Part shown: positions 1-64,000 of the stretch, piece by piece
How positions within the stretch are numbered: the stretch's first letter is position 1
Layout: every line of letters starts with the position of its first letter
Assembly (NCBI GenBank): GCA_040905185.1
Contig: JBBDRZ010000001.1
Location: forward strand, 115,254-179,253
Origin: Chloroflexota bacterium
GTDB taxonomy: Bacteria > Chloroflexota > Limnocylindria > QHBO01
Direction of reading: 5' to 3'
DNA length: 64,000 nt
The notes under the pieces: generated by a model
What the model was told of the DNA's origin: nothing
Database searches by the model: none
What the model saw: the letters and a program-made list of their open reading frames with translations, nothing else
Position numbers and translations under genes: made by a program

Positions 1-1
1 C

Positions 2-1198
2 GGGGAGGAGGGCATTGGCCTGGATCCGGCGATGCTGGGCCAGCGACGTGATGCGGTCGTGGACAAGATCGTCAAGGGCGTCGAGTTCCTGATGAAGAAG
101 AACGCGGTGACCGTCCTCCGCGGCCATGGGGTTCTAACCGGCCCGACCAGCGTCCGCATCGGTGGCGGCGGCTTGGCCGACGTGGAGGCCAGCGCCACCG
201 ATCTGATCCTGGCCACCGGCAGCGCACCCCGGCCTCTGCCCGGGCTGGAGGCCGACCAGGACCGCGTCATCGACTCTGACGAGGCCCTGCGCCGCGACAA
301 CCTGCCCCGGTCGGTGACGATCGTGGGTGCGGGCGCGATCGGGGTCGAGTGGGCCAGCCTGTATGGCGACCTGGGAGCGGAGGTGCGGCTGGTCGAGTTC
401 ATGGATCGCATCGTTCCACTCGAAGATCCCGACATCAGCAAGGAGCTGAGTCGCCTGTTCCGCAGGCGAGGGATGGCGGTCCACGCCGGGTCCACCATCG
501 ATCCCGTGTCGCTGGAGCGGACCGAGACCGGGATTCGGCACGCGATCGTGGCCAACGACGGAAGCGCGCGGACCGATATCGAGACCGAGTGGATCCTGAT
601 CGCCATCGGCCGCCGACCGGTCACCGAGAACATCGGGCTGGAGCAGATCGGCGGCCTGCGGACGGATCGCGGCTTCGTGCTGGTCGATGACCACATGCGC
701 ACCGGCGTCCCGCACCTGTACGCCATCGGCGACATCGTCCCCGGTTACGCGCTGGCCCACGTGGCCAGTCACGAGGCGATCCTCGCGGTCGAGACCATCG
801 CCGGGCTCGATACCCAGCCATTCCGGATGGACCTCATGCCGCGCGTCACCTTCTGCCGGCCCGAGATCGCCAGCGTGGGCCTCAGCGAGGCGGATGCGGC
901 TCAGCAGGGGCTGGCGGTCAAGGTCGGCAGCTTCCCGTTCCGCGCGCTGGGCAAGGCGACCATCGTGGGCGAGGTTGACGGGTTCGCGAAGTTCGTGGCC
1001 CAGGCGGAGACCGGCCGGCTGCTCGGGGCGCATATCATCGGTCCGCATGCCGGCGACCTGCTGGCCGAGCCCACCTTTGCCCGCCTGGTGGAGGGGACGG
1101 CGGAGGAGATCGCCCTGTCGGTGCACGCCCATCCGACTCTGACCGAGGTCCTGGCCGAGGCCGCCCTGGCCGTCGACGGGGCCGCCCTGCACAACTGA
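2..1198 (+). CDS. lpdA: dihydrolipoyl dehydrogenase (E3), 5'-truncated at window edge
   Basis: Frame of ORF 32..1198 stays open back to nt 2. NAD-binding GxGxxG (VTIVGAGAIGVEWA) and the C-terminal interface region (HAHPTLTE) are typical of Lpd. Confidence 0.85.
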   Translation, partial: GEEGIGLDPAMLGQRRDAVVDKIVKGVEFLMKKNAVTVLRGHGVLTGPTSVRIGGGGLADVEASATDLILATGSAPRPLPGLEADQDRVIDSDEALRRDNLPRSVTIVGAGAIGVEWASLYGDLGAEVRLVEFMDRIVPLEDPDISKELSRLFRRRGMAVHAGSTIDPVSLERTETGIRHAIVANDGSARTDIETEWILIAIGRRPVTENIGLEQIGGLRTDRGFVLVDDHMRTGVPHLYAIGDIVPGYALAHVASHEAILAVETIAGLDTQPFRMDLMPRVTFCRPEIASVGLSEADAAQQGLAVKVGSFPFRALGKATIVGEVDGFAKFVAQAETGRLLGAHIIGPHAGDLLAEPTFARLVEGTAEEIALSVHAHPTLTEVLAEAALAVDGAALHN

Positions 1199-1200
1199 CG

Positions 1201-2214
1201 ATGACCGAAATCGACATCCAGACCGCACCCCACCACGCGGTGGGCCTGACCGATGAGGACGTCCTGGCGATGTACCGCCAGATCCTCACCGCCCGGGCCG
1301 TCGACGAACGGATGTGGCTCATGCAGCGGGCGGGCAAGATCGCGTTCGTCATCAGCGTGCAGGGACACGAGGTCGCGCAGGTCGGGGTCAGCTGGCCGCT
1401 CCGCCCACACCACGACTGGATGGCGCCCTACTACCGGTCCATCGCGGCCGCCATGACGTTTGGAATGACGGCCGAGGACATCATCACCGCCCACCTGGCC
1501 AAGGCGGATGACATCTCCTCCGGTGGCCGCCAGATGCCCGGCCACTACGGGGCCGCGCCGCACAACATCCTGAGCGTCAGCTCGCCGGTCGGCACCCAGG
1601 TCCTGCATGCGGTGGGACTGGCGATGGGCGCCTGGGTCCGCGGCGACGACGCGGTGGCCATCACCTACTTCGGGGAGGGCACCGCGAACCAGGGGGAGGT
1701 CCACGAGGCCATGAACTTCGCCGGGGTCCACCGCCTGCCGGTCATCTTCGTGTGCGAGAACAACGGGTACGCCATCAGCGTCCCGCTCGAGCGACAGGTG
1801 GGCGGCGGGTCGGTCGCAGCCCGCGCATCCGGGTACGGCTTCCCCGGGGTCGACGTGGACGGCGGCGACCTGCTGGCCTGTTACGCGGCGGGGGTCGACG
1901 CCCACGAGCGGGCGCGCACCGGCGGCGGCCCAACGCTCATCGAGGCCCACGTCGTGCGGCTCACGAGCCACTCCTCGGACGATGACCAGCGCCGGTACCG
2001 CGACGCCGCGGAAGTTGAAGCGCTCAAGGAGGGCGACCCGATCCCCCGCCTGGCGGCCAGCCTGCGGGAGTGGGGCCTCCTCGACGAGGCAGCGGACGAG
2101 GCGCTGCGGGCGGGCGTCAAGGCCCACGTGGCCGAATCGGCGGCGCGGGCCGAAGCCCACCCCGAACCCGATCCGGCAGACATCCTGCGCCACGTGTACG
2201 CGGACGGATCGTGA
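1201..2214 (+). CDS. 2-oxoacid (pyruvate/branched-chain/acetoin) dehydrogenase E1 alpha subunit, TPP-dependent
   Basis: 337 aa. TPP-binding motif region GEGTANQGEVHEAMNFA..., RLPVIFVCENNGYAIS. Starts 2 nt after the lpd stop. Confidence 0.85.
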   Translation: MTEIDIQTAPHHAVGLTDEDVLAMYRQILTARAVDERMWLMQRAGKIAFVISVQGHEVAQVGVSWPLRPHHDWMAPYYRSIAAAMTFGMTAEDIITAHLAKADDISSGGRQMPGHYGAAPHNILSVSSPVGTQVLHAVGLAMGAWVRGDDAVAITYFGEGTANQGEVHEAMNFAGVHRLPVIFVCENNGYAISVPLERQVGGGSVAARASGYGFPGVDVDGGDLLACYAAGVDAHERARTGGGPTLIEAHVVRLTSHSSDDDQRRYRDAAEVEALKEGDPIPRLAASLREWGLLDEAADEALRAGVKAHVAESAARAEAHPEPDPADILRHVYADGS

Positions 2215-2215
2215 C

Positions 2216-3202
2216 ATGGCCGAGCTGAACATCCTGGAGGCCATCCGGCGGGCAATGGACGAGGAGCTGGCTGCCGACGAGCGGGTCATGGTCCTTGGCG
2301 AGGACGTGGGCCGCAAGGGTGGCGTCTTTGGCGCCACCGAGGGGCTGTGGGCCAAGTACGGGGACAAGCGCGTCCTCGATACGCCCCTCAGCGAGGGCCT
2401 CATCGCCGGCGCGGCCATGGGGGCCGCCCTGTACGGCCTGCGGCCCATCGCCGAGATGCAGTTCGCCGACTTCGTGTATCCCGGCTTCAACCAGATCGTG
2501 AGCGAGATCGCGCGGATGCGGTTCCGGTCGAACGGTGCGTTTGGGGTACCGATGGTCATCCGCATGCCGTACGGCGGCGGGGTCCACGGCGCGCTGTACC
2601 ACAGCCAGTCGAACGAGGGCTACTTCACCGCGACGGTGGGCCTGAAGGTGGTCGCGCCGGGCACCCCTGCCGATGCCTACGGGATGCTGAAGGCCGCCAT
2701 CCGCGACCCCGATCCAGTCCTGTTCTTCGAGCACAAGAAGACGTATCGCTTATTCAAGGCGGAGGTGCCCGATGACGGTGACGGGCTGGTCCCCATTGGA
2801 CCGGCGGCGGTCGTGCGACCCGGGTCGGACCTGTCGATCTTCTGCTACGGCTACATGCGCTACTGCGCCCTCGAGGCGGCCGAGACGCTGGCCCGCGAGG
2901 GGGTGGAGGCCGAGGTGGTCGACCTGCGGACGCTGCGCCCGCTCGACACGGAGGCGGTGCTGGCCTCAGTGGAGCGCACCGGGCGGGCCCTGGTGGTGCA
3001 CGAGGCAAACCAATTCGGGGGCTTTGGGGGCGAGGTGGCGGCGATCATCGCCGAGCAGGGCTTCGAGCACCTGGACGCGCCGGTGACCCGCCTGGCCGGG
3101 CCCGAGGTGCCTGCCGTGCCGTACCACCACGACCTCGAGGAGTGGTTCATGGTCAACCCGGAGCGCATCGTCGAGGCGGCCCGGACGCTGGCCGCCTACT
3201 GA
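2216..3202 (+). CDS. 2-oxoacid dehydrogenase E1 beta subunit
   Basis: Internal ATG at 2216 (MAELNILEAIRRAMDEE...) inside the longer ORF 1982..3202, overlapping the E1alpha stop. Transketolase-like pyrimidine-binding and C-terminal domains. Confidence 0.85.
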   Translation: MAELNILEAIRRAMDEELAADERVMVLGEDVGRKGGVFGATEGLWAKYGDKRVLDTPLSEGLIAGAAMGAALYGLRPIAEMQFADFVYPGFNQIVSEIARMRFRSNGAFGVPMVIRMPYGGGVHGALYHSQSNEGYFTATVGLKVVAPGTPADAYGMLKAAIRDPDPVLFFEHKKTYRLFKAEVPDDGDGLVPIGPAAVVRPGSDLSIFCYGYMRYCALEAAETLAREGVEAEVVDLRTLRPLDTEAVLASVERTGRALVVHEANQFGGFGGEVAAIIAEQGFEHLDAPVTRLAGPEVPAVPYHHDLEEWFMVNPERIVEAARTLAAY

Positions 3203-3223
3203 ATCGGCTAGTCTTCTGCACCG

Positions 3224-4825
3224 ATGTCGACGACGATCAAGATGCCCCAGCTCGGCGAGTCGGTGACCGAGGGCACAATCGAGCGCTGGCTCGTCAAAGT
3301 GGGCGACTCGGTCGCGCAATACGACCCGCTGTTCGAGGTCGTGACCGACAAGGTCAATGCCGAGGTCCCGGCCGAGGTCGGCGGGGTGGTGACCAGCATT
3401 CTGGTCCCCGACGGTGAGACGGTGAAGGTCGGAACGCCGCTGGCCGAGATCGCCGAGGACGGCGAAGTCCCCGCGACGGCTGACACGCCGGGTGACGCGA
3501 CGGCACCGATCGCGGCGACCGAGGTCGAACTGGAGGCCCCGCCCGATGTAGGAGCGGAACCAGCTGCCGAGGCCGAACCTGCGAATGAGCCTGAGCCGGC
3601 GGTCGCCGAAGCCCCAGCGGAACCGGAGCCGGTTGCGGCGGAGCCTGAGCCGGTTGCGAAGGGCCCGGAGCCGGTTGCGGAGGGCCCGGAGCCGGCGGAA
3701 GCGGTCATGGAGCCCGTTGGCGCGGAGTCCGCTGACACCGTCCCTGGTGACGCCGCCATGCGGATGACGCCCGCCGTTCGTCGCCTCGTGCGCGAGCACG
3801 ACCTTGACGTCGCCCAGATCTCCGGTACGGGGGCAGGCGGCCGCGTCACGCGCGACGACGTTCTCGCTTTCGTGGCCGCCCAGCGGGCCGCGCCGTCAGC
3901 GCCGGTGGCTGAGCCAGCTCCCACTCCTGAGGTTGCACAACCGCCCCAGGCGCCTCCGTCGGAGCCGGCGCCTGCACCCATGCCCGAGGCACCAGCAGCA
4001 CCAGCGGCACCAGCGCCGCCACCAGCGTCAGTTGTCGCTGCGCTGCCGGCTCCCCCATCTGCCCCTGCCCCGGCACCCGCCGCTCCGGCACCAGAGCCAA
4101 TTCCGGCCCCGACCAGCGGCGACGTCGAGTGGCCGATGAGCCAGATGCGGAAAAGCATCGCCGCCAAGATGACGCAGGTCAAGCAGACCGTCCCCCACGC
4201 GTACACCGTGGTTGAGGTCGACATGACCAACGTCGTTCGGTGGCGGGAGGCGAACAACGAGGCCTACAAGGCGCGCGAGGCGATCGGCATCAGCTACGTC
4301 GCGGTGGTGATCAAAGCCGTGACCGAAGCCCTTCGCCAGCATCCGACCTTGAACAGCCAGTTCGCCGGGGATCGGATCATCCTCAAGCATCGGACCAACA
4401 TCGGGATCGCGGTCGCGGTCGAAAACGGGCTGGTGGTGCCGGTCATCCAGGATGCCGACCAGCTGTCGGTCAGCGGGGTCAACCGCCGCGTCCAGGACCT
4501 GGCGGCGCGCGCCCGCGCCAATCGGCTCAAGCTGGATGAGATCCAGGGCGGGACGTTTACCGTCAATAACACCGGCTGGTTCGGGTCGGTCTCATCCATG
4601 CCGATCATCAACGCGCCGGAGGTGGCCATCCTGTCCATGGAGGCCATCGTCAAACGGCCGCGGGTCATCGAGGTTGACGGCGCGGACGTCATCGCGGTCC
4701 GGCACTTGATGAACATGACCTGCTCGTTCGATCACCGGGTCCTGGACGGGGCCCAGGTGGGCTACTTCTTGGCCGACGTGCGCAAGCGCCTCGAGGGCTG
4801 GGACGCGGAGACTTCGCTGGCCTAG
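3224..4825 (+). CDS. dihydrolipoamide acyltransferase (E2): lipoyl domain, E3-binding domain, catalytic domain
   Basis: Lipoyl-lysine motif EVVTDKVNAEVPA; PSBD (AMRMTPAVRRLVREHDLDVAQISGTGAGGRVTRDDV); catalytic DHRVLDG. Long Ala/Pro/Glu linkers. Confidence 0.85.
   Translation: MSTTIKMPQLGESVTEGTIERWLVKVGDSVAQYDPLFEVVTDKVNAEVPAEVGGVVTSILVPDGETVKVGTPLAEIAEDGEVPATADTPGDATAPIAATEVELEAPPDVGAEPAAEAEPANEPEPAVAEAPAEPEPVAAEPEPVAKGPEPVAEGPEPAEAVMEPVGAESADTVPGDAAMRMTPAVRRLVREHDLDVAQISGTGAGGRVTRDDVLAFVAAQRAAPSAPVAEPAPTPEVAQPPQAPPSEPAPAPMPEAPAAPAAPAPPPASVVAALPAPPSAPAPAPAAPAPEPIPAPTSGDVEWPMSQMRKSIAAKMTQVKQTVPHAYTVVEVDMTNVVRWREANNEAYKAREAIGISYVAVVIKAVTEALRQHPTLNSQFAGDRIILKHRTNIGIAVAVENGLVVPVIQDADQLSVSGVNRRVQDLAARARANRLKLDEIQGGTFTVNNTGWFGSVSSMPIINAPEVAILSMEAIVKRPRVIEVDGADVIAVRHLMNMTCSFDHRVLDGAQVGYFLADVRKRLEGWDAETSLA
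3590..3700 (+). repeat. imperfect tandem repeats (units gagccggttgcg / gggcccggagccgg) encoding the EPEPVA linker of E2
   Basis: Seen directly: repeated ...gagccggttgcg... units that translate to EPEPVAAEPEPVAKGPEPVAEGPEP. Confidence 0.6.
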
Positions 4826-5781
4826 GTCTGGGCTGGTCGCCTCCGTCGCCGGCGCGCGGCGAGCGGTTCCCCGCTCATGCGCCGCACGGCGGGGATCCAG
4901 GCCAACGCCCCAAGTGCCTGCACCGCGATCCATAGCAGGACGAGGAGCCCGGGCACGCCCACCACGGCGCCCGGCACGAACCAGACCAGCGGCGCATCCA
5001 GCAAGGCGAAGACATCGGTGCCGAGGCCAATCAATCCGGTATCCGCCCCGCTCAGTTCTGCGATCCGTCCGACGGAGGCCGCGCCGTCGGTTGGCGCAGA
5101 TGGACCTGCCGCCGCGACTGGCTGGGGCGTGGGGCTTGGGCGTGGCGTCGAGGTGGGCGCGGGTGTGGCGGTGGCCGTCGGGTCAGGGCGGGGAGTCAGG
5201 AGCGGCGGCAGCGTCGGGATCGGAGTGGAGAGGGGCGGGAGCGTCGGGATCGGTGTCGAGAGGGGCGGCAGCGTCGGGATTGGCGTTGGGACGGGCGTCG
5301 GTTCGAGCGCCGCCGCCACCACGACCGTCACCGGCGCCCCGTCGTAGGCAGTTCCCGTGCACTGATTGGTGACGTGGACGTGGTTGCTCCAGTTCCAAGT
5401 CCCCGCCTGGGTGGGCAGCAGCTGGATATCGAAGCTCACCGACTCCAGGGGATCGAGGAAGTCGATCCCGGATACGGAGGTGACCTCGACCCAGGCCCCG
5501 ACGACCGCGGCGACCCAGCTCGACCCGTCCGACGCCACCACGTTGCCGGCGGCCTGGATCACGAAGCTGCTGGGAATCTCGACGTTGACGCATCCGGCGG
5601 GAGGCCCGGCCAGGTTGAGGGCCAGCATGTGGAAGGTCGTGGACTGGCCCGCGGTGGCAACCAGTGGCGAGGCCGTGAGCGTCCACAGGCTCACCGCGCG
5701 GACGGCGCCTACCGTGCCGAGGGTCAGGATGGCGACCGCGAGCGCGGTCAGGACCCCCCGTCGCATGCTCACGGCATCCAC
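4822..5781 (-). CDS. hypothetical secreted/membrane-anchored protein with Pro/Thr-rich tandem repeats
   Basis: 319 aa with N-terminal signal-like segment and a C-terminal hydrophobic helix followed by RRRRRR. Three TPIPTLPPLS repeats. Start overlaps the upstream GGDEF/HD-GYP gene by 13 nt. Confidence 0.5.
   Translation of the reverse strand: MDAVSMRRGVLTALAVAILTLGTVGAVRAVSLWTLTASPLVATAGQSTTFHMLALNLAGPPAGCVNVEIPSSFVIQAAGNVVASDGSSWVAAVVGAWVEVTSVSGIDFLDPLESVSFDIQLLPTQAGTWNWSNHVHVTNQCTGTAYDGAPVTVVVAAALEPTPVPTPIPTLPPLSTPIPTLPPLSTPIPTLPPLLTPRPDPTATATPAPTSTPRPSPTPQPVAAAGPSAPTDGAASVGRIAELSGADTGLIGLGTDVFALLDAPLVWFVPGAVVGVPGLLVLLWIAVQALGALAWIPAVRRMSGEPLAARRRRRRPAQT
5200..5290. repeat. 30-bp tandem repeat x about 3 (cggNgtNgagaggggcggNagcgtcgggat) inside CDS 4822..5781
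   Basis: Direct inspection of lines 5161-5290. Encodes the TPIPTLPPLS repeats on the minus strand. Confidence 0.7.
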
Positions 5782-7619
5782 AGGGCGGGACGCCAGATAC
5801 CGGGCGCTCGGTCGGCCGGCAACGGCGCGTCTGGAGCCGTCTCCATCCCCGTGATGAATGCGACCACGAGGTCCTCTTCGAGCTGCCGGCCCGCGGCATC
5901 ACCCAGCCGCTTGAGCGCCTCCTCGACCGGCAGCGCCTTGCGGTACGGGCGGCTGGTGGTCATGGCCGAGAAGGCATCGGCCACCGCCAGGATGCGCCCG
6001 ATGACGGGAATCGCTTCGCCTTCCAGGCCGTCAAGATAGCCACGACCATCCCAACGCTCGTGGTGGTGCCGGATCCCGGCACGAACCAGGTCGACGTTCG
6101 GGATATCTCGGACGATGGCATCGCCCAGGGCTACATGCTGCTGGAAGATGCGCACCTCGTCCGCGGTCAGCCGACTGGGCTTGCGGAGGAGGTGATCGGG
6201 AATCCCGATCTTGCCCACGTCGTGGAGCAGACCCGCGAGCTGGATCGTGCGCCGCAGGTCCGGATTGAGGCCCAGCCGGCCGGCAAGGAAGACGGCATAG
6301 CGGGCCACGTCCTCGGAGTGACGCTTGGTGTATCGGTCCTTGGAGTCGACCGCGATGATCAGGCCCTGCAGCACATCAAAGCTGCCCGACACGATCTTCT
6401 CCTGCTCGTCGCTGATGGACGCGACGCATACCGCATCCCCACCGCTGGTCCGGGCTTCGCCGACGGCCACCGCCACCGCCGACAGGAGCCCGGTGACCGA
6501 ATCGGCGTGGTTGGGGTACAGGCAGACGCCGGCACTGACGGTGACCGGAAGCTGCTCCGAGTTCCCGAACTGGACGCTGACATCAGCCAGCGCCGATCGG
6601 ATGCGGTTCACGGCGGCCTCGACCTCGGCGCTCGCCGCGCCGGGGAGGACGAGAAGGAACTCATCCGGGCCGTAACGGGCGACCGCATCGTCGCCTCCCG
6701 CCTCGGACTCGACCAGGTCGGCCACCCGCAGCAGGACCTCATCGGCCGCCTCGTGGCCGTGGGTGTCGTTGAAGAGCCGGAAGTTGTCAATGTCGATCAG
6801 CGCCACGCCGAACCGGCCGGCGCCTGCCCGGGCCGCCTCCACCGCCTCGGCCAGGAGGTTGACCACCGCGCCGTGATTCAGCAGGCCGGTCAATGGGTCA
6901 CGCCGCTCGGCATCGATCAGCTCGGCCTGTTGCCGGGTGATCCGCCGCTGGGCGGCGCGGAATACGCCGAACAGGATCAACGCCAGGACCAGCGCCGCGC
7001 CAAGGGTCACGAGGACGATGTCCCGCCGGGCGGCCTCGAGGCTGGCCATCAGCGGAGCGGCATCTCGCCACATCGCGATCACGGCGAGGGGCTCGCCGGC
7101 GTCCGACGTGAGCGGCAGGTACTCCTGGACCACCTGCTCGGCGCCAAACCCGGCCGAACCGGCGTCCATGGCTTCGTTGCCGGGGAGGACATTCACCGCC
7201 GGCTGTCCATTGAGCGCCATCTGCATGGAGGCCGATACGTCTGGCTTATCTCCACGCACACCGGCGGCGGTGCTGGCCAGGATCGTGCCGTCGGTCGCGC
7301 GCAGGTCGATCCGGAGGATCTCGTCTTCGGCAATGAGGGTCGCCAGCTTGGCCTCGAGCGCGGCGGCCGAGGCCCGGGTTGGTCCATCGCTGTCGACGTC
7401 TTCCTGGCTGACGTTGCCGTTGACGAACAGCGCGACCAACGCCCGATCACGGGCCACTGCAGCATTGACCGTCGCACTCGACAGGTGGGTGCCGGTGACG
7501 GTCACCAGGGCGGTGGCGGTGACGCCGACGAGCACCAGGAACACGCCGTAGACGAGTGCCAGCAGCATCGGTCGACGTGGGGTACCCGATCGGCGGCGGG
7601 GCAGGCGCGGGTGCCACAT
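5769..7619 (-). CDS. membrane sensor protein with degenerate GGDEF (GPDEF) domain fused to an HD-GYP-type phosphodiesterase domain
   Basis: 616 aa. N-terminal TM plus periplasmic-like region; GGDEF-fold segment RDPLTGLLNH...ARYGPDEFLLVL; HD-GYP segment LLHDVGKIGIP...HHERWDGRGYLDGL. Confidence 0.8.
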   Translation of the reverse strand: MWHPRLPRRRSGTPRRPMLLALVYGVFLVLVGVTATALVTVTGTHLSSATVNAAVARDRALVALFVNGNVSQEDVDSDGPTRASAAALEAKLATLIAEDEILRIDLRATDGTILASTAAGVRGDKPDVSASMQMALNGQPAVNVLPGNEAMDAGSAGFGAEQVVQEYLPLTSDAGEPLAVIAMWRDAAPLMASLEAARRDIVLVTLGAALVLALILFGVFRAAQRRITRQQAELIDAERRDPLTGLLNHGAVVNLLAEAVEAARAGAGRFGVALIDIDNFRLFNDTHGHEAADEVLLRVADLVESEAGGDDAVARYGPDEFLLVLPGAASAEVEAAVNRIRSALADVSVQFGNSEQLPVTVSAGVCLYPNHADSVTGLLSAVAVAVGEARTSGGDAVCVASISDEQEKIVSGSFDVLQGLIIAVDSKDRYTKRHSEDVARYAVFLAGRLGLNPDLRRTIQLAGLLHDVGKIGIPDHLLRKPSRLTADEVRIFQQHVALGDAIVRDIPNVDLVRAGIRHHHERWDGRGYLDGLEGEAIPVIGRILAVADAFSAMTTSRPYRKALPVEEALKRLGDAAGRQLEEDLVVAFITGMETAPDAPLPADRAPGIWRPALWMP

Positions 7620-7757
7620 GTCGAGGACCGTACGCAGAGGCTGATCTCGCGTCGATAGGATATTTCGACCCCCGGCCGGAGAGCAGCGCGCACGCGGCGC
7701 AGCGGGCCGCGGACCGCCCAGTACTGATTGGGACTTTCGTACCTGGCCGAGGTCAGA

Positions 7758-8006
7758 CTAGTCGGCCGGACGGTGCTCCCGGTAGGCAGCCATGAGGCGC
7801 TCCGCATCGCCCGGCGCGAGGTAGCGCACGGCCTCGCGCATCGTCACGCCTGATGCCCGGTTCGTCCGAGGCGCCAGCCAGGTCGCCACCTCGGTCGGAC
7901 GGCGCTTGCCGATCGCGCGCCATGCAGATTCGATCTCAGACGCCACGGCAGCAGCATCGATGGCCACGCCGTCGAGTCTATCGTCCTGCCTTCGGTAGAC
8001 TGGCAC
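7758..8006 (-). CDS. hypothetical small protein (82 aa), uncertain
   Basis: ORF track only. Mixed codon usage. Its start abuts the longest-possible lipA start, so at most one of the two start assignments can be right. Confidence 0.25.
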   Translation of the reverse strand: MPVYRRQDDRLDGVAIDAAAVASEIESAWRAIGKRRPTEVATWLAPRTNRASGVTMREAVRYLAPGDAERLMAAYREHRPAD

Positions 8007-8008
8007 CC

Positions 8009-9043
8009 ATGTCTCGCGATTTCTCGGACCTGGGCGAGCTGTCGGTCCTGGGCCAGCCCGCCGGTCACGCCGGCCCGTCGGCGGTCATGTACCCCGGTGG
8101 CCCAGACCTGAACAGCGGCATGCCCGCCCCCGGCGAGGCGATCCCCGAGAATGCGGGCCCCGGTGGTCGGCGGCCCGAGTGGCTCAAGGTCCGCCTCGGC
8201 GCCGGGGAGACGTACGCCGGTCTGCGCCGGCTGCTGCGGGACGGGGCGCTCCATACCGTGTGCGAGGAGGCCCGGTGCCCGAACCAGGGGGAGTGCTGGA
8301 CCCTGGGCACGGCCACCTTCATGGTGCTGGGCAGCGTCTGCACCCGGAACTGCGGGTTCTGCGCCATCGAGACCGGACGCCCACGCGAGACGGACCTCGA
8401 TGAGCCGCGTCGGGTGGCGGAGGCCGCGCGGCGCATGGGCCTGCGGCACGCGGTCATCACCATGGTTGCCCGTGACGACCTGCCCGACGGCGGAGCTGGG
8501 ATCGTGGCCGAGACGGTGCGCCACATCCGCCTCGCCTGCCCGGGCACCAGCATCGAGGTCCTGATCTCCGACCTGAACGGGCGCGAGGCCGACATCCGGA
8601 CCGTGGTCGAGGCCCAGCCCGAGATCCTGAACCACAACGTCGAGACGGTCCCGCGTCTGCAGCGACCGGTCCGCCGGCGGGCCCGATGGGATCGCAGCGT
8701 GGGGGTGCTCACCACCGGCCGCCGGCTGGCGGCCGACATCGGTCATCAGATGACCACCAAGACCGGGCTCATGGTCGGCCTGGGAGAAACGTGGGACGAG
8801 GTCACCCAGGCCATGGGCCTGTTGCGCGAGGCCCGGATCGACGTACTGACCATCGGCCAATACCTGCGCCCCAGCCGGTCCCATCTGCCGCTGGTCAAGT
8901 ACTACACACCGGCCGAGTTCATGGCGCTGCGCCGGATCGGGTTGGACATGGGATTCGCCCACGTCCAATCCGGGCCGTTGGTGCGATCCAGCTACCACGC
9001 CGCCGAACAGGTCCCGGGCGGCGACCTGGCGGCCGCCGTCTGA
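8009..9043 (+). CDS. lipA: lipoyl synthase (radical SAM)
   Basis: RPEWLKVRLG...LHTVCEEARCPNQGECW...CTRNCGFC (CxxxCxxC) plus conserved LipA core. ATG at 8009 inside ORF 7853..9043; an alternative start at 8087 (MYPGG) would give a more typical N-terminal length. Confidence 0.85.
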   Translation: MSRDFSDLGELSVLGQPAGHAGPSAVMYPGGPDLNSGMPAPGEAIPENAGPGGRRPEWLKVRLGAGETYAGLRRLLRDGALHTVCEEARCPNQGECWTLGTATFMVLGSVCTRNCGFCAIETGRPRETDLDEPRRVAEAARRMGLRHAVITMVARDDLPDGGAGIVAETVRHIRLACPGTSIEVLISDLNGREADIRTVVEAQPEILNHNVETVPRLQRPVRRRARWDRSVGVLTTGRRLAADIGHQMTTKTGLMVGLGETWDEVTQAMGLLREARIDVLTIGQYLRPSRSHLPLVKYYTPAEFMALRRIGLDMGFAHVQSGPLVRSSYHAAEQVPGGDLAAAV

Positions 9044-9051
9044 GCTGACCG

Positions 9052-9585
9052 ATGCGGAAGCACGTCGAAATCTTCGCGGGACGGCTGGCGATCACGCATC
9101 GCCAGCTCCTCGACGCCGCAGAGGCGTGCACCGATGACGACCTGTCGTGGCACCCCGGCCCCACCTCACCGCCGATCGCGTTCCACCTGTGGCACGCCGG
9201 CCGATGGGCCGATCGCTGGGCGGAGACCGTCGGCGGCGCCCCGCAACGGTGGGTGCGCGAGGGGCTGACGGCCAAGTGGGGCTTCCCCGCAGCGCAGGGC
9301 CAGGGCGACACCGGGATGCTGCTGCCCGACGACGAGGCCGCAGCGCTTCCGTTCCCGCGCCGCGACCAGCTCACGACGTATCTCCGTGGGGCCTTCAACG
9401 ACCTTGAACAAGCGGTTGGAGCGCTCGACGACGAGACGATCCTGGTGCCCGGCGACGACCTCCTCGGCAAGCGGGCCCCGCTGGCGGACTCGTTGACCCG
9501 ACACCTCGCGCACGTCAACCGCCACCTGGGGATGGTCGAGGCCCTGCGCGGGCTCCGGGGCGGCCACGGCACGGCGACGGTCTGA
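9052..9585 (+). CDS. DinB/YfiT-like (DinB_2) family protein
   Basis: 177 aa. HLWHAGRWADRW...HLAHVNRHLG histidine pattern of the DinB-like four-helix-bundle superfamily. Confidence 0.65.
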   Translation: MRKHVEIFAGRLAITHRQLLDAAEACTDDDLSWHPGPTSPPIAFHLWHAGRWADRWAETVGGAPQRWVREGLTAKWGFPAAQGQGDTGMLLPDDEAAALPFPRRDQLTTYLRGAFNDLEQAVGALDDETILVPGDDLLGKRAPLADSLTRHLAHVNRHLGMVEALRGLRGGHGTATV

Positions 9586-9588
9586 CTC

Positions 9589-10335
9589 GTGGTCCAGCTG
9601 CGCGACATCAGCCGTCCACCGGCGGAGGAGTTGGAGCCGGTCCGTCGCCGGTCAGCGGTAGTCGACGACGATCGGCCGTTGCTGCTGGGTCACGGCGGGG
9701 CGCTGACCGTCGAATGGCTGGGTCGCGTCCCGTATCGGCCCACCTGGGACCGGCAGAATGAGCTGGCCGATCGGCGCCGCCGGCGCGAGATCGGTGACCG
9801 CGTCCTACTGCTCGAGCACGACCCGGTCTACACCATCGGCCGCGGCGGCGACGAGCGGAACCTTCTGGCCACACCGGGGCGGTTGGCGGCGCTGGGCGCG
9901 GAGCTGGTCCGCATCGACCGGGGCGGGGACGTCACGTTCCATGGACCCGGGCAGCTGGTGGCCTACCCGATCGTCGAGCTGCGCGACCCGCTCGACCTGC
10001 GGCGCTACGTGCGGACCCTGGAGGAGGCGATCATCGGCACCGCGGCTGACTTCGGCGTGGCCGCCGCTCGCGTCGAGGGCCTGCCGGGGGTCTGGGTGGA
10101 TGGCGTCCGAAAGCTGGCGGCGGTCGGGGTGCGCGTCAAGCGCGGAGTTACCACCCATGGCCTGGCTCTCAACGTCAGCACCGACCTGGCCTGGTTCGAC
10201 GAGATGATCCCGTGCGGCCTGCGCGACATCGAGGTCACGTCGCTGGCCCGCGAACGAGGCGAGCCTCCCGCCATGGCCGAGGTCGCGGCGAGGCTCGCCG
10301 ATCATCTCGCCGAGGCGTTCGGCCTGCGCCGATGA
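9589..10335 (+). CDS. lipB: lipoyl(octanoyl) transferase
   Basis: VLLLEHDPVYTIGRGG..., DRGGDVTFHGPGQLVAYPI, KLAAVGVRV..HGLALNVSTDL motifs. GTG start. Confidence 0.85.
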   Translation: MVQLRDISRPPAEELEPVRRRSAVVDDDRPLLLGHGGALTVEWLGRVPYRPTWDRQNELADRRRRREIGDRVLLLEHDPVYTIGRGGDERNLLATPGRLAALGAELVRIDRGGDVTFHGPGQLVAYPIVELRDPLDLRRYVRTLEEAIIGTAADFGVAAARVEGLPGVWVDGVRKLAAVGVRVKRGVTTHGLALNVSTDLAWFDEMIPCGLRDIEVTSLARERGEPPAMAEVAARLADHLAEAFGLRR

Positions 10336-11030
10336 CGGACGAGGTCGTCGTCGAGCGCGGCAGCACGGCGGGCGATCCGGGGCATGCGGTCAGGATCGAG
10401 GTCGGGGCCTTCGGGCCGTGGGAGACGAACGCGTACCTGGTCTGGGACGGCCGCTCGGACGAGGCGCTGGTGATCGACCCGGGGATGGGCGCCGCCGCTG
10501 CACTCACGGCGCGAGCGGCGGACATCGGTCTGCGCATCCACCTCATCGCCAACAGCCATGGGCACATCGACCACATCTTTGACAACGCCGCCTTGAAACG
10601 AGCCAGCGGAGCGCCGCTGGGCATCCATCCCGACGATGCGTATCGGCTAAGCGGGGAGAACATCTACGGCTTCGAGGTCGAAGCAAGCGTGGCCGAGCAG
10701 GAGCTCCGAGAGGGGGACAGCCTGGCCATCGGTGATCTGCGGTTCGGGGTGTTGCATACGCCCGGCCATACCGAGGGCTCGGTGTGCCTGTACGAGCCCG
10801 ATCGGGGCCTGCTGCTGGCTGGCGACCTCCTGTTCCGCGGCTCCTACGGCCGGACCGACCTTCCCGGCGGGAACGATGAGCAGATGGTCGCGTCGCTGCG
10901 CCGGCTGCTCGGCGATATCCCGTCAGACACGCGCGTCCTGCCCGGACACGGGCCTGAGACGACCATGGCCCGCGAGGCGGGCTGGCTGGTGCGGATCGCC
11001 CGAGCCGGCTTCTTGGCGACACCCGACTAA
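10332..11030 (+). CDS. MBL-fold metallo-hydrolase (glyoxalase II-like)
   Basis: Start ATG at 10332 overlaps the lipB stop (ATGA). HxHxDH motif region (ANSHGHIDHI) and downstream HTPGHTEGS...LPGHG. Confidence 0.8.
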   Translation: MTDEVVVERGSTAGDPGHAVRIEVGAFGPWETNAYLVWDGRSDEALVIDPGMGAAAALTARAADIGLRIHLIANSHGHIDHIFDNAALKRASGAPLGIHPDDAYRLSGENIYGFEVEASVAEQELREGDSLAIGDLRFGVLHTPGHTEGSVCLYEPDRGLLLAGDLLFRGSYGRTDLPGGNDEQMVASLRRLLGDIPSDTRVLPGHGPETTMAREAGWLVRIARAGFLATPD

Positions 11031-11088
11031 GCACGGGCGGCGGCCCGGACCGGTCGCCTGATCGTTATCGGCTGATAGACTCGGGCCC

Positions 11089-11529
11089 GTGGCCACCGAG
11101 CTGCTGCGCCGCAATTTCACGGTCGACATGCCGCTCGATCTGGCCTGGCGGGCATTTGCAGACGTGGCCGCATGGCCGCGATGGGCCCCGCACATTCGGC
11201 GCGTGACGGTGGTTCCGCCCGGACTAGTCGGCCCAGCCAGTACGGGCAGTCTCTCCTTCCGGCCGATCGGCCGGAGCCGATTCCAGATCTCGTCGTATGA
11301 CGAAGGCGCCAGTTGGGAGTGGGTCGGCAATGTGCTCTGGCTGCGAATCCGGTACGACCACCGATTTGCGGCAGACGGGGATCGGACGCAGATGACCTGG
11401 ACCGTTTCCGAGGATGGTGGCGGACGCTCGGTGTTGGGTCGGATCTTCGCGTGGTTCTACGCCCGGCTGGTGGACCGGGCGATCCCCCGATTGCAGGCGC
11501 AGCTGGCGTCCGCCAATCGGGAAGGTTGA
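11089..11529 (+). CDS. SRPBCC (polyketide cyclase/dehydrase-like) family protein
   Basis: 146 aa. Bet v1-like fold signature: short N-terminus, W-rich core (WPRWAPHIRRV). Confidence 0.6.
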   Translation: MATELLRRNFTVDMPLDLAWRAFADVAAWPRWAPHIRRVTVVPPGLVGPASTGSLSFRPIGRSRFQISSYDEGASWEWVGNVLWLRIRYDHRFAADGDRTQMTWTVSEDGGGRSVLGRIFAWFYARLVDRAIPRLQAQLASANREG

Positions 11530-11534
11530 CCGGC

Positions 11535-12242
11535 GTGTCTCGCCTGCGCATCACCCGGCTCGGACACGGGGGCATCGTGTACCGGTCGCCCGGCAACAAA
11601 TGGGTGTGGGTGGACCGATGGACGGGCGCGCCCACCTATCCCGATGATTACCGGACGCCGGAACAGGTGGACGTGGTGGCGCCCACGCATGGCCACTTCG
11701 ACCACGTGGGCAACGACGCCGCCGATGTCGTGGAGCTGGCCGCCGGGGGCGCGACGGTGTTGTGCTCGCACGAGATGAGCATCTACCTCGCATCGCGCGG
11801 GGTTGAGGCCATCGGCATGAACAAGGGCGGCACGGTCGAGGCGGCGGGGATCGGCTTCACCATGGTCCGCGCCGATCACACCGGCGGCGTAACCATCACC
11901 GGGTCCGGGCCGGAGGCCACCCGCGAGATGGGCTGCTGGGGCTGGGTCATCCGCTTCGAAGACGGGACCCATGTCTACCACTCGGGCGATACCGATCTGT
12001 TCGGCGACATGGCCCTCGTCCGTGAGCGGTGGACCCCGACGATCGCGGTGCTACCGATCGGCGGCCACTACACCATGGGCCCCGCCGATGCCGCGCGGGC
12101 GGTGTCCTTGATCGGCGCGCGGACCGTCATTCCCGTCCACTACGCCACCTTCCCCATCCTGGTCGGCACCCCGGCCGAGCTGGCGGAAGCCACCGACGCC
12201 GAGGTCGTGGCCCTCGAACCGGGCGAGACCTGGGAGGCCTGA
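11535..12242 (+). CDS. metal-dependent hydrolase, MBL fold (UPF0173-like)
   Basis: In-frame GTG at 11535 (VSRLRITRLGHGGIVY...) within ORF 11313..12242. PTHGHFDHVGN and HSGDTDLF motifs. Confidence 0.7.
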   Translation: MSRLRITRLGHGGIVYRSPGNKWVWVDRWTGAPTYPDDYRTPEQVDVVAPTHGHFDHVGNDAADVVELAAGGATVLCSHEMSIYLASRGVEAIGMNKGGTVEAAGIGFTMVRADHTGGVTITGSGPEATREMGCWGWVIRFEDGTHVYHSGDTDLFGDMALVRERWTPTIAVLPIGGHYTMGPADAARAVSLIGARTVIPVHYATFPILVGTPAELAEATDAEVVALEPGETWEA

Positions 12243-12251
12243 CCGACTACC

Positions 12252-13418
12252 TCACCGCCAGATGTCGCCGTAGGAGTGCTCGCCCGCGATCAATCGGCCT
12301 TCGGCGAAGCGGGCGTACCGGTAGATCGCCAGGTCGTCGTTGGCGGAAGGCCCCTCGACGATGAGCTGAGCCAGGCTGGCGCCCACCGCGGGGGCGATCT
12401 TGAAGCCGGTCCCCGAGTAACCACAGTCCAGCCAGAAACCCTCCGGACCGGCCGGACCGATGACCGGGTGCTGGTCGGGCGTGATCCCGTCCTGGCCGCT
12501 GTGAGCCGAGTGGAGGCCGGCGCGAGCGAACGGAGGGAGGCGGCGCACGATCCGCTCCGCGGCACGTTCGATGAAGCCCGGCGCCGCGCTATCGACCGGT
12601 GCGTCAGGGTCGCCATCCATCGGGTTGCCGTCCTCCAGGGCCACCAGGGTCAGGGCCTCGCCCTCCGGGCGGCTGTAGAACAGGTTGGCGAAGTCGATGA
12701 AGCCGATGTGTCGGCCGACGTCCGGCGGGCGCTGGACGTAAGCCACGTCGTGACGCCACACCCCGATCGGCACGTCCAGCCCAACCATTTCAGCCACCCG
12801 GCCGGCCCACGCCCCGGCGGCGTTGACCACGATTGGCGCATCGAAGTCCCCCCGGGTCGTGGCCACGCCCAGCACCCGGTCGCCCTCGACCCGAACGCCG
12901 GTCACCGCGCAGCGCTGGACGAGGTGCGCCCCGCGATCGACGGCGCTTGCCATCAGCGAGGTGGTGGACGATGTCGGATCGGCGAAGCCGGAATGCGGCT
13001 CGAAGGCCGCCACCTGGTCGTCACCGATGTCGATTCCCGGCAGCAGGCGTCGGACCTCGGTCGCATCCACGATCCCGGTCACGATCCCGATCCGCTGCTG
13101 CATGGCCACGTTGGCCTCGAGCGCGACCATCTCCTCGGGCGGGACCATCTGCAGGAATCCAAGGTCGTTGAAGCCACTGTCGCCGCCAACGCGCTCCGCC
13201 CAGTCGTTGAAGTAAGCCAAGCTCCGCCAGGCCAGCCGGGCATCGGCCTCGACGTCGTAGTGCATGCGGACCATCCCGCTCGACCGCCCGGTGGCACCCG
13301 CGGCGACGGTCGCTTTCTCGAGGACGGTCGCCTTGACCCCTCGCTCGGCGAGGTGAAAGGCCAGGCTGGCCCCGTGGATTCCGGCCCCGATGATGATGAC
13401 GTCCGCGGTCTCAGCCAT
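12252..13418 (-). CDS. FAD-dependent oxidoreductase (DAO/sarcosine-oxidase-beta-like)
   Basis: N-terminal ADVIIIGAGIHGASLAFHLAERG FAD Rossmann motif. 388 aa. Confidence 0.8.
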   Translation of the reverse strand: MAETADVIIIGAGIHGASLAFHLAERGVKATVLEKATVAAGATGRSSGMVRMHYDVEADARLAWRSLAYFNDWAERVGGDSGFNDLGFLQMVPPEEMVALEANVAMQQRIGIVTGIVDATEVRRLLPGIDIGDDQVAAFEPHSGFADPTSSTTSLMASAVDRGAHLVQRCAVTGVRVEGDRVLGVATTRGDFDAPIVVNAAGAWAGRVAEMVGLDVPIGVWRHDVAYVQRPPDVGRHIGFIDFANLFYSRPEGEALTLVALEDGNPMDGDPDAPVDSAAPGFIERAAERIVRRLPPFARAGLHSAHSGQDGITPDQHPVIGPAGPEGFWLDCGYSGTGFKIAPAVGASLAQLIVEGPSANDDLAIYRYARFAEGRLIAGEHSYGDIWR

Positions 13419-13737
13419 GTCCCGCCGATGCTAGCCCCTCCGCCGGGCGAGGACCTCACGTCGAGGCGATCAGCGGCACTTTCCTGCCATCTAACGCCGT
13501 GCGGAATACCGGGCCGTGATTCCCAACTGACCACCGCTGGAATGGAACAGATGCAGGTCATCCTGAGCGTGGGGCTGGCCGGCCCATCCGAACGCAACGC
13601 CAGTTCGGGGCGATGAACCATGCATCCAATTCCGCGGGCGGATATCTGTCAGGAATCCGAGCCACCGGCGGACCCAGGGCCGGACTGCCGTGCCGCAGGG
13701 ACAGGTCGAGGACCATCGGTACAATCAACGGCCTGCC

Positions 13738-14673
13738 ATGACCGTCGAGACCGATGTCCTGATCCACGCCCGCGGCCTGACCAAGCGCTTCGACGGCCTG
13801 ACTGCGGTCGACGGCATCGATTTCGACGTCCACGTCGGGGAGGCGTTCGGGTTCCTGGGGCCCAACGGCGCGGGCAAGACCTCGACCATGCGCATGATCG
13901 CCTGCACGAGCCCCATCACCGACGGGACCCTGACCGTGGTGGGCATGGATCCCCAGCGCGACGGGACCCGCATCAAGGCCCGCCTGGGGGTCGTGCCCCA
14001 GGCCGACAACCTGGATGCCGAACTGACCGTCCGTGAGAACCTGCTCATGTACGCCCGCTACTTCGACATCCCCGGAGAGGTGGCGCGGAAACGCGCCGAA
14101 GAGCTGCTCGACTTCGTCCAGCTCACCGAGCGGGCCAATGACCAGGTCGAGCCGCTGTCGGGGGGCATGAAGCGGCGGCTGACGATCGCCCGCGCCCTCA
14201 TCAACGAGCCCGACCTGCTGCTCCTCGACGAGCCGACTACGGGCCTGGACCCGCAGGCCCGCCACCTGGTCTGGGACCGCCTGTACAGGCTCAAGAGCCG
14301 AGGCGTGACCCTGGTCATCACGACCCACTACATGGATGAGGCCGAGCAGCTGTGCGATCGGCTGGTGGTCATGGACCACGCCAAGATCGTGGCCGCTGGG
14401 TCCCCACGCCAGCTGATCGAGGAGTACAGCACCCGCGAGGTGCTCGAGCTGCGCCTGACCGATGCCGTGCGCGCCACCCTGGACGGCCGCCTGGACGACC
14501 TTGCCGATCGGGTCGAGGAGCTCCCGGATCGAATCCTCATGTACGCCGCCGATGGCGAGCAGGCGCTGGAACGGGTCCACGACCGGCAGGTCCAGATCGA
14601 GTCCGCCCTGGTCCGCCGATCCACCCTGGAGGACGTCTTCCTGCGGCTCACCGGCCGTTCGCTCATCGAATGA
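13738..14673 (+). CDS. ABC transporter ATP-binding protein (ABC-2/DrrA-like)
   Basis: Walker A GPNGAGKTST, signature LSGGMKRRL, Walker B LLLLDEPT. ATG at 13738 within ORF 13690..14673. Confidence 0.85.
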   Translation: MTVETDVLIHARGLTKRFDGLTAVDGIDFDVHVGEAFGFLGPNGAGKTSTMRMIACTSPITDGTLTVVGMDPQRDGTRIKARLGVVPQADNLDAELTVRENLLMYARYFDIPGEVARKRAEELLDFVQLTERANDQVEPLSGGMKRRLTIARALINEPDLLLLDEPTTGLDPQARHLVWDRLYRLKSRGVTLVITTHYMDEAEQLCDRLVVMDHAKIVAAGSPRQLIEEYSTREVLELRLTDAVRATLDGRLDDLADRVEELPDRILMYAADGEQALERVHDRQVQIESALVRRSTLEDVFLRLTGRSLIE

Positions 14674-15437
14674 CCGCCCTGCGCGTCACGCAGCGCAACC
14701 TGTGGGTCTACCGGCGCACCTGGCGCGGGAGCGTCTTTGGCTCGTTCCTCAACCCGCTCCTGTACCTCGGGGCGCTGGGCGTGGGCCTCGGCAGCTTCAT
14801 CGCTGCGCAGGACACCAGCGCCTTGGGCGGCGTGGGTTACCTCCAGTTCCTGGGGCCGGGGCTGCTGGCCGCGGCCTGCATGCAGACCGCCTCGTTCGAG
14901 GCCACGTTCCCGATCATGGGCAAGATCAGCTGGCGGCGGAACTACGAGGCCATGCTGGCCGCGCCGCTTTCGGTCCGCGACCTGGTCCTCGGGGAATTGG
15001 GTTGGATCGCGGTCCGGATGACGACCATGGCGCTGTCGTTCATGGTGGTATTGACCCTGTTCGGCATTCCCACCTCCCCGCTGGCGGTGCTCGGGATCCC
15101 CGCCGCCGTACTGACCGGGTTGGCGTTCTTCGCCGCGATCATGGCCTTCACCGCGACACAGAAGAACGACAGCGGCTTCGCCGCCATGTTCCGCTTCGTC
15201 ATCAACCCGCTGTTCCTGTTCAGCGGGACGTTCTTCCCCGTCGACCGGCTGCCGGACGCCATCGAGTTCGTGGCCGCCCTGACGCCGCTGTACCACGGGG
15301 TGGGCCTGATCCGGGGCCTCGTGCTGCAGACACCCGAACTTGCCAGCTGGCCCATCCACCTGGCGTACCTGGTGGTCTTCACGGCGGTCGCAAGCTGGCT
15401 CGCCTATCGGCTCCTGCATCGGCGGCTGGTGAAGTAG
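14670..15437 (+). CDS. ABC-2 type transporter permease
   Basis: ATG 14670 overlaps the ATPase stop (ATGA). Six hydrophobic helices typical of the ABC-2 family. Confidence 0.8.
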   Translation: MTALRVTQRNLWVYRRTWRGSVFGSFLNPLLYLGALGVGLGSFIAAQDTSALGGVGYLQFLGPGLLAAACMQTASFEATFPIMGKISWRRNYEAMLAAPLSVRDLVLGELGWIAVRMTTMALSFMVVLTLFGIPTSPLAVLGIPAAVLTGLAFFAAIMAFTATQKNDSGFAAMFRFVINPLFLFSGTFFPVDRLPDAIEFVAALTPLYHGVGLIRGLVLQTPELASWPIHLAYLVVFTAVASWLAYRLLHRRLVK

Positions 15438-15439
15438 CC

Positions 15440-16264
15440 GTGGCCGTCATCGTCCGCCCTACTCCCTCGCCCCGCCCGTACCCGGCGGTGGTGGGGAGCT
15501 TCCTGCGTGCGCGGCGCCTGGTCCAGCGCAACCTGCTCGTCTACCGCCACAGCTGGATGGTCGTCTTCTCCGGCTTCTTCGAGCCGCTGTTCTACCTGCT
15601 GGGGATCGGCTACGGGCTGGGGACGATCGTGGGCGACGTCGAGCTGTCTGACGGGCGGCTGGTCGCGTACGCCGCGTTCGTAGGCCCGGCCCTGTTGGCG
15701 CAGTCGACCATGAACGGCGCCATCAGCGAGACCATCTTCAACGTGTTCTTCAAGCTGAACTTTGAGAAGGTCTACGACGCAATCCTGGTCACCCCGCTGG
15801 GCATCACCGACATCGCCCTGGGCGAGCTGATGTGGGCCATGATCCGGGCCACCATCTACGCCATCGCCTTCGTGGGCGTGATGTGGGTGATGGGGCTGCT
15901 CATCAGCCCGTGGGCGGTGCTCGCCCTGCCGGCGACGCTGTTCTGCTCGCTGGCCTTCTGCGCCGCTGGGCTGGCGACGAGCACGTACCTGCGCACGGTC
16001 CAGGACTTCGATCTGCCGTTCGGGCTGATCATCATGCCGATGTTTCTGTTCAGCGGCACGTTCTTCCCGATCAGCATCTACCCCGAGCCGATCCAGTGGC
16101 TGGTCCAGGCCACGCCCCTGTACCACGCGGTACAGCTGCTGCGAGGCTTGACGACGGGGATCGTGGGTTGGTCGATCCTGATCCACGTGGCGTACCTGGG
16201 AGTCTTCGGGGGCGCGGCCATGATCCTGGCCCGTAGCCGGCTGGCCACCAAGCTCATCAAGTAG
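15440..16264 (+). CDS. ABC-2 type transporter permease (second)
   Basis: GTG at 15440, 3 nt after the previous stop. Hydrophobic ABC-2 permease architecture. The 600-aa track ORF 14462..16264 is a read-through of the same frame. Confidence 0.75.
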   Translation: MAVIVRPTPSPRPYPAVVGSFLRARRLVQRNLLVYRHSWMVVFSGFFEPLFYLLGIGYGLGTIVGDVELSDGRLVAYAAFVGPALLAQSTMNGAISETIFNVFFKLNFEKVYDAILVTPLGITDIALGELMWAMIRATIYAIAFVGVMWVMGLLISPWAVLALPATLFCSLAFCAAGLATSTYLRTVQDFDLPFGLIIMPMFLFSGTFFPISIYPEPIQWLVQATPLYHAVQLLRGLTTGIVGWSILIHVAYLGVFGGAAMILARSRLATKLIK

Positions 16265-16871
16265 CCGGCGGGGCCTCGTCCTCGCGCCCATCCTGGGCGG
16301 TTAGGATCGGCCACGCCTTGACCAGGTAGTCGATCCCCGACACGACGGCCAGGATCATGGCGGTCACCAGCAGCCAGCCGCCGGTCACGTGGGCCAGCGG
16401 ACCGATGCCGATCGTGGCCAAGGGTCCACCGGTCCGCGCGTCGAATGCCAGCAGCAGAGCCCCGATCGCGACCAGGGTCACCACCGTCTTGGCCTTGCCC
16501 AACCCTTCGGACGCCACGAGCAGCTGCACGTTGGCCGCCAGCTGGCGCACCCCGGCCACCACGAGCTCGCGGACCACGATCACGATCACGACCCACGCCG
16601 CGGCCAGGCCGGCCTGGGCCAGCGCGATGAGCAGCGCGGCGACGAGCACCTTGTCGGCCGTCAGGTCCAGGAACACGCCAAGCGTCGTCACCTGGCCCCG
16701 GGCGCGGGCCAGCCACCCGTCGAACAGATCGGACAATGCCGCGGGGACGAACACGACGAACGCCAGCACGCCGCCGCCGGGGAACGAGAGCAGAATCAGT
16801 GCGACCAGGACCGGGGTGGCCGCCAGCCGGAACAGGCCAAGCAGGTTCGGCAGCGTCCAACGGGTCGTCAT
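16257..16871 (-). CDS. pgsA: CDP-diacylglycerol--glycerol-3-phosphate 3-phosphatidyltransferase (CDP-alcohol phosphatidyltransferase family)
   Basis: ATG at 16871 (MTTRWTLPNLLGLFR...). DG(x)2AR..G motif (DLFDGWLARARGQVTTLGVFLDLTADK). Confidence 0.75.
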   Translation of the reverse strand: MTTRWTLPNLLGLFRLAATPVLVALILLSFPGGGVLAFVVFVPAALSDLFDGWLARARGQVTTLGVFLDLTADKVLVAALLIALAQAGLAAAWVVIVIVVRELVVAGVRQLAANVQLLVASEGLGKAKTVVTLVAIGALLLAFDARTGGPLATIGIGPLAHVTGGWLLVTAMILAVVSGIDYLVKAWPILTAQDGREDEAPPAT

Positions 16872-17515
16872 GCGCCCGGTTCCGCGCGGGTCCCGCGTCC
16901 CACCCGCCGCTCGGTGCCCGAGCGCAGGCGGGCGATGTTGTCGGCGTGGGCCGCGATGATGAGGACGCCGACCACGCCGGCGTAGGCCACGTCCGCCAGC
17001 GACGCCTGGCCGACCCGCCATAGGCCGGCCACCACCAGCGGGGCGCTGGCCGCGCCCGCGATCGAGGCCAGCGACACGTACCGGGTGACGGCCACCACCA
17101 CCCCGATGATGGGGATGACGAGCAGGAGGGCCGCGGGCACCAGGATCAGGAACCCCCCGGCCGCGGTCGCGACTCCCCGACCGCCTCGAAAGCCGATGAA
17201 CACCGAGCGGATATGGCCGGTCACGGCCGCCACGCAGCTCCCCGCCGCCACCCACTCGGGCGCCAGGCCCACCCCGCCGCCGATCCCCGCGCCGATGGCC
17301 GCCGCAACCAGGCCCTTGGCCAGGTCGAGCAGGCCAACCAGCACCCCCAAGCCGATCCCCAACGCCCGGACCGCGTTGGTCGCGCCGGTCCGTTCCGAGC
17401 CGACGGCGCGCGGGTCCTGCCCGCCGGCCAGTCGGGCGACGACCACGCCGAACGGGATGGCCCCCAGCAGGTAGCCGAGGGCGATGGCGGCCAACAGGCC
17501 GACGGCGGGACCCAC
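16868..17515 (-). CDS. plsY: glycerol-3-phosphate acyltransferase PlsY
   Basis: GYLLGAIPFGVVVARL...GSERTGATNAVRALG motifs. Start proposed at the GTG at 17515 (216 aa); the longer track ORF extends through a non-PlsY N-terminus. Overlaps the pgsA start by 4 nt. Confidence 0.75.
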   Translation of the reverse strand: MGPAVGLLAAIALGYLLGAIPFGVVVARLAGGQDPRAVGSERTGATNAVRALGIGLGVLVGLLDLAKGLVAAAIGAGIGGGVGLAPEWVAAGSCVAAVTGHIRSVFIGFRGGRGVATAAGGFLILVPAALLLVIPIIGVVVAVTRYVSLASIAGAASAPLVVAGLWRVGQASLADVAYAGVVGVLIIAAHADNIARLRSGTERRVGRGTRAEPGA

Positions 17516-17519
17516 CGGC

Positions 17520-17828
17520 TCAGCGGGCAGCGGCCCGGCGCAGGAGGAGGCGGAGGACCACCAGCAGACCGATCGCGGCCGCCGCCGCGCCGAGACCGAC
17601 CAATGCCGCGCGCTCGGCACCGGATGGCCACGCCACCGACAGGCCGATCAAGCCGGCGACCAGCGCCACGGCCGCGCTCTTCAGCCAGAACGCACGGTGG
17701 AACGACCAATCCCGAGGCGCCCGCGGGCCGGGCCGGCGCGGCGGGCGGCGCCCACCGGCCTTGGGCGGCGCGTACGGGTCCTGCCCTTTCATCATCCGCT
17801 GGTACTGGCGGCGTTCGGCGCGCGACAT
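17520..17828 (-). CDS. hypothetical small membrane protein
   Basis: 102 aa. Basic N-terminus (MSRAERRQYQRMMKGQDPY) and a single hydrophobic helix. Stop lies 2 nt before the plsY start. Confidence 0.4.
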   Translation of the reverse strand: MSRAERRQYQRMMKGQDPYAPPKAGGRRPPRRPGPRAPRDWSFHRAFWLKSAAVALVAGLIGLSVAWPSGAERAALVGLGAAAAAIGLLVVLRLLLRRAAAR

Positions 17829-17866
17829 CGGTCCTCAAGTCTATCTGCCGCTAGGATGCGATCGTC

Positions 17867-20542
17867 GTGCACGACGTCTTCGACCAGTTCAAGCACCAGC
17901 TCCCCGACCAGGACCCGGCCGAGACCGAGGAGTGGCTCGAGTCGCTTGACGCCGTAGTCGACCAGGCCGGGCCGGAGCGTGCCCGGTTCATCCTGTTCCG
18001 GTTGCTGAAGCGAGCCCGGCAGCTCCAGGTCGGCCTGCCGCCGCTGACCCAGACCCGCTATGTGAATACCATCTCGCCCGAACAGGAGCCGCCGTTCCCC
18101 GGCGACGAGGAGATGGAGCTGCGGATCCGACGCATGATCCGGTGGAACGCGCTGGCCATGGTCCTGCGCGCCAACACCCGCTTCGAGGGCATCGGCGGAC
18201 ATCTGTCCACGTACGCCTCGGCCGCCAGCCTGTATGAGGTTGGCTTCAACCATTTCTTCCGCGGCTGGGACGACGGCCCGGGCGACCTGGTCTACTTCCA
18301 GGGCCACGCTGCGCCCGGGATCTATGCCCGGGCCTTCCTTGAGGGCCGCCTGACGGTCGAGCAGCTCGACCATTTCCGGCGGGAGGCGCTGTGGCAGGGC
18401 GGCCTGTCTTCGTACCCCCATCCGCGGACGATGCCCGAGTTCTGGCAGTTCCCCACCGTTTCGATGGGCCTGGGCCCCCTGGCGGCCATCTACCAGGCCC
18501 GCTTCAACCGTTACCTGGCCGCGCGCCGCATCGCCGACACGGCCAACACCCGGGTCTGGGGATTCGTGGGCGACGGAGAGATGGACGAGCCGGAGTCGCT
18601 GGCCGGCCTGAGCCTGGCCGCGCGGGAGGGCCTCGACAACCTGATCTTCGTCGTGAACTGCAACCTCCAGCGCCTGGACGGCCCGGTGCGGGGCAACGGC
18701 AAGATCATCCAGGAGCTCGAATCGGTGTTCCGCGGCGCCGGCTGGCACGTCATCAAGGTCATCTGGTCCCGCGAATGGGATGCCCTGCTGGAACGGGACA
18801 CGGACAGCGTGCTCCTGAACAAGATGACCGAGACCCTGGACGGCGACTACCAGACCCTGTCGGTGGCCGATGGCGCCTACATCCGGGAGCACTTTTTCGG
18901 CCCCGATCCGCGGCTGGCTGCCCTGGTGGCGGACAAGACCGATCCCGAGCTGGCGGCGCTCCGACGCGGCGGACACGACTACCGCAAGCTGTACGCCGCC
19001 TACCACTACGCGACCCAACACCAGGGGGCGCCGGTCGTGATCCTGGCCAAGACCGTCAAGGGCTGGACCCTGGGCCCGGGCATCGAGGCCCGCAACGTGA
19101 CTCACCAGTCCAAGAAGCTGACCGTGGACGAGCTGCGCATCTTCCGGGATCGGCTCCAGCTCCCGATCCCCGACGACCAGCTGGCGGACGCGCCGTATTA
19201 CCACCCCGGCATGGACAGTCCGGAGATTCGCTACATGCTCGAGCGCCGAAATGCCCTGGGCGGGACCCTCCCGCGGCGTCGGTTCGAGTCCCAGCCCCTG
19301 CCGGCGCCTGCCGACGCGGTCTTCGCTGAAGTGTTCGCCGGGGCCGACCGGCCGGCCTCGACGACCATGGCCTTCGGCCGACTGCTGCGCAACCTGGTTC
19401 GGGACCCGGATCTCGGGCAGCGTGTGGTCCCGATCATCCCCGACGAGGCCCGGACCTTCGGGATGGACCCCCTGTTCAAGGAGCTCGGGATCTACAACCC
19501 GCTTGGCCAGCGCTACGCCTCGGTCGACCGCCAGCTGCTCCTCTCCTATCGCGAGGCGGTCGACGGCCAGATCCTCGAGGAAGGGATCACCGAGGCAGGT
19601 GCCATGGGCTCGTTCACGGCGGCCGGGACCGCGTACGCGGTGCACGGCCAGCCTCTAATCCCCTTTTACGTCTTCTATTCGATGTTCGGCCTGCAGCGCA
19701 CCGGCGACCAGGTGTGGGCCTTCGGCGACGCGCGCGGCCGGGGATTCATGATGGGCGCCACCGCGGGTCGCACCACCCTCACCGGGGAGGGCCTCCAGCA
19801 CGACGACGGTCAGAGCCACCTGTACGCGCTGGCCGTCCCGAACCTCCAGTCCTACGACCCGGCCTTCGCCTACGAGCTGGGGGTCATCGTCCGCGAGGGC
19901 ATCCGGCGCATGTGGGACGCCGGCGAGGACGTCTTCTACTACATCACCCTGTACAACGAGAACTGGACCCAGCCGCCGCTGCCCGAGGGCGTCGAGGACG
20001 GGATCCTGCGCGGGCTGTACGAATGCCGGCCGGCGTCGGGTGAAGGCCGCCGGGTGCAGATCCTCGGTTCGGGCTCCATCCTCCACCAGGCGCTCCGCGC
20101 CGCGGACCTGCTGGCCGAACGATTCGGGGTGGCGGCCGACGTGTGGAGCGCCACGTCGTTTCAGCAGCTGCGCGCCGATTGCCTGCGGGTCGAGCGCCAC
20201 AACCGGCTGCACCCCGGCGCGGAGCCCGAGGTGCCGTACCTGGTGCGCCAGCTGGCCGATGCGCCCGGGCCCATCGTCGCGGCGACCGACTTCGTGAAGG
20301 CCGTCCCGGACGTGGTCGCGCGCTGGATCGACCGCCCGTACGTGGTCCTGGGCACCGACGGATTCGGCCGGTCCGACACGCGCGAAGCGCTCCGAACGTA
20401 TTTCGAGGTCAGTCCCGAGCAGATCGCGTATGCCGCTCTGGTCGGGCTGCGGCAGGCCGGGGAAGCGACGGTTGACGAGCTGCAGGCCGCCCTTGGCGGG
20501 CTGGGCATTGATCCCGAGCGGCCCGATCCTGCCCTGCCGTGA
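17867..20542 (+). CDS. aceE: pyruvate dehydrogenase E1 component, homodimeric type
   Basis: 891 aa. Conserved AceE N-terminus (QDPAETEEWLESLD..., RARFIL..LL) and TPP-binding region. Confidence 0.9.
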   Translation: MHDVFDQFKHQLPDQDPAETEEWLESLDAVVDQAGPERARFILFRLLKRARQLQVGLPPLTQTRYVNTISPEQEPPFPGDEEMELRIRRMIRWNALAMVLRANTRFEGIGGHLSTYASAASLYEVGFNHFFRGWDDGPGDLVYFQGHAAPGIYARAFLEGRLTVEQLDHFRREALWQGGLSSYPHPRTMPEFWQFPTVSMGLGPLAAIYQARFNRYLAARRIADTANTRVWGFVGDGEMDEPESLAGLSLAAREGLDNLIFVVNCNLQRLDGPVRGNGKIIQELESVFRGAGWHVIKVIWSREWDALLERDTDSVLLNKMTETLDGDYQTLSVADGAYIREHFFGPDPRLAALVADKTDPELAALRRGGHDYRKLYAAYHYATQHQGAPVVILAKTVKGWTLGPGIEARNVTHQSKKLTVDELRIFRDRLQLPIPDDQLADAPYYHPGMDSPEIRYMLERRNALGGTLPRRRFESQPLPAPADAVFAEVFAGADRPASTTMAFGRLLRNLVRDPDLGQRVVPIIPDEARTFGMDPLFKELGIYNPLGQRYASVDRQLLLSYREAVDGQILEEGITEAGAMGSFTAAGTAYAVHGQPLIPFYVFYSMFGLQRTGDQVWAFGDARGRGFMMGATAGRTTLTGEGLQHDDGQSHLYALAVPNLQSYDPAFAYELGVIVREGIRRMWDAGEDVFYYITLYNENWTQPPLPEGVEDGILRGLYECRPASGEGRRVQILGSGSILHQALRAADLLAERFGVAADVWSATSFQQLRADCLRVERHNRLHPGAEPEVPYLVRQLADAPGPIVAATDFVKAVPDVVARWIDRPYVVLGTDGFGRSDTREALRTYFEVSPEQIAYAALVGLRQAGEATVDELQAALGGLGIDPERPDPALP

Positions 20543-20700
20543 CGCATGAGATTCTGGTTGGCATGAGATTCTGGTTGGCGAACGGCCAATCTGCCACGCG
20601 CGAAGCACATAATAGAAAAGGCCATTGACAAGATAGCAATCACATATTACTGTCTGCCCATCAGATCACTCAGATAGGGAGACAGGACAGTGTTGGACTA
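20543..20700 (+). promoter_or_regulatory. AT-rich intergenic island with 17-bp tandem direct repeat and sigma70-like promoter
   Basis: gcatgagattctggttg x2 at 20544-20577; TTGACA at 20625-20630, 17-nt spacer, TACTGT at 20648-20653. Local GC is far below the window average. Confidence 0.35.
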
Positions 20701-20832
20701 CCGATTCCACTACGCGCAGCTGGTCATCGAGGACCGCCTGCGCCCGCATCGCGCCACGGAGACCACTCGGCTTGCGCCGCGCGTCCACCGGCGCGAACCG
20801 CAGCCAGCGGCTCCCGCCACCAGCCGCCGCTG

Positions 20833-21273
20833 ATGGCACCTCGCGACGTCATCGCCACCTGCCCGGTATGCGCCGGTGAGCTGGCCATCAGCCGCCTGCA
20901 CTGCCGCACCTGCGGTACGACGCTGGAGGGCGAATTCGGGGTCGGGCGATTCGGAAAGCTGAGCCGCGAGCAGATGGCCCTCCTCGAGAGCTTCCTCCGC
21001 TCCCGCGGCAACCTCAAGGAGATGGAGCGGGCGCTTGGGATCTCCTACCCCACGGTTCGGGCGCGGGTCGAGGCCCTGGTCCAGGCGCTCGGACTGGCCG
21101 ATGGCGAGTCCGACCCGGAGCTGGTCGACGACGGAGACGACCGAGAGGCGGGAGCCGCCGCCGAAGCGGACACGGCCACCCAACGCCGCGCCATCCTGGA
21201 GCGCCTGGCCAGGCGCGAGATCGATGCCGCGGCCGCGGCTGAGGCACTGCGCGACCTCGAGGGAACCGACTGA
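20833..21273 (+). CDS. DUF2089 family protein (N-terminal zinc ribbon plus HTH, C-terminal SHOCT-like segment)
   Basis: CPVCAGEL...CRTCGTTLEGEFGVGRFGKLSREQMALLESFLRSRGNLKEMERALGISYPTVRARVEAL matches the DUF2089 architecture. Confidence 0.75.
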   Translation: MAPRDVIATCPVCAGELAISRLHCRTCGTTLEGEFGVGRFGKLSREQMALLESFLRSRGNLKEMERALGISYPTVRARVEALVQALGLADGESDPELVDDGDDREAGAAAEADTATQRRAILERLARREIDAAAAAEALRDLEGTD

Positions 21274-22247
21274 TGCCCACCTATCGGCGCCTCCAGGACA
21301 TCGACCACGAGATCGGACCCGGTGGCGCGCTGTCTCTGGCTGTCACGTCGGCCGACGTGCGGCTGACCGCGACCGCCGGCGCCTCGGCCCACGTGCGCGC
21401 GACGTTCGAGATCGGCGCCGCGTCCGACCAGGAGGCGGATGAGGCGTTCGAGACGCTGCGTCTCAGCGTCCACGCCGCGAACGGCACCCTGGCGGTGGAC
21501 GAGCCGAACGGCCATCGCGGGTTGGGCGGGGCGATCTCACGCCTGCTGGGCGGGCGAACCGCCGAGTTGTTTGGCGTCGAGGTCGAGGCGCCGGCCGGCT
21601 GCCGGCTGGAGGTCCGCGTCGTGAGCAGTGACGTCCAGGCCTCGGGGTTCAATGGCTCGCAGCACTTCCAGTCCGTGTCGGGGGACCTGCGCCTGGTCGA
21701 GGCGGCTGGCGATCTGGATGTCGACTCGGTGTCCGGCGACGTCAGCCTGCGCGCCATCGCAGCGGTCTCCTTGACGATGAATAACGTATCGGGCGACCTG
21801 TCAGCCCAGGCACCCACCTTCGAGCACCTCCGGATCCAGAGCGTGAGCGGCGACGTGTCGGTCGACGGCGAGCTGAGCGCGGCAACCCCGCACGCCGTGG
21901 ACACGGTGAGTGGCGACTTCCGGCTGGCGTCGGGCAGCGGGATCACGCTGACGGTGCGCGGCATGTCGAGTGACATCCACTCGGCGCTCCCCCATCGCCT
22001 GGAGGGTAGGGCCGACCGCCGGCGCCTGGTCCTGGGTGACGGCGCCGCGTCGGTGGCCTTCAACTCGATGTCCGGCGACCTGGCCGTCACCCAGTCGCGG
22101 CAGCGGCCGGGACCGGCCGAAGGATTCGTGGCATCGGCGCCGTCGACAGCTCCGCACGCCAACAAGCGAGACGAGATCCTGGGCGCGCTCGAGCGCGGCG
22201 AGATCGACGTCGACGAGGCGATGCGCCATCTGGGTGACCGGGCTTGA
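21273..22247 (+). CDS. DUF4097 (LiaF/LiaG/YvlB-like putative beta-helix) domain protein
   Basis: Many VSGDxxL repeats typical of DUF4097. Start ATG overlaps the previous stop (TGATG). C-terminal ILGALERGEIDVDEAMRHL SHOCT-like tail. Confidence 0.75.
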   Translation: MPTYRRLQDIDHEIGPGGALSLAVTSADVRLTATAGASAHVRATFEIGAASDQEADEAFETLRLSVHAANGTLAVDEPNGHRGLGGAISRLLGGRTAELFGVEVEAPAGCRLEVRVVSSDVQASGFNGSQHFQSVSGDLRLVEAAGDLDVDSVSGDVSLRAIAAVSLTMNNVSGDLSAQAPTFEHLRIQSVSGDVSVDGELSAATPHAVDTVSGDFRLASGSGITLTVRGMSSDIHSALPHRLEGRADRRRLVLGDGAASVAFNSMSGDLAVTQSRQRPGPAEGFVASAPSTAPHANKRDEILGALERGEIDVDEAMRHLGDRA

Positions 22248-22609
22248 CCGACGAGCTGGAGACCGTCTTGCGCCTGGTGGCCGAGGGACGGCTGACCCCG
22301 GAAGAGGCAGCGCCCATCGTGGCCGCCTTCACCCATCGCGCCGATGCGCCCACCGGGCGATCGTCCGAGGCGGCGCGGGAGGCGGGGGCCGGCGCCCGCC
22401 AGCTCCGGATCCGTGTCGAGGAGCAGGGCCGGACGGTGGTGAACCTGCGCGTTCCCCTCTCGGTAGCCGAGATCGCGCTGAACATGGTGCCCGGGTTGGC
22501 CGGCGAGCAGGCCGCTCGCGTCCGCGCCGCCCTCCGGGGCGGCGCGATCGGTCCCATCGTCGATGTCGAAGACCCGGATGGCGATGCCGTCCTGATCAGC
22601 ATCGAGTGA
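22244..22609 (+). CDS. hypothetical small protein with N-terminal SHOCT-like motif
   Basis: 121 aa. VLRLVAEGRLTPEEAAPIVAAF. Start overlaps the DUF4097 stop (ATGA). Confidence 0.5.
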   Translation: MTDELETVLRLVAEGRLTPEEAAPIVAAFTHRADAPTGRSSEAAREAGAGARQLRIRVEEQGRTVVNLRVPLSVAEIALNMVPGLAGEQAARVRAALRGGAIGPIVDVEDPDGDAVLISIE

Positions 22610-22622
22610 TGAGCCGCGAGGC

Positions 22623-24155
22623 GTGACGCCGAGCTGGGCCGAGGGGGCGGTCCTGTACCAGGTCTATCCGCGCGCCTTCGCGGACGAAGACGGGGACGGC
22701 ATCGGCGACCTGCCCGGGGTGACCGCCCGCCTGGACCACCTGGCCGGTCAGCCGGACTCGCTGGGCGTGGACGCGATCTGGCTGTCCCCGTTTTACCCAC
22801 ATGGCGGCGTCGACGGCGGATACGACGTGACCGAATTCACCGCGGTCGCCCCCGAGTTCGGTGCTCTGGCCGATGTCGACCGCCTGCTGGCGGCCTGCCA
22901 CGAGCGGGGGGTGCGGGTGCTCCTCGACCTGGTCACCGGCCACACCTCGGACCGACATCCGTGGTTCGCGGCCGCGCGCGCGTCACGCGCCAACCCGTCC
23001 CGTGATTGGTACCTGTGGGCCGATCCGCGCCCCGGCTCGGCGCCACCCACCAACTGGGTGGCCGCGTTCGGCGGCCCCGCGTGGACCCTGGACCCGGGCA
23101 GTGGGCAGTTCTTCCACCATTCGTTCTACCCGGAGCAGCCAGACCTCAACTGGCGAAACGCGGCAGTGCGGGAGGAGATGGCCAATGCGATGCGGTTCTG
23201 GCTGGATCGCGGAGTGGACGGCTTTCGGGTGGACGCGATCGAGTTTCTGATCAAGGATCGGCGGCTGCGCGACAATCCGCCTGCCGGCCCAACCCTACCC
23301 CCATGGTCAGCCGAGCCGGGTGGCCTGCGACGGCGGTGGACACGGAACCAGCCGGGCCTGGCCGGGGTCCTCCGCCATCTGCGGCGCGTCACCGACGAGT
23401 ACCCTGATCGCATCCTGCTGGGCGAGCTGTACGCACCCGCCAGGCAGGTTGCGGCGGCGCTGCGCGGCGCCCGCGGTGACGGGCTGCACCTGGGCCTCGA
23501 CCACCAGCTGGCCAAGTCGGCCTGGGACGCGAGGGCCTTCCGGCGCGCCGTCGCCGCGGCCGAGCGCCACCTCGCGCCGCCCCTCTCCCCCACTTGGGCC
23601 TTCTCGAACCACGACCTGTCGCGGCATGCGACGCGCTGGGGTACCGAGCGCGCCCGCCTGGCCGCGCTGATCCTGCTCACCCTGCGCGGGACGATGTGCC
23701 TGTACCAGGGCGAGGAGATCGGGATGACCGACGTCGCGCCGGCGCCCGGCCCCAGGTCTGATCGTGCCGGGAGCGATCGGGCCGGGCGCGATCGGGCCGG
23801 GCGCGATCCGGCTCGAGGGCCATTCGACTGGGACGAAGCGGCCCGCCAACGGATCGACCACGAATCGCTGCTCGCGCTGTACCGCGGGCTCATCGACCTG
23901 CGTCGTCGTTCGCCGGCCTTGCGGGCTGGGTCGCTGAGCCTGCTCCGCGGCCTGCCCTCCGGCGTCCTCGGCTACGAGCGGCTCCTCGGCGCCGAACGGC
24001 TGACCGTGCTCGCGAACATGAGCCATCGGCGCGCCGTGGTCCGGCTGCCGTCCGGCCGAGCCGACACGCTGCTGAGCGCCACCGACCTGAACCAGGTCCA
24101 CCCTGCCAGCGGCAAGGTCGAGCTGAATGCGGACCACGGCGTCGTCATCGGCTGA
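22623..24155 (+). CDS. GH13 alpha-glucosidase / oligo-1,6-glucosidase family
   Basis: LYQVYPRAFAD..DGDGIGDL, GVDAIWLSP, GVRVLLDLV..H, GFRVDAI, QGEEIGM GH13 signatures. Confidence 0.85.
   Translation: MTPSWAEGAVLYQVYPRAFADEDGDGIGDLPGVTARLDHLAGQPDSLGVDAIWLSPFYPHGGVDGGYDVTEFTAVAPEFGALADVDRLLAACHERGVRVLLDLVTGHTSDRHPWFAAARASRANPSRDWYLWADPRPGSAPPTNWVAAFGGPAWTLDPGSGQFFHHSFYPEQPDLNWRNAAVREEMANAMRFWLDRGVDGFRVDAIEFLIKDRRLRDNPPAGPTLPPWSAEPGGLRRRWTRNQPGLAGVLRHLRRVTDEYPDRILLGELYAPARQVAAALRGARGDGLHLGLDHQLAKSAWDARAFRRAVAAAERHLAPPLSPTWAFSNHDLSRHATRWGTERARLAALILLTLRGTMCLYQGEEIGMTDVAPAPGPRSDRAGSDRAGRDRAGRDPARGPFDWDEAARQRIDHESLLALYRGLIDLRRRSPALRAGSLSLLRGLPSGVLGYERLLGAERLTVLANMSHRRAVVRLPSGRADTLLSATDLNQVHPASGKVELNADHGVVIG
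23760..23819 (+). repeat. 15-bp tandem repeat x4 (gatcgggccgggcgc-like) inside the GH13 CDS
   Basis: Direct reading of 23760-23819. Encodes RSDRAGSDRAGRDRAGRD, inserted after the conserved QGEEIGM region. Confidence 0.7.
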
Positions 24156-24209
24156 GGGGCTACTTGGCGCGCCGCCGGTGGGCACACGGTGCTGTAATAC
24201 GCGGAACCA

Positions 24210-26267
24210 ATGAGTAGCCGACGACCGCTCGAACCGCCCACCGGATCGAGCGGCTCTCAGGTCGATCCCATGCTCGAGGTGCGCGAGCGGCGCCGCGGCC
24301 AGCGGCCGGGCGACGCCTACGTGCGGATCGTGCGCCCGTTCGAAGACGAATTCGAGCACGGAGACGAAGGTCAGCTCATCGCCTCCGAGAAAACGCTTGG
24401 GCCCGCCCGCGGGTGGAGCGCGACATGGCGCCGTCTCCGCCACGTCCTGGTCGGGCGGCCGATCAGCTCCGAGCACGAGGAGCACGAGCGACTCACGAAG
24501 ACCAAGGCCCTGGCCATCTTCAGCTCCGACAACATCAGCTCCAGCGCCTACGGCCCAGAGGAGATCATGCGGGTCCTGGCCCTTGCCGGCGCCGGGGCAC
24601 TCACACTGACCATCCCGCTGGCGGGCCTGATCATCGTCACCCTGGCCATCGTGACGATGTCGTATCGGCAGACGATCAAGGCCTACCCGCACGGCGCCAG
24701 CAGCTACATCGTCGCCAGCGACAACCTCGGCGATCGAGCCGGGATCACCGCCGCGTCGGCCCTGCTCATCGGCTATGTCGTCACGGTGGCGGTTTCGATT
24801 TCAGCCGGCGTCGCGGCCATGACCTCCATCCTGCCCGACTTGTACGACACGCGCGTCGTCATTGCGGTCCTCATGGTCGGGCTCCTGATGCTGGGCAACC
24901 TGCGTGGCATCCGAGAGTCGGGGACGATCTTCATGGCGCCGACCTACCTGTACCTGGCGGTCATGTTCGGCATCGTCGGCCTTGGCGTCGTTCAGGCCGC
25001 GACCGGCCAACTGGCGGCTTACGCACCGCCGGCCGACTGGGTCGGGGCTATCGAACCACCGGCCCAGATCCTCGGGTTGTTCCTCATCCTGCGCGCGTTC
25101 TCGCAGGGGGCGGTGGCGTTGACCGGCGTGGAGGCCATCTCGGACGGCGTGCCCGCCTTCAAGCCGCCGGAATGGCGCAATGCGCGGACCACGTTGACCA
25201 CGGCCACCATCATCTTCGGACTCCTGTTCATGGGGATCGCGTTTCTCATCACCCAGCTGGGCATCGTGCCTGACCCGACCGAGCAGCAGACCGTCCTGAG
25301 CGTTCTCGTGCGTCACCTGGTCGGAAGCGGCTGGATCCTGGTCCTGGCCCAGGTGTCCACCGCGTTGCTCCTGGTCCTGGCGGCCAACACGAGCTTTGCG
25401 GACTTCCCCCGACTCTCCTCGTTCCTCGCCCGAGACGGATTCATGCCCCGCCAGTTCGCCTTCCGCGGCGAGCGGCTGGCGTTCACGACCGGCATCTTCG
25501 CGCTGTCGGCCATGGCCGCCTTTCTGATCGTCGTGTTCTCGGCAAGCGTGACCGGACTGATTCCGCTGTATACGCTGGGCGTCTTCGTGGCCTTTACGCT
25601 GTCCCAGGCCGGGATGTTCGTGCGCTGGTATCGGCGCCGCGAGACCGGATGGAGGTTCGGCCTCCCCATTAACGGGCTGGGGGCGGCAACCACGGCCGTC
25701 GTGGCGCTGGTCGTCGGGTCGAGCAACTTCTTCCAGGGTGCTTGGATGGTGCTCGTCCTCGTGCCTGCTCTCATGTTCGTGCTGTGGGCCATTAGGGCCC
25801 ATTACCAGGCCCACGACCGATCCGTCCTGATCGAGAGCATCCCCGAGGGGGCCGAGGCGGCCCGGGAGCCGATCGTCATCGTCCCCATCGCCCGTCTCGA
25901 CCGGCCCGCGCTGGCGGCCATCGCCTTTGCCAACTCCATCAGTCGCTCCGCGAGCGCGGTTCATGTCACGAACGATCCCGCCGCGGCCGAGGAGATGCGG
26001 CGGCGCTGGCCGGAATGGGCCGGCAAGACCGAGCTGGTCGTGGTCGAATCGCCGTATCGGGCCTTGATCGGGCCGCTGGTCCGCTACATGGACGCGCTAC
26101 AGGCCCAGGCTCCGGATCGACCGATCATGGTCGTCCTGTCAGAAGTGGTCCCCCGCCACTGGTGGGAGAACCTGCTCCACAACCAGACCAGCCTGCGCCT
26201 CAAGCTGCGCCTGTTCGGACGCAAGAACACCATCGTGGCCGACGTGCCGTATCACCGCCCCGACTAG
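24210..26267 (+). CDS. APC-superfamily permease with extended cytoplasmic C-terminal domain
   Basis: 685 aa with about 12 predicted TM helices. N-terminal SSDNISSSAYGPEE motif typical of this APC subfamily. C-terminal soluble domain of about 180 aa. Confidence 0.8.
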   Translation: MSSRRPLEPPTGSSGSQVDPMLEVRERRRGQRPGDAYVRIVRPFEDEFEHGDEGQLIASEKTLGPARGWSATWRRLRHVLVGRPISSEHEEHERLTKTKALAIFSSDNISSSAYGPEEIMRVLALAGAGALTLTIPLAGLIIVTLAIVTMSYRQTIKAYPHGASSYIVASDNLGDRAGITAASALLIGYVVTVAVSISAGVAAMTSILPDLYDTRVVIAVLMVGLLMLGNLRGIRESGTIFMAPTYLYLAVMFGIVGLGVVQAATGQLAAYAPPADWVGAIEPPAQILGLFLILRAFSQGAVALTGVEAISDGVPAFKPPEWRNARTTLTTATIIFGLLFMGIAFLITQLGIVPDPTEQQTVLSVLVRHLVGSGWILVLAQVSTALLLVLAANTSFADFPRLSSFLARDGFMPRQFAFRGERLAFTTGIFALSAMAAFLIVVFSASVTGLIPLYTLGVFVAFTLSQAGMFVRWYRRRETGWRFGLPINGLGAATTAVVALVVGSSNFFQGAWMVLVLVPALMFVLWAIRAHYQAHDRSVLIESIPEGAEAAREPIVIVPIARLDRPALAAIAFANSISRSASAVHVTNDPAAAEEMRRRWPEWAGKTELVVVESPYRALIGPLVRYMDALQAQAPDRPIMVVLSEVVPRHWWENLLHNQTSLRLKLRLFGRKNTIVADVPYHRPD

Positions 26268-26740
26268 GGCAGCGATTCGTCCATCGGTTCGAGCCGGAAG
26301 TAGACGCCGCGCGCCAGGATGTGGCGGCGCGCTGCCCGGTACACGAGGTTGCCGGGGAACGGCTGTTGGTGGGCGGTGGCCAGGATGACGGCGTCCCGCT
26401 CGTCCCCGTCCGCCAGGCCCTCGGCGCGCACCCGATGGCTGATCCCGCTCGGCCTGGCCACCACGGCCTCGCCGGCCGCGGCCAGGTTCCGGGTCCATCC
26501 CACTTCCCCGTTGGGGTGGCCAACGTACCAGCGTCCCCCCACCTCGATCAGGCCCACCAGGACGGCGCGAGGGCGCCGCGTGCGCCGTCCGAGGACGCGC
26601 AGGTCGATCGTGATCCCCATCCCGCCAGCGCGCCACGCCCTTCGGATCAGCGGATCGGTGAGGCGAAGCCAGGCATAGCCCAAGCGCCAGAGCACGCTCC
26701 AGATGCGGGAGGCACGTCGTGCTGGACGGGAGGCTGTCAT
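26264..26740 (-). CDS. DUF385 nitroreductase-family deazaflavin (F420)-dependent oxidoreductase-like protein
   Basis: Internal ATG at 26740 (MTASRP...) within track ORF 26264..26818. GRRTRRPRAVLVGLIEVGGRWYVGHPNGEVGWTRNLAAAGEAVV...ERD matches the Ddn/DUF385 split-barrel pattern. Confidence 0.65.
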   Translation of the reverse strand: MTASRPARRASRIWSVLWRLGYAWLRLTDPLIRRAWRAGGMGITIDLRVLGRRTRRPRAVLVGLIEVGGRWYVGHPNGEVGWTRNLAAAGEAVVARPSGISHRVRAEGLADGDERDAVILATAHQQPFPGNLVYRAARRHILARGVYFRLEPMDESLP

Positions 26741-26756
26741 GGAGCGGGCCTCGAGA

Positions 26757-26832
26757 TGGCGCGCCGGGCAGGATTCGAACCCGCGGCCTGGTGGTCCGAA
26801 GCCACCCGCTCTATCCACTGAGCTACCGGCGC
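26757..26832 (-). tRNA. tRNA-Arg (anticodon TCG)
   Basis: Manual cloverleaf: acceptor GCGCCGG/CCGGCGC, D arm GCTC..GAGC, anticodon stem GGTGG/CCACC with loop CTTCGGA, T loop TTCGAAT, discriminator G plus encoded CCA. 76 nt. Confidence 0.8.
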
Positions 26833-26942
26833 ACGATTCACGCTCAAATAGAGCGTAAAAGTCGATGGAGGCTTGACTACAGCGCTGGGAGAGCGTAAAA
26901 CCTGACGCGTCTTCGGAAACCCGTCACGAGGCCTCTCCGGCG

Positions 26943-27887
26943 ATGCGATCTGCCTCCACCGCGCCCATCCTAACCCGCGGCGACCTGGCCGCCAACATCA
27001 CGAGCTACGCCCGCCATCTGCGGGCCGCCAACCTGACGCCGGCCACGCAGCGGACCTATCTGGCGTCTCTGGACCGGCTGGCCCGCTTCCTCGAGGAGCG
27101 CGGGATGCCGACCGACGTCGCCGCCATGCGCCGCGAGCACCTGGAGGCCTTCATCGAGGACCAGCTCGCCCGCTGGAAGCCGGCCACCGCCGCCAACCGC
27201 TACAGCGGCATCCGGCCGTTCTTCACCTGGCTCGTCGAGGAGGGCGAGCTGCGCGAGAGTCCGATGATCCACATGCGCAAGCCGCGCCTGCCCGAGCAGG
27301 CACCCCCGATCCCGTCGGACATCGCCGTCGAGCGCCTGCTGGCTACCTGTGAGGGACCCGGCCTCGCCGCCCGCCGCGACGCGGCTATCCTCCGGACGTT
27401 CCTCGCCACCGGGGCGCGTCTATCCGAGGTCGCCGGTCTGCGCTGGACGCCTGACCCGGCAACCAACGACGTCGACCTGGACGCTGGCGTCATCCGCATC
27501 GTTCGCGGCAAGGGCCAGCGCGAGCGGATCAGCTACCTCTCCGCGAAGGCAGTCAAGGCGATCGACCGCTACCTCCGGGTGCGCCGGACCCACGCCCACG
27601 CCGCATTGCCGTGGCTGTGGCTCGGCGAGAAGGGCCGGCTCACCGCTTCGGGCATCGTGCAGATGCTCAAGCGTCGCTCCCGCGATGCGGGCGTCACCGG
27701 GGTCCACCCGCACTCGTTCCGCCACTGGTACGCCAACGAGGCCCTATCGTCCGGGCTCCAGGAAGGCGAGATCATGGCCCTGGCCGGGTGGACGAGCCGG
27801 GAGATGCTGAGCCGCTACGCGAAGGCTGCCGAGCGCGAGCGGGCGGTCGCCGCCGCGCGACGGGTCAACGTCGGGGATCGTCTGTAA
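26943..27887 (+). CDS. tyrosine-type site-specific recombinase/integrase
   Basis: 314 aa. N-terminal SAM-like domain plus catalytic domain with ARLSEVAGLRW, HSFRHWYA and LSRYAKA (R..HxxR..Y). Confidence 0.85.
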   Translation: MRSASTAPILTRGDLAANITSYARHLRAANLTPATQRTYLASLDRLARFLEERGMPTDVAAMRREHLEAFIEDQLARWKPATAANRYSGIRPFFTWLVEEGELRESPMIHMRKPRLPEQAPPIPSDIAVERLLATCEGPGLAARRDAAILRTFLATGARLSEVAGLRWTPDPATNDVDLDAGVIRIVRGKGQRERISYLSAKAVKAIDRYLRVRRTHAHAALPWLWLGEKGRLTASGIVQMLKRRSRDAGVTGVHPHSFRHWYANEALSSGLQEGEIMALAGWTSREMLSRYAKAAERERAVAAARRVNVGDRL

Positions 27888-28002
27888 CTTCGTCGAGCAG
27901 CTCGGGGTGGCGCCCTCCCGGGAGCACGGACGACTCTGGAGCTCCCCAAAACCCCCAGACTCGTCGAGAACGCGAGAGGTCCAGGGGTGTAGTGTGGTTT
28001 CC

Positions 28003-29211
28003 ATGATTCAACTGCGAACGACTCCCCGCCGTTTCACCGGGGCGGTGGCTGGCGTGGCGTTGCTGCTGGCGGCCAGCGGATGCAGTGCCGCATCGCCATC
28101 GGCCATCTCGAGCAATGCGGCGAGTGCCATCCCTCACGAGTCGTCTTCAGCATCATCGACTCCGGTCGAGAGTACGGCGCCCGTGTGGACCACGACCGGG
28201 AACATGATCGAGGCCCCTGTCGCCAACACCGCGACGCTGCTGTCCGATGGCAGTGTGCTGGTGGCGGGCGGCATCACCATCAGGAGCGGCGAAAGGTTCC
28301 CGGCCTCCGCGCAGTTGTACGACCCCAGCAGCCGGTCCTGGAGCGCCACCGGAAACATGATCGAGTTTTCCCGCTCCGATTACACGGCCACGCTGCTGCG
28401 CGATGGCAAGGTGCTCGTGGCGGGCGGCTACCCCAGCCCACTGGCCTCCGCCGAGCTGTACGACCCCAGCACCGGGTCGTGGACCGCCACCGGCAGGCTG
28501 GTAACGGCCCGCGACCTTCATACGGCCACGCTGCTGCCCGATGGCAAGGTGCTCGTGACGGGCGGCATCGATAGCACCGTGTCCGTGGGCCACGCTGTCG
28601 CCGCCGCCGAGCTGTACGACCCAGCCAGCGGGACCTGGATTCCCACCGGGAACATGGTCCAAGCCCGCGTCTACGACACGGCCACGCTGCTGCTCGACGG
28701 CAGGGTGCTGGTGGCGGGCGGCAGCAGCAGTGGCACCCTCGGCGAGGCGCTGGCCTCCGCCGAGTTGTACGACCCGGCCAGTGGGACCTGGACCGCCAGC
28801 GGGAACATGAACGCGGGCCGGAGCGGTCACACGGCCACGCTCCTCCCCGACGGCACGGTGCTGGTGGTGGGCGGCAGCAACGGCAGCGGCCTACTGGCCC
28901 CTGCCGAGCTGTACGACCCAAGCAGCGGGTCCTGGACCGCCACCGGGGCGATGGTCGAGCCCCGCTACGGTCACACGGCCACGCTGCTGGCCAACAGCAA
29001 GGTACTGGTGGTGGGCGGCAGCGCCGGCCAGGACGCGCTGGCCTCCGCCGAGCTGTACGACCCGCTCAGCGGGTCGTGGACCGCCATCGGGAGCATGACC
29101 GCGGGCCGCAGCGGTCACACGGCCACGCTGCTGGCTGATGGCACGGTGCTGGTGGCGGGCGGGAGCACGCGGGTCGCGGCCGAGCTATACAACCCGGGCA
29201 GCGGGACCTGA
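28003..29211 (+). CDS. Kelch-repeat beta-propeller lipoprotein
   Basis: Start at ATG 28003 (MIQLRTTPRRFTGAVAGVALLLAASGC, lipobox-like). At least seven repeats of ELYDPxSGxWTxTGxMxxxRxxHTATLLxDGxVLVxGG. Confidence 0.75.
   Translation: MIQLRTTPRRFTGAVAGVALLLAASGCSAASPSAISSNAASAIPHESSSASSTPVESTAPVWTTTGNMIEAPVANTATLLSDGSVLVAGGITIRSGERFPASAQLYDPSSRSWSATGNMIEFSRSDYTATLLRDGKVLVAGGYPSPLASAELYDPSTGSWTATGRLVTARDLHTATLLPDGKVLVTGGIDSTVSVGHAVAAAELYDPASGTWIPTGNMVQARVYDTATLLLDGRVLVAGGSSSGTLGEALASAELYDPASGTWTASGNMNAGRSGHTATLLPDGTVLVVGGSNGSGLLAPAELYDPSSGSWTATGAMVEPRYGHTATLLANSKVLVVGGSAGQDALASAELYDPLSGSWTAIGSMTAGRSGHTATLLADGTVLVAGGSTRVAAELYNPGSGT
28440..29200 (+). repeat. intragenic tandem repeats of about 147 bp (Kelch blades; gccgagctgtacgaccc... 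recurring)
   Basis: gccgagctgtacgaccc recurs at about 28454, 28607, 28757, 28901, 29048 and 29177. Confidence 0.7.
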
Positions 29212-29380
29212 TATGCGGCTACCAGCCCAGAACTGACCAACTGGAGTCTGTACGGCAAGGTTCGCAATCGGTCTGACATGGGCTGCCGCGAATGACGACG
29301 CGCAGGAGCCTCCCGACAGCGGAAAACCCGACAGGTTTCGCTCGGCACCCCACGCTCGAGGCACAGCGCTCGGGGGTTTC

Positions 29381-29421
29381 TGGTCCGAAGCCACCCGCTC
29401 TATCCACTGAGCTACCGGCGC
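29381..29421 (-). repeat. partial tRNA-Arg copy (positions 1-41), putative att site
   Basis: Exact 41-bp match to 26792-26832. No T arm or acceptor 3' strand follows. Confidence 0.75.
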
Positions 29422-29446
29422 CGGGGCCGATTGTACCGGCGCCCGC

Positions 29447-29875
29447 TCACCACAGGGCCAGGCCGAACTCCTCGTCTAAGGTCCGAACCAGGTCCACGCC
29501 GAGCAGCTCGCGGATCTCGAACTCGGCCACGAAGACCTCGATCCCCCGCAGCAGGTGCCCGCCCACGCACGCCCCGTGCTCATCGGCGAAGGTGGCGTGC
29601 GCGTGGAGGAATGGCTTCCCATCGCGCAGGCTGACATTGCCGATAAAGCCCACGATCTCGTGGTGGGTGTCGGAGGACAGCTCGAGATACCTCAGGTCAC
29701 GTTGGTGGTAGTACGCGTATGCCGCCTTCCGAACCGCGCCGATGACGCTGACCCAGGCTGCCGACACGCCCCGCTCATCGCAGATGCGCTCGATCTCGGC
29801 GACGAGGTCGCTCCCCTTCTCCAATCGACCGATGAACGTCCGGCCCGCGGAGGCCTCCCAGGTGCGCTCGGTCAT
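29447..29875 (-). CDS. PPC (DUF296) domain-containing protein
   Basis: 142 aa. RTFIGRLEKGSDLVAEI...VIGAVRKAAYAYY...GFIGNVSLRDGKPFLHAHATFADEHGACVGGHLLRGIEVF matches the PPC/DUF296 pattern. Confidence 0.7.
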   Translation of the reverse strand: MTERTWEASAGRTFIGRLEKGSDLVAEIERICDERGVSAAWVSVIGAVRKAAYAYYHQRDLRYLELSSDTHHEIVGFIGNVSLRDGKPFLHAHATFADEHGACVGGHLLRGIEVFVAEFEIRELLGVDLVRTLDEEFGLALW

Positions 29876-29886
29876 CGGTCTGTCTC

Positions 29887-32421
29887 CTACTCGAAGTGCT
29901 TCAGGCTGGCCAGGACAGGCCGATTGCCGGCCAGCCGCGCCGGGTACAGCCCGGCCAGGCAGGCGACGCCCAATCCGAGCAGGACCACCGCGATCACCAG
30001 CGGCCAGGGGATGAGCAGCCCGGCGGCGAAATCCCGGGGAGCGAGGGTGACGAGCACGCCGGTGACGGCGACCCCGCCGACGGCGGCCACGATGCCGCCC
30101 ACCGTGCCCATGATCGCAGCCTCGGTCACGACCATGCCTTCGACCTGGCCAACGGTCATGCCGTGGGCCCGAAGCACGGCAATCTCGCGCGTCCGCTCGG
30201 CCACGCCCAGGCTCAGCGTGTTGACGATCCCTAACCCGCCGATGACGACGGCCAGCAGGGCCAGGGCGTCGAACAGCCCGAGCAGGCGATCCAATGACCG
30301 CGCCAGCTGCTCGGCCAGCACACCGGCCGTCAGCGCTTCACCGGCCAGTTGGGCAGCCTTTTCGGCCACCAACACCCCATAGGCTGCCTCCCCGATCGCG
30401 GGCTGGGGAACCATGGCCCACATGGTCGCCGTCTCGGCGCCGAACGTGGCCCGCGCATCTGCCAGGCTGATCAGCAACGCTCCCTCGCCGGATCGACCGG
30501 GGAGCGAGTAGGCGACCAGCCCGGCCACCGTCAGATCGGTGGCGGGGCCACCCGGGATGGCGAGGTGGATCAGATCGCCGGTGCGGAACCCCGTCTGGGT
30601 GGCGAATGACTCGGGGAGAAGAACCGCCCCGCCGCCGCGGAGGGCCTCGAACGCCGCGGCCCGGTCCGCCTCAACCACGATCAGGGCACCGGCGTCCTGC
30701 CAGACCGAAGGATCAATACCCGCGACGCCTGCCTCGCGATCACCCTCCGGAGTGGTGACCACTACGCCAAACTCGGGGACCGGGCTGGCCGAGAGCGTCC
30801 CAGGAGTGGCCTCGATCGTGTCCTGCAGGACGTCGATGGACGACGGAATGGTGAGCCGGATGGCGTGTCCCCCGGGGAGAATGGACTGGACCCAGCGCTC
30901 CGCCGTGCCCCGGGCCGAGGCGGCCGTCGTGCCCAAGGTGACCACCGCCGCCAGGGCCACCGTCAGGGCCGCCACGCTGAGCCCGGTCCGCGCCCGATGC
31001 CGGCCCAGGTTGGCGCGCCCCAGCAGCCCCTGGGCGCCGAACAGGCGCTCGAACGGCGCTCCGACCAGCCTCCCCAGCGGTTCCAGCATGAACGCGGTCG
31101 CGACCGCTCCGCCGATGAGCACCCCGACGGCCAGCAGGGTGGCCACGAGCGGTGGCGCGCCGCGTTCGAGTGGATAGAGGAGGAAACCGGCAGCCACCAC
31201 GGCCAGCTCGGCGGCGACGATCCAGCGCAGCCTGATCCAGAGGCTGCGCCCTGGTCGGTGCGTGGGACGAAGGGCCTCCAGAGGGCTGACCCGCGCGGCC
31301 TCCGCGGCCGGGACCCATGCCGCGAGCAGGGTGACGCCGAGCCCTAACCCGAACGAGAACGCGAGCACAGCCGGGCTCAGGGTCAGGTCCACCACCAACG
31401 CCGTTCGCGGGCCGGCAACGATGTTGACCAGGATCGCTCCAATGCCGATCCCGATCGGCAGCCCCAGCGCGGAACCCAGCAGCCCCAGCGCCAGCCCCTG
31501 GCGGATGACGAGGCCGCGCACCTGGCGGCCGGTGGTTCCTGCGGCTCGCAGCAGGCCGATCTCGCGGGTTCGCTCCGACAGGGTCATGGCCAAGGTGTTG
31601 GCGACCAGGAAGGCCCCGGCACTGAGCGCCACCAAACCGAGCAGGAAGGCGATGCCCGCGAACCCGGCTTGTGCGCGTGCGAAGGCGGCCTCCGCGTCGG
31701 CGACCGTCTCGACCACGAACGGCTCGGTCAGGTTCCGATCCAGGCCCGCTTCGACCTCGGCCATGCGGCCCTCGGCGACAGCCACGTCCACCGCCGTGAT
31801 GGGCGATGGGACCTCGAAGGCGGCATTCAGCGTGTCTCGGGCCACGAGCAGTACCGATCCCCCGGCCTGCGCCCCAAAGCCGCTGTTGGCCAGCAGGCCG
31901 ACGATGGTGAGGGGCGGGGTGTCGAGCCGCGCGCCGGTCAGCAGCAGCTCGTCGCCCAGGTCGAGGCGGTGATCGGCGGCCCACTGGGCGGCCACCAGGG
32001 CGCCGTTCGGGCGGTCGGCGTCCAGTGGCACGCCAGCCGTGAGGCTGGGACGGCCGAGGGCCGCCTCGGCCAACGGGTCGACGCCCACCGCGGAGAGCGT
32101 GAAGACCTGCTCATCGGGGCCCGGCTGGGTGGACAGGGTCAGGCGACGCTCGGCCAGCGGAGCGCTGATGGCGACCCCTGGGATCACTCGTATCGCCGCC
32201 ACGGATTCGGCGCGCAGTCCGTCGTGGTCGAAGGCTCGGATCCGCAGGTCCGCCTCGCCGTATAGATCCCGAGCGGCCTCGGCCACCGCCCGGGTGGCCG
32301 CATCGGCCGTCAGGAGGGTGCCGGCCACGAGCGCCACCCCGAGCGCGACGCCCATGCCGGTGAGCGCGGTTCGCGCCGGTCGGGCGGTCAGGCTCCTCCA
32401 GGCGATGGCGGACAGGCGCAT
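29887..32421 (-). CDS. MacB/FtsX-like ABC transporter permease (two FtsX domains)
   Basis: 844 aa. Two repeats of large extracytoplasmic domain plus 4-TM FtsX module. Adjacent to a MacB-like ATPase. Confidence 0.8.
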   Translation of the reverse strand: MRLSAIAWRSLTARPARTALTGMGVALGVALVAGTLLTADAATRAVAEAARDLYGEADLRIRAFDHDGLRAESVAAIRVIPGVAISAPLAERRLTLSTQPGPDEQVFTLSAVGVDPLAEAALGRPSLTAGVPLDADRPNGALVAAQWAADHRLDLGDELLLTGARLDTPPLTIVGLLANSGFGAQAGGSVLLVARDTLNAAFEVPSPITAVDVAVAEGRMAEVEAGLDRNLTEPFVVETVADAEAAFARAQAGFAGIAFLLGLVALSAGAFLVANTLAMTLSERTREIGLLRAAGTTGRQVRGLVIRQGLALGLLGSALGLPIGIGIGAILVNIVAGPRTALVVDLTLSPAVLAFSFGLGLGVTLLAAWVPAAEAARVSPLEALRPTHRPGRSLWIRLRWIVAAELAVVAAGFLLYPLERGAPPLVATLLAVGVLIGGAVATAFMLEPLGRLVGAPFERLFGAQGLLGRANLGRHRARTGLSVAALTVALAAVVTLGTTAASARGTAERWVQSILPGGHAIRLTIPSSIDVLQDTIEATPGTLSASPVPEFGVVVTTPEGDREAGVAGIDPSVWQDAGALIVVEADRAAAFEALRGGGAVLLPESFATQTGFRTGDLIHLAIPGGPATDLTVAGLVAYSLPGRSGEGALLISLADARATFGAETATMWAMVPQPAIGEAAYGVLVAEKAAQLAGEALTAGVLAEQLARSLDRLLGLFDALALLAVVIGGLGIVNTLSLGVAERTREIAVLRAHGMTVGQVEGMVVTEAAIMGTVGGIVAAVGGVAVTGVLVTLAPRDFAAGLLIPWPLVIAVVLLGLGVACLAGLYPARLAGNRPVLASLKHFE

Positions 32422-32443
32422 GCGCTCGGCGGCTCGGATCGGC

Positions 32444-33190
32444 TCAGAGGCCGAGCAGGGCCAGGCGGGTCAGGAGCTCACCCGGGTCGTGGTCGGGCCG
32501 GCGCCCCAGCTCGATCTGGTCCAGGATCTGCCCGTCGCGCACCACCAGCACGCGGTCCGCATACGCCGCCGCGCGAGCTTCGTGGGTCACCAGCACGATG
32601 GTCTGGCCCAGTTGCACGCAGGAGCGCCACAGCAGATCGAGGATCTCGCCGCCGCTCGTGTAATCCAGGTTGCCGGTGGGTTCGTCCGCCAGCAGGAGGG
32701 CCGGCTCGGTGGCCAGCGCGCGGGCCAGGGCCACCCGTTGCTGCTCCCCGGCCGATAGCTGATCGGGCGCGTGATCGGCCTTGCCTTCCAGGCCGACCAT
32801 GGCCAGCAGGTCATCCACGCGCTGGCGGCGCTCATGCACCGACTCTCCGCGGATCAGGAACGGGAGGGCCACGTTTTCGCGCACCGTCAGCAGCGGGATG
32901 AGGTTGAAGAACTGAAACACGAAACCGGTCTTGTCGCGCCGGGTCAGCGTCGCCTGCTCATCGTCGAGGGTGCTGATGTTCACGCCGTCAATGACGACCT
33001 GGCCCGCGGTGGGCTTGTCGAGGCCGCCGAGCAGGTGGAGGAGGGTGGACTTGCCCGATCCGGAGGCTCCCATGATGGCCACGAACTCTCCGCGCTCCAC
33101 CGCCAGGCTGACCCCGCGCAGGGCGTCGACCTGGCCATCCCCGACCGGGTAGCGCTTGACGAGGTCTTGGGCCTCCAGGATGACCGTCAT
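32444..33190 (-). CDS. ABC transporter ATP-binding protein (MacB/LolD-like)
   Basis: Walker A GASGSGKST, signature LSAGEQQRVALARAL, Walker B LLLADEPT. Confidence 0.85.
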   Translation of the reverse strand: MTVILEAQDLVKRYPVGDGQVDALRGVSLAVERGEFVAIMGASGSGKSTLLHLLGGLDKPTAGQVVIDGVNISTLDDEQATLTRRDKTGFVFQFFNLIPLLTVRENVALPFLIRGESVHERRQRVDDLLAMVGLEGKADHAPDQLSAGEQQRVALARALATEPALLLADEPTGNLDYTSGGEILDLLWRSCVQLGQTIVLVTHEARAAAYADRVLVVRDGQILDQIELGRRPDHDPGELLTRLALLGL

Positions 33191-33231
33191 CGGGCGAAAG
33201 GATACGGGGCCGGGGCGAGCCGGGGAGCGGG

Positions 33232-34155
33232 TCAGCCGAAGACGAACCCGATCAAGGCTCCCAGGAGTGTCTCGAATACGCCCTGGTCGGCGGGACCAGC
33301 AGCCTCGACCCGCAGACTGGCGACGGCCGGCGGCAGGATCGGCGCGCCGCGCGTGTCGAGGCCGGCCAAGGCCCGCTTCGGGACATTCGGCGCCCCCACG
33401 TGAACCAGGCTGCCGCTTCCGTCGAGGGGTTCAGCCGAAGTAGGGCGCACGGGGGCCGGCACGATGAGGGGAGGGAGCGTTGGCGCCGGGGCCGGCTGGT
33501 AGGCAACGCCGCCACCGCCACCGCCACCGCCACCGCCACCGCCCCCACCGCCCCCACCCCCTCCCCCACTGGGCGGCGGTGGAGGAGCCGAGCCCGCGGC
33601 AGCCATGAAGAGCTCGGTGTACACCCGCGGGCTGCGGAGCGATCCGAGGAACTGGACGTTGTCGGCAGCCCAGGCTCCGACTCCACCATGGGTCCAACTG
33701 GTACCCAGGATGTTGGCGCGGTGGCCAGGAGAGTTCATGAAGCCGTTGTGCGCGGCCACCGGGGAGTCGGCGTCCGAGTAGCCGTTGTTCCAGGCGATGT
33801 TCTCGCCGCCCAGGGTGTAGCTCAGCCCGTTCTGGTCATACCAGTGGTAGACCTGGTAGCCGGTGCCCAGGATGGTGTGGCTGAAATAGTTGCGCTCGAT
33901 CATGTCCTGGCTTCGCCAACGAGCAATTGATACCAGGGTGCCGTGCTGGACCAGCACGTTGAGCCCGTTGTTGGCGCGAGCGCCGTTCAGCAGCTGCCAC
34001 AGGGTCGCCTCCGCGCTCGCCTGGTCCCAGGCACTGGCTGTCGCCGGACCCGACCAGACCAGGAGCGCAGCGGCCATCAGGGCCGTGCCCGCAAGCCCTG
34101 TAGCGCGGAGGAGGACGTTCGGTTGACGCCGAATCGAGACAGGCGCTGAGCGCAT
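33232..34155 (-). CDS. secreted CAP (SCP/PR-1, YkwD-like) domain protein with poly-glycine tract and Pro-rich C-terminus
   Basis: Signal peptide. CAP motifs NYFSHT, GENIAW, MNSPGHRANIL. A run of 22 Gly follows. Confidence 0.7.
   Translation of the reverse strand: MRSAPVSIRRQPNVLLRATGLAGTALMAAALLVWSGPATASAWDQASAEATLWQLLNGARANNGLNVLVQHGTLVSIARWRSQDMIERNYFSHTILGTGYQVYHWYDQNGLSYTLGGENIAWNNGYSDADSPVAAHNGFMNSPGHRANILGTSWTHGGVGAWAADNVQFLGSLRSPRVYTELFMAAAGSAPPPPPSGGGGGGGGGGGGGGGGGGGGVAYQPAPAPTLPPLIVPAPVRPTSAEPLDGSGSLVHVGAPNVPKRALAGLDTRGAPILPPAVASLRVEAAGPADQGVFETLLGALIGFVFG
33509..33570. repeat. GGN/GCCACC trinucleotide simple-sequence repeat encoding poly-Gly
   Basis: Plus strand (gccacc)n then gcccccacc units at 33509-33570. 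Confidence 0.7.
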
Positions 34156-34311
34156 GCGATAGCACCCCTGGATCGGTCCGCCTTCGTGACGGACGTACCA
34201 GAAGGCTACGGTGGCCCAGGGCCACGGTCAGTAGCGCGGTCGTCCCGGCTCGGGCCGGGACCATCAGGTCTCTAGGCCCTGACTGTCGCCGGGCCGTGGT
34301 CGGGGAGTGCG

Positions 34312-34677
34312 TCAGGTGGGGCGCACGACCACGGTTCCGGCGATCTTGTCGTGCCAACCCTGCTTGCGGCGGTCGAACGCGATCCAGATCACGCCCAGGA
34401 ACAGGATCACGATGCTGATGATCAGCCCGACGTAGCGGAGCAGCGAGCGGACGATGTCGACCTTGCCGCCATCGGCAGCCAGCACGATCCGCATGTTGAA
34501 CGGAATCATCCCCGGGCTCTGGCCACGCCAGGTCCAGAAGCCGACGAAATAGACGAGGTCGATGAGGAGGCCGATGGCGTTGGTGGTGTAGTTGAAGACA
34601 AACCCGTCGTTGTCGAAGGTCACAGCGCTGCCGCCTCCGATGAGCGGGGCAACCGCGGCGGTGAGCACCCCGAGCAC
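34312..34677 (-). CDS. RDD family membrane protein
   Basis: 121 aa, GTG start. DRRKQGWHDKIAGTVVV RDD motif. Two TM helices. Confidence 0.6.
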   Translation of the reverse strand: MLGVLTAAVAPLIGGGSAVTFDNDGFVFNYTTNAIGLLIDLVYFVGFWTWRGQSPGMIPFNMRIVLAADGGKVDIVRSLLRYVGLIISIVILFLGVIWIAFDRRKQGWHDKIAGTVVVRPT

Positions 34678-34694
34678 GATGGCGTCCAGGATGA

Positions 34695-34980
34695 AGGCAA
34701 CGAGGCGGACCCAGAAGCCGGCGTATCGGAGGCCCTGGGCGGGCCGCCAGGAATGTCTCCCGCGCCTTCGCTGAGGTACTCCAGCGGGCCGGGCTACCGA
34801 GGATCAGGTTTCACGATCTCCGACACTCGGCGGCGACGCTCATGCTGGCTCAGGGGGTCGATCCACGGACAATCATGGAGACGTTGGGGCACTCGCAGAT
34901 CGGTACAACGCTGAACATCTACGCCCACGTTCTGCCCGCGATGCAGCGGGACGCGGCGGATCGGATCGGGCCGCCCTGTT
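34695..34980 (+). pseudogene. 3' remnant of a tyrosine integrase gene (catalytic box II only)
   Basis: Frame translation gives ...AFAEVLQRAGLPRIRFHDLRHSAATLMLAQGVDPRTIMETLGHSQIGTTLNIYAHVLPAMQRDAADRIG with the HxLRH and catalytic Tyr boxes. No N-terminal or core domain upstream (a stop sits at 34692, and the minus-strand RDD gene lies beyond it). Confidence 0.55.
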
Positions 34981-35000
34981 CGGGGGTTAGGACGGGGCTA

Positions 35001-35582
35001 TCAGTAGCGGAGCAGCGTCATCACCGCACCGACGCGGTTGAACATGAGCAGCCCGATCGGCAAGGTGATGATGATCACGCACAGTAACCACGCGACGCCG
35101 AGGTAAATGGCTCCCACCCACCAGCCGACGAAGACGAACCAAAGGGCACGTGCCCACAGTGGGTACTGCTCGACGGTCCCGCCGGTGACGTACGTGACCC
35201 CGTCCCGGATCTCAATCGTGTGCGAGTCCGTCCGCGGCCTCAGGGTGAGAATTACGGGCAGTCGGTTGAAGATCATGAAACCAAGCGGCAGGCCGATGAT
35301 GATGACGCACAGAAAGTACGCAGCGACGATCGCGAGTCCGCTTAGCCACCAGCCGACAAAGATGAACCAAATCGTGCGCACAAAGAACCCCGGACCGGTG
35401 GACCGCTGAATGATGACAACGTTTTGGCTGACATTGACGGTCGGTGGAGCGGTCGGACTGACCGGTGGCGCAGGCGATGGTGAGGTCGGAACGGTGAGCG
35501 GGTCCGGCATCGCTCCGGGCAGCGTCACGTCGGGCGGCTGGATTCCACCCTGGTCCTCCGGGACCCTAGGTTGGTCGGACAT
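35001..35582 (-). CDS. YccF-like (DUF307) inner membrane protein, duplicated domain
   Basis: Two copies of FIFVGWWLSGLAIVAAYFLCVIIIGLPLGFMIFNRLP-like modules. Pro-rich N-terminus. Start proposed at ATG 35582. Confidence 0.6.
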   Translation of the reverse strand: MSDQPRVPEDQGGIQPPDVTLPGAMPDPLTVPTSPSPAPPVSPTAPPTVNVSQNVVIIQRSTGPGFFVRTIWFIFVGWWLSGLAIVAAYFLCVIIIGLPLGFMIFNRLPVILTLRPRTDSHTIEIRDGVTYVTGGTVEQYPLWARALWFVFVGWWVGAIYLGVAWLLCVIIITLPIGLLMFNRVGAVMTLLRY

Positions 35583-35759
35583 GGCACCTGCCCTCCCCAC
35601 CACCAAGCGCAGGCGCCGACCCATTCAGGGCCGGCCCGCGCAGGCTCGAGTTTAGCCACTCCACCGCCCGCAAATCCCTGTGGCTGTCAATTTGGCTGTC
35701 AACCGACCGAATGTTCCCGGCGTGGGCACCTACCGCGAGCAATTTCGTGCTCAAAATGG

Positions 35760-35836
35760 TGGGGTGGCCTACGGGGCTTGAACCCGTAACCTTCGGAGCC
35801 ACAATCCGATGCTCTGCCAGTTGAGCTAAGGCCACC
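35760..35836 (-). tRNA. tRNA-His (anticodon GTG) with encoded G-1
   Basis: Manual fold: G-1, acceptor GTGGCCT/AGGCCAC, anticodon stem TCGGA/TCCGA with loop TTGTGGC, T arm ACGGG-TTCAAGC-CCCGT, discriminator C plus CCA. Confidence 0.85.
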
Positions 35837-35872
35837 GCGGCTGACGAGTGTAGCCCGAGCGCCGACGCTGGG

Positions 35873-36664
35873 TCAGCCGAGGCGGGTGAGGATCTCCTCC
35901 CGGTCAAAGGCCCACGAGCCGATGATCAGCAGGGCCCCGATCAGGCCCACCACCACCAGGTCGCCGACGAGGACCTGGCTCATGCTGAAGGTCGCCTGCC
36001 CTCCCAGGAACTGCGCCACGGCGACCGCGATGATGGGCAGGACCACGAACGCGCCGAACTGCTGGGCGGTCCGGGGGTCGCCGACCCGCGAGCTGACGAT
36101 GACGCCCAGCAGGACCGACAGCACGCAGATCAGCGGGACCAGGGTGGCCATGGCCACCATCCATTGCGGGCTGAACACCATCCGCAGCAGGCGCGGGTCG
36201 GCGATCGCCCCGTTGATGAGGCCGTAGGCTACCCACACCGCCCAGGTGGCGAGGACGGCCGGCAGGGCAGCCGCGATGGTCTTGCCGGCGAGCAGCTCGG
36301 AGACCTCGATCGGGGTCGCGAGCTGCGGCTCCAGGGATCGCGCCTGCCGCTCGCCGATGACCGACTGCGAGGCAATCGCGATGGGCACCATGGCCGGGAT
36401 GAGCAGGAAGTAGGCCATGAAGTTGGTGACGATGAAGCCCTGGGCCGCCAGCTTGGGCGGCAGGTCGGGGAAGGCGGCGAGCATGACCGCAATCTGGCCC
36501 AGCTGGTTCACATCCAGGTCGTTGACCTCGATGAAGCCCACGATGGCGATCGGAATAGCGGCGAAGATGACGGCCGGCGCGGCGACGGCAGCCAGCAACA
36601 GCCGGTTGGACCCGATCTCGCGCCACTCCTTGCCGAAGACGGTGGCCACCAGCCTAAGCCGCAC
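35873..36664 (-). CDS. ABC-2 family transporter permease
   Basis: 263 aa with about six hydrophobic helices. Overlaps the upstream ATPase gene by 11 nt. Confidence 0.75.
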   Translation of the reverse strand: MRLRLVATVFGKEWREIGSNRLLLAAVAAPAVIFAAIPIAIVGFIEVNDLDVNQLGQIAVMLAAFPDLPPKLAAQGFIVTNFMAYFLLIPAMVPIAIASQSVIGERQARSLEPQLATPIEVSELLAGKTIAAALPAVLATWAVWVAYGLINGAIADPRLLRMVFSPQWMVAMATLVPLICVLSVLLGVIVSSRVGDPRTAQQFGAFVVLPIIAVAVAQFLGGQATFSMSQVLVGDLVVVGLIGALLIIGSWAFDREEILTRLG

Positions 36665-37610
36665 GGGCGCCCTCCGGGTCGCGTTCGCCGCGCTCGCCGA
36701 CCAGCTCCAGGTAGACCTGCTCCAGGCTGGCGACGTCCTCGGCCACCGCCAGCACCCGAGCCCCGCGCGTCACGAGCTCACGCACCAGCTCCGGGGTGTC
36801 GCGCCGGGGCTCGGCCAGCTCCACCCACAGGTCGCCGCCCTCGGCCCGCGCGTTGCGCACGAAGGGCAGTGAACCGAGCGTGGCGGCCAGCGCCGACGCG
36901 TCGACCAGGCCACCGTCCAGCGCGACCCGTGTAGCCGCAGCCCGACCCCGGCGGCGCAGCTCGGCGGGCGTCCCCTCGGCCAGCAACCGCCCGTTCAGGA
37001 TCCCGATCCGATCACACACGCGCTCCGCCTCGTCCAGGTTGTGGGTGCACAGGACGATCGAGCGGCCCTCGTCCCGGAGCGTGGCGACCAGCTCGCGAAT
37101 AGACTTGGCCGCCTCGGGGTCGAGTGCGCTGGTCGGCTCGTCGAGGTAGATCACCCGCGGCTCGTGGAGCAGGGCCCGGGCGATCGCCACTCGTTGGCGC
37201 ATGCCCTTCGAGTAGCCGCTGACCCGCCGGTCGGCGGCGTCGGTCAAGCCGACCACGGCCAGGTAGCGGTCCACCGCCGCCCGCAGGGCGGCATCGGTCA
37301 GTCCGTACAGGCGCCCGTAGTAGGTCAGGTTCTGTCTCGCGGTCAGCCGGTCGTGCAGCCCCGGGCTCTCGGTCAGGATCCCGGTCAGGGATCGGATCTG
37401 CGGGTTGTCGCGCCCGAGCTCGAGGTCGACCACCCGCACTCTGCCGGCGCTGGGGGCGATCAACCCGGCCAGGATCCGGACCGTGGTCGTCTTGCCCGCC
37501 CCGTTGGGGCCCAACAGCCCGTAGATCTGTCCCGCGCGCACGGTGAAGGACACGTCCCGCAGCGCGGTGACGATCCCGAATCGTCGCTCCAGGCCTTCGA
37601 CGGCAATCAA
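36654..37610 (-). CDS. ABC transporter ATP-binding protein (ABC-2/DrrA-like)
   Basis: Walker A GPNGAGKTTT, signature SGYSKGMRQRVAIARAL, Walker B IYLDEPTS. Confidence 0.85.
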   Translation of the reverse strand: MIAVEGLERRFGIVTALRDVSFTVRAGQIYGLLGPNGAGKTTTVRILAGLIAPSAGRVRVVDLELGRDNPQIRSLTGILTESPGLHDRLTARQNLTYYGRLYGLTDAALRAAVDRYLAVVGLTDAADRRVSGYSKGMRQRVAIARALLHEPRVIYLDEPTSALDPEAAKSIRELVATLRDEGRSIVLCTHNLDEAERVCDRIGILNGRLLAEGTPAELRRRGRAAATRVALDGGLVDASALAATLGSLPFVRNARAEGGDLWVELAEPRRDTPELVRELVTRGARVLAVAEDVASLEQVYLELVGERGERDPEGARAA

Positions 37611-37686
37611 CCGACCGATGCTAGCAGGGCGCGGTCAGTGGTCCGGAAGCGGCCTTTTCGCCGGTCCGGCGTGGCAAGATCGGCCC

Positions 37687-38217
37687 ATGGAGGAGCGGAC
37701 CCTGCGCACGCGACGAGTGTTCGAGGGCCGCCTGCTGAAGGTTCGGGTCGACGACGTGGCCATGGCCGATGGCCGGCCCGCGCAGCGCGAGATCATCGAG
37801 CATCCAGGGGCGGTGGCCATCCTGGCCTGGGACGGCGAGCGGCTGGCCGCGGTCCGCCAATGGCGCCAGGCAGCAGGGCGCCTGACCCTCGAGCTCCCCG
37901 CCGGCACGCGGGACCCGGACGAGGCGCCGCGGCACACCGCCGAGCGGGAGCTGGCCGAAGAATGCGGCCTGGCGGCTCAGACCTGGGAGCCGGGGCCCGG
38001 GTTCTGGACCGCCCCCGGCTTCTGCACCGAGTTCCTGACCCTGTGGCTGGCCACCGACCTGCACCCGGTCAGCGTCGCCGGCCCGGAGGACGAGGCCCTC
38101 GAGCTCGAGTGGCTGACCCTGGATCAGGCGCTGGCCGCTGTCGCGGACGGGGCGATCAACGATGCCAAGTCGCTGGTCGGGATCTACTGGCTGGCGCGGC
38201 GGCTGGGGCGGGGCTAA
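37687..38217 (+). CDS. NUDIX hydrolase (ADP-ribose pyrophosphatase-like)
   Basis: ATG at 37687 within ORF 37543..38217. Nudix box GTRDPDEAPRHTAERELAEECGL (GX5EX7REUXEEXGU). Confidence 0.75.
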   Translation: MEERTLRTRRVFEGRLLKVRVDDVAMADGRPAQREIIEHPGAVAILAWDGERLAAVRQWRQAAGRLTLELPAGTRDPDEAPRHTAERELAEECGLAAQTWEPGPGFWTAPGFCTEFLTLWLATDLHPVSVAGPEDEALELEWLTLDQALAAVADGAINDAKSLVGIYWLARRLGRG

Positions 38218-38460
38218 CCGGCTGACTTAGCCGGCTGGACCTGATTGGTCGTTGGGCTCATGTACACCAGATGTACGTATCGGCCAAGAAGTCTCGATTG
38301 CGGCGTGGATTTCGGCTGCTGCGTGGCCAATTTGTCCACGTGGTGAACATTGCGGCCAAAATCGGGCCCTTTAGAGCGCTCAGGCGGTTAACTTTGGCCG
38401 GTACGTACGCCACGTGTACAAAGGCGCGGTTCCGGCGGCGCGTCCGTGGCGGGAAAGCGA

Positions 38461-38486
38461 AACGCCCGGTCCGAAGACCGGGCGTT
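38461..38486. terminator. perfect 11-bp-stem hairpin (aacgcccggtc cgaa gaccgggcgtt), candidate terminator for minus-strand pncB-like gene
   Basis: Seen directly. On the minus strand it is followed by TCGCTTTCC. Confidence 0.4.
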
Positions 38487-38527
38487 CGAGTTTGCGAGTG
38501 GGTCGGGACTAGCCAGCCAGGTCGGGG

Positions 38528-39562
38528 CTAGCCAGCCAGGTCGAGGCGCTGCAGGCGGGGGTTCGCAGTCCGGCCCGGAATCCGGCCGCGCTTGGCGATT
38601 GGCTGACCGTCGATCTGCTTGAGATCCCCGGTGAAGTCGATTGGGCTCGCGTCCGAGATGGCGGATCCCACGGCGTAGGAATCGACCGGCGCCCCGGCAG
38701 CCTTGAACTGACCGATCCGCTCGGCGTCAAGCCCGCCCGATACCACGATCTTGACGTGCTGGTGGCCGGCCAGGTCAAGGCGGGCGCGGACCTCCTTGAC
38801 GAGGTCCGGGGTGACGCGGCCGCGCTCGGAGGGCGTGTCGAGCCGCACGCCCCACAGCCGCTCCCCGAGGGCCTCGGCCACGCGGAGCGACTCCTCGGCT
38901 TCGTCCTTGAAGGTGTCGACCAGGACGATGCGCGGGACCCGTGGATCGATGTGGCGGTCGAAGGCTTCCGCGGCCCGGACCGTGTCTCCGAAGATGAGGA
39001 CCAGGGCGTGGGGCATGGTGCCGGTCGGTGACAGGCCTGCCAGGCGCGCGCCGGCCGGCGTGGAAGCACCGATGCAGCCGCCGACCACGCTGGCGTAGTC
39101 CATCTGGTCGGCCACGCTGGGGTGGACGTGGCGCGCCCCGAATCCGATGACCGGGATGGGGGCCGCCGCCTCCACGACCACGCGGGCCGCGGTCGCCCAG
39201 CCGGAGGATTGGGCCAGGGTACCCAGCACTGCCGTCTCGTACAGGCCGTAGGCCGAGTAGCGGGCCTCGATCCGCATGACGACCTCCTTGGGCTCGAAGC
39301 GGTCGCCGTCCGACAGGGACTCGAGCACCGGAGTCGGGTCGTGGCCGTTGCCGGGGCCCAGCACGCGACGCAGGAAGGCGTGGACCTCGGCGGCGCCACA
39401 CAGGATCCCCCCGTCCCGGGCGAAGACCTCCATGACCACCACCGGGTCGAGATGCTCGGCGCGGAGGATGGCGCGGGCCCGCTCCAAATACACGTCGGCG
39501 GTCTGCCCGGTCAGCACCTCATCCGCTGCGTCGAACCGCCGGGCCGCGTCCTCGCCGGTCAT
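38528..39562 (-). CDS. nicotinate phosphoribosyltransferase family protein (type II PRTase fold)
   Basis: 344 aa. TADVYLERARAIL..., AEVHAFL, GARHVHP.., GTMPHALVLIFGD, VRLDTPSERGRVT motifs. Confidence 0.75.
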   Translation of the reverse strand: MTGEDAARRFDAADEVLTGQTADVYLERARAILRAEHLDPVVVMEVFARDGGILCGAAEVHAFLRRVLGPGNGHDPTPVLESLSDGDRFEPKEVVMRIEARYSAYGLYETAVLGTLAQSSGWATAARVVVEAAAPIPVIGFGARHVHPSVADQMDYASVVGGCIGASTPAGARLAGLSPTGTMPHALVLIFGDTVRAAEAFDRHIDPRVPRIVLVDTFKDEAEESLRVAEALGERLWGVRLDTPSERGRVTPDLVKEVRARLDLAGHQHVKIVVSGGLDAERIGQFKAAGAPVDSYAVGSAISDASPIDFTGDLKQIDGQPIAKRGRIPGRTANPRLQRLDLAG

Positions 39563-41529
39563 GGGTCGGGAGTGTAGTCGGTGGCTACCCGGCGTCGGCG
39601 GATGGCGACCGACAGCCCGACCGCCGCCGAGCCGGCGGCGACGATCACGCCCAGGATCCGGACCAGGCCGGCGGCGGTGGCGGTGTTGAGGTCCTGGCTC
39701 AGGCTGGCCAGCCGATCCGCCGCCGCCCGCAGGTCGCCGGCGGCGAACGCGGTGGCGGCGGCGGCCAGGCGTTCCTCGGGGCCGGGCCCGATCAGCATGC
39801 CGACGCGCGCGACGGGGTCCAGGCCTTCGGCGATCCGCGATGCCGCCTGTGCGTGGGCGGTGACGATTGCCCGCTCGGCGTCGATCTCGGCCCAGGCCAG
39901 GGTTCCGCCCCCATGCGTCCGATACGCGGCCGCGAGCCGATCCGGGGCCGCCAGGTCCGCGTCCTCGATCTCGGCCAGCAGCCGGTTCCGCTCAGCGAGC
40001 CACTCCGCGGCCGCCGCGATCTCGGCCTGCGCGTCGGCGAAGCGCCATTCGACCATCGCCTCCCGCACCGGATCGGGGTCCCCCCAGTCCGCCGCGGCTT
40101 CCAGCAGGGCGTAGAAGGCGGTGCGGGCCGCCTCGCGGGCCGCCAACTCGGCCTCGCTACCCGCGCCCAGGACAGCTGCGGCCAGCGCGGCGACCACGGG
40201 CTCGTCGGTGACCGCATCGAGGTGGTCGAGGTAGCCGCGAGAGTCCACCGCCACCGCCACCGCGCCCGCCGCCGGCGAACCCGCGGCTTCGGCGGTCAAC
40301 GGATCGTAACCATCCAGCCCCGAGGCCATCCGGCGCAGCGCCAATCGGAATTCGTCCTCGCCGGCCATCTGCGCCGCGTCATCGGTCAGTGACCAGGCCC
40401 TCGCATAGCCCCACCCATCGCCCTCGGCCGAGCGATCTTCGGCACTCCACTCGGCGAGTGGGAACGCCTCGTCCTCGAGTTCGGCGGCCACCGCGAGCGG
40501 GTCGTAGGGCAGCTCGAGCTCGAGCTCAGTTGACACCCGTCCGGCCGCCCACGACGCCAGCCCTTCCAGGATCCATCGGTCGCTGGCCAGCGCATCGTTG
40601 GCCCACACGTGGGCCACCTGGTGGAGCAGGGTGAAGGGCGGCTCGGTGAACCCGACCGCCACCTCGCCGTCGACCGGCTCCGAGTCCAGCCCGCCGCCGG
40701 TCACCGACTCGGCCACCACCAGCGGACCCTGGCCCGGGTACGGAAGCCCGAAAACGGCCTCCAGCCGCGGAAGCGCCTCGACCAGCAGGTCCATGGTGGC
40801 AGCGCCCCATTCGGGGTCGTCAGCCCAATGGCGGACCTGCAGGTCAGCCGTGCCGCCCGTCAGGGCCACCGCCCGTTGCAGCGTCGCGTACACCGGATCC
40901 CGGGTCGCACCGATGTGGGCCAGCCAGCGGCTCGGGTCGGCGATCGGCCCGCTGTCGAGGATCGCGCGGTCCGCCTCGACCGTGGCCCGCAGGGGGTCGC
41001 CGTCGACACGGACCTCGAAGTCGGCCGGCAGGTCGACCGTGACCGCGCTGGCGGTTCCGAACCCCCAGGCGGGGAAGGTGACCAGGTGCGGCCCCACCCG
41101 GATCGCGGGATCGTCCCCGTCCCGCAACTCGTACTCCAAGGTCAGCTGGGCCGTCTCCTGGTACTCCACCGGGGACCGCAACGTGACGGTGGCCACGTTG
41201 ACGCCGCCGCTGACGGCGGCCGAGACGGTCAGCCCTCCCGTCCCGTCGTGGGCGCTGACCGCCGCAGCGTGGTCGTGGATCGCCAACCGGAGGTCCAGGT
41301 ACGCGCTGACCTGGCCTGCCGGTGCCGGAAAAGTGTTGGTGAATTCGATCTCAACCGTCGCGCTGATCGTCCCCGCCTCCGGGTCGACGACGTACGTGGC
41401 CTGGGTGGTCATCGCGTAGTCGGCGGCCGCCGCCGGCCCGACGGGGAGCGTCATACCGGCCATGCCGGCAGCCACCACCGCGGCCACCATGGCGGTGACT
41501 GTCAGCCGACGGGGCGCGCGATTTCTCAT
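39559..41529 (-). CDS. secreted/membrane-anchored M1-like gluzincin-fold protein with HQxxH (catalytic Glu replaced by Gln)
   Basis: Signal peptide. TLLHQVAHVWANDAL aligns to the gluzincin HExxH(x)W motif and WILEGLASW to the NEGFA third-ligand motif. C-terminal TM anchor. Confidence 0.5.
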   Translation of the reverse strand: MRNRAPRRLTVTAMVAAVVAAGMAGMTLPVGPAAAADYAMTTQATYVVDPEAGTISATVEIEFTNTFPAPAGQVSAYLDLRLAIHDHAAAVSAHDGTGGLTVSAAVSGGVNVATVTLRSPVEYQETAQLTLEYELRDGDDPAIRVGPHLVTFPAWGFGTASAVTVDLPADFEVRVDGDPLRATVEADRAILDSGPIADPSRWLAHIGATRDPVYATLQRAVALTGGTADLQVRHWADDPEWGAATMDLLVEALPRLEAVFGLPYPGQGPLVVAESVTGGGLDSEPVDGEVAVGFTEPPFTLLHQVAHVWANDALASDRWILEGLASWAAGRVSTELELELPYDPLAVAAELEDEAFPLAEWSAEDRSAEGDGWGYARAWSLTDDAAQMAGEDEFRLALRRMASGLDGYDPLTAEAAGSPAAGAVAVAVDSRGYLDHLDAVTDEPVVAALAAAVLGAGSEAELAAREAARTAFYALLEAAADWGDPDPVREAMVEWRFADAQAEIAAAAEWLAERNRLLAEIEDADLAAPDRLAAAYRTHGGGTLAWAEIDAERAIVTAHAQAASRIAEGLDPVARVGMLIGPGPEERLAAAATAFAAGDLRAAADRLASLSQDLNTATAAGLVRILGVIVAAGSAAVGLSVAIRRRRVATDYTPDP

Positions 41530-42050
41530 CGAGACGGCGCTGGAGGTGCCTGCCAGTCGGGCATCCCGGATTCGACCTCGGCCCTGAATCGGGCCAGCAG
41601 CTCAGCGTTGCGCCCGGTGCGCCCGCCCCAGTCTGGGAGCCGGCCCCGGTCCGCGATCGCCGGTGCGGTCTCCTCGAGCAGCCGATCGGCGACCACCGTC
41701 AGGCGCGCCAGCGCGCGACCCAGCTCGTCGCGGTCCACCGCGCCGGGTGGCAGCTCGGCGATGAGCATCGGGCGGTCCTCCTCGGTCACGGCGAACTTCA
41801 CGAACGGATACTCGGCGTTGGCGGCCAGCAGGCGGAGCAGCGTCCGGCGTGGGAGCTCCATGGCGTCCGGTCCGTAGTAAGCCCACAGGTGCACGCCCAT
41901 ACCCGCGGCCCAGGCAACCGTGACCCGCAGGTCGAAACGCCGCTCCCCGTCGAGGATGACGTCACGGCTCAAGGCCAGCCCAAGCGGCGCAGCGCCGCGT
42001 CCGACCACCGCCAGCCCGAGCTCCTCCAGCCAGGCGTCGATGGGCGGCAC
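41526..42050 (-). CDS. YbjN-like domain protein (putative sensory transduction regulator fold)
   Basis: 174 aa. Weak pattern match only. Overlaps the downstream gene start by 4 nt. Confidence 0.45.
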   Translation of the reverse strand: MPPIDAWLEELGLAVVGRGAAPLGLALSRDVILDGERRFDLRVTVAWAAGMGVHLWAYYGPDAMELPRRTLLRLLAANAEYPFVKFAVTEEDRPMLIAELPPGAVDRDELGRALARLTVVADRLLEETAPAIADRGRLPDWGGRTGRNAELLARFRAEVESGMPDWQAPPAPSR

Positions 42051-42084
42051 CGGTTCGGCGGTGTTCGCTTCGGGCGCGGGCGCC

Positions 42085-43341
42085 TCAGCCAGCGTGCACC
42101 ACCGTGTCCCCGGACGCCACCCGGCGACGCGGGAAGTCAGACTCGATGACGTACGGATCGATCCGGCAGTTGCGTCCGATCCGGGTCCGCGCTGGCACGC
42201 GGGCCTTCTTGCCCACCAGGGTCAGGCCGCTGAACAGGCGCTCCGGCTCACTCCGATTGGGTCGCAGCACCTTGCCGTCGCCGACATGCGCCTGCGCGCC
42301 GATCACGCACTCCTTGTCGAGGATGGCCCGGTCCACGACGGCCCCCTCCTCGATCACGGAGTCGAACATCACGATCGAATCTCGGACGATTGCCCCGGGG
42401 CCGACCCGGACGCCTGGCGAGAGGATGCTGTGGTCGACGGTGCCCTCGACCACGCAGCCATGGCTGACCATGCTGCGCGACACCACGGCCTGGGAGCCGA
42501 TGCGGGCCGGTGCCCGTTCCTCGCTCTTGGTGTAGATCAGCCAACCGGTCTCGTACAGGTCGAGCGGGGGGTCGTCCGCGAGCAGATCCATGCTGGCCTG
42601 CCAGTAGGCGTCAACGGTGCCGATATCCTGCCAGTAGCCCCGGTATTCATACGCGTGGACCCCCATGCCCGACTCGACCATGGCGGGCAGGACGTCGCGA
42701 CCGAAGTCCAGTCGTTCGGTCGAAAGCACCTCGCGCAGGAGTGGCCAGCTGAAGGCGTACACGCCCATGCTGACCAGGTTGGACGGTGGCCGCGCAGGCT
42801 TTTCGACGAAACGGGTGACCCGCCCGCCCTCTCCTACCTCGAGGATGCCGAACCGATTTGCGTCCGCCATGGGCACGGTTCGAACCGCCACCGTCAGGTC
42901 GGCGTCGCGGGCCCGGTGCAGCGCCACAAACGGCCGGTAGTCCATCTTATAGACGTGGTCTCCGGCCAGGACCAGCACCAGCTCCGGGTCTCGGTCCGCG
43001 ATGAAATCCAGGTTCTGGAGCACGGCGTCGGCGGTGCCGCGGTACCAGTCCCGGTTTCGACCGCGCCCCAGGAACGGCTGGAGGAGGGTCACGCCACCGT
43101 GACTGCGGTCCAGGTCCCACGGCCGCCCCACCCCGATGTGGTCGATGAGCGAGCGCGGCGCGTACTGGGTCAGGATCCCAACATCGGTCAGGCCCGAGTT
43201 CACCACGTTCGAAAGGGTGAAGTCGATGATCCGATACTTCCCCCCGAATGGGACGCCGGGCTTGGCTCGGACCTGGGACAGGATCGAGAGGCGCTCCCCC
43301 TCACCGCCAGCCAGGATCAGGGTCAGGACGGATCGAGCCAC
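42085..43341 (-). CDS. glgC: glucose-1-phosphate adenylyltransferase
   Basis: LILAGGEGERL, GGKYRIIDF.LSN, QYAPRSL, WYRGTADAV motifs. C-terminal left-handed beta-helix. Confidence 0.9.
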   Translation of the reverse strand: MARSVLTLILAGGEGERLSILSQVRAKPGVPFGGKYRIIDFTLSNVVNSGLTDVGILTQYAPRSLIDHIGVGRPWDLDRSHGGVTLLQPFLGRGRNRDWYRGTADAVLQNLDFIADRDPELVLVLAGDHVYKMDYRPFVALHRARDADLTVAVRTVPMADANRFGILEVGEGGRVTRFVEKPARPPSNLVSMGVYAFSWPLLREVLSTERLDFGRDVLPAMVESGMGVHAYEYRGYWQDIGTVDAYWQASMDLLADDPPLDLYETGWLIYTKSEERAPARIGSQAVVSRSMVSHGCVVEGTVDHSILSPGVRVGPGAIVRDSIVMFDSVIEEGAVVDRAILDKECVIGAQAHVGDGKVLRPNRSEPERLFSGLTLVGKKARVPARTRIGRNCRIDPYVIESDFPRRRVASGDTVVHAG

Positions 43342-43356
43342 GCCGCGCGGCGTCGA

Positions 43357-46113
43357 TCAGCGGCGGCGCCGGACCAGGCGCACCAGGTACGGCACGGCGC
43401 CCAGGATGAGCGGGAGCGCGAAGATGGGCACCAGGAACCCGGCCGAGGCCGGCCCTTCGGATCCGAGAGCCGAGCCGGCGGTGCCGGGCGGAGTGACGCA
43501 CGGCAACGGTTGTGGCGGGCAGGTCGGCGGCGGCGGGCAGCTCTGGTTGCCGTGACAGCCGGGCGGCGACGGGCTCGGCGTCGGCGTGGCCCTCAGCTCG
43601 CCGCAGATGGGGCCGCCGAACCCGCTGGTGCCGTGCAGGGGGGCAATCGCGTACTGGCTCCCGGACCTGGCCTGCCGGCCATTGTTCAACTTGTCGGCCC
43701 AGGCCGCCGCCGCGGCCACCCACAGGCGCGGCCGTCCAGCCTGCTGGACGTACTGGACGATGTCGAAGCATCCATCAGGGTGCCATTGGTCGGGATGGTG
43801 GACGTTGTCGACCGGCGGCAGGGTGCCGTCCAGGAACGGGATCTGGATCGTTTGTCCACACCCGCCACCCGGGCTCATGCCGCTGAATCGGCACACGGCG
43901 GACATCTGCACGCCCGGGGGTTGCGCGAAGGCCAGGTTGGGAACGGGTTGCTGCCCGTTCCAGTCCCACGGCTGATTGATGGCAATGTCCATGAAGTCGT
44001 GCCACAGGTACAACGGGCCATCCGCCGAGAACAGTCCCCCCGTGAAGCGGTTGGACATCGGCTCCTGGTTGTTGTTGCCCATCCAGACCCCCACCGTCAG
44101 GCTGCCCGGGATGTAGCCGAGACCCGAGACGTCCTTGAAGTCGTCCGTGGTTCCGGTCTTGAAACCGGCGCTGCGCCGGACCCCGCTGGGATCGGTCAGG
44201 CGGGCTCGAGGACCCCACAGCAGGTTGGTGGCCGGGTTCGTGTTGCCCTCGATGATCCAGTGCGTCAGGTACGCCTCGGCCGGGGACAGCGGGGTGGTCT
44301 CGGGAGGCCCGTTGGCCTCGCGCGCGTAGACCACACGACCATCGCGATCACGAATCTCGATGATGGCCGTGGCCGGGTGGAGACGACCCTGCTGGGCGAA
44401 GACGCTGTAGCCCTGGGTGAAGGTGGTGAGGTTGACCGGCACGGTACCCAGGCCCAGGGACAGACCTGGGTCCTGGGCCATGATGTAGTCATAGCTGGCG
44501 ATGCCCAGCGTCTCGGCAAAGCGCGCCGTCACATCGGGCCCGACCAGGCCCTGCATCTGCACCGAGGGGACGTTCAGCGAATAGCGGAGGGCGTCCATGG
44601 CCAAGACCGGGCCATGCTCCTGAATATCGGCGTTGGTCGGCAGGTACGGGAATTGCTCGTTCCCGAAGTTGGTCAGCGCGTCCACGAACATGGTTGACAC
44701 GGTCGCCTGGCGGGCCTGGAAGGCGGAGGTGTAGACGATGGGCTTCCAGGCCGATCCCGGCTGCCGGCGGGCCAGACCGGCCACGTCGAACTGGCCCTGG
44801 ACCCGCGGATCTTCCTGGTTGTAGTAGTCCACGCTGCCGATGTAGGCGACGATCTCTCCGGTGGCCGAGTCGATCGCCACCAGCGCCCCGTTGTGCACGT
44901 TCTTGTCGCCCAATGCCGCGACCCAGCGCACGACCTCCGACCGGGCGACCTGCTGGAGGGGATAGTCGAGGGTGGTGATGACCTGGTATCCGCCGGTGCG
45001 GACCGCCTGCTCCGGGTCAGGCACGCCGAGCGAGGCCAGGATGTTCACCATCTCGCGCTGGACGCGGAACGTGAAGTGCGGCTCTAGCAGCGGGTGCACG
45101 ACCCGGCTGGGATTCATCTCCTCCCAGGTGGTGGTCGAGGCGGTCGCGTACTCATCCAGCGTGATGTAGCCCTCTCCCAGCATGTTGAACAACACGCCGT
45201 CCCGCTCCCGCATGGCATCCACCGGCCCATCCGGGTTCTGGTAGGGGTCCAGGGCACTGGGACGCTGCGGGAGGGAGGCCAGGAAGGCGGCCTGGGCCAG
45301 GGTCAACTGGGACAGATCGGTGACCCCGAAGTAGTTGGCGGCCGCGGCCTTGATCCCGTATGAGCCGTTCCCGTAGAAGATCAGGTTCAGGTAGGTGGCC
45401 AGGATGAGCTCCTTGCCCTCGCGGCCGGGGTAGGCCGCGGTGACCTGCATGGACATGATCTGCTCGCGGATCTTGTCCTCGAACCCGCGACCCTCGAGGA
45501 AGGTCAGCTGCGGCGGGGGGCAGACGTCGTCCTGGATATTGCCTTCCCCGTCCGCGATGTCGCCGAGCGGCGCCAGGCTGGGCAGCGCGATCTCGTCCCC
45601 CGCCTGCTCCTGGGCGAGCACGATGGAACCGGCGTACTTGATCACCTGCTGGGTGATGGTCGACGCACCCTGGACGATCGACCCGGCCCGCAGGTTGGCG
45701 TATGCGGCGCGGGCGATGGCCTGGATGTCCACACCGTTGTTGGTCCAGAACGTCTGGTCCTCGCTCGCCACCGTAGCGTCCACGATGACGTCGGGAATCT
45801 CGTCGAATCGCACCGATTCACGGTTCTGGCACTCGAATCGAGCCAGCAGGACCGCGCCGGTGCGGTCGTAGACGAGGCTCGATTGCGGCAGCGGAACCTC
45901 GTCGAGGATGCGCGGGTCAGGCAGCCCGGTCGCGAAGTAGTTGTAGGCGAACAGGGCTCCGGCACCGGCGCCAAGCACCGATCCGCCGATCAGCACGCCA
46001 AAGAGCGCGAAGACGACGAGGAACCCCAGGAGCAGCCCTCGACGTTGAGACCCACGCCGAGCGCCTCGGCGGGTCAGCATCTGCCGACGCCGCCGCTGCA
46101 TAGCCGGATGCAT
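43357..46113 (-). CDS. class A penicillin-binding protein (transglycosylase plus transpeptidase) with Cys/Pro-rich C-terminal extension and C-terminal TM
   Basis: GT51 motifs EDQTFWTNNGVD, GASTITQQ. TPase SAWKP. Extension of about 200 aa ending in a hydrophobic helix plus RRRR. Confidence 0.85.
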   Translation of the reverse strand: MHPAMQRRRRQMLTRRGARRGSQRRGLLLGFLVVFALFGVLIGGSVLGAGAGALFAYNYFATGLPDPRILDEVPLPQSSLVYDRTGAVLLARFECQNRESVRFDEIPDVIVDATVASEDQTFWTNNGVDIQAIARAAYANLRAGSIVQGASTITQQVIKYAGSIVLAQEQAGDEIALPSLAPLGDIADGEGNIQDDVCPPPQLTFLEGRGFEDKIREQIMSMQVTAAYPGREGKELILATYLNLIFYGNGSYGIKAAAANYFGVTDLSQLTLAQAAFLASLPQRPSALDPYQNPDGPVDAMRERDGVLFNMLGEGYITLDEYATASTTTWEEMNPSRVVHPLLEPHFTFRVQREMVNILASLGVPDPEQAVRTGGYQVITTLDYPLQQVARSEVVRWVAALGDKNVHNGALVAIDSATGEIVAYIGSVDYYNQEDPRVQGQFDVAGLARRQPGSAWKPIVYTSAFQARQATVSTMFVDALTNFGNEQFPYLPTNADIQEHGPVLAMDALRYSLNVPSVQMQGLVGPDVTARFAETLGIASYDYIMAQDPGLSLGLGTVPVNLTTFTQGYSVFAQQGRLHPATAIIEIRDRDGRVVYAREANGPPETTPLSPAEAYLTHWIIEGNTNPATNLLWGPRARLTDPSGVRRSAGFKTGTTDDFKDVSGLGYIPGSLTVGVWMGNNNQEPMSNRFTGGLFSADGPLYLWHDFMDIAINQPWDWNGQQPVPNLAFAQPPGVQMSAVCRFSGMSPGGGCGQTIQIPFLDGTLPPVDNVHHPDQWHPDGCFDIVQYVQQAGRPRLWVAAAAAWADKLNNGRQARSGSQYAIAPLHGTSGFGGPICGELRATPTPSPSPPGCHGNQSCPPPPTCPPQPLPCVTPPGTAGSALGSEGPASAGFLVPIFALPLILGAVPYLVRLVRRRR

Positions 46114-46164
46114 CGGGCGACAGGGTACCAGCCGTTGTGAGATCGGTCGAATAGGCCGATCGGC

Positions 46165-46818
46165 TCAGAAACGGAGGCCGGCCGCGGCCGACGGCGCCAG
46201 CAGAGACACCTCGCGAAGCAGGGTCAGGACGTAGCCGGCCACGAGGTACGGACCGAAGGCGATGTACGACCGCAGGCCGACACGGCCGGTGACCACCAGG
46301 AACAGGCTCACCGCGGCGGCCAGCAGCGCCCCGGTGAAGAGGCCGCTCCACACAAGTGGCCAGCCGAGGGTGAGGCCGATGGGCACGGCCAGGTACAGGT
46401 CCCCGAGCGCCATCCCGCCCCGGATGATGAGGGTCAGGATCCCGAGAAAGACCACCGCGGCGGCCGCCCCGGCAAACGCCGCCACGGTCTCGACGGCCGG
46501 GTTGACGAACGCGAAGCCGACCGCGACCACGATCAGCGGGTCGAGCAGCAGGTGGGGCAGGCGTCGCTGTTCGAGGTCGGTAGCCACCAGGCCGACCATT
46601 AGGCCGAGCATCACCAGGTGAACCAGAACGGACCAGGGAGGGAGATGCGCCACGGTCACCAATCCGTAGGCCGCGCCCGCCGAGACGAGGCCCAGGCCCA
46701 GCGTCCGCCAGCTCGGAGGCCGCCGGCGAGCCTCGATCGCCGGCCAGACGCTCGCGAGTCGTTCGGCGCCGATCCCGAGGACGCCGAAGACGGCCGCGGC
46801 GACGGCCGGCAAGGGCAC
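46165..46818 (-). CDS. A24-family prepilin peptidase (CpaA/TadV-like)
   Basis: GTG at 46818 just past the pepA stop. Polytopic membrane protein with GGMALGDLYLA motif region. The N-terminal 107 aa of track ORF 46165..47139 overlap pepA and are rejected. Confidence 0.55.
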   Translation of the reverse strand: MPLPAVAAAVFGVLGIGAERLASVWPAIEARRRPPSWRTLGLGLVSAGAAYGLVTVAHLPPWSVLVHLVMLGLMVGLVATDLEQRRLPHLLLDPLIVVAVGFAFVNPAVETVAAFAGAAAAVVFLGILTLIIRGGMALGDLYLAVPIGLTLGWPLVWSGLFTGALLAAAVSLFLVVTGRVGLRSYIAFGPYLVAGYVLTLLREVSLLAPSAAAGLRF

Positions 46819-46820
46819 CG

Positions 46821-48302
46821 CTACTCGACCTTCTCCCCGGCCGCGAAGTCGAGGCCCAGCCGAACCAGGGTCGTCACCGCGACGCCCACGGCGCCCTTCG
46901 GGAACGTGGCCCTGTCCGCGCTCATCCAGGCCGTTCCCGCCACGTCCATGTGGACCCATGGGCGGGTCGTGAACTCGGAGATGAACAGCGCGCTCTTGAT
47001 CAGCGATCCATCTCGTGAGCCGCTGTTGACCAGATCCGCGTAGGGCGTGTCCAGCTGGGTCCGGTACTCGGTGGCCAGTGGCATCTCCCACACCCACTCG
47101 CCGGTTGCATCGGCAGCGGCGCGCACCTGGTCGCCCCACGAGCGCGGCTTGGCGAAGTAGGCGCTGATGAGCTCACCGAAGGCCGAGGCCGCCACCCCGG
47201 TCAGGGTCGCGACGTCCACCAGGTGGCTGGCGCCCTGGGTCTCGGCCCAGGACAGTGCATCGGCCAGGATCAGGCGACCCTCGGCATCGGTGTTGGTGAC
47301 CTCGATGGTCTTGCCGTTCATGGCCTTGACGACGTCGCCCGGTCGCTGCGCCCGGCCCCCCGGCATGTTCTCGACCATGGGCGCCACGGCCATCACCGGC
47401 GCGTCGGGGGCCAGGCGGGCCAGGGTCCGGGCAGCGGCGATCACGGCGGCCGCGCCGGACTTGTCGTGCTTCATCTCGTCCATCTTGTCGGCCGGCTTGA
47501 TGCTCAGGCCGCCGGAGTCGAAGCAGACTCCCTTGCCCACGATGGCCAACCGGCGGTCGCCGCCCTGCTCCCAGCCGGGAAGCTTGATCGCGATCAGGCA
47601 CGGCGGGTGCTCTCCGCCCTGGCCCACGCCCAGCAGCGCGTTCATGCCGAGCTGCCGCATCTCCGGGACGTGGAGGACCTCGACCGTGCAGCCATCGGCC
47701 TCCAGGGCTCGTGCCTCCTCGGCCATCTTTTCTGGATACAGGTCATTGGCAGCCCGGTTCGACAGGTCGCGGCACCACGCGACGCCTTCGGCCAGGGTGG
47801 CGGCCCGGTCGAGCACCGCCTGGTCCGCCCCCAGGATCACGACCTCTTCCACGTTGCGTCTCATGGCGTCGGTGTCGCGGACGCGCCCGTACAGGTCCAT
47901 TGGCCGATAGGTGCCGGCCACCGCTCCCACGGCTGCCGCCGTGAATCCATCGGCATCCTCGCCGTCCCGCAGCCAGAGCGCCATCCGCGAGGCTCCCTTG
48001 CCCTGCAGCGCACGGGTCGCCACGCCGGCCGTGCGACGAGCGCGCCACGGACCCCGTCCGCGACGGACCCCGTTGACCAGCAGGATGTGCTCGACCGGCA
48101 GGTCACCACCGTCGATCAACGCGAAGTAGTCCTCGAGGATGTTGAACCGGCCCCAGTCGATGGCCTGGCGGATGACGCCTCCGGCGGCGGCATCCAGGTT
48201 GGCCAGGTCATCCGCGAACGGGTCGTCTTCCTTGTACACGGGGACGGCAAGAACGGTGGCCTCGACCGATCCCGGGTCCGTGGCTTCCGCGCGCAGCCTC
48301 AT
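46821..48302 (-). CDS. pepA: leucyl aminopeptidase (M17)
   Basis: NTDAEGRLILADAL signature. Mn/Zn ligand region. 493 aa. Confidence 0.9.
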   Translation of the reverse strand: MRLRAEATDPGSVEATVLAVPVYKEDDPFADDLANLDAAAGGVIRQAIDWGRFNILEDYFALIDGGDLPVEHILLVNGVRRGRGPWRARRTAGVATRALQGKGASRMALWLRDGEDADGFTAAAVGAVAGTYRPMDLYGRVRDTDAMRRNVEEVVILGADQAVLDRAATLAEGVAWCRDLSNRAANDLYPEKMAEEARALEADGCTVEVLHVPEMRQLGMNALLGVGQGGEHPPCLIAIKLPGWEQGGDRRLAIVGKGVCFDSGGLSIKPADKMDEMKHDKSGAAAVIAAARTLARLAPDAPVMAVAPMVENMPGGRAQRPGDVVKAMNGKTIEVTNTDAEGRLILADALSWAETQGASHLVDVATLTGVAASAFGELISAYFAKPRSWGDQVRAAADATGEWVWEMPLATEYRTQLDTPYADLVNSGSRDGSLIKSALFISEFTTRPWVHMDVAGTAWMSADRATFPKGAVGVAVTTLVRLGLDFAAGEKVE

Positions 48303-48366
48303 CCGATCTCCTGACTCGTGCGTTCGAAACAGACCGATACGAGGGCGGCGCCTGCCGCCACACGGG

Positions 48367-49281
48367 TCAGCGGAGTATAGACAGGCCGGCCAATTGATCC
48401 CGGGCCGCCCCGACCGCGCGCAGGGCAGCGGCCGACGAGGCGGACGCGGGGCTGGTGATCGCGGTCGCGGCCTCGCCCAGGGCGATGGTCAGGGCCTGGT
48501 CCGCGCGGCCCGCGTTGCTGGCGGCAGCATCGTAGGCCGCCTGCGCCGCCGCGAGTGCCGCAGCGTCGCCCGCCTGGGCGGCGTGGGCGATGTCGCGCGC
48601 GGCGTCGATCAGGGCGGCCACCGTGTCGATCCAGTATCCGAGCGTGGAAAGCTGACCGTTGAAGTCGCCCACCTGCTCGAGGTATCTGGTGGCGTGATCC
48701 ATCGCGTCCAGCGCGGCCGACGGGTCGTCCGCGTCGAGGGCCGCCAGGCCGTCGCCCAGCGCCTCCAGCGTCGATTCAGCCTGCCGCCGCATGTCGCTGA
48801 GCGCCGCGCTGGGCAGCGCCGTCGCGCGCCACTGCGCCCCGACGGCGACCAGGTCCGCCGGCAGCAGGCCGAGTTGCGGCGACGATTCCTGGGGGTCGAT
48901 CGCGCGCAACGTCCAGCCCAGCACGACGAACGCGGCGTGGGCGTCGGCGAGGGGCGTGGCGGCGGCCTCGAAGCCGAGTCCCGCCGCCTCCAGCGCCGCG
49001 GTCGGGTCCTCGGGGCCGCCGACGATGGCGGCCTGTCCTCGCCGTGCCTCGTCGGTGGCGTCGCGCATGAGGTTCTCGGCTGCGTCCAGCGCAGCCTCCG
49101 CCGCCCGGGCGTGCGCAGCCGCCTCGTCGGTGAGCCAGGCCACCCTGAGCGGATCGGCCACCCGCGAGTCGGCTGAGCGCGCCCCGAACAGCAGCGCGAG
49201 GAGCACGGTGGAGGCCACGAACGGGGCGATTCGGATCACGCGGCTCCTATCATGCCCCGGTGGAGAGCCCTCCCACAGCAC
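48367..49281 (-). CDS. hypothetical Ala-rich membrane-anchored protein
   Basis: N-terminal hydrophobic segment VIRIAPFVASTVLLALLFG followed by an Ala-rich helical region. No recognisable domain. Confidence 0.4.
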   Translation of the reverse strand: MLWEGSPPGHDRSRVIRIAPFVASTVLLALLFGARSADSRVADPLRVAWLTDEAAAHARAAEAALDAAENLMRDATDEARRGQAAIVGGPEDPTAALEAAGLGFEAAATPLADAHAAFVVLGWTLRAIDPQESSPQLGLLPADLVAVGAQWRATALPSAALSDMRRQAESTLEALGDGLAALDADDPSAALDAMDHATRYLEQVGDFNGQLSTLGYWIDTVAALIDAARDIAHAAQAGDAAALAAAQAAYDAAASNAGRADQALTIALGEAATAITSPASASSAAALRAVGAARDQLAGLSILR

Positions 49282-50321
49282 TGGTCGAGACCCTGCGCCG
49301 GCTGCCCAAGGCCGAGCTCCACCAGCACCTGGATGGCGCGCTGCGCCCGCAGACCGCCGTCGAGCTGGCTGCGGAGGTGGGCATGAGCCTCAGCCTGGAC
49401 GAGGCCCGTCAACGCCTCGTCGCGCCGGTCCGCTGCCGCGACCAGGCCGACCTGCTGTCCTATTTCGATCTCCCCGTCTCCCTCCTCCAGTCCACCGCCG
49501 CCCTGCGCCGAGCGGCGGCCGAGCTGGTCGAGGACATGGCGGCGGATGGCACGACCTACGGCGAGATCCGCTGGGCGCCTCGCCTCCACATGGACGGCGG
49601 CCTCGGTGTCCGCGATGTCATCGAAGCCGTGTCCAATGGCGTGGCGGATGCCCGCGAGGCGGCGGGGTCGTCGTCGCCGATGATCGGGCTCATCGTCACC
49701 GCCATGCGATCACATCCGCCCGGCGCCAATGTCGAGCTCGCCCGCCAGGCAGCCGCGTTCGGTCCACCGGTGGTCGGGTTCGACCTGGCCGGCCCCGAGG
49801 CCGAATATCCGGCCCCGCCCCACGCGGCAGCCTTCCGCGCGGCGGGCGCGGCCGGGCTGGGCCTCACCGCCCACGCGGGCGAAACTCCCGGTTCGGCGCA
49901 CATCTGGGAGGTGCTCGAGTTCGGGATCAGCCGCGTCGCACACGGCACGCCGGCGATCGACGATCCGGACCTCGTCCAATCCCTCCGCGAGCGAGGGGTC
50001 ACGCTCGACATGTGCCCCACCAGCAACGTCCAGGCCGCGATCGTGCCCGACCTGGCCGCGCACCCCGTTGCGCGACTCCATCGCGCCGGGGTCAGCGTGA
50101 CCCTGTCCACGGACGATCGAACCGTGGCCGGCACCACGCTCAGCGATGAGCTGGCGCGCGTGGCGCTGGCGACCCGGATGACGCCCGACGAGCTGGCGGA
50201 AATCGCCATCAACGGGTTTCGGCGCGGCTTCAGCGCGCCGTTGGAGCTGGCGACGCGCCGGGCCGAGGCGGCCCGCGTCTGGCACGCGTGGGCCGGCAAC
50301 CCGGAGTCGCTCAGCGGCTGA
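49260..50321 (+). CDS. add: adenosine deaminase
   Basis: LPKAELHQHLDGALRP, HAGE, SLSTDD motifs. Confidence 0.85.
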   Translation: MESPPTALVETLRRLPKAELHQHLDGALRPQTAVELAAEVGMSLSLDEARQRLVAPVRCRDQADLLSYFDLPVSLLQSTAALRRAAAELVEDMAADGTTYGEIRWAPRLHMDGGLGVRDVIEAVSNGVADAREAAGSSSPMIGLIVTAMRSHPPGANVELARQAAAFGPPVVGFDLAGPEAEYPAPPHAAAFRAAGAAGLGLTAHAGETPGSAHIWEVLEFGISRVAHGTPAIDDPDLVQSLRERGVTLDMCPTSNVQAAIVPDLAAHPVARLHRAGVSVTLSTDDRTVAGTTLSDELARVALATRMTPDELAEIAINGFRRGFSAPLELATRRAEAARVWHAWAGNPESLSG

Positions 50322-51144
50322 TCCAGCCCGCCACCAGGTCCCACGCCGCAGCCGCGTCGGCCGCCACGTGGTCCGGGCCCCGCTCCCCGCTCAGGGTCGC
50401 GACCGCGGCAGGCGCGGTGACCCCGGTCAGGACGAGCACGCTTTCAATCCCGGCTCGGTGCGCCGCGCGAATGTCCGAATCCGGGTTGTCGCCGATGACC
50501 AGGGCCTCCGGCGGGCCCACGCCGGTGGCGTCGAGGATGGCGTGGAACATCGCCGGCTCCGGCTTGCCGATGACCAGCGGCTCAACCCCGCTCGCGTCGC
50601 GGATGGCGGCCACCATGGCACCCGCTCCGGGGCGGAAGCCGGTCGGGGTTGGATAGCGGGCATCGGCGTTGGTGGCGATGAACCGCGCGCCTGCCCGTAT
50701 CTCCCGTGCGGCGACAGCCAGCCGCCGATCGTCAAAGTCCGGATCCAGCCCGACCAGCACGGCATCCACCCGCCGATTCGCGGCATCAGCGGCCGGGAAG
50801 ACCTCGTAGCCGGCGGATCGCAGCTCCTCGACCATGCCGTCGGCGCCCACCGCCAGAACGGTGCGCACCTGGGGTTCGTGGCGGCGGAGATGGTCGATCG
50901 TGGCCGACGTCGAGGTCACGATCTCTGTGGCGTCGGCCGCGATCCCCATCCGCCGCAGCCGTTCCGCGTAGTCCGCCCGGGTGGACATCGAGTTGTTCGT
51001 CGCGTACCGAACCAGGAGTTCGGCTCCGTGCAGTCGGCGGACGAGCTCAGCGGCTCCCTCGACGGGCCGATCCCCGCGGTACACGACGCCATCCAGATCG
51101 AGGATGACCACGTGCAGGCGATGGGGAGGGCGGGCCCTGGACAC
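50311..51144 (-). CDS. HAD-IIA family hydrolase (NagD-like)
   Basis: ILDLDGVVYRG motif I, YATNNS, GDNPDSDI motif IV. Confidence 0.8.
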   Translation of the reverse strand: MSRARPPHRLHVVILDLDGVVYRGDRPVEGAAELVRRLHGAELLVRYATNNSMSTRADYAERLRRMGIAADATEIVTSTSATIDHLRRHEPQVRTVLAVGADGMVEELRSAGYEVFPAADAANRRVDAVLVGLDPDFDDRRLAVAAREIRAGARFIATNADARYPTPTGFRPGAGAMVAAIRDASGVEPLVIGKPEPAMFHAILDATGVGPPEALVIGDNPDSDIRAAHRAGIESVLVLTGVTAPAAVATLSGERGPDHVAADAAAAWDLVAGWISR

Positions 51145-51342
51145 GCGACCGATGATAGAGCCCAGTGCGCTCGGCCCCAGCGTGCCAAGAATGTTGTTTC
51201 GCGCGCCGATCGCCCTGTATGATGCGGCCGCATTCGGCCCGGGTCAGCCGCCTTGCTGACCGTGCCCGAGCCCCGCCCGTGCGCGTCATGTCCGCGACCA
51301 GCGGGAACGGAGGAAGACCCCCATACGGGTGGAGGATTATTC

Positions 51343-52524
51343 ATGCGGAACCAGCGAAGGTTTGGTTACTTCGCGCTCCTGGTCACGGCGGTCATGGTGC
51401 TGGCGGCCTGTACCGGCGGCACGATCAACGTCGGCAAGGGTCTCTGCCGCGAGATCGGCGACAACGTGGCAGCCCCGCCGCCATCGGCCGAGCCCACCGG
51501 GACCAGTGACCTGGTCATCGGCGTCGTCACCGACGTCGGGACGCTCGACGACCGGAACTTCAACCAGTACAGCTGGGAGGGCGCGCTGCACGGCGCGGCC
51601 ACCATCGGGGCAGCGGAGCCGACCGCTGTCGTCACCCAGGACGAGTCCGAGTACGCGGCCAACATCCAGTCCCAGGTGGACGCCGGGGCCGACGTCATCG
51701 TGACCGTCGGATTCGCCATCGGAGCCGCGACGCTCGAGGCCGCCACCGAGAATCCCGACATCCACTTCATCGGCGTCGATCAGTTCCAGACCATGGCCCC
51801 GGAGGAGGCACTCCCCAACTACGAGAGCCTCATCTACAGCGAGGCCCAGGCTGGATACCTGGCGGGCATAGTTGCCGGCAGCATCAGCGAGAGCGGCGAG
51901 GTCGCCACGCTGGGCGGGCACAGCAACATCCCGCCGGTCGTGAACTACATGCGCGGCTTCCAGAACGGCGTGCTCACGGTGAACCCAGATGCGACCGTGC
52001 ATCTGAAGTACGTCACCGACAGTGACCTCACCGCTGCGTTCAACGACCCGGCGGGCGGCAAGACGTTCGCGGCCCAGTTCCTGGCCCAAAACGAGAACGT
52101 GGACGTTCTCTTCCAGGTCGCCGGCAAGACCGGAAACGGCATGCTGCAGGCGGTGGAGGAAGCGGGGATCTTCGGTATCGGCGTCGACGTCGACCAGTGG
52201 GCCTCGACCCCCGACTCGGCCGAGTGCATCGTGACCAGCGCCGAGAAGAAGCTCTCCGCCTCAGTGAGCGACGCCATCCAGGACTTCGCCGCTGGTGAGG
52301 AGCGCAGCTGGAACCAGTTCCTCGGCGCCGCCGAGGGGATGGTGGGCCTGGCCCCCTACTACCAGTTTGCCGAGATCATCACCGACGACATCCAGAGCGA
52401 GATCGACAGCGCATTCGATGCGATGGTCGACGGTTCGCTGGATGTGTGCCAGCCGGCACGCTGGGAGTCCGGGACCGAGTCCAACTGTTACTTCGGTGGG
52501 GGCGACGGGGACCCGGGCACCTGA
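51343..52524 (+). CDS. BMP-family ABC transporter substrate-binding lipoprotein (nucleoside-binding, PnrA-like)
   Basis: ATG 51343 preceded by ggagga. Lipoprotein signal LAACTGG. BMP family core. Confidence 0.85.
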   Translation: MRNQRRFGYFALLVTAVMVLAACTGGTINVGKGLCREIGDNVAAPPPSAEPTGTSDLVIGVVTDVGTLDDRNFNQYSWEGALHGAATIGAAEPTAVVTQDESEYAANIQSQVDAGADVIVTVGFAIGAATLEAATENPDIHFIGVDQFQTMAPEEALPNYESLIYSEAQAGYLAGIVAGSISESGEVATLGGHSNIPPVVNYMRGFQNGVLTVNPDATVHLKYVTDSDLTAAFNDPAGGKTFAAQFLAQNENVDVLFQVAGKTGNGMLQAVEEAGIFGIGVDVDQWASTPDSAECIVTSAEKKLSASVSDAIQDFAAGEERSWNQFLGAAEGMVGLAPYYQFAEIITDDIQSEIDSAFDAMVDGSLDVCQPARWESGTESNCYFGGGDGDPGT

Positions 52525-52616
52525 TCCCCACCCTCAACCCCTGACCTACGCAGCGTGCGAGCGGGCCGGTCTCAGGATCGGCCCGCTCGTCGTATCTCGT
52601 ATCGGAGAGCAATCCG

Positions 52617-54203
52617 ATGTTGAATGCTGAAGCCGCGGCGAGCGCCGCGCCGGCTCCTCCGCTGCTCGAGATGCGGAGGATCACCAAGCGCTTCCCGGGA
52701 GTGGTCGCCTGCGAAGGCATCAGCCTCGACCTGCGGGCCGGCGAGATCCACGCCCTGCTCGGCGAGAACGGGGCCGGCAAGACCACTCTTATGAACGTCC
52801 TCTACGGGCTCGCCATCCCGAACGAGGGGGAGATCCTGCTGGATGGCCAGCCCATCGAGATCGAGAGCCCGCATGACGCGATCGACCGCGGGATCAGCAT
52901 GGTCCACCAGCACTTCATGCTCATCCCGGTCCTGTCCGTCGCCGACAACATCCTGCTCGGTGATGAGCCGATGCGTCGGGCTGGCCTTATCGACCGGGCA
53001 CGCGCGGCGGAGGCCATCCGCGAGTTGGGCCGCTCCTTCGGGTGGGAGATCGATCCGGACCGGCCAGTGGGCCAGCTGTCCGTCGGCTGGCAGCAACGGA
53101 TCGAGATCCTGAAGGCCATTTACCGCAACGCGAAGATCCTGGTGCTGGACGAGCCGACGGCCGTCCTCACGCCCCAGGAAACGCGCGAGATCTTCGACGT
53201 CCTTCGACGCCTGAAAGCGGAGGGCTACGCGATCATCTTCATCAGCCACAAGCTGTACGAGGTCCTCGAGATCGCGGACCGCATCACGGTGATCCGGCGC
53301 GGCCGGGTCGTCGGCAGCCGCCGCCCGGGCGAGACCAACGAAGACGAGCTGGCCGAGATGATGGTCGGCCGCGAAGTGCAGCTGACCGTCCCTCGGGGCG
53401 AGAGCCATCCCGCCGAACCGATGCTCGAGGTCCGCGACCTGGCGGTCCGGGACGACCGGGGCCGCGAGGTCGTGCACGAGATGAGCTTCGAGGTCCGGGC
53501 TGGCGAGATCTTCGGGATCGCGGGCGTGGCGGGCAACGGCCAGGACGAGCTGGTCGGCGCGATCACCGGGCTCCGCCATCCGAACGCGGGGACGGTCTCG
53601 CTGGCCGGCCAGGACGTCACGGGCGCCGAGCCCCGCCGCATGCACCGGCTGGGGGTGGGCTTCGTCCCAGGGGATCGGCAGCGGTTCGGGCTGGTCATGA
53701 GCTTTCCCATCGCCGACAACCTCGTCATGAACGACTACTACCACCCCCCGTACTCGCATGGGATGGCCTTGAACCAGGACGCGGTTCGTGCCGATGCCGA
53801 GGCGGCCATCGAGAAATACGACATCCGGACGCCATCGGCGGCAGCCGGCGCCGAGACGCTGTCGGGCGGCAACCAGCAGAAGGTCATCGTCGCCCGCGAG
53901 TTCGAGGGCGATCTGAAGCTCCTCGTCCTCGACCAGCCTACGCGCGGGCTGGACGTCGGCAGCATCGAGTTCATCCACCGCCAGGCCATTGCCCGCCGCG
54001 ACACGGGGGTGGCCATCCTTCTCGTCTCAGCCGAGCTGGACGAGGTCCTCGAGCTCTCGGACCGCATCGCGGTCATGTACCGCGGGCGCATCGTTGAGGT
54101 CCTCGACGGCCGTACCGCCGACAAAGAGGACGTCGGGCTCCTCATGGCCACCGGTGGCCGGGGAAGCGGGATCCAGGAGCAGGTGGTGGAGGTCGGCTCG
54201 TGA
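52617..54203 (+). CDS. ABC transporter ATP-binding protein, duplicated ATPase domains
   Basis: Two Walker A / signature sets (GENGAGKTT...; the second with LSGGNQQKV). Confidence 0.85.
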   Translation: MLNAEAAASAAPAPPLLEMRRITKRFPGVVACEGISLDLRAGEIHALLGENGAGKTTLMNVLYGLAIPNEGEILLDGQPIEIESPHDAIDRGISMVHQHFMLIPVLSVADNILLGDEPMRRAGLIDRARAAEAIRELGRSFGWEIDPDRPVGQLSVGWQQRIEILKAIYRNAKILVLDEPTAVLTPQETREIFDVLRRLKAEGYAIIFISHKLYEVLEIADRITVIRRGRVVGSRRPGETNEDELAEMMVGREVQLTVPRGESHPAEPMLEVRDLAVRDDRGREVVHEMSFEVRAGEIFGIAGVAGNGQDELVGAITGLRHPNAGTVSLAGQDVTGAEPRRMHRLGVGFVPGDRQRFGLVMSFPIADNLVMNDYYHPPYSHGMALNQDAVRADAEAAIEKYDIRTPSAAAGAETLSGGNQQKVIVAREFEGDLKLLVLDQPTRGLDVGSIEFIHRQAIARRDTGVAILLVSAELDEVLELSDRIAVMYRGRIVEVLDGRTADKEDVGLLMATGGRGSGIQEQVVEVGS

Positions 54204-55312
54204 TCGAGCGACTTCGGGCCGTTGCCCTGGTACCCGCCGTCTCGGTCCTCCTCGCCCTCCTGGTCGGCGCCGGCATCATGATCCTCACCAGCCCGATGGT
54301 CACCGGCGCGTTCAGCCTGACGCTGCCCCTGGAGGCGTACGCCGCCATGCTGAGCGGTGCCTTCGGCTCCCTGAACGCAGTGGTCAACACGCTGGTCAAC
54401 GCCACCCCGCTGGTCCTCGCCGGGCTGGCCGTCGGCATCGGATTCAAGGGCGGCTTGTTCAACATCGGGGCCCAGGGCCAGTTCCTGATCGGAGCCCTAA
54501 CCGGCATCGCCGTGGCTCTCGCCCTGAACGACCTTTCGCCGGTGGTCGCCATTCCGGCGGCCCTCATCGGCGGGATGATCGGGGGAGCAATCTATGGCTT
54601 CATCCCCGGCGCCCTGAAAGCGTTCACCGGTGCTCACGAAGTCGTCGTCACCATCATGCTGAACTTCGTGGCCTTGTCGATCATCTCGTGGGCCATCTCG
54701 GGACCACTGATCGGGGAGAACGTCACGTTCGCGCGGACCGATGACATCGAGGCCGCGGCGCTCCCCATCCTCATCGGTCGGAACGGCCATCTCGGCATCC
54801 TGCTCGCGGCCGTGGCAGTGCCCATCGCCTCCTGGCTCCTGTACCGCAGCACGACCGGATTCGAGATTCGCACCACCGGTGCCAACCCGGAGGCGGCGCG
54901 GTACGCCGGCATGCGACCTCGGAGGGTGATCGTCCTGACCATGTCGCTGTGCGGGCTGTTTGCCGGCCTGGCCGGCATCACCGAGGTCATGGGCGAGGTG
55001 GGCTTCATGACCGCCTCGTACTCGACGGGAGTCGGCTTCGACGCCATCGCCGTCGCCCTCCTCGGCCGTGCCCATCCGGTTGGCATCCTGTTCGCGGCGC
55101 TGCTGTTCGGGGCTATGCAGGCCGGCGCCGGCAGCATGCAGATCCAGGCCGGGCTGCCGGTCCAGATGATCGACGTCCTGCAGGCCGTCATCCTGCTCTT
55201 CATCACGGCCGACATCATCGTCCGCCGCCTGTTCCGGATTCGGGCCGAGGCCGGTGAAATTGTGGAGTTGGCTTCGGTCAGCCGCTCCTACGGCGGCGAT
55301 CGAGTGGCTTGA
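54200..55312 (+). CDS. ABC transporter permease (BMP/ribose-type)
   Basis: 370 aa polytopic protein. Start overlaps the ATPase stop. Confidence 0.8.
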   Translation: MIERLRAVALVPAVSVLLALLVGAGIMILTSPMVTGAFSLTLPLEAYAAMLSGAFGSLNAVVNTLVNATPLVLAGLAVGIGFKGGLFNIGAQGQFLIGALTGIAVALALNDLSPVVAIPAALIGGMIGGAIYGFIPGALKAFTGAHEVVVTIMLNFVALSIISWAISGPLIGENVTFARTDDIEAAALPILIGRNGHLGILLAAVAVPIASWLLYRSTTGFEIRTTGANPEAARYAGMRPRRVIVLTMSLCGLFAGLAGITEVMGEVGFMTASYSTGVGFDAIAVALLGRAHPVGILFAALLFGAMQAGAGSMQIQAGLPVQMIDVLQAVILLFITADIIVRRLFRIRAEAGEIVELASVSRSYGGDRVA

Positions 55313-55313
55313 C

Positions 55314-56378
55314 GTGGAAGCGCTGTACGACGTCCCGGTCATTGGGCTGTTAATCCAGTTCGTCGTCTATATCGTCGACCAGTTTCCCCTGGTGGCACCG
55401 ATCATCCTGACCGCGGCAGTTCCCATCGTCCTCGGCGCCCTGTGCGGATTCATGAACGAGCGGACCGGCGTGGTGAACATCGGCATCGAGGGCATGATGC
55501 TGGTAGCGGCCTTCGCGGCGTGGTGGGCGGCCTCCCTCGCCGCGCAGGCCATTCCGATTCGTTCGGGGCCGCTGGGCATCACTCCGGCGCTGCTCATTGG
55601 CCTGGCGGCCGGGATCGGGGCAGCCTGCCTCACCTCGCTCCTCCACGCCTGGCTCTCGATCAGCCTGCGGGCCGACCAGATCATCAGCGGCACCATCATC
55701 AACCTGTTCGCCTTCGGCATCACCGGCTACCTGAACATCCTGGTCAGCCAGCAGGCGCCGCCATCGGGCGGCCAGTTCGGGAGCATCGGACTGCCTAGCG
55801 CGATCACCGACGTCCCGGTGATCGGGGTGCTCATCGACTCGTTCATCGCTGTCGGGCCCATCGCCCTGACCATGCTCGTCAGCGTCATTGCGCTCCAGTT
55901 CCTGCTGTACCGATCGCGGTGGGGGCTCCGCACCCGCGCCGTCGGCGAGCACCCGCGCGCTGCCGAGACGGTCGGCATCGACGTCATCCGGCTGCGCTAC
56001 CGGAACGTCATCCTGGGCGGCATCTTCGCCGGCCTGGCCGGCGCGTACCTGACTATCGAGTTCGGCGACGCATTCCAGAGCGGGATGACCAACGGCCGCG
56101 GGTTCATCGCGCTCGCCGCACTGATCTTCGGTCGCTGGACGCCGGTCGGCAGCTTCCTCGGGGCGCTGCTGTTCACCGCTTCGGTGGGCCTCGAGCGATC
56201 CATCCGGATTGCCCCGCCGCCGGGCGACCTGGGGGAGATCCTCACCGCCATCCCGGGCGAGTTCTACGGCGCCCTGCCGTACCTCATCACGATCATCGTC
56301 CTGGCCGGGGTGGTGGGCAAGAGCATCCCGCCGGCCGCCGACGGGCTCCCCTACCGGCGCGAGTCGAAGGCCGCCTAG
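55314..56378 (+). CDS. ABC transporter permease (second)
   Basis: GTG at 55314 immediately after the previous stop. Polytopic. Confidence 0.75.
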   Translation: MEALYDVPVIGLLIQFVVYIVDQFPLVAPIILTAAVPIVLGALCGFMNERTGVVNIGIEGMMLVAAFAAWWAASLAAQAIPIRSGPLGITPALLIGLAAGIGAACLTSLLHAWLSISLRADQIISGTIINLFAFGITGYLNILVSQQAPPSGGQFGSIGLPSAITDVPVIGVLIDSFIAVGPIALTMLVSVIALQFLLYRSRWGLRTRAVGEHPRAAETVGIDVIRLRYRNVILGGIFAGLAGAYLTIEFGDAFQSGMTNGRGFIALAALIFGRWTPVGSFLGALLFTASVGLERSIRIAPPPGDLGEILTAIPGEFYGALPYLITIIVLAGVVGKSIPPAADGLPYRRESKAA

Positions 56379-56379
56379 C

Positions 56380-57468
56380 TCAGCTGGCGACGGCGGCCGC
56401 GGCCATGGGCGCGGCCAGGACCGAGATCCGGCCGGCCACGACCCGTGACACCTCGCGCAGGGCCGCCGCGGCCGCCGAGCGATCGGCGTCCGGATGCTGC
56501 GCCGAGGTGATCGGCACGCCCGCGTCTCCGCCGGCCCGCACAGCCGGCTCGAGCGGGATGCGGCCCAGGACCTCCAGCCCGAGCTCGCGGGCCATGCTAT
56601 CCCCGCCGCCCGAACCGAACAGGTCGTGCTCGGTGCCGCAGTGGGGGCAGATGAAGCCGCTCATGTTCTCCACCACGCCCAGGGTCCGGACGTTGACCTT
56701 GGTGAACATGCCGATCGCTTTACGGGCGTCGAGGAGCGCCACCTCCTGAGGTGTCGTCACGATGACCGCCCCCGACAGCGGGATGAGCTGGGCCAGTGAC
56801 AGCGAGGCATCCCCCGTACCGGGCGGCAGGTCGATGACCAGGTAGTCCAGCTCCCCCCACTCCACGTCGCGCAGGAACTGCTGGATGGCGGAGTGGATGA
56901 GCGGCCCGCGCCAGATGACCGGGGCGTCGCCGGTCAGGAAGTACTGGATGCTGATCATCTTCACGCCGTGGCTGACGACGGGGTTGACCCGCCCCCCGAC
57001 GCCGGTCACGTGGCCCTCCTGAGTGCCCATCATGAGCGGCACGTTGGGGCCGGTGATATCCGCGTCCAGGAGCCCCACCCGGGCGCCATCGCGAGCGAGG
57101 CTGACCGCCAGGTTGACGGCCACCGTGGTCTTGCCCACGCCGCCCTTGCCGGAGGCGACGGCGATCGTATTGCGGACACCGGGGATGAGGTCGGCCATGG
57201 GCCCGCCGAAGCTGCGCTTCACGTTGGCGGCCCATTCGATCTTCACCGCGCCGGCCCCCACGCCGGAAAGCTCATCGGCGATGTCCGATTCGATCTTGGC
57301 CTTGAGCGGGCAGGCGGGAGTGGTGAGCTCGACCGTGACCGTGACCAGCGATCCGGAGATGTCCACCGAGCGGACCATGTTCAGTGAGACCAGGTCGCGC
57401 CCGATCTCGGGGTCCTTGACCCGAGCCAGGGCAGCCATGATCGCGTCGTCGGTCAGCGCGGTGGTCAC
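56380..57468 (-). CDS. Mrp/ApbC-family Fe-S cluster carrier ATPase with N-terminal DUF59 domain
   Basis: DUF59 N-terminus, deviant Walker A ASGKGGVGKTT, CPHC motif. Confidence 0.85.
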   Translation of the reverse strand: MTTALTDDAIMAALARVKDPEIGRDLVSLNMVRSVDISGSLVTVTVELTTPACPLKAKIESDIADELSGVGAGAVKIEWAANVKRSFGGPMADLIPGVRNTIAVASGKGGVGKTTVAVNLAVSLARDGARVGLLDADITGPNVPLMMGTQEGHVTGVGGRVNPVVSHGVKMISIQYFLTGDAPVIWRGPLIHSAIQQFLRDVEWGELDYLVIDLPPGTGDASLSLAQLIPLSGAVIVTTPQEVALLDARKAIGMFTKVNVRTLGVVENMSGFICPHCGTEHDLFGSGGGDSMARELGLEVLGRIPLEPAVRAGGDAGVPITSAQHPDADRSAAAAALREVSRVVAGRISVLAAPMAAAAVAS

Positions 57469-57511
57469 CGATCGAGGGTATCAGGTGCGCGGGGCGAGCG
57501 CCCGGCGAGCT

Positions 57512-58375
57512 TCAGGCCACGCCGTCGAACAGACCGGAACCGACCCCTGCCGGCGGTGTCGAGGCGGCCAGGTTGGAGACCGCCAGACGGTAGTGCTCGG
57601 CCGAGAGCCAGTTGTCGCGGACGGCGGGATCCCAGCCCGCAAACGGCCCATCCGAGCCGGTCTGGGATACGTGTCGTTCGATGGCCGCCAGTTTGAGCGT
57701 GACCAGCTCGCCAAGCGAGACCGCCACCATCGGTCCGGCCGACGAGGTCTGGTATCCGGCGCGCGGCGCCATGTCGCCCAGGATCGCCAACCCCTCCGGC
57801 GGCACGACGAGGTGGAAGAGCTTTGCGATGCGCCACGCCACCTGGTCCTCTTCCAGGTCGTCCTCGTAGGCGAGCGGGAGGGCGGCCTTGTCCACGGCTT
57901 CCCCGACCGCCCGAGACAGGGTCACGTGGTCCGAATCGCCGGTCACGCCATCCGGCCCAAACGTGAGGACGACTTCCGGCTGATGCATCCGGATCGGCTG
58001 CACCAGACGCCCGACCAGGTGATGGAAGTCGACCGCTCCCAGATCCCCCTCGGCGTAGTCCAGCATGCGGAGGACCCGGACGCCGAGCAGGGCAACGGAA
58101 CGGCGCATCTCGTCCTCGCGCACGGTGTCGAGGTTCCGCCAGCCCAGGGATTCGAGGAGGTCGCGGTTGCGGCCACCGGGCGCGGGCGGCTTGGTCGTGA
58201 TCCGGGGGTCGAAGAAGCCGCGTGTGGCGCACACCACGACCACGTACGCCCCTTCGGCCGCGGCACTCGCAATGGCGCCCGCGAACCCGAATGCTTCGTC
58301 GCCGGGGTGGGCGACGATCACCATCAGGCTGCGGGCGGGATTCCGTTCACGGATGGGCCGCCAGATCGACGACAC
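57512..58375 (-). CDS. PIG-L/LmbE family deacetylase (MshB/BshB-like)
   Basis: VIVAHPGDEAFGFAG motif and downstream H/D ligands. Confidence 0.75.
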   Translation of the reverse strand: MSSIWRPIRERNPARSLMVIVAHPGDEAFGFAGAIASAAAEGAYVVVVCATRGFFDPRITTKPPAPGGRNRDLLESLGWRNLDTVREDEMRRSVALLGVRVLRMLDYAEGDLGAVDFHHLVGRLVQPIRMHQPEVVLTFGPDGVTGDSDHVTLSRAVGEAVDKAALPLAYEDDLEEDQVAWRIAKLFHLVVPPEGLAILGDMAPRAGYQTSSAGPMVAVSLGELVTLKLAAIERHVSQTGSDGPFAGWDPAVRDNWLSAEHYRLAVSNLAASTPPAGVGSGLFDGVA

Positions 58376-58393
58376 GGCGGCGAGTCTATCAGC

Positions 58394-59470
58394 CTAGACC
58401 TCGAGCTCGAGGGCCACCCGCGCTGACGGATCGCGGCCCCGATCCCGCACGGCGGGGACGCGCTCGGCGGCCGGAACCCGCTCCACGAAGCTCGCGTGGT
58501 GGCCGGTCTCGATGGCCTGCTCAACCTCGTCCAGGCTGAGGATGCCATGTCGCAGGACCAGCGCGAACTCATCGCGCAGGTAGCGCTGCAGGATCTCCGG
58601 CCCATCGGTGGACAGGGTGAAGGCGACCTCGTGCAAGACCAGGTTGCGGATGTGCGCGCGGAGCTCGCCGAGGCTGGCCACCACCCCGGTGCTCAGGTTC
58701 GAGGAGGGGCAGACCTCCAGCACGATCCCCCGCTCACGGAGGATGCCCATGACCCGCGGGTCGGTTGCGCTCCGGATCCCATGACCGATGCGCGCCGGGT
58801 CGAGCGCCTCGATGGCTTCCTCCACCTCGTCGGCACCCCCGGTCTCTCCGGCATGGACCGTGATCCCCAGCCCGGCACGGCGGCAGTCATCCATGATGTC
58901 GCGGTAGTCCGCGAATCGAAACCCCGCGACCACCGGGCCCGCGATATCGATTCCCACGACCCCCCGCGCGCGCCAGCTGATGGCCTTGGCGGCCAGGATC
59001 TCGTTGAGCTCGCGGCTGAACGCGCGGTCCAGGCAGAAGATCAGGCCGGCCTGCACCTGGGGATACTCGAGGATGGCTCGATCCATCCCCCGCACCGCGG
59101 CCGCGATGATGTGGTCCAGATCCTGCTCGCCGCCCCGATTGCGCTTCATCGGGTTGAAGCGCAGCTCCAGGCGCGTGATGTTGCTGCGCCGATACGCCCC
59201 CCCGATGACCTCATACACGCTGCGCTCGACGGCGATCGGACTGGACTGGATCAGCTCGGTCCAGTGGAACAGGTCGAGGTACCCGTCAAATGTCCGCCGC
59301 CGGCGCCGCCCGAGGGTGATCAGCGCACGGAAGGCCCAGTAATCCTTGGTCGGCAGCCGGATGCCCTGAGCGTGCGCGATGCCCCACATGATGGCCGGTG
59401 TGACGGCCGCTCCCAGGTGCACGTGCAGCTCGCTGAGCGGCGTATGGGGGTCGATCCGGGGTCGGGCCAT
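58394..59470 (-). CDS. adenosine/adenine deaminase family amidohydrolase (second paralogue)
   Basis: LHVHLGAAV, HAGETGG, TDGP motifs of the adenosine deaminase superfamily. Confidence 0.7.
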   Translation of the reverse strand: MARPRIDPHTPLSELHVHLGAAVTPAIMWGIAHAQGIRLPTKDYWAFRALITLGRRRRRTFDGYLDLFHWTELIQSSPIAVERSVYEVIGGAYRRSNITRLELRFNPMKRNRGGEQDLDHIIAAAVRGMDRAILEYPQVQAGLIFCLDRAFSRELNEILAAKAISWRARGVVGIDIAGPVVAGFRFADYRDIMDDCRRAGLGITVHAGETGGADEVEEAIEALDPARIGHGIRSATDPRVMGILRERGIVLEVCPSSNLSTGVVASLGELRAHIRNLVLHEVAFTLSTDGPEILQRYLRDEFALVLRHGILSLDEVEQAIETGHHASFVERVPAAERVPAVRDRGRDPSARVALELEV

Positions 59471-59546
59471 GTGCCACCGGCTGCGGACTTTGCGGAAGTT
59501 TATCAGGCGGTCCTGCGTTGCCGAACCGCGCTAGAATCGGCGCCCG

Positions 59547-59915
59547 ATGGATCTCAAGGGCCTGATCGAGTCGCTCGCTACCGGCTGGGCCGAGCGCCTG
59601 ACGATCCTCGTTCCGCTGGCCCTGGTCGGGGCACTGGGACTGTACGTCGCCTGGCTGCTGATCGGGTACCTCCGCGCCTCGCAGACCGGGATCGAGGCCG
59701 AGGCGGTGGTCGGTGAGGCGATCGCACCCGATCCGGGGGCGTCGGTCAGCCTGCCAGCCGGGGCGCCGTACTGCCTGGTTGACGGCCTCGTGCATCCGCC
59801 CGGCGCCGTGTACTGCGCGCGCTGCGAGGCCGACCTGGCTCGAGACTGCACTACCTGCGGGACGACCATCCGGGCCGGCGACGCCGTCTGCTTCAACTGC
59901 GGGGCTCGCCAGTAA
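59547..59915 (+). CDS. small membrane protein with C-terminal zinc-ribbon (CxxC...CxxC)
   Basis: 122 aa. One TM helix. CARCEADLARDCTTCGTT...CFNCGARQ. Confidence 0.45.
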   Translation: MDLKGLIESLATGWAERLTILVPLALVGALGLYVAWLLIGYLRASQTGIEAEAVVGEAIAPDPGASVSLPAGAPYCLVDGLVHPPGAVYCARCEADLARDCTTCGTTIRAGDAVCFNCGARQ

Positions 59916-59922
59916 CGCCGGC

Positions 59923-60936
59923 TCAGTCCCCCATCAGGGAGCGCACGTAGGCGCGCATCTCGGCCACGTTGGCGATCATCACCCAGCCCCGGCTGGTTCC
60001 CGGCTCGATGCCGGCGTACAGCGCGAAGCGAGGCGGCGACAGCACGGTCGCGGAGACATTGGCGTCCGCCGCATCGCCCACGACCTGCAGGAGTGTCGGT
60101 AGGTCCGTGAGCGGCGCGTTGGTCTGCAGCGTGGTGAGGAGGGCCAGCATCGCGCCCAGGTCGAGCTCCTCGTCCAGGAGGGAAATCCGATGGGCCAGCG
60201 CGACGATGAGCTGCATCTGGCGGCCGGCCCGGGCGTAGTCGCTGTCCGTGTACCGGGATCGGGCGTAGGACAGGGCCGTGGCGCCGTTGATCCGCTGCCA
60301 GCCCGGCTCGATGCTGAAGGCGATCTCGCTGTCGTTGATCGCGTACGGGACGTCGATCCACAGCCCTCCGAGGGCATCCACGAGCCCTGGAAATTCGGGC
60401 ATGTTCAGCTCGATCCAGTAGTCAATGGGGACGTCGTATGTCGACTGCAGGGACGCCGCGAGCCCGTCCATCCCATAGCTGAATCGAATCGCGTTGGCCT
60501 TGAGGTGCCAGATCGCGCCATTGCCCAGCGGGATGTCGGTCGCGTCGCGCGGGAGGGCGACCATGGTCAGCTGGCTATGGTCGGCACTGATCGATGCGAC
60601 CACCATCGCGTCGGTCAGGGGCCCGTATCCATTTGCCACCCGATCTGGCGTCGAATCGCTGCCCGCGAACAGGACGGTGATGCGCCGATCCAGGAGGGCC
60701 GGGTTGATGGGGACCGGCGTCGGCGTCGGCTGCGGGGTTGGCGTGGGGACGGGCGTTGGCCGGGGGGTCGGTGACGGCGTGGCTGTCGGCTGCGGGGTTG
60801 GGCTGGGCGTCGGGCTCGGCGACAGGAGCGCGCAACCAGCCACCCAAATGATGAGGGCGACGGTCAGCAGACGGACGAGGCGGGGTGTGGGCTGCATCGA
60901 CCGCGGATCGTAACCGCCCCCGAGGGCTGCCGCCAA
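59923..60936 (-). CDS. LytR-CpsA-Psr (LCP) family protein
   Basis: TM plus Pro/Thr linker. LCP core ITVLFAGSDS...MVVASIS...LPRD.... Confidence 0.8.
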   Translation of the reverse strand: MAAALGGGYDPRSMQPTPRLVRLLTVALIIWVAGCALLSPSPTPSPTPQPTATPSPTPRPTPVPTPTPQPTPTPVPINPALLDRRITVLFAGSDSTPDRVANGYGPLTDAMVVASISADHSQLTMVALPRDATDIPLGNGAIWHLKANAIRFSYGMDGLAASLQSTYDVPIDYWIELNMPEFPGLVDALGGLWIDVPYAINDSEIAFSIEPGWQRINGATALSYARSRYTDSDYARAGRQMQLIVALAHRISLLDEELDLGAMLALLTTLQTNAPLTDLPTLLQVVGDAADANVSATVLSPPRFALYAGIEPGTSRGWVMIANVAEMRAYVRSLMGD

Positions 60937-60964
60937 GGCGGCCGTCCACTGCTAGGCTCAGAGA

Positions 60965-61378
60965 GTGGAGACCCGAGAGATCAACGTGGAAACGGGCGGG
61001 CGGCGCGGCGTCCACGACTTGACCGTTGCCTGCGCCCGATTCGTGGCCGAGGCGGCTGCGGGCGGGGATGGAATCCTGCACCTGTTCGCGCCTCACGCCA
61101 CGGCGGGGCTGATCGTCATGGAGCTGGGCAGCGGCTCCGACGCCGATGTGATCGAGGCCCTGGACCGGCTTCTGCCGCGCGACGATCGCTGGCGCCACCA
61201 GCATGGCTCGGAGGGCCACGGTGCGGACCACGTCCTCCCGTTGTTGATCAGCCCATCGCTGAGCGTGCCGGTCATCGGTGGCCAGATGGCTCTGGGGACC
61301 TGGCAATCCATCGCCCTGCTGGACCCGAACGCCGATCACATCCGGCGGCGAGTCCGGCTGTCGTTCGTGCCAGCCTAG
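60965..61378 (+). CDS. YjbQ/UPF0047 family protein (secondary thiamine-phosphate synthase-like)
   Basis: 137 aa. HATAGL...HVLP pattern. Confidence 0.75.
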
Positions 61379-63447
61379 GCCGGCGCCTCGGCTGACGCCC
61401 CGCTCCCGGCGAGACGCATCACCTGGGCAGTCACGGTGGACGGGTCCGCGTTGGGGGCATCGCACGCATACCCACGGCACACGTACGCGGTGGGCACGCC
61501 CTCCCGCGCGACCTTGTCGATAAACAGCGGGCGGCCGCCGAGCTCATCGCCCGTAGGCAGGCCGGCGATCACCAGGTCCGGCGCGTATGGAGCCGCGGCG
61601 GCACGGCGGAGGGCGACCGAGCGCAGGTCCGCGGCCTCACCGGCAACCACCACGTCGACCGTCGGGCCCAGGGCGCGATCGGCGGCGCACAGCATCCGCC
61701 CGAAGGCCGACGGCTGGCGCTCGATGGCCGACCCGGCCGCCGCCAGGATGCGACGGGCCCGTCGGTCGTGCTCCGGGTCGCCGCCCACGAGCGCCAGCCG
61801 GAGCCAGACGTCCGCGGCGATCGAGTTCGCGCCAGGAGTCGCGCCGTCGAGCAGCGACCGGGGCCGGGCCACGGTCTGCTCGTGATCGGGCCCCGTGTCG
61901 TACAGGGTGCCGCTCTCGTCGTCCCAGAAGTCCGACCCCAGCCGCGCCATGAGCGCCTCGGCCAATTCCAGTTCCCGCGGCTCGCCGAGGGCGGCATATG
62001 CCCCCAGCAGCCCATCGGCCACCGCCGCGTAGTCCTCGGCGAAGCCGGGTGTATGGGCCACGCCCGCGCAGGCCGTGCGCCACAACCGGTCACCATCGTG
62101 GACCAGGACGTTTCGGATGAACGCCGCCAGGTCCTGGGTTGCCGCCATGAACCGTTCATCCCCCAGCACCAGCGCGGCGAGGGCAAACGCCCGCAGCGCG
62201 AGGCCGTTCCAGGCCGCCAGCTGCTTGTCGTCGCGCCCCGGACGGACACGCTCGCTCCGGCGGGTCAACAGGGCCGCGCGGGCGCGCTCCAGGATCGGCG
62301 GCTCGGGCGGCGGAGCGCTGGTGACGTGCAGGATGGTGTGGCCCTCCCAGTTGCCGTCACGCGTGACGTCCCAGTGTGCGGCCACCGCCGCCGCGTCCGC
62401 CGCGGTCAGCCCGGCATCGGCCAGGACCGCGGCCACCTCGTCGGTGTCCCAGACGTAGAAGCGGCCCTCCTCGCCCTCGCTGTCCGCGTCCAGGGCGGCG
62501 GCGAACCCACCCTCATCGGTGCGCAGCGCGGCCAGCAGGAAGTCCAGGGTCGAAGAGGCGACGCGGGCGTATCGGTCCATCCCGGTGGCCCTGAACGCCT
62601 CCAGGTAGGCATGGGCCAGCAGGGCGTTGTCGTAGAGCATCTTCTCGAAGTGGGGGGCCAGCCAGGAGGCATCGGTGCTGTACCGGGCGAAGCCGCCGGC
62701 CAGCTGGTCATGGATGCCGCCGTCGGCCATGCGGTCCAGGGTGACCGTCACCATCCGCAGGGTGGCCGCGTCCCGCGTGTCCCGCCAGCGGCGGAGCAGG
62801 AACTCCAGGGTCATGGGAGCGGGGAACTTGGGGGCCGGGCCAAAGCCGCCGCGGACCGCGTCGAACGACCCGCCCAGCCGGCGCACCGCGGCGTCCAGCT
62901 GCTCACTCCCCGGGGCGCCTCCAGGACTGCCCTCGACGGCCATCTGGTGCCGCAGGTGGGTGGCCAGCTGGGCCGCGATTCCGGCCACTTCGCCGCGCCG
63001 CTCCCGATACGCCTCCGCCACGCCCTCCAGCACGGTGTTGAATGCGGGCAGGCCGTGCCGGTCATCGGGCGGGAAATAGGTGCCGCCGAAGAACGGCTCC
63101 AGGTCCGGGGTCAAGAACACGCTGAGCGGCCAGCCCCCCGAGCCGGTCATGGCCTGCACGGCGCCCATGTACACGTCGTCGATGTCCGGGCGCTCCTCGC
63201 GGTCGACCTTGATGGCCACGAAGTCGCGGTTGAGCCGCTCGGCGGTGCGTGGGTCCTCGAATGACTCGTGGGCCATGACGTGGCACCAATGGCAGGCCGA
63301 GTAGCCAATCGACAGGAAGATGGGCCGATCCTCGCTCCGCGCTCGGGCCAGGGCCTCGGCTCCCCACGGATACCAGTCGACCGGGTTGTCGGCGTGCTGC
63401 AGCAGGTACGGGCTGGTCGCCTTCGCAAGCCGATTCATGGCGGGCAT
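61375..63447 (-). CDS. thioredoxin-domain protein YyaL (DUF255, N-terminal Trx fold plus (alpha/alpha)6 barrel)
   Basis: [18 protein letters not shown]..., [13 protein letters not shown]. Confidence 0.85.
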
Positions 63448-63483
63448 CGTATCGGAAGCCTCGCCAGATCGAATTGACCGCCA

Positions 63484-63855
63484 TTGGAGCCTATGCGCAT
63501 ACTACCCCCGAGTATGGACACGCACGACGTCACCGGCGCTATTGAGCACTTCCGCCACAGCTACACGCGTGACCGGCATGAGCTTCTGAACCGGCTGCGC
63601 CGGATCGAGGGTCAGGCCCGTGGCCTCCAGCGCCTGGTCGAGGACGAGGCCTACTGCCTCGACATCCTCCAGCAGGTCGAGGCCATGACCGCCGCCGCCG
63701 ACCAGGTCGCGATGCTGGTCCTGGAAGACCACATCGACGGCTGCCTGACGCATGCAATCGACAGCGGGCAGGGTCAGCCGTACGTTCGCGAGGTCATGAC
63801 GGTCGTCCGGCGTGCGATGCGCCGGCCAGGGCGTCGCGCAAGCCGAACCGGCTGA
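63484..63855 (+). CDS. CsoR/RcnR-family metal-sensing transcriptional repressor (DUF156)
   Basis: [53 protein letters not shown] (W-X-Y-Z ligand pattern C..H..C). Confidence 0.7.
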
Positions 63856-63943
63856 CGCGGCACGGGGCACGTAACGGGAGTGCCGCAGGGGGGAACCACG
63901 GCACTCCCGATTTCGACTATACGGGCGCTGGTCAAGCCGATCA

Positions 63944-64000
63944 CTCCCCGAACATGGTGAGCTGCTTGCCGCCACGCTCGACCAGCGGGTCGAGGCCGAT
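63944..64000 (-). CDS. 3' end of an unidentified minus-strand gene running off the window
   Basis: The reverse frame ends ...IGLDPLVERGGKQLTMFGE with the stop at about 63944. Too short to call. Confidence 0.2.

Follow-up and report, generated by a model that had tools for sequence, protein, structure and literature searches.

tRNA genes are a textbook integration route of genomic islands, and the usual rule for islands integrated there is that the element replaces the 3′ end of the gene and the tRNA keeps its own promoter. Integrases of the pSAM2 type, which are larger and arm-binding, use the tRNA 3′ end. Classical tRNA elements with an anticodon-loop crossover are covered by the sublocation scheme of Williams 2002, as it is outlined in passages of PMC8371274 and PMC7192596. 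For the pTN3/TKV4-type elements (Thermococcales, SSV-type), passages of PMC5495485 and PMC8371274 describe an attP and an attB that share the tRNA 5′ half, over 41 bp in the case of pTN3, and an integration that rebuilds the full tRNA and separates it from its original promoter; the 5′-half situation is called "seldomly encountered in bacteria" in a passage of PMC8371274. As for the enzymes involved, simple tyrosine recombinases consist of core-binding and catalytic domains only (CB + CAT; Smyshlyaev et al., PMC8138268), and the simple ("arm-less") phage integrases of the Brujita type (Lunt & Hatfull 2016) are taken up in part of the same source.

The DNA analyzed here, referred to as the window, is a 64-kb stretch from a soil Chloroflexota bacterium. 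[quoted passage not shown] The features of the locus are as follows:

26757..26832, minus strand: working recombinant tRNA-Arg(TCG) (called as tRNA-Arg(tcg) by ARAGORN; Rfam tRNA match of 68.8 bits versus a gathering score of 29; 76/76 identical to the empty-site tRNA of L095)
26792..26832, minus strand: left repeat copy (tRNA positions 1-41), att core on the int side (repeat search)
26838..26862, no strand assigned: proximal conserved module beside the tRNA 5′ end, with the dyad ACGCTC-N5-GAGCGT (26840-26856) and the first AGAGCGTAAAA (family conservation)
26873..26901, plus strand: candidate int promoter, TTGACT (26873-26878), 17 nt, TAAAAC (26896-26901) (pattern enrichment)
26943..27887, plus strand: tyrosine integrase of the simple type, 314 aa, core-binding and catalytic domains (Pfam; family alignment; NCBIfam/PDB matches)
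28003..29211, plus strand: Kelch cargo, 7-bladed β-propeller with a lipoprotein-like signal peptide (Pfam Kelch matches; repeats)
29316..29371, no strand assigned: distal-arm modules ACAGCGGAAAAC (29316-29327), CCACGCTC (29350-29357) and GGCACAGCGCTC (29360-29371) (conservation across elements)
29381..29421, minus strand: right repeat copy, the displaced host 5′ fragment with tRNA positions 1-41 (repeat search)
29422..29446, minus strand: DNA natively upstream of the original tRNA, including the −10-like hexamer TACAAT (attgta on the plus strand, 29430-29435) (comparison with L095, L175, L090 and L093)

The closest analogue of this arrangement is archaeal pTN3, in that the window element also uses the tRNA 5′ half, over 41 bp, and parts the tRNA from its original promoter. 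However, attP of pTN3 lies inside int, which is split on integration, whereas the int in the window is complete and located 110 bp outside the core; moreover, pTN3 is archaeal, whereas the window system is bacterial and employs an Xer-like simple recombinase. With classical tRNA elements, the window element shares a tyrosine integrase positioned by att, an anticodon stem-loop core with a probable 7-nt overlap, an attP fragment that restores the target, a displaced fragment that marks the far end, and tandem arrays. The difference is that classical elements carry the 3′ part and leave the tRNA its promoter, while here the 5′ part and the upstream sequence are replaced.

The tRNA Repeat and the Empty Site

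Repeat search revealed an exact 41-nt direct repeat (26792-26832 and 29381-29421, spacing 2589), for which chance recurrence within 64 kb is negligible. Read on the tRNA strand, it corresponds to positions 1-41 and includes the 5′ end, the anticodon loop (32-38) and 3 nt of the 3′ strand of the anticodon stem. An earlier reading of the letters alone (the sequence-only reading) had described an intact tRNA-Arg(TCG) together with an exact copy of its 5′ half, as opposed to its 3′ end, and this description is borne out in full: ARAGORN and Rfam agree on the complete tRNA, the copy is identical at 41/41 positions, and neither program calls a tRNA at the displaced fragment, which has no 3′ half of its own. 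No further tRNA-Arg fragments were found in the 64-kb window, and a composition scan gave the element the same GC content and skew as its flanks.

An uninterrupted tRNA-Arg locus in a related genome, which the same reading had named as a check, is present in L095, a related Limnocylindria MAG. Its gene order (FtsX, PCC, 78 bp, tRNA-Arg(TCG), 16 bp, orf157, amino-acid permease, amylase) shows synteny to the window except for the missing int and Kelch, and the window minus the element aligns colinearly with it. The displaced fragment in the window is preceded by the native upstream sequence of L095, TACAATCGGCC, and TACAATCGG(C/G)C stands ahead of the intact tRNA in L095 and L175 as well as ahead of the displaced fragments in the window, L090 and L093. 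This native upstream region (29422-29446) is found 25 bp beyond the stop codon of the PCC-domain gene. The working tRNA, on the other hand, is preceded by a module of the element family and not by native sequence, in agreement with the earlier suggestion that the functional tRNA has element DNA upstream. Positions 1 to ~38 of the working tRNA would accordingly derive from the element and the remainder from the host.

Measured against the Islander-type definition of a tRNA-targeting integrative genetic element (PMC4383910), the locus shows a 5′ fragment on the same strand upstream of the intact tRNA, int within the bracket near one end, and an empty site. Three lines of evidence favor the proposed site-specific integration: the relative with an empty site, the native upstream sequence retained ahead of the displaced fragment, and the recurrence of this geometry at many different tRNAs next to related integrases. 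Contigs with exactly this integrase all stem from one study, and all are in the occupied state; the Logan contigs (2608 = 2548 + 2x30) end at the 41-bp repeat, a break that is uninformative on circles and empty sites because any k=31 assembly breaks at such a repeat.

The Integrase

The tyrosine integrase is divergent from the tRNA across a gap of 110 bp, as the sequence-only reading had it. Its ORF matches Pfam Phage_integrase at residues 129-297 (1.7e-23) and an N-terminal SAM-like domain at 19-101 of 314 aa. The gene is intact and of full length, with a GC3 of 0.90, and the catalytic residues R159, K190, H257, R260, W283 and Y292 are present and form invariant columns of the family alignment. 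Pfam, NCBIfam and PDB comparisons revealed no arm-binding domain; the protein is a simple tyrosine recombinase with CB + CAT only, a catalytic R-K-H-R-H/W set and a Y nucleophile. Heterobivalent integrases of the lambda type carry an N-terminal arm-binding domain for repeated arm sites, which is absent from the window integrase, even though repeated arm modules exist.

Among NCBIfam and PDB entries, XerC, XerD and XerA match best, and Brujita gp33 is also matched, with the XerD, XerA and gp33 matches covering the whole length of the protein. Like Brujita-type enzymes, the window integrase has core-binding and catalytic domains only and is a mobile-element integrase as opposed to a Xer protein. 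However, the similarity to gp33 is distant (PDB 5vfz, E = 3e-9, weaker than the XerD match), and conserved repeated modules occur on both att arms in the window family, whereas a truly arm-less minimal site would need none. A viral origin of the integrase was rejected, the relatives in IMG/VR being ≤40% and the phage integrases in GenBank ≤37% identical; judged by such similarity, the family is outside the known phage integrase groups.

The Xer matches, along with the many homologues labeled "XerD" or "XerC" in the source databases, could suggest a housekeeping Xer-type enzyme of chromosome dimer resolution that merely lies beside a tRNA gene. This explanation is very improbable and is contradicted on several counts. 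The NCBIfam scores of 138 and 132 bits fall far under the Xer equivalog cut-offs of 335 and 330, the gene is missing from the syntenic L095 locus, and the homologues lie beside many different tRNAs with displaced fragments, sometimes in tandem arrays. Furthermore, in a neighbor-joining tree, a phylogeny of the integrase having been proposed in the sequence-only reading, the clades track the identity of the target tRNA.

A Family That Replaces tRNA 5′ Halves

Relatives of this mobile-element integrase form a large Chloroflexota/Actinomycetota family. A tRNA was found ≤600 bp upstream of int in 73 of the 80 genome loci with an integrase relative, and int faces the tRNA 5′ end in 66 of these 73 because the tRNA is on the opposite strand; the targets comprise at least 12 isoacceptor types. 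At 14 of the 34 5′-facing loci that have enough flank (~10 kb), tRNA positions 1 to 36-43 recur in direct orientation 1.6-10.9 kb beyond int. L178, whose integrase is 82% identical to that of the window, has its tRNA 5′ fragment at 8.07 kb. Seven loci (L046, L065, L068, L075, L079, L086 and L087) show the classical 3′-half orientation, with the 3′-half repeat itself shown in two (L046 and L087). Given this 5′-type majority and the seven classical members, both modes occur within one integrase family.

The two modes together delimit the crossover. Identity of the 5′-type ends at the anticodon first base +4 to +7, identity of the 3′-type (L046, L087, L030, L050, L067 and L082) begins at the anticodon first base −5 to −2, and the sole segment common to both is the anticodon loop. 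The earlier placement of the crossover in the anticodon-stem region is thereby supported, the site being the anticodon stem-loop.

A local partial duplication of the tRNA, independent of the integrase and caused, for example, by segmental duplication or illegitimate recombination that bracketed two genes, was also considered. This scenario has in its favor only the shortness of the repeat and the failure to see a circular form; it is contradicted by the 5′-half repeat (start position 1, end 36-43) at 14 other loci with different tRNAs and always on the int side, by the existence of the empty site in L095, and by the family module, instead of native sequence, upstream of the working tRNA. It can be regarded as extremely unlikely.

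Integration has occurred repeatedly at some loci. In L090, two elements meet in tandem, the P-module of one being followed by fragment 1-41 and the distal arm of the next, and L085 contains an array of four fragments. Decaying relatives were also encountered, with in-frame stops in int of L028, L014 and L048 and loss of int in L093. A tandem-array junction such as that in L090 is identical in sequence to attP. The integrase family is apparently undescribed, and 5′-half replacement is routine in it.

Arm Modules and Promoters

Two exact copies of AGAGCGTAAAA are located at 26850-26860 and 26890-26900, and a third copy (9/11) at 29316-29326 falls in the distal-arm module ACAGCGGAAAAC. The proximal module that holds the first copy is conserved across many family members targeting different tRNAs, and the distal-arm modules, which overlap a terminator-like hairpin (29355-29374, plus strand), recur at identical offsets in other elements as well as in L090 and L093. 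The sequence-only reading had regarded the AGAGCGTAAAA repeats as arm-type integrase sites, and this interpretation holds in part. The repeats are real and belong to modules conserved family-wide on both arms; however, the integrase is devoid of an arm-binding domain, so that they are not lambda-type arm sites, and the int-proximal copy coincides with the sigma-70-like candidate int promoter. A counterpart of the proximal module is also retained in 3′-type relatives, whose elements need supply no tRNA promoter.

The candidate int promoter was recognized by enrichment. Of 64 intergenic regions, 33 have the pattern TTGNNN-16..18-TANNN[TC] on the int strand, compared with 7.2 +/- 2.3 when the sequences are shuffled and 8 for the opposite strand; a generic scan misses the window copy because it accepts only T as the sixth base of the second hexamer. 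For the tRNA, the generic scan finds no promoter in the element-supplied region upstream of the working gene, the same pattern (N16-18 spacer) is not enriched on the tRNA strand (8/64 versus 7.2 in shuffles), and when the regions are aligned by eye from the tRNA 5′ end, a conserved module is seen but no convincing −10/−35 pair.

Cargo and Gene Content

The Kelch β-propeller gene noticed beyond int is confirmed by multiple Kelch matches (E to 1e-47) and seven repeats of ~47 aa, while its lipoprotein character remains putative and is based on the N-terminus MIQLRTTPRRFTGAVAGVALLLAASGC, in which a lipoprotein signal with lipobox was read from the letters by eye; the product would be a surface protein. 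The ORF ends at 29211, and its start is uncertain (GTG 27907, ATG 28003, which is likely, or the database call at 28183). The closest homologues are 73-74% identical and reside in ordinary chromosomal surroundings without an integrase, and tblastn detected neither the Kelch gene nor its synteny in the 80 integrase-family loci. Compared with these loci, the cargo is unique to the window element, and its nearest homologue (74%) is in a non-mobile context.

Between the repeats, only int and Kelch were found, and no replication initiator, FtsK-like translocase or capsid gene; lacking genes for replication, transfer and packaging, the window element cannot move from cell to cell on its own. The family is more varied. 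Some members, integrated at tRNAs and small in size (5-10 kb), have Rep_trans, FtsK/SpoIIIE-like or AAA_25 genes. The close relatives, which measure 8-10 kb, encode a capsid, Rep, or an FtsK-like or AAA_25 ATPase, and the L178 element contains major head and scaffold genes. Such genes are reminiscent of AICEs (e.g., pSAM2) and capsid-encoding phage satellites, from which the window element differs in having none of their replication, translocase or capsid genes. Comparison with these larger relatives therefore makes the window element a reduced form with an intact recombination module. The earlier alternative of "a degraded remnant or an unusually small element" is thereby narrowed to an element smaller than its 8-10 kb kin whose recombination module is intact.

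The larger relatives also form the basis for an alternative in which the window element is an immobile fossil, left over from a satellite-like or AICE-like element after internal deletions, with int persisting by chance or by co-option. In line with this possibility, the closest integrase relatives reside in the 8-10 kb elements just described, int-less and truncated derivatives occupy the same tRNA locus in L093 and L090, and L025 contains a 1.6-kb int-only unit. On the other hand, int is intact with its high GC3 and all catalytic residues, the displaced fragment, which is not under selection, is still 41/41 identical, every conserved module is kept on both arms, and excision and integration are still within reach of a reduced element, which helpers could also mobilize. 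The fossil explanation is plausible but rather doubtful, and it overlaps the preferred reading of a site-specific integrative element, from which it differs solely in present-day activity. The most fitting description of the window copy is that of a reduced cassette of int plus cargo with a complete recombination module.

Proposed Mechanism of Integration

Insertion would proceed by conservative site-specific recombination catalyzed by the element's own simple tyrosine integrase, and Int alone would probably suffice for excision. Briefly, attP would consist of a copy of tRNA positions 1 to ~41 followed by the element's own upstream DNA, and strands would be exchanged in the 7-nt anticodon loop CTTCGGA, with cleavage expected at the borders of this loop and the anticodon stem providing the inverted core sites. 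The tRNA after integration would be a hybrid of an element 5′ half and a host 3′ half. Cut off from its native promoter, it would be expressed from the ~110-bp element region that also contains the divergent int promoter, and the promoter of the tRNA is accordingly placed, by inference, in the element. What had been the 5′ half of the host gene, with the TACAAT promoter still ahead of it, would persist as a nonfunctional piece at the element's far end.

Significance

Replacement of the 5′ half is already known from archaeal pTN3-like elements and is rated rare in bacteria in the passage of PMC8371274 concerned; here it is the majority mode of an integrase family that extends over two phyla and targets a dozen or more tRNA species. 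The pipeline labels "XerC/XerD" misname these mobile-element integrases. For high-GC phyla that are hard to manipulate, the int-att unit of 2.6 kb could serve as a compact integration module.

A broader reading, for and against which the odds seem evenly balanced, would make the window element the smallest intact member of a large and so far undescribed Chloroflexota/Actinomycetota family of arm-domain-less integrases that captures the 5′ half and upstream region by default. Many host tRNAs, often single-copy, would then depend on a conserved element module shared with the int promoter, the family could flip to 3′-half use because the anticodon stem-loop crossover site is symmetric, and the arm dyad modules would constitute accessory sites of a type new among simple recombinases. 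The family offers a natural system for element-supplied tRNA expression, for the use of structured arms by an integrase without an arm-binding domain, and for switching between 5′ and 3′ capture.

The element and its unoccupied counterpart

The insert at tRNA-Arg(TCG) consists of two genes, both on the plus strand, lying between the copies of a direct repeat.

Components of the window element and its target tRNA gene
26757-26832, minus strand: tRNA-Arg(TCG) (ARAGORN; Rfam, 68.8 bits)
26792-26832 and 29381-29421: exact 41-nt direct repeat, spacing 2589 (repeat search)
26850-26860 and 26890-26900: AGAGCGTAAAA pair, with a third copy (9/11 match) at 29316-29326
26943-27887, plus strand: tyrosine recombinase, 314 aa (Phage_integrase and N-terminal SAM-like domains)
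28003 (ATG, most plausible start) to 29211, plus strand: Kelch beta-propeller, seven repeats (ORF and Kelch matches)
29430-29435, plus-strand reading: attgta (TACAAT box on the tRNA strand), upstream of the displaced fragment

Read on the tRNA strand, the repeat corresponds to tRNA positions 1-41: it begins precisely at the mature 5′ end, spans the anticodon loop (32-38) and stops 3 nt inside the 3′ strand of the anticodon stem. An intact tRNA, an exact copy of its 5′ half, an integrase and a Kelch gene between the two copies, and the AGAGCGTAAAA pair had all been described in the sequence-only reading and were recovered by the tRNA, repeat and domain searches. The GC content of the element is the same as that of its surroundings. 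Judged from its sequence only, the Kelch protein starting at ATG 28003 would carry a lipoprotein-type signal peptide with a lipobox; the database gene call starts at 28183 (342 aa) and loses both, and alternative starts span 27907-28183.

The same DNA is present in two Chloroflexota MAGs, GCA_040879065.1 and GCA_040882775.1, and in Logan contigs of SRR27977659-63, which end at the 41-nt repeat; the nearest loci in genome collections belong to Candidatus Limnocylindria/Limnocylindrales. The tRNA 3′ side carries a 158-aa ORF, an amino-acid permease and an alpha-amylase, and the far side of the element a PCC-domain gene, whose protein homologues are common in Limnocylindria, and an FtsX/ABC exporter. 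The 158-aa ORF (26264-26740, minus strand) is syntenic in two relatives (loci L093 and L095); it has no Pfam match and scores below threshold against a high-GC deazaflavin-dependent nitroreductase family of NCBIfam (30.5 bits versus a cut-off of 46.35).

An uninterrupted tRNA-Arg locus, sought in related genomes, was found in GCA_050695855.1 (L095), where the order is FtsX, PCC (87% identical to that of the window), 78 bp, tRNA-Arg(TCG), 16 bp, orf157, permease and amylase, with neither integrase nor Kelch gene. The two tRNAs are identical (76/76), and the window reconstructed without its 2,589 bp aligns colinearly with L095 over both flanks. The CTACAATCGGCCTCG directly upstream of the L095 tRNA corresponds to the GTACAATCGGCCCCG upstream of the displaced fragment, the host's original tRNA 5′ half, while the working tRNA of the window has element DNA, GAGCGTGAATCGT, in front of it. 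This comparison shows that the insertion brought its own 5′ half and upstream region to the tRNA, displacing the host 5′ half together with its TACAAT box. Both the duplication of the 5′ half and the element-derived upstream sequence had been proposed earlier; the observation is genuine and its interpretation correct.

Other occupants of the tRNA-Arg(TCG) site

The same site is occupied differently in other relatives. L093 holds a 2.0-kb insert without an integrase, comprising a PD40/Tricorn-like propeller and an ECF sigma factor, bracketed by a 40/41 fragment and the tRNA and sharing the distal-arm sequence and tRNA-proximal module of the window element. L090 has three 5′ fragments in succession, the first (positions 1-26) behind native upstream sequence and the last (positions 1-41) set between an element-type proximal module on its upstream side and the distal arm of another element downstream, which identifies a tandem junction from serial integration. 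This tandem region also contains 31 nt from the 5′ part of another tRNA-Arg(TCG) variant (8249-8279, 87% identical); lying behind a TACAAT box of its own, the piece may be a host fragment brought over from another genome. In L175 the same tRNA retains its native 5′ side and carries a serine-recombinase prophage at its 3′ end (825-2347); at positions 74/75 the tRNA gives way to a 503-aa serine recombinase and a string of small ORFs, so that the 3′ end of this gene is used by another, prophage-like kind of element. The site is an insertion hot spot.

Another tyrosine recombinase is represented elsewhere in the window by a 120-aa C-terminal piece (34725-35087, plus strand; HDLRH ... Y motif region), some 670 bp away from the tRNA-His 3′ end (tRNA at 35760-35835, minus strand). 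No similarity between this piece and the integrase of the Arg element was detected by tblastn, no other tRNA-His fragment occurs within the window, and the piece is probably what remains of a classical 3′-side element.

An integrase family that captures tRNA 5′ halves

More than 880 homologues of the window integrase were detected at E <= 1e-20, many labelled 'XerD' in their source. A profile scan restricted to one genome per species yielded 80 family loci, 73 of which have a tRNA gene within 600 bp upstream of the integrase; in 5 of the remaining 7 the integrase is at a contig edge. In 66/73 the integrase and the tRNA are on opposite strands and, as in the window, it is the 5′ end of the tRNA that the integrase faces (5′-type); 7/73 have the classical layout with the integrase beside the tRNA 3′ end (3′-type). 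Among the targets are Arg-TCG, Arg-TCT, Arg-ACG, Thr-CGT, Thr-GGT, Ala-GGC, Ala-TGC, Val-GAC, Val-TAC, Lys-CTT, Lys-TTT, Pro-TGG, Pro-GGG, Gly-TCC, Gly-CCC, Asn and Met. The integrase clades of a neighbour-joining tree track tRNA identity, and the 3′-type loci fall into two or three subclades embedded among the 5′-type.

Downstream sequence of about 10 kb is available for 34 5′-type loci. Of these, 14 contain a direct copy of tRNA positions 1 to 36-43, 1.6-10.9 kb beyond the integrase; the L025 copy begins at position 3, not 1. One of the 14, L085, is a four-fragment array: four successive tRNA-Pro copies of positions 1-39 (or 1-36) within 11 kb beyond the integrase (13185-20663), which are tandem elements or remnants. 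Two 3′-type loci repeat positions 31/32 to 74/75, and a 3′-half copy lies on the other side of the tRNA in four loci (L050, 1451-20277, and L030, L067 and L082; 5-9 kb to one side). In L050, which also has a 5′-half copy 10.4 kb away on the opposite side, elements bracket the tRNA on both sides, and one tRNA can thus serve both modes simultaneously.

Relative to the first anticodon base, 5′-type identity ends at +4 to +7 and 3′-type identity begins at -5 to -2, leaving the 7-nt anticodon loop as the sole segment common to both. This agrees with the crossover previously placed in the anticodon-stem region; the loop would be expected to form the overlap region and the stem the inverted core sites.

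Arm modules and promoters

Alignment of the integrase-side arms on the tRNA 5′ end revealed two related modules in most Chloroflexota members. The module nearer the integrase is a predicted sigma-70-like promoter on the integrase strand (in the window, candidate TTGACT, 17 nt, TAAAAC, containing the second AGAGCGTAAAA copy). The pattern TTGNNN-16..18-TANNN[TC] occurs on this strand in 33/64 intergenic regions versus 7.2 +/- 2.3 in shuffles. On the other strand it occurs in 8/64, versus 7.2 in shuffles, and the promoter required for expression of the recombinant tRNA was not located. Within the tRNA-adjoining, proximal module lie a dyad, which in the window reads ACGCTC-N5-GAGCGT, and the first AGAGCGTAAAA copy; 3′-type relatives retain this proximal module, although no tRNA promoter need be supplied there. 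In the window and in other elements, the distal arm contains pieces of the same motifs, GAGCGCTGTG, GAGCGTGG and GTTTTCCGCTGT, at fixed offsets. Members from Actinomycetota carry a distinct yet analogous module, TTTCCGCAGGTCAG, whose inverted partner lies in the distal arm.

We conclude that these are putative conserved att-arm, promoter or operator modules. The earlier view of the AGAGCGTAAAA pair as arm-type integrase sites survives to that extent; lambda-type arm sites were rejected, since the integrase consists of core-binding and catalytic domains only.

Cargo, size and decay

Cargo across the family is highly diverse. The only recurrent item is a small (50-100 aa) basic protein without Pfam match, adjoining the integrase or within about 1.1 kb of it in five elements (L015 11507-11809, L028 3196-3354, L050 12076-12321, L046 1804-2094 and L087 11020-11322) and absent from the window element; it is a candidate directionality or regulatory factor. 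Other genes encode AAA_25 ATPases (L015, L047), an FtsK/SpoIIIE-like protein (L050), a Rep_trans initiator (L055), a GDSL lipase (L080) and a secreted propeller (L047). The closest sizeable relative, L178 (integrase 82% identical, also at tRNA-Arg(TCG)), is an 8.07-kb element (4140-12282) with a 38-bp 5′ fragment as its boundary. Its genes include those for a major head protein of HK97 type and a scaffold protein, with no recognisable terminase or portal, and it resembles a capsid-forming phage satellite. This diversity indicates that the int-att module serves several kinds of small mobile elements. Secreted beta-propellers recur as cargo: Kelch (window 28003-29211), PD40/Tricorn-like (L093 9866-11639, adjoining the ECF sigma factor) and unclassified (L047 14464-15582). 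The nearest homologue of the Kelch protein (74%) is in a non-mobile context.

The window element had been considered either a degraded remnant or unusually small. The 2.6-kb unit is, with the 1.6-kb integrase-only unit of L025, the reduced end of the size range, and its intact integrase, 41/41 unselected fragment and complete arms argue for an apparently recent or still competent element. It has no transfer function, and among relatives the integrases of L028, L014 and L048 contain stops and L093 lacks one; together these show the direction in which such elements decay.

Relation to known systems

In classical systems, as described in PMC7192596 and PMC8371274, the tRNA is restored from an attP-borne fragment and the anticodon loop is the crossover site. 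Archaeal pTN3/TKV4-type integrases are reported to use the 5′ half and to separate the tRNA from its native promoter (PMC5495485, S2 Fig); pTN3 likewise shares 41 bp, but its attP lies inside the integrase gene, which is split. The Islander configuration filter accepts 5′ fragments upstream of the tRNA (PMC4383910), and simple integrases lacking an arm domain are described for Brujita-type phages in PMC8138268. No paper on this Chloroflexota/Actinomycetota integrase family was found in the literature searched, and PMC8371274 calls the 5′-half arrangement 'seldomly encountered in bacteria'. The main value of the finding is that it reveals a large bacterial family in which 5′-half capture is the norm.

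Follow-up and report, generated by a model that had tools for sequence, protein, structure and literature searches.

The window analyzed here is a 64,000-nucleotide stretch from a Chloroflexota bacterium, and the interval of interest within it lies between an intact tRNA-Arg(TCG) gene (26757-26832, minus strand; ARAGORN, Rfam 68.8 bits) and a tRNA-His(GTG) gene with an encoded CCA (35760-35835, minus strand; ARAGORN, Rfam 66.4 bits). Beside tRNA-Arg, and divergent from it, is the gene for a full-length XerC/D-like tyrosine integrase of 314 aa (26943-27887, plus strand), which has a Pfam Phage_integrase match at 1.7e-23 and N-terminal SAM-like domains. It is followed by a gene for a Kelch beta-propeller lipoprotein with seven tandem repeats (27907-29211, plus strand; Pfam Kelch families down to 1e-46), whose likely start is a Met codon at ~28000 (MIQLRTT...) because a lipobox-like LLAASGCS comes after it. 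Five minus-strand genes then encode a PCC/DUF296 protein (29447-29875), a MacB-like FtsX/MacB_PCD permease (29887-32421), an ABC ATPase (32444-33190) and a secreted CAP-domain protein (33232-34155), all assigned by Pfam, and a 5'-truncated RDD-family membrane protein (34312-34745; Pfam, translation and alignment). The remaining space before tRNA-His is occupied by a 3' fragment of a tyrosine integrase gene, about 80 codons long (34746-34990, plus strand), and by an apparently intact gene for a small membrane protein of the YccF family (35001-35624, minus strand; Pfam YccF 4e-11). ARAGORN, Rfam and Pfam recovered every feature that the initial annotation had placed between the two tRNAs, which it had read as a single ~9-kb accessory island (26757-35836) built by serial insertions.

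Thirty-four related loci were retrieved via the MacB-like permease. All are from Limnocylindria or other Chloroflexota metagenome-assembled genomes, in which mis-assembly at repeats is possible; the arrangement of the window itself occurs in two or more independent NCBI assemblies. The order ABC2 permease, tRNA-His, (RDD), CAP, ABC ATPase, MacB, PCC, tRNA-Arg, (nitroreductase-like), amino-acid permease is present in L002, L004, L005, L006, L007, L009, L011, L019, L025 and L032. RDD is part of this order in the closer clade and is missing from the more distant clade. In L002, L007, L009, L019 and L025 the block keeps its order between the same tRNAs while MacB identity falls from 86% to 56%, and within Candidatus Limnocylindria the order persists at MacB identities as low as 54-57%. 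The integrase, Kelch and YccF genes are all absent from the locus in L002 and L009, and the gap from PCC to tRNA-Arg is just 29-51 bp in L002, L007, L009 and L019. When the window was compared by blastn with the empty-site loci L002 and L019, it aligned over 24177-26832, 29381-34743 and from 35759 onward, so that only 26833-29380 (2.5 kb) and 34744-35758 (1.0 kb) are specific to the window.

The segment 29381-34743 is an ancestral, vertically inherited block comprising PCC, a MacB-type ABC exporter pair, CAP and RDD. Its conserved, non-mobile core (29447-34155, minus strand) is defined by Pfam, by an order shared among ~30 Limnocylindria loci and by composition, which is native over ~5.3-5.4 kb (tetranucleotide p = 0.41); the block lies between the same tRNAs across a class of soil and freshwater Chloroflexota. 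The claim of a ~9-kb accessory island fails on the gene order kept in distant, integrase-free relatives, and the native composition argues against treating the interval as one accessory unit. We also considered that the PCC-RDD block is itself an island that was gained before Limnocylindria diversified, became fixed and has ameliorated, with the tRNAs as its ancient att boundaries. Both bracketing tRNA genes are demonstrably att sites, and the more distant clade has no RDD, as such a history would allow. However, the block shows no compositional signal and is accompanied by att repeats or an integrase in no relative. The integrase fragment cannot be its footprint either, as it lies in foreign DNA that the relatives lack. 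Vertical inheritance already explains everything and nothing is gained by the additional event, leaving an ancient island improbable, though the best placed of the alternatives.

Vertical inheritance of the block leaves two window-specific segments to be accounted for, the larger of which adjoins tRNA-Arg. A perfect 41-nt direct repeat (E = 6e-18), corresponding to tRNA-Arg positions 1-41, occurs on the minus strand at 26792-26832, where it is the att core on the integrase side, and again at 29381-29421; in blastn, two places in the window match the same 41 nt of L002. Homology to L002 and L019 picks up exactly at 29381, and the half copy there retains the native TACAAT upstream region (29422-29446), identifying it as the displaced native 5' half. 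The intact tRNA-Arg, whose sequence is identical in empty-site relatives, therefore has an element-supplied 5' half (26792-26832) and a native 3' half. Upstream of it, in place of the native promoter region with its TACAAT sequence, alignment to relatives identifies an element-derived region (26833-26942) in which the motif ...TTTGAGCGTGAATCGT occurs along with two TTTTACGCTCT repeats. In L004, L005, L006, L021, L040 and L049 this motif is likewise found upstream of element-type half copies. The element-derived region of the window probably holds putative integrase arm sites together with putative tRNA and int promoters. The far end (29212-29380) is marked by the motifs GAAACCCCCGAGCGCTGTGCC..GAGCGTGG....GGGTTTTCCGCTGTC (reverse complement), which are conserved beside displaced half copies in L021, L004, L028 and L032. 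Relatives of the integrase with 72-85% identity occupy the same position on the 5' side of tRNA-Arg(tcg), those with 39-46% identity lie downstream of tRNA 3' ends, and Kelch homologs (55-62% identity) are found at this same site in L016 and L021.

As judged from its sequence, 26833-29380 is an intact 2.5-kb mini-element consisting of int and a Kelch lipoprotein gene. It recombined with the 5' half of tRNA-Arg(TCG), with a crossover presumably in the anticodon loop, from an attP carrying tRNA positions 1-41 and its own upstream region. The working tRNA gene is thus chimeric, with an element-borne 5' half and upstream region joined to a native 3' half, and the native promoter and 5' half are stranded as an orphan at 29381-29446. 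In such an arrangement the promoter of the tRNA may be provided by the element.

The smaller window-specific segment begins right at the 3' end of tRNA-His, with blastn breakpoints at 35759/35760 against L001, L002, L019 and L022. Its composition is foreign: GC content in 34744-35758 is 0.633 against 0.699 +/- 0.022 for the window, its tetranucleotide distance is 0.385 against 0.280 +/- 0.032, and no control window was as extreme in either measure. GC3 of the YccF gene is 0.79, compared with 0.87-0.95 in its neighbors, and the DNA carrying it was absent from all 34 related loci. Alignment and the blastn breakpoints place an island-derived spacer beside attL at 35625-35759. The initial annotation had taken the region at the tRNA-His 3' end for the footprint of an old island, and here it was right: the exact start of foreign DNA, the low GC content and the absence from relatives all bear out a footprint, which extends over ~1 kb rather than ~9 kb.

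The integrase fragment within this segment aligns to positions 108-169 of the 172 in the Phage_integrase profile (E = 8.4e-17), which places it among the tyrosine recombinases, and it points toward the tRNA-His 3' end, both as predicted. It reads RFHDLRHSAAT...GHSQIGTTLNIYAHV and retains HDLRH and the catalytic Tyr, without box I and the entire N-terminal two thirds. The expected content, HxLRH and Tyr boxes only, is therefore correct, whereas its start is at ~34746 and not at 34695, as had been given (34695-34980). A frameshift near 34960-34969 now conceals the original stop (TAG at 34988-34990); homologs with 81-88% identity end in ...AADRMDAVLFG*, and the other frame of the window reads AALFGG*. 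The 5' truncation of the fragment meets that of RDD at a deletion junction (34744-34746; blastn and Pfam), as blastn alignment to L002 and L019 stops at 34743 and integrase homology begins at ~34743-34749. The RDD gene has lost its start codon and ~26 codons. Full-length RDD in L002 is MAAAPPGPQPPPAGWAAAPEAPPGPAQGLRYAGFW..., of which the window retains just ...PAQGLRYAGFW; a GTG at 34677, now the earliest start in frame, falls inside the RDD domain. NCBI gene calls on the same sequence include no product at this position, and the gene is probably a pseudogene. RDD begins just ~17 nt downstream of tRNA-His in empty-site genomes, so any integration or sloppy deletion there would endanger it, which would account for the repeated erosion of RDD in relatives.

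We interpret 34744-35758 as what is left of a second element, unrelated to the first, whose integration into the 3' half of tRNA-His(GTG), its attB, would have been of the classical kind; the exact boundary and the relatives together argue for site-specific integration. Counting against this reading, the window retains no attR, and no intact relative of the element was found that combines this integrase family with YccF, whose homologs occur in unrelated contexts. The survivors would be the attL-proximal spacer, the YccF gene, which appears to be remaining cargo, and the last ~80 int codons. A single deletion, rather than several, may have taken the first two thirds of int, any DNA that separated int from attR, and attR, and have continued across the 16-nt spacer into RDD, which lost its first ~26 codons. 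The frameshift in the int tail would have come later.

Both tRNAs are recurrent integration hotspots in related genomes. At tRNA-His, L022 carries an integrase and an intact 5.3-kb island with a second copy of the tRNA 3' half at its far end (37-nt repeat), L007 keeps a 0.6-kb remnant that likewise has a second 3' half, and in L001 the tRNA is fused to RDD codon ~71. At tRNA-Arg, L004, L021 and L032 have two to three copies of the 5' half, and the arrays in relatives consist of tandem integrase-less units with ends of the mini-element type. This behavior bears on a further alternative, in which the integrase tail and YccF are debris left in the tRNA-His/RDD spacer by illegitimate insertion or by a rearrangement of another kind. 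No second tRNA-His 3' half (attR) was found within the window as a direct repeat, and fragment homologs on long contigs sit in junkyards rich in IS elements, introns and integrases rather than at tRNAs. Nevertheless, each of four independent pairwise comparisons places the start of foreign DNA no more than 1 nt from the tRNA-His 3' end, L022 and L007 prove that tRNA-His can serve as an att site, and attR would have been lost in the deletion that also cut short int and RDD. We regard debris as unlikely, marginally more so than an ancient island.

Taken together, the interval is very probably core chromosome in which each bracketing tRNA is used as an att site by its own family of tyrosine-recombinase elements, and the locus as a whole is ordinary biology. 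The competing idea of one accessory island at 26.7-35.8 kb, built by serial insertions and bounded by both tRNAs, draws on the tRNAs at both sides and on an integrase at one end with a remnant near the other. It is very unlikely, given the five central genes kept in order between the same tRNAs in divergent relatives, some with no integrase at the locus, the native composition of those genes and the small amount of window-specific DNA. The integrases at the two ends share 31% identity over 36 aa and are unrelated, and with different att sites the insertions would be two independent events, neither nested nor serial. A last alternative takes the C-terminal integrase piece of 80-120 aa for a small protein that works on its own, as might be suggested by its best 120 database homologs (all <=201 aa, some on contigs >1 Mb) and by the NCBI annotation of the window copy as a 120-aa 'site-specific integrase'. 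This is scarcely credible when homolog truncation points vary (78-200 aa) with starts wherever a start codon falls, and when the window copy has neither box I nor the N-terminal domains, is frameshifted before its natural stop and has its 5' end at a deletion junction inside another gene.

A C-terminal integrase piece near a tRNA gene recalls the SSV-type archaeal integrases, whose int gene contains attP and is therefore broken on integration into an N-terminal and a C-terminal fragment. This was rejected here: the fragment is 770 bp from tRNA-His and separated from it by YccF, its broken end adjoins truncated RDD and not tRNA sequence, and the N-terminal half is not present. In classical islands, according to the passage of PMC6563490 citing Williams 2002, the integrase uses the 3' part of the tRNA gene for recombination and the att repeats duplicate the 3' end of the tRNA. 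The remnant resembles these in that its foreign DNA starts at the tRNA-His 3' end and comprises a tyrosine integrase and cargo, and L022, with its 3'-half repeat, represents the intact version. The window, in contrast, keeps ~1 kb of such an element, with attR and two thirds of int deleted and int frameshifted, and the whole 9-kb interval falls outside this class.

Elements that recombine with the 5'-distal part of a tRNA are also known, although PMC6563490, citing Zhao & Williams 2002 (J Bacteriol 184:859), describes this as much rarer than use of the 3' part. The mini-element agrees with these reversed-orientation elements in its repeat of tRNA positions 1-41, in the orphan partial copy that retains the native upstream region, and in the element-borne 5' half and upstream region of the functional tRNA-Arg. 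It differs in its host (Limnocylindria, Chloroflexota), in its very small size, with int and a single cargo gene, and in the tandem integrase-less units with the same ends that are carried by relatives. Tandem accretion at one att site is known for cis-mobilizable elements (CIMEs), as with ICESt1/ICESt3 of Streptococcus thermophilus. Unlike CIMEs, the array units are only 1.4-3.4 kb with one to three genes, target a tRNA 5' half and have no conjugation genes that we could see. The tRNA-Arg arrays of L004, L021 and L032 are nonetheless CIME-like at the sequence level, being composed of units with att-like repeats and conserved ends that mostly lack an integrase and lie beside, or replace, an integrase-bearing unit.

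Gene calling between tRNA-Arg and tRNA-His (26757-35836) combined codon-position GC with Pfam, because the window is about 70% GC. Two tRNAs, and no others, were found in the window by ARAGORN, both of them minus-strand: tRNA-Arg(tcg) (26757-26832) and tRNA-His(gtg) (35760-35835). These were also the sole Rfam matches in 24-38 kb, where no further RNA families were detected. All genes named by the initial annotation between the two tRNAs are present, each confirmed by Pfam. The plus strand carries a complete tyrosine integrase of 314 aa with both domains (26943-27887) and a Kelch-repeat protein (27907-29211). On the minus strand are a PCC/DUF296 protein (29447-29875), an 844-aa FtsX/MacB_PCD permease (29887-32421) with its partner ABC ATPase (32444-33190), a CAP-domain protein (33232-34155), an RDD protein (34312 to about 34745) and a YccF protein (35001-35624).

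The interval had been proposed to be a single accessory island of about 9 kb. A synteny search with the MacB-like permease as query and one genome per species returned 34 loci, all from MAGs of Candidatus Limnocylindria or Chloroflexota (bin labels plainly wrong in a few cases), and 24 window proteins and all tRNAs were mapped onto them. The recurring order is ABC-2 permease, tRNA-His, RDD, CAP, ABC ATPase, MacB, PCC, tRNA-Arg, nitroreductase-like protein and amino-acid permease. It was seen in L002 (MacB identity 86%) and in L019, L007, L025, L004, L005 and L006 (70-79%; RDD absent in L006), and again, minus RDD, in L009, L011 and L032 (54-56%). PCC, MacB, ABC ATPase and CAP (plus RDD) are collinear in about 30 related loci, and the gap from PCC to tRNA-Arg is just 29-51 bp in L002, L007, L009 and L019. 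Both L002 and L009 hold the whole block between the two tRNAs without integrase, Kelch or YccF, and homologs of YccF and the integrase fragment were found in none of the 34 loci, even at E <= 1. Gene presence and order are therefore conserved in distant relatives lacking an integrase, precisely the outcome that the initial annotation had named as its refutation, and the island reading does not hold for the interval as a whole.

Nucleotide alignment gave the same picture. By blastn, the window aligned to the empty-site references L002 and L019 over 24177-26832, 29381-34743 and from 35759 onward, and only 26833-29380 (2,548 bp) and 34744-35758 (1,015 bp) were specific to the window. A 41-nt stretch of L002 (13015-13055) was matched twice by the window. 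A compositional deviation, expected across the interval, was confined to part of it: the remnant beside tRNA-His (34746-35759) deviates in tetranucleotide distance (0.385 vs control 0.280 +/- 0.032; none as extreme) and GC (0.633 vs 0.699 +/- 0.022; none as low), but the core block from PCC to RDD (29422-34745) is native (distance 0.129 vs control mean 0.127, p = 0.41; GC 0.704). The deviation of the integrase-Kelch element beside tRNA-Arg (p = 0.044) is inflated because its Kelch gene is built of seven tandem units (28186-29210; 132-156 nt each, 61-89% identity). Taken whole, 26757-35836 lacks variable presence and atypical base composition, and no tRNA-derived repeat joins its ends; the only such repeat within it is 41 nt of tRNA-Arg and spans 2.5 kb. 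The bulk of the supposed island, 60% of the interval by synteny, is conserved core chromosome. For genome scanning, this means that a tRNA pair plus integrase debris does not make all intervening DNA an island.

Within the core block, 29887-33190 is a predicted MacB-type ABC exporter by its domains, with an FtsX permease carrying a MacB periplasmic core domain beside an ABC ATPase (Pfam: FtsX 9.5e-34, MacB_PCD 4e-12, ABC_tran 7e-37). Annotation of the MacB/CAP/PCC operon should treat it as native to Limnocylindria, not as horizontally acquired cargo. The linker of the CAP protein contains a GCCACC-type simple repeat (33499-33569) that yields about 22 glycines plus prolines; L022 has a comparable poly-Gly tract that differs slightly in length, so linker length may be variable. 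Between tRNA-His and the ABC-2 permease gene, on the tRNA's 5' side, an additional 1-2.8 kb of DNA is present in several relatives (L005 4719-7522, L007 4126-6895, L019 4839-7544; also L006, L008, L025 and L028), and this gap is just about 40 bp in the window, L001, L002 and L004. Contigs L001, L017 and L028 have Limnocylindria-type sequence and synteny and were submitted as MAGs named for Pleomorphomonadaceae, Steroidobacteraceae and a 'proteobacterium', a sign of mis-binning or mislabelling. In L028, every gene is also interrupted by many frameshift-like breaks.

What remains of the proposed serial insertions is that two insertions did occur, but independently and at separate tRNA attachment sites rather than within one island. 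The two integrases, which share only 31% identity over 36 residues, are unrelated on that account and cannot be copies of one element; each records a separate event at its own tRNA att site.

The integrase fragment near tRNA-His (34746-34990) reads ...RNVSRAFAEVLQRAGLPRIRFHDLRHSAATLMLAQGVDPRTIMETLGHSQIGTTLNIYAHVLPAMQRDAADR... in its plus-strand frame. Tested against tyrosine recombinases, it aligned as the initial annotation had supposed (Pfam Phage_integrase PF00589, positions 108-169 of 172, E = 8.4e-17). It retains the C-terminal recombinase motifs (H-x-x-R, second His and Tyr) as HDLRH and ...LNIYAHV; the complete catalytic domain with box I Arg and Lys and the N-terminal core-binding domain are absent from the fragment. 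About 80 codons are left, with RDD antisense upstream and a frameshift before the natural stop: homologs of this tail (81-88% identity) end in ...AADRMDAVLFG*, and in the window ...AADRI is followed, in another frame, by AALFGG*, with TAG at 34988-34990. These features mark it as a pseudogene fragment. A split integrase of the SSV type was ruled out on geometry. The best 120 homologs of the tail (window 34740-35084) are themselves short, at 78-201 aa, some on contigs over 1 Mb. Their truncation points vary, and three homologs on long contigs sit among many IS elements, group II introns and other integrases. Both observations speak against a systematic cause for the short forms and against a small-protein family, which was not adopted; we read the short homologs as ordinary decay plus fragmentary metagenome contigs.

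The boundaries of the remnant could be placed precisely. Alignment with L002 shows that window-specific DNA starts directly after the encoded CCA of tRNA-His, with the breakpoint at 35759/35760 against L001, L002, L019 and L022 (blastn), and 135 bp of spacer come first, then YccF, then the integrase tail. The remnant ends at about 34745, where homology to L002 resumes inside RDD at ...PAQGLRYAGFW. Foreign DNA that is absent in relatives thus runs from the 3' end of a tRNA, as in a 3'-end integrative element, and the footprint of an old element at tRNA-His is present as proposed, but it is only about 1 kb long and the rest of the interval is core. A direct repeat of the tRNA-His 3' end had been expected; searches of the 64-kb window with exact and 2-3-mismatch patterns, blastn-short and a fuzzy 37-mer returned only chance 10-15-mers outside the tRNA, and no second 3' copy (attR). 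The window has no tRNA-His repeat because attR is missing.

The far end of the remnant is a deletion junction inside RDD. In L002, RDD starts about 17 nt after tRNA-His (7593-7610) behind a GGAGGG Shine-Dalgarno-like motif, an arrangement that suggests co-transcription of tRNA-His and RDD, and it has 26 more N-terminal codons (MAAAPPGPQPPPAGWAAAPEAPPGP...) than RDD in the window. Those 26 codons, the spacer between tRNA and RDD and any attR are gone from the window, where the first in-frame start left is a GTG at 34677, within the RDD domain; NCBI gene calls on the identical sequence list no RDD product. The integrase gene and RDD are joined head to head at their truncated 5' ends, and a single deletion is the simplest reading of this fusion. 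Apparently, the integrase gene, attR and the beginning of the host gene next to them were lost in one deletion. The locus is a clean, base-pair-resolved example of tRNA-linked element decay. YccF offered no route to the ancestral tRNA-His element: its homologs are common, but in unrelated contexts, and the closest ones on long contigs (59-74% identity) have neither an integrase nor tRNA-His nearby.

Sequence comparison with relatives identifies tRNA-His as a true att site. An intact 5.3-kb island occupies it in L022 (1022-6370; MacB identity 93%), where a XerC/D-like integrase of 340 aa adjoins tRNA-His and is accompanied by about 5 kb of cargo, including a K+-channel-like protein. A second, canonical copy of the tRNA 3' half closes this island, and the tRNA's own 3' half carries three element-derived changes. 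In L007, a remnant of 0.6 kb lies at tRNA-His and includes a second 3' half. RDD is absent in L006, L009 and L022, and in L001 (MacB identity 94%) tRNA-His is joined directly to RDD codon ~71 (5336-5344). The absence of RDD in L022 and its fusion to the tRNA in L001 imply that the gene beside the att site has been repeatedly eroded.

At tRNA-Arg, a perfect 41-nt direct repeat (26792-26832 and 29381-29421, E = 6e-18) matches tRNA positions 1-41, the 5' half up to and including the anticodon loop. The orphan partial copy at 29381-29421 keeps the native upstream sequence with its TACAAT box, as in the alignment with L002 and L019. Upstream of the intact tRNA-Arg lies element-type sequence, different from native (...TTTGAGCGTGAATCGT), with the element motif GAGCGTGAA. 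Because the element brings a tRNA 5' half and upstream region with it, the working tRNA is chimeric, one half borne by the element and the other native. The mini-element (26792-29421) therefore has the reversed target orientation, directed at the 5' part of the tRNA, to judge from its att repeat from the 5' part, native DNA at the displaced copy, element DNA at the gene, an intact integrase adjoining att and empty sites in relatives (L002, L007, L009, L019 and L025). According to a passage in PMC6563490 that cites Zhao & Williams 2002, such 5'-part targeting is considerably less frequent than 3' targeting. Metagenomic integrase relatives with 72-85% identity (L040 and L049) occupy the same divergent position at tRNA-Arg(tcg). 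More distant ones (L022, L044 and L048; 39-46% identity) lie downstream of tRNA 3' ends, the classical orientation, at tRNA-His, tRNA-Arg(tct) and tRNA-Lys. A scan of viral contigs for both mini-element end motifs gave no matches. Between the integrase gene and tRNA-Arg (26833-26902), two copies of the motif TTTTACGCTCT (reverse-complement strand) lie about 40 bp from each other, and TTTCCGCT-like motifs are found again at either end of the related units; both are candidate integrase arm-binding sites. The locus also illustrates, cleanly and at base-pair resolution, the rare targeting of a tRNA 5' half in an uncultivated class of Chloroflexota.

Further units in relatives share the att core and conserved end motifs of the mini-element (GAAACCCC.AGCGCTGTGGC...GAGTTTTCCGCT at one end, CCATTCCGCTCAGT.TGAGCGTGAA at the other). 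They form tandem arrays of small units before tRNA-Arg(TCG), each delimited by the end motifs and a repeat of tRNA positions 1-41 (arrays or units at L004 13883-17604, L021 1588-3064, L032 17965-21474, L028 13016, L005 15716 and L006 14965). Units measure 1.4-3.4 kb with one to three genes, and the integrase is absent from most. Their cargo comprises secreted beta-propeller lipoproteins, pairs of ECF sigma and anti-sigma-like proteins, ABC-2 transporters and a beta-lactamase-like protein. In L021 a Kelch gene stands alone between two half copies; in L004 three half copies separate a 446-aa secreted protein from an ECF-sigma and beta-propeller pair; L032 has an ECF sigma, a 387-aa protein and the beta-lactamase-like protein. 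In L005 and L006 the upstream region is element-type and the orphan copy has not survived.

The elements of the interval belong to known kinds, and both element decay and 5'-half targeting are already known in kind. The most interesting by-product of the locus is the 5'-half-targeting family at tRNA-Arg with its integrase-less tandem arrays. One tentative and rather doubtful extension is that the 5' half of tRNA-Arg(TCG) serves as a gene-capture platform in Limnocylindria. A sub-clade of XerC/D-like integrases would have switched from the usual 3' to the 5' orientation, and very small units would be stacked tandemly before the tRNA, each replacing its promoter and 5' half. Integrase-less units would be moved in trans, and the integrase-Kelch unit of the window would be the autonomous member of the family. 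If moved in trans, the integrase-less units at tRNA-Arg would be loosely analogous to integron cassettes or CIMEs.

Follow-up and report, generated by a model that had tools for sequence, protein, structure and literature searches.

A conserved Limnocylindria gene module pairing a secreted CAP-domain protein with a YbbAP-like type VII ABC transporter

The characterised type VII ABC transporters are each defined by a partner outside the membrane (EnvC, LolA, MacA or TesA), and the function of YbbAP was unlocked in 2025 by finding such a partner. A locus of a Limnocylindria bacterium (phylum Chloroflexota) raises the question of whether a CAP-domain protein may be the partner of a transporter of this type. 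The window analysed, a stretch of 64,000 nucleotides, carries four minus-strand open reading frames at 29447-34155, with limits exactly as in the initial annotation, which code for a CAP/YkwD-type protein, an ABC ATPase, a permease with two FtsX domains and a PCC/DUF296 protein (Table 1). The gaps between them, in this order, are of 41, 22 and 11 nt. Bacterial CAP/YkwD and stand-alone PCC/DUF296 proteins are widespread but of obscure function, and for each of its three components, CAP protein, transporter and PCC protein, the strictly conserved module provides a concrete hypothesis that can be tested. A literature search found no paper combining CAP domain, FtsX and ABC transporter, and no system of CAP domain with FtsX or of YkwD with an ABC transporter, in agreement with the earlier statement that the combination is not a described system.

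Table 1. Coordinates of the four genes and of the features within and between them.
Feature	Position	Strand	Basis
CAP/YkwD-type gene, secreted or tethered product, 307 aa	33232..34155	-	ORF; PF00188
N-terminal signal sequence, aa 1-41	34033..34155	-	hydropathy segment 14-32; AF2 helix 14-34; family-wide conservation
CAP domain, aa 45-186	33598..34023	-	AF2 pLDDT ~90; invariant residues; Foldseek
Disordered low-complexity tether, aa 187-292	33280..33597	-	AF2 pLDDT <60, no secondary structure
Run of 20 Gly codons, aa 197-216	33508..33567	-	counted; GGN/GGCGGT repeat
C-terminal hydrophobic helix with GxxxG, at the extreme C-terminus	33235..33279	-	conservation; AF2 helix 294-306
-10-like hexamer TATCCT, candidate leaderless promoter	33199..33204	-	8 nt upstream of ATPase ATG
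ABC ATPase gene, LolD/MacB/FtsE-like, 248 aa	32444..33190	-	PF00005; Walker/signature/H-loop residues
Fused two-FtsX type VII permease gene, 844 aa	29887..32421	-	Pfam; hydropathy; AF2; Foldseek
Cytoplasmic PCC/DUF296 gene, 142 aa	29447..29875	-	PF03479; PDB 2dt4; conservation

Conservation of the gene order

The loci surveyed derive from species-representative genomes, nearly all of them Limnocylindria/Chloroflexota MAGs, and the hosts of the module are uncultured soil and freshwater MAGs. The ATPase is the next gene at every CAP locus (72/72), and all four genes occur in order at 50 of the 51 loci with enough sequence. Since this order recurs at CAP identities as low as 45%, between flanking genes that vary (27 of 63 loci share the commonest flank group), it is not due to chance. 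A reciprocal search starting from the permease recovers the same four-gene association (3/3 loci), and three unrelated CAP genes elsewhere, inspected as a control, have no such ABC/FtsX/PCC neighbours. Among the best 80-120 matches listed per search, all come from Limnocylindria. The neighbourhood is kept across this whole class, which decisively answers the concern, voiced in the initial annotation, that the genes might co-occur nowhere else.

Further candidate members were considered and rejected. The neighbouring Kelch lipoprotein gene is encoded on the other strand and forms part of a 2.6 kb integrase element with 41-nt tRNA-Arg repeats at its ends; the upstream RDD gene is confined to 10 loci, all from the subclade of the window. 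An apparent PCC-permease fusion, a 783-aa 'FtsX+PCC' product in locus L001, lies on a contig whose ATPase gene is also split in two, which suggests indel errors; the best 120 PCC homologues are all stand-alone proteins of ~142 aa. Assignment to a defence system was likewise rejected, as the PADLOC match reflects generic ABC-ATPase similarity only, and Rfam gave no match over 29000-34700 at E<=1.

Domain architecture of the encoded proteins

The domain calls made previously (CAP, MacB-like ATPase, two-FtsX permease and PPC/DUF296) are borne out by Pfam; among the NCBIfam models the cluster proteins are YkwD-like and LolD/MacB-like, with all scores below the equivalog cut-offs. The first protein bears the CAP/SCP signature (PF00188, E=7.6e-8, 33.7 bits against a cut-off of 21.1) and resembles YkwD without being a member by the NCBI threshold (TIGR02909, 90.5 bits against 171); it has more than 1,700 homologues. 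Its signal sequence consists of an Arg-rich n-region, a hydrophobic helix (14-34) and A-S-A ahead of W42, where the AxA rule places a putative cleavage site. The CAP domain, whose invariant residues include E118-N119-I120 and H145-R146, is modelled by AF2 as a CAP fold, an alpha-beta-alpha sandwich, with 4ifa (E=6e-10), 4d53 and 4h0a as the nearest structures in Foldseek and PR-1 and GAPR-1 as further matches.

The tether that follows contains Pro5-Ser-Gly20 as well as short motifs of weak conservation (P238; R282 in 'LRVEA'), and in 75 homologues the post-CAP length is steady at 115-153 aa while its composition varies. A 22-residue poly-Gly hinge, encoded by a repeat that could vary in length by slippage without a frameshift, had been described here. 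The GGN repeat is indeed at this site (33509-33569 by TRF, period 6, 10.2 copies), the uninterrupted run being of 20 residues and not 22, and the predicted polymorphism is seen: close relatives at ~90% nucleotide identity code for 20, 17, 19 and 16 Gly, with in-frame indels of 6 and 12 nt. Across homologues the run comprises 0-30 Gly and forms a non-conserved linker; the poly-Gly tract is just one form that a variable low-complexity tether takes, and no conserved functional element.

The terminal helix (G-V-F-E-T-L-L-G-A-L-I-G-F-V-F-G) is conserved: the tail is found in all 75 loci-derived homologues, with G292 invariant and E295, G299 and F304 conserved in at least 90%, and it ends in hydrophobic residues or Gly. 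With 13-16 residues and neither a basic cluster nor a known motif, it does not correspond to a sorting signal of the LPXTG, PEP-CTERM or GlyGly-CTERM type. A phmmer search for the C-terminal 91 aa on other domains, among 1.84 billion representative proteins, returned 5 hits, all of them fragments or low-complexity.

The ATPase (PF00005 ABC_tran, E=7e-37) scores highest in NCBIfam against LolD (234 bits), the MacB NBD (225 bits) and FtsE (208 bits), all below cut-off; its Walker A, signature, Walker B and H-loop residues are at least 97% conserved in 70 sequences, and a C-terminal extension (aa 228-248) is conserved as well. The permease combines two MacB_PCD (PF12704) and two FtsX (PF02687) domains. 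Ten hydrophobic segments predict 10 TM helices, and the AF2 model (pLDDT 80.6, pTM 0.71) places extracytoplasmic MacB_PCD domains at about aa 55-240 and 515-698. The best PDB fold match of this model is E. coli YbbP (9ge6_A, E=4.2e-24), on which it superposes over the full length (TM 0.71/0.75, 868 aligned columns); LolC/E, MacB, BceB and HrtB are also matched. Judged by domain content, ATPase motifs and the predicted fold, permease and ATPase conform to the type VII (MacB/FtsX-fold) class, which is marked by a 4-helix TM bundle of FtsX type whose first two helices enclose a large extracytoplasmic domain, and by a LolD/MacB/FtsE-class ATPase with intact catalytic motifs.

The PCC protein is recognised by PF03479 (E=2.4e-29, 102.5 bits against a cut-off of 25) and by PDB 2dt4 (E=1e-26). 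H71, E73, H91, H93 and H107 are listed as its invariant residues, the four His being at least 97% conserved. The GDSL/TesA family has no Pfam match among seven proteins scanned, namely those of the four cluster genes and three neighbours.

Transcription of the cluster

The genes had been termed co-operonic. Their short gaps and common strand fit this description, as does the lack of a terminator-like site in the three intergenic gaps; the conserved internal promoter-like hexamer before the ATPase does not. TAGACT or TATCCT stands 6-10 nt before the ATPase start in 74 of 75 related loci, as an isolated island of conservation without a -35 element, and a sigma-70 consensus scan found no promoter. 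The pattern TAnnnT-N6-9-start is enriched 3-4x outside the cluster. Because of this -10-like hexamer, CAP and ATPase-permease-PCC are probably transcribed as two adjacent units and not strictly as one operon: the first would comprise CAP, with a Shine-Dalgarno-led start, and the second would be a leaderless ATPase-permease-PCC message. Within the latter the genes are tightly spaced or overlapping; the permease-PCC gap of the window compares with a median of 17 nt across loci, and overlaps of -4 nt occur at some.

The CAP protein as a possible transporter partner

Type VII ABC systems are usually paired with a periplasmic partner that sets their function, and TesA, whose gene adjoins those of YbbAP, was initially deduced to be its partner from evidence of this kind (PMC12646458). 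The partner role proposed for the CAP protein in the initial annotation is consistent with known type VII systems (PMC12646458). The cargo role proposed as its alternative, in the sense of export across the membrane, is unlikely, since the protein brings an N-terminal signal sequence of its own and no substrate is conducted across the bilayer by MacB-fold transporters. Chloroflexota are generally regarded as a monoderm phylum, for which 'periplasmic' is loose wording. The Limnocylindria module may represent a YbbAP-like mechanotransmission complex with the tethered CAP protein as its dedicated extracytoplasmic partner, a functional assignment to which we give about an even chance.

In such a complex the LolD-like ATPase, presumably in two copies, would serve one fused 10-TM permease, the two extracytoplasmic domains of which may be of the Porter/Sabre type. 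The CAP protein would be composed of a Sec-exported YkwD-type domain, ~100 disordered residues and the GxxxG helix, by which it may be anchored to the membrane or to the permease. The outer permease domains would move as ATP is bound and hydrolysed, whereby a hydrophobic envelope molecule taken from the outer leaflet could be passed to the CAP domain; alternatively, this motion might switch the access of the CAP domain to its target. Type VII systems do pull hydrophobic moieties from the outer leaflet (PMC12646458), and a CAP-domain mutant of Rhodobacter secretes lipid (PMC5442454). The PCC protein, a small cytoplasmic His-triad protein, would be produced in step with the permease and may act as a regulator or accessory subunit.

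The pairing of CAP protein and transporter suggests a new kind of envelope partner for MacB/FtsX-type machines, and that the 'extract and hand over' design of YbbAP works with varied partners, even in a phylum generally regarded as monoderm. A broader generalisation is tentative and, in our estimate, rather less probable: CAP/YkwD proteins may be an unrecognised class of type VII ABC partner that docks via a GxxxG helix on a flexible tether, with PCC as a regulatory subunit. If true, it would give two widespread bacterial domains their first mechanistic context.

One rival holds that the genes are independent neighbours, an ordinary MacB/YknYZ/BceAB-type pump for efflux, resistance or detoxification beside an unrelated secreted CAP protein, joined by shared regulation or inherited synteny. 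The separate promoter-like element before the ATPase accords with this, as do the GC-rich hairpins that follow the CAP stop at many loci and the origin of all loci from one class, in which common descent adds to the pattern. Mutual information between tail and permease, moreover, does not exceed the tail-ATPase or tail-PCC controls (45 sequence sets, phylogeny-dominated). We nevertheless consider this explanation unlikely in view of the adjacency and full order kept while flanking genes turn over, the reciprocal association seen from the permease, and a conserved CAP tail of membrane- or protein-docking character that has no other obvious purpose.

The same tail could instead mark the CAP protein as a substrate, the 'cargo' of the initial annotation, which is exported by Sec and then retained in the membrane through the C-terminal helix until the transporter extracts the helix and releases the protein, as LolCDE does with lipoproteins. 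The conservation of the hydrophobic helix, the outer-leaflet extraction known for type VII systems (PMC12646458) and the presence of LolE and LolC among the structural and sequence relatives would agree with this route. It is quite improbable all the same, as the helix, with its conserved Glu, is too short to span a bilayer, the protein's own signal sequence makes an ABC exporter needless for membrane crossing, and the module encodes no LolA-equivalent carrier. Control of the wall in the manner of FtsEX, where the CAP protein would have a wall-modifying activity that the transporter switches on, by analogy with the action of FtsEX on EnvC, PcsB, CwlO or RipC, appears very improbable. An extracytoplasmic partner gene is next door, the ATPase resembles FtsE, and the permease has weak FtsX_Gpos and FtsX_actino hits, yet all of these scores miss their cut-offs (208 against 264.85, 35.6 against 225 and 20 against 250 bits, respectively). 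The fused 10-TM permease with two outer domains differs from the 4-TM FtsX, the CAP protein has neither a coiled coil (AF2) nor a known hydrolase domain (Pfam), and YkwD proteins have no established wall-hydrolase activity.

The partner reading finds its closest counterpart in YbbAP-TesA of E. coli (PMC12646458, PDB 9GE6-9GE8), which shares with the module a separate ATPase and one fused 10-TM permease, large outer domains between TM1-2 and TM7-8, and a secreted-partner gene directly beside the transporter genes. Sequence orthology with YbbP was not found: identity in the structural alignment is 17%, phmmer against the 9GE6-8 chains gave no hit at E<=10, and the permease scores 18.2 bits against a cut-off of 999 for the NCBIfam YbbP model NF041854. 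Where YbbAP has a GDSL esterase, the module would have as its partner a CAP/YkwD domain, borne on a long disordered tether and followed by a terminal helix; the gene of this partner is co-directional and not divergent, a PCC gene is added, and the hosts belong to a phylum usually considered monoderm.

FtsEX and LolCDE-LolA share with the module the MacB/FtsX fold and a LolD/FtsE-like ATPase. They work by transmitting force to an extracytoplasmic partner and not by moving a substrate through a pore, a principle that the module would have in common with them. Their permeases, however, are 4-TM proteins that act as homo- or heterodimers and work with coiled-coil activators or with a lipoprotein chaperone, and all equivalog models remain below cut-off for the proteins described here. 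A MacAB-TolC tripartite pump was rejected, as the ATPase is a separate gene and not an NBD fused to the permease; the module has no MacA/HlyD-type adaptor in the window or in the gene tables of loci L001-L003 and L091-L093.

Other bacterial SCP/CAP proteins (the B. subtilis YkwD family, B. anthracis 4IFA, Borrelia BB0689 4D53, S. aureus SAV1118 4H0A and the CAP domain of Enterococcus PrgA) are similar in their CAP fold, YkwD-type motifs and extracytoplasmic location. Unlike these, the Limnocylindria family adds a conserved tether and a GxxxG C-terminal helix, and its genes always accompany a type VII ABC transporter, whereas the three unrelated CAP genes inspected do not. For the PCC protein, a distant relative is LmiA of EHEC, a DUF296/PCC virulence regulator of O-island 119 whose His triad is a proposed zinc site (PMC7667037). 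Both are stand-alone PCC/DUF296 proteins with a conserved His triad, and LmiA lies in a small island with annotated ABC ATP-binding genes (PMC7667037), whereas the PCC gene described here is tightly coupled to that of an FtsX-type permease.

Composition and conservation of the gene set

The module consists of four consecutive minus-strand ORFs, whose limits are exactly those reported in the initial annotation (see table). In Pfam, the CAP protein matches PF00188 (33.7 bits, cut-off 21.1), the ATPase carries an ABC_tran domain, the permease combines two MacB_PCD with two FtsX domains, and the smallest protein bears a PCC/DUF296 domain (102.5 bits). The leading NCBIfam models are LolD, MacB-NBD, YbbA and FtsE for the ATPase and LolC/E, ADOP, MacB and YbbP for the permease, all scoring below their curated cut-offs, as does the YkwD model for the CAP protein (90.5 bits).

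Features of the module and its surroundings in the window
Feature	Position (nt)	Strand	Remark
CAP/YkwD-type protein gene	33232-34155	minus	ORF, 307 aa
ABC ATPase gene	32444-33190	minus	ORF, 248 aa
FtsX-type permease gene	29887-32421	minus	ORF, 844 aa
PCC/DUF296 protein gene	29447-29875	minus	ORF, 142 aa
TATCCT hexamer	33199-33204	minus	8 nt before ATPase ATG
tRNA-Arg(TCG)	26757-26832	minus	5' half is one copy of 41-nt repeat
Tyrosine integrase	26943-27887		in mini-island
Kelch-repeat lipoprotein	27907-29211		in mini-island
RDD-family gene	34312-34677		between CAP gene and tRNA-His
Integrase C-terminal fragment	34725-35087	plus	between CAP gene and tRNA-His
YccF-like ORF	35001-35624		between CAP gene and tRNA-His
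tRNA-His	35760-35835
Hydrophobic ORF, 263 aa	35873-36664	minus	just beyond tRNA-His
Separate ABC ATPase ORF	36654-37610	minus	overlaps hydrophobic ORF

One genome per GTDB species was scanned with an alignment of the CAP family, and the window's ATPase, permease and PCC proteins were run by tblastn against the best 80 CAP loci listed, nearly all from Limnocylindria/Chloroflexota MAGs (CAP identity 45%-92%); almost every named homologue belongs to 'Candidatus Limnocylindria'. More than 1,700 homologues of the CAP protein and more than 1,000 of the permease are present in databases. Among these matches, the ATPase adjoins the CAP gene in 72/72 loci with at least 300 nt downstream, and the complete order CAP-ATPase-permease-PCC, on one strand, occurs in 50 of the 51 loci whose downstream sequence amounts to 4.3 kb or more. 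The sole exception, locus L063, has the first three genes and no PCC gene within 1.4 kb downstream, while a 1.1-kb insert separates permease from PCC in locus L021. In three further loci, found by way of permease homologues, the CAP gene again lies upstream, and three unrelated CAP genes from actinobacterial plasmids are without such neighbours. An absence of the combination elsewhere, for which the initial annotation had allowed, is therefore clearly contradicted. Chloroflexota MAG GCA_040879065.1 encodes a protein with 100% identity to the permease, on a contig that has the same four genes.

The genes are closely spaced, with gaps of 41, 22 and 11 nt in the window and medians of 52, 6 and 17 nt across loci (CAP-ATPase, ATPase-permease and permease-PCC, respectively), the last junction being a 4-nt overlap in some loci. 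Conservation of the flanking genes is limited to subclades: the commonest group occurs upstream in 27/63 loci, and no downstream group reaches 10 loci. The gene arrangement is real and strongly non-random, and what needs correction in the initial annotation is its glycine count and its operon claim.

The CAP protein, the transporter and their possible relationship

The CAP protein was analyzed using alignments of 26 and 117 homologues and an AlphaFold model. Its N-terminus is Arg-rich and continues into a hydrophobic helix (aa 14-34) with an A-S-A site after it; together these probably form a Sec-type signal sequence. Residues 45-186 are confidently predicted to adopt the CAP fold, and the solved structures closest to it (4ifa, BB0689 and SAV1118) are of bacterial SCP proteins whose function is unknown; a disordered region (aa 187-292) and a terminal helix (aa 294-306) follow. 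The uninterrupted glycine run of the window comprises 20 residues (aa 197-216, nt 33508-33567) and not the 22 originally counted; TRF places the GGN repeat at 33509-33569. The anticipated in-frame length polymorphism is real, since relatives of ~90% nucleotide identity have 17, 19 and 16 Gly, with in-frame indels of 6 and 12 nt in the Pro/Gly repeat region. The linker sequence is not conserved: the longest Gly run varies from 0 to 30 per homologue, and (PA)n, (TPKP)n or Pro/Ser/Thr tracts serve as alternative linkers. The post-CAP length is constant within 115-153 aa. The Gly tract is a spacer and not a specific element.

The C-terminal 15 residues are conserved throughout, as (R/Q)G-(L/V)-F-E-T-x-L-G-S-L-L-G-F-x-L, with a GxxxG motif. 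A known sorting signal was ruled out for this tail, because it is too short to span the membrane and lacks a basic end; it is more likely to be an in-plane anchor or a helix packing on another helix.

Hydropathy identifies ten hydrophobic segments in the permease, and the first and the seventh are each followed by a large loop. Its AlphaFold model (pLDDT 80.6, pTM 0.71) best matches E. coli YbbP (9ge6_A; E=4e-24, TM 0.71/0.75, full length, 17% identity), ahead of LolE/C, MacB, BceB and HrtB. A sequence search with the permease did not detect YbbP at all, and the modelled likeness is one of architecture and not of orthology. In the YbbAP system, the secreted partner TesA is encoded beside the transporter, and its authors consider that a periplasmic partner is typical of type VII transporters and establishes their function (PMC12646458); YbbAP-TesA was itself the subject of an in-silico pull-down. 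Besides all catalytic motifs, the ATPase has a conserved C-terminal extension of 20 residues that lies past the canonical ABC domain (aa 228-248, window 32444-32509; L-G-R-R-x-x-H-x4-L-x2-R-L-x2-L-G-L). Speculatively, this extension could offer a docking site to a partner such as the PCC protein.

The reading of the module as a YbbAP-TesA-like type VII ABC complex, with a tethered CAP-domain protein as its partner, has the best support of those considered and stands for us at an even balance. Passage of the CAP protein through the transporter as exported cargo, which the initial annotation had entertained, is unlikely. The conserved tail could also belong to a protein which the transporter releases from the membrane, a reading we consider quite improbable. 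An ABC system acting as a pump functionally unrelated to the CAP protein is somewhat less doubtful, though still unlikely; against it stands the ATPase gene's position beside the CAP gene at every locus with sufficient downstream sequence, and for it the probable membership of the two genes in separately initiated units (see below). FtsE is among the models matched by the ATPase, below its cut-off; an FtsEX-like cell-wall function of transporter and CAP protein together seems very improbable. For the complex with a tethered partner, hand-over of lipid to the CAP protein is an attractive speculation, because lipid is secreted by a CAP-domain mutant of Rhodobacter (PMC5442454). In the literature library searched, there was no paper combining 'CAP domain', 'FtsX' and 'ABC transporter', and no described system for YkwD with an ABC transporter.

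The PCC protein has no hydrophobic segment by hydropathy, is highly conserved, with 57-93% identity to the window's protein across loci, and retains H71, E73, H91, H93 and H107. Among solved structures, two archaeal proteins whose function is unknown (2dt4 and 2h6l) are its closest relatives. The only functional precedent found is EHEC LmiA, a DUF296 regulator whose His triad has been proposed as a zinc-binding site; some other genes of its island carry the annotation of ABC ATP-binding proteins (PMC7667037). The PCC protein may be a regulator or a transporter subunit.

Transcriptional organization

A generic scan found no sigma-70 consensus promoter, and the three intergenic gaps contain nothing resembling a terminator. 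The ATPase start is preceded in 74/75 loci by TAGACT (53 loci) or TATCCT (21 loci), 6-10 and mostly 7-8 nt upstream. This hexamer forms an isolated island of conservation in an otherwise variable CAP-ATPase spacer, lacks a -35 element, and precedes neither the permease nor the PCC start in the 75-locus set. Outside the cluster, in related genomes, a long ORF starts 6-9 nt after TAnnnT in 10.6% of cases, versus about 3% for control patterns and other spacings. This enrichment, 3-4x in roughly 1 Mb of sequence from related loci (L004-L083), is a sequence signature of putative -10-only promoters giving leaderless mRNAs. The window also has TAGACT at 7996 (+), 7980 (-), 11076 (+), 17843 (-) and 58388 (-), 7-9 nt before an ATG/GTG opening ORFs of 69-344 aa; sites 7980 and 7996 form a divergent pair. 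The pattern suggests frequent use of leaderless transcripts in Limnocylindria.

At the CAP gene, a Shine-Dalgarno-like sequence is usual (59/79 loci), and a GC-rich hairpin lies directly 3' of its stop codon in many spacers, although it is weak in the window. The CAP gene and ATPase-permease-PCC are probably adjacent units, separately initiated, and transcriptional read-through from the former into the latter may occur. The conserved promoter-like hexamer thereby weakens the description of the genes as co-operonic, leaving their proposed functional linkage unaffected. It bears on separate transcription of the genes, the second condition under which the initial annotation would have had its idea refuted.

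tRNA genes and inserted elements

In relatives, tRNA-His lies only ~0.7 kb upstream of the CAP gene, and just 10 loci, all in the window's subclade, have an RDD gene upstream of CAP. Two tRNA genes, tRNA-His and tRNA-Arg, therefore bracket the module; the second is the insertion site of an integrase element, and near the first lies a fragment of an integrase. A perfect 41-nt direct repeat (26792-26832 and 29381-29421, the second copy 25 nt after the PCC stop) brackets a 2.6-kb mini-island, the element spanning 26833-29421. Three related loci (L007, L014 and L027) have an intact tRNA-Arg within ~50 nt after PCC, and the element was therefore inserted into the tRNA, in the anticodon-loop region. 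Within its Kelch gene, seven direct repeats of ~144-156 nt (28186-29210) correspond to beta-propeller blades and are ordinary; homologues of the Kelch protein occur downstream of PCC, in varying orientation, at loci L022, L024, L031, L043 and L049. Beyond tRNA-His, the two overlapping ORFs look, by sequence alone, like an ABC-2-type transporter pair, which appears unrelated to the module.
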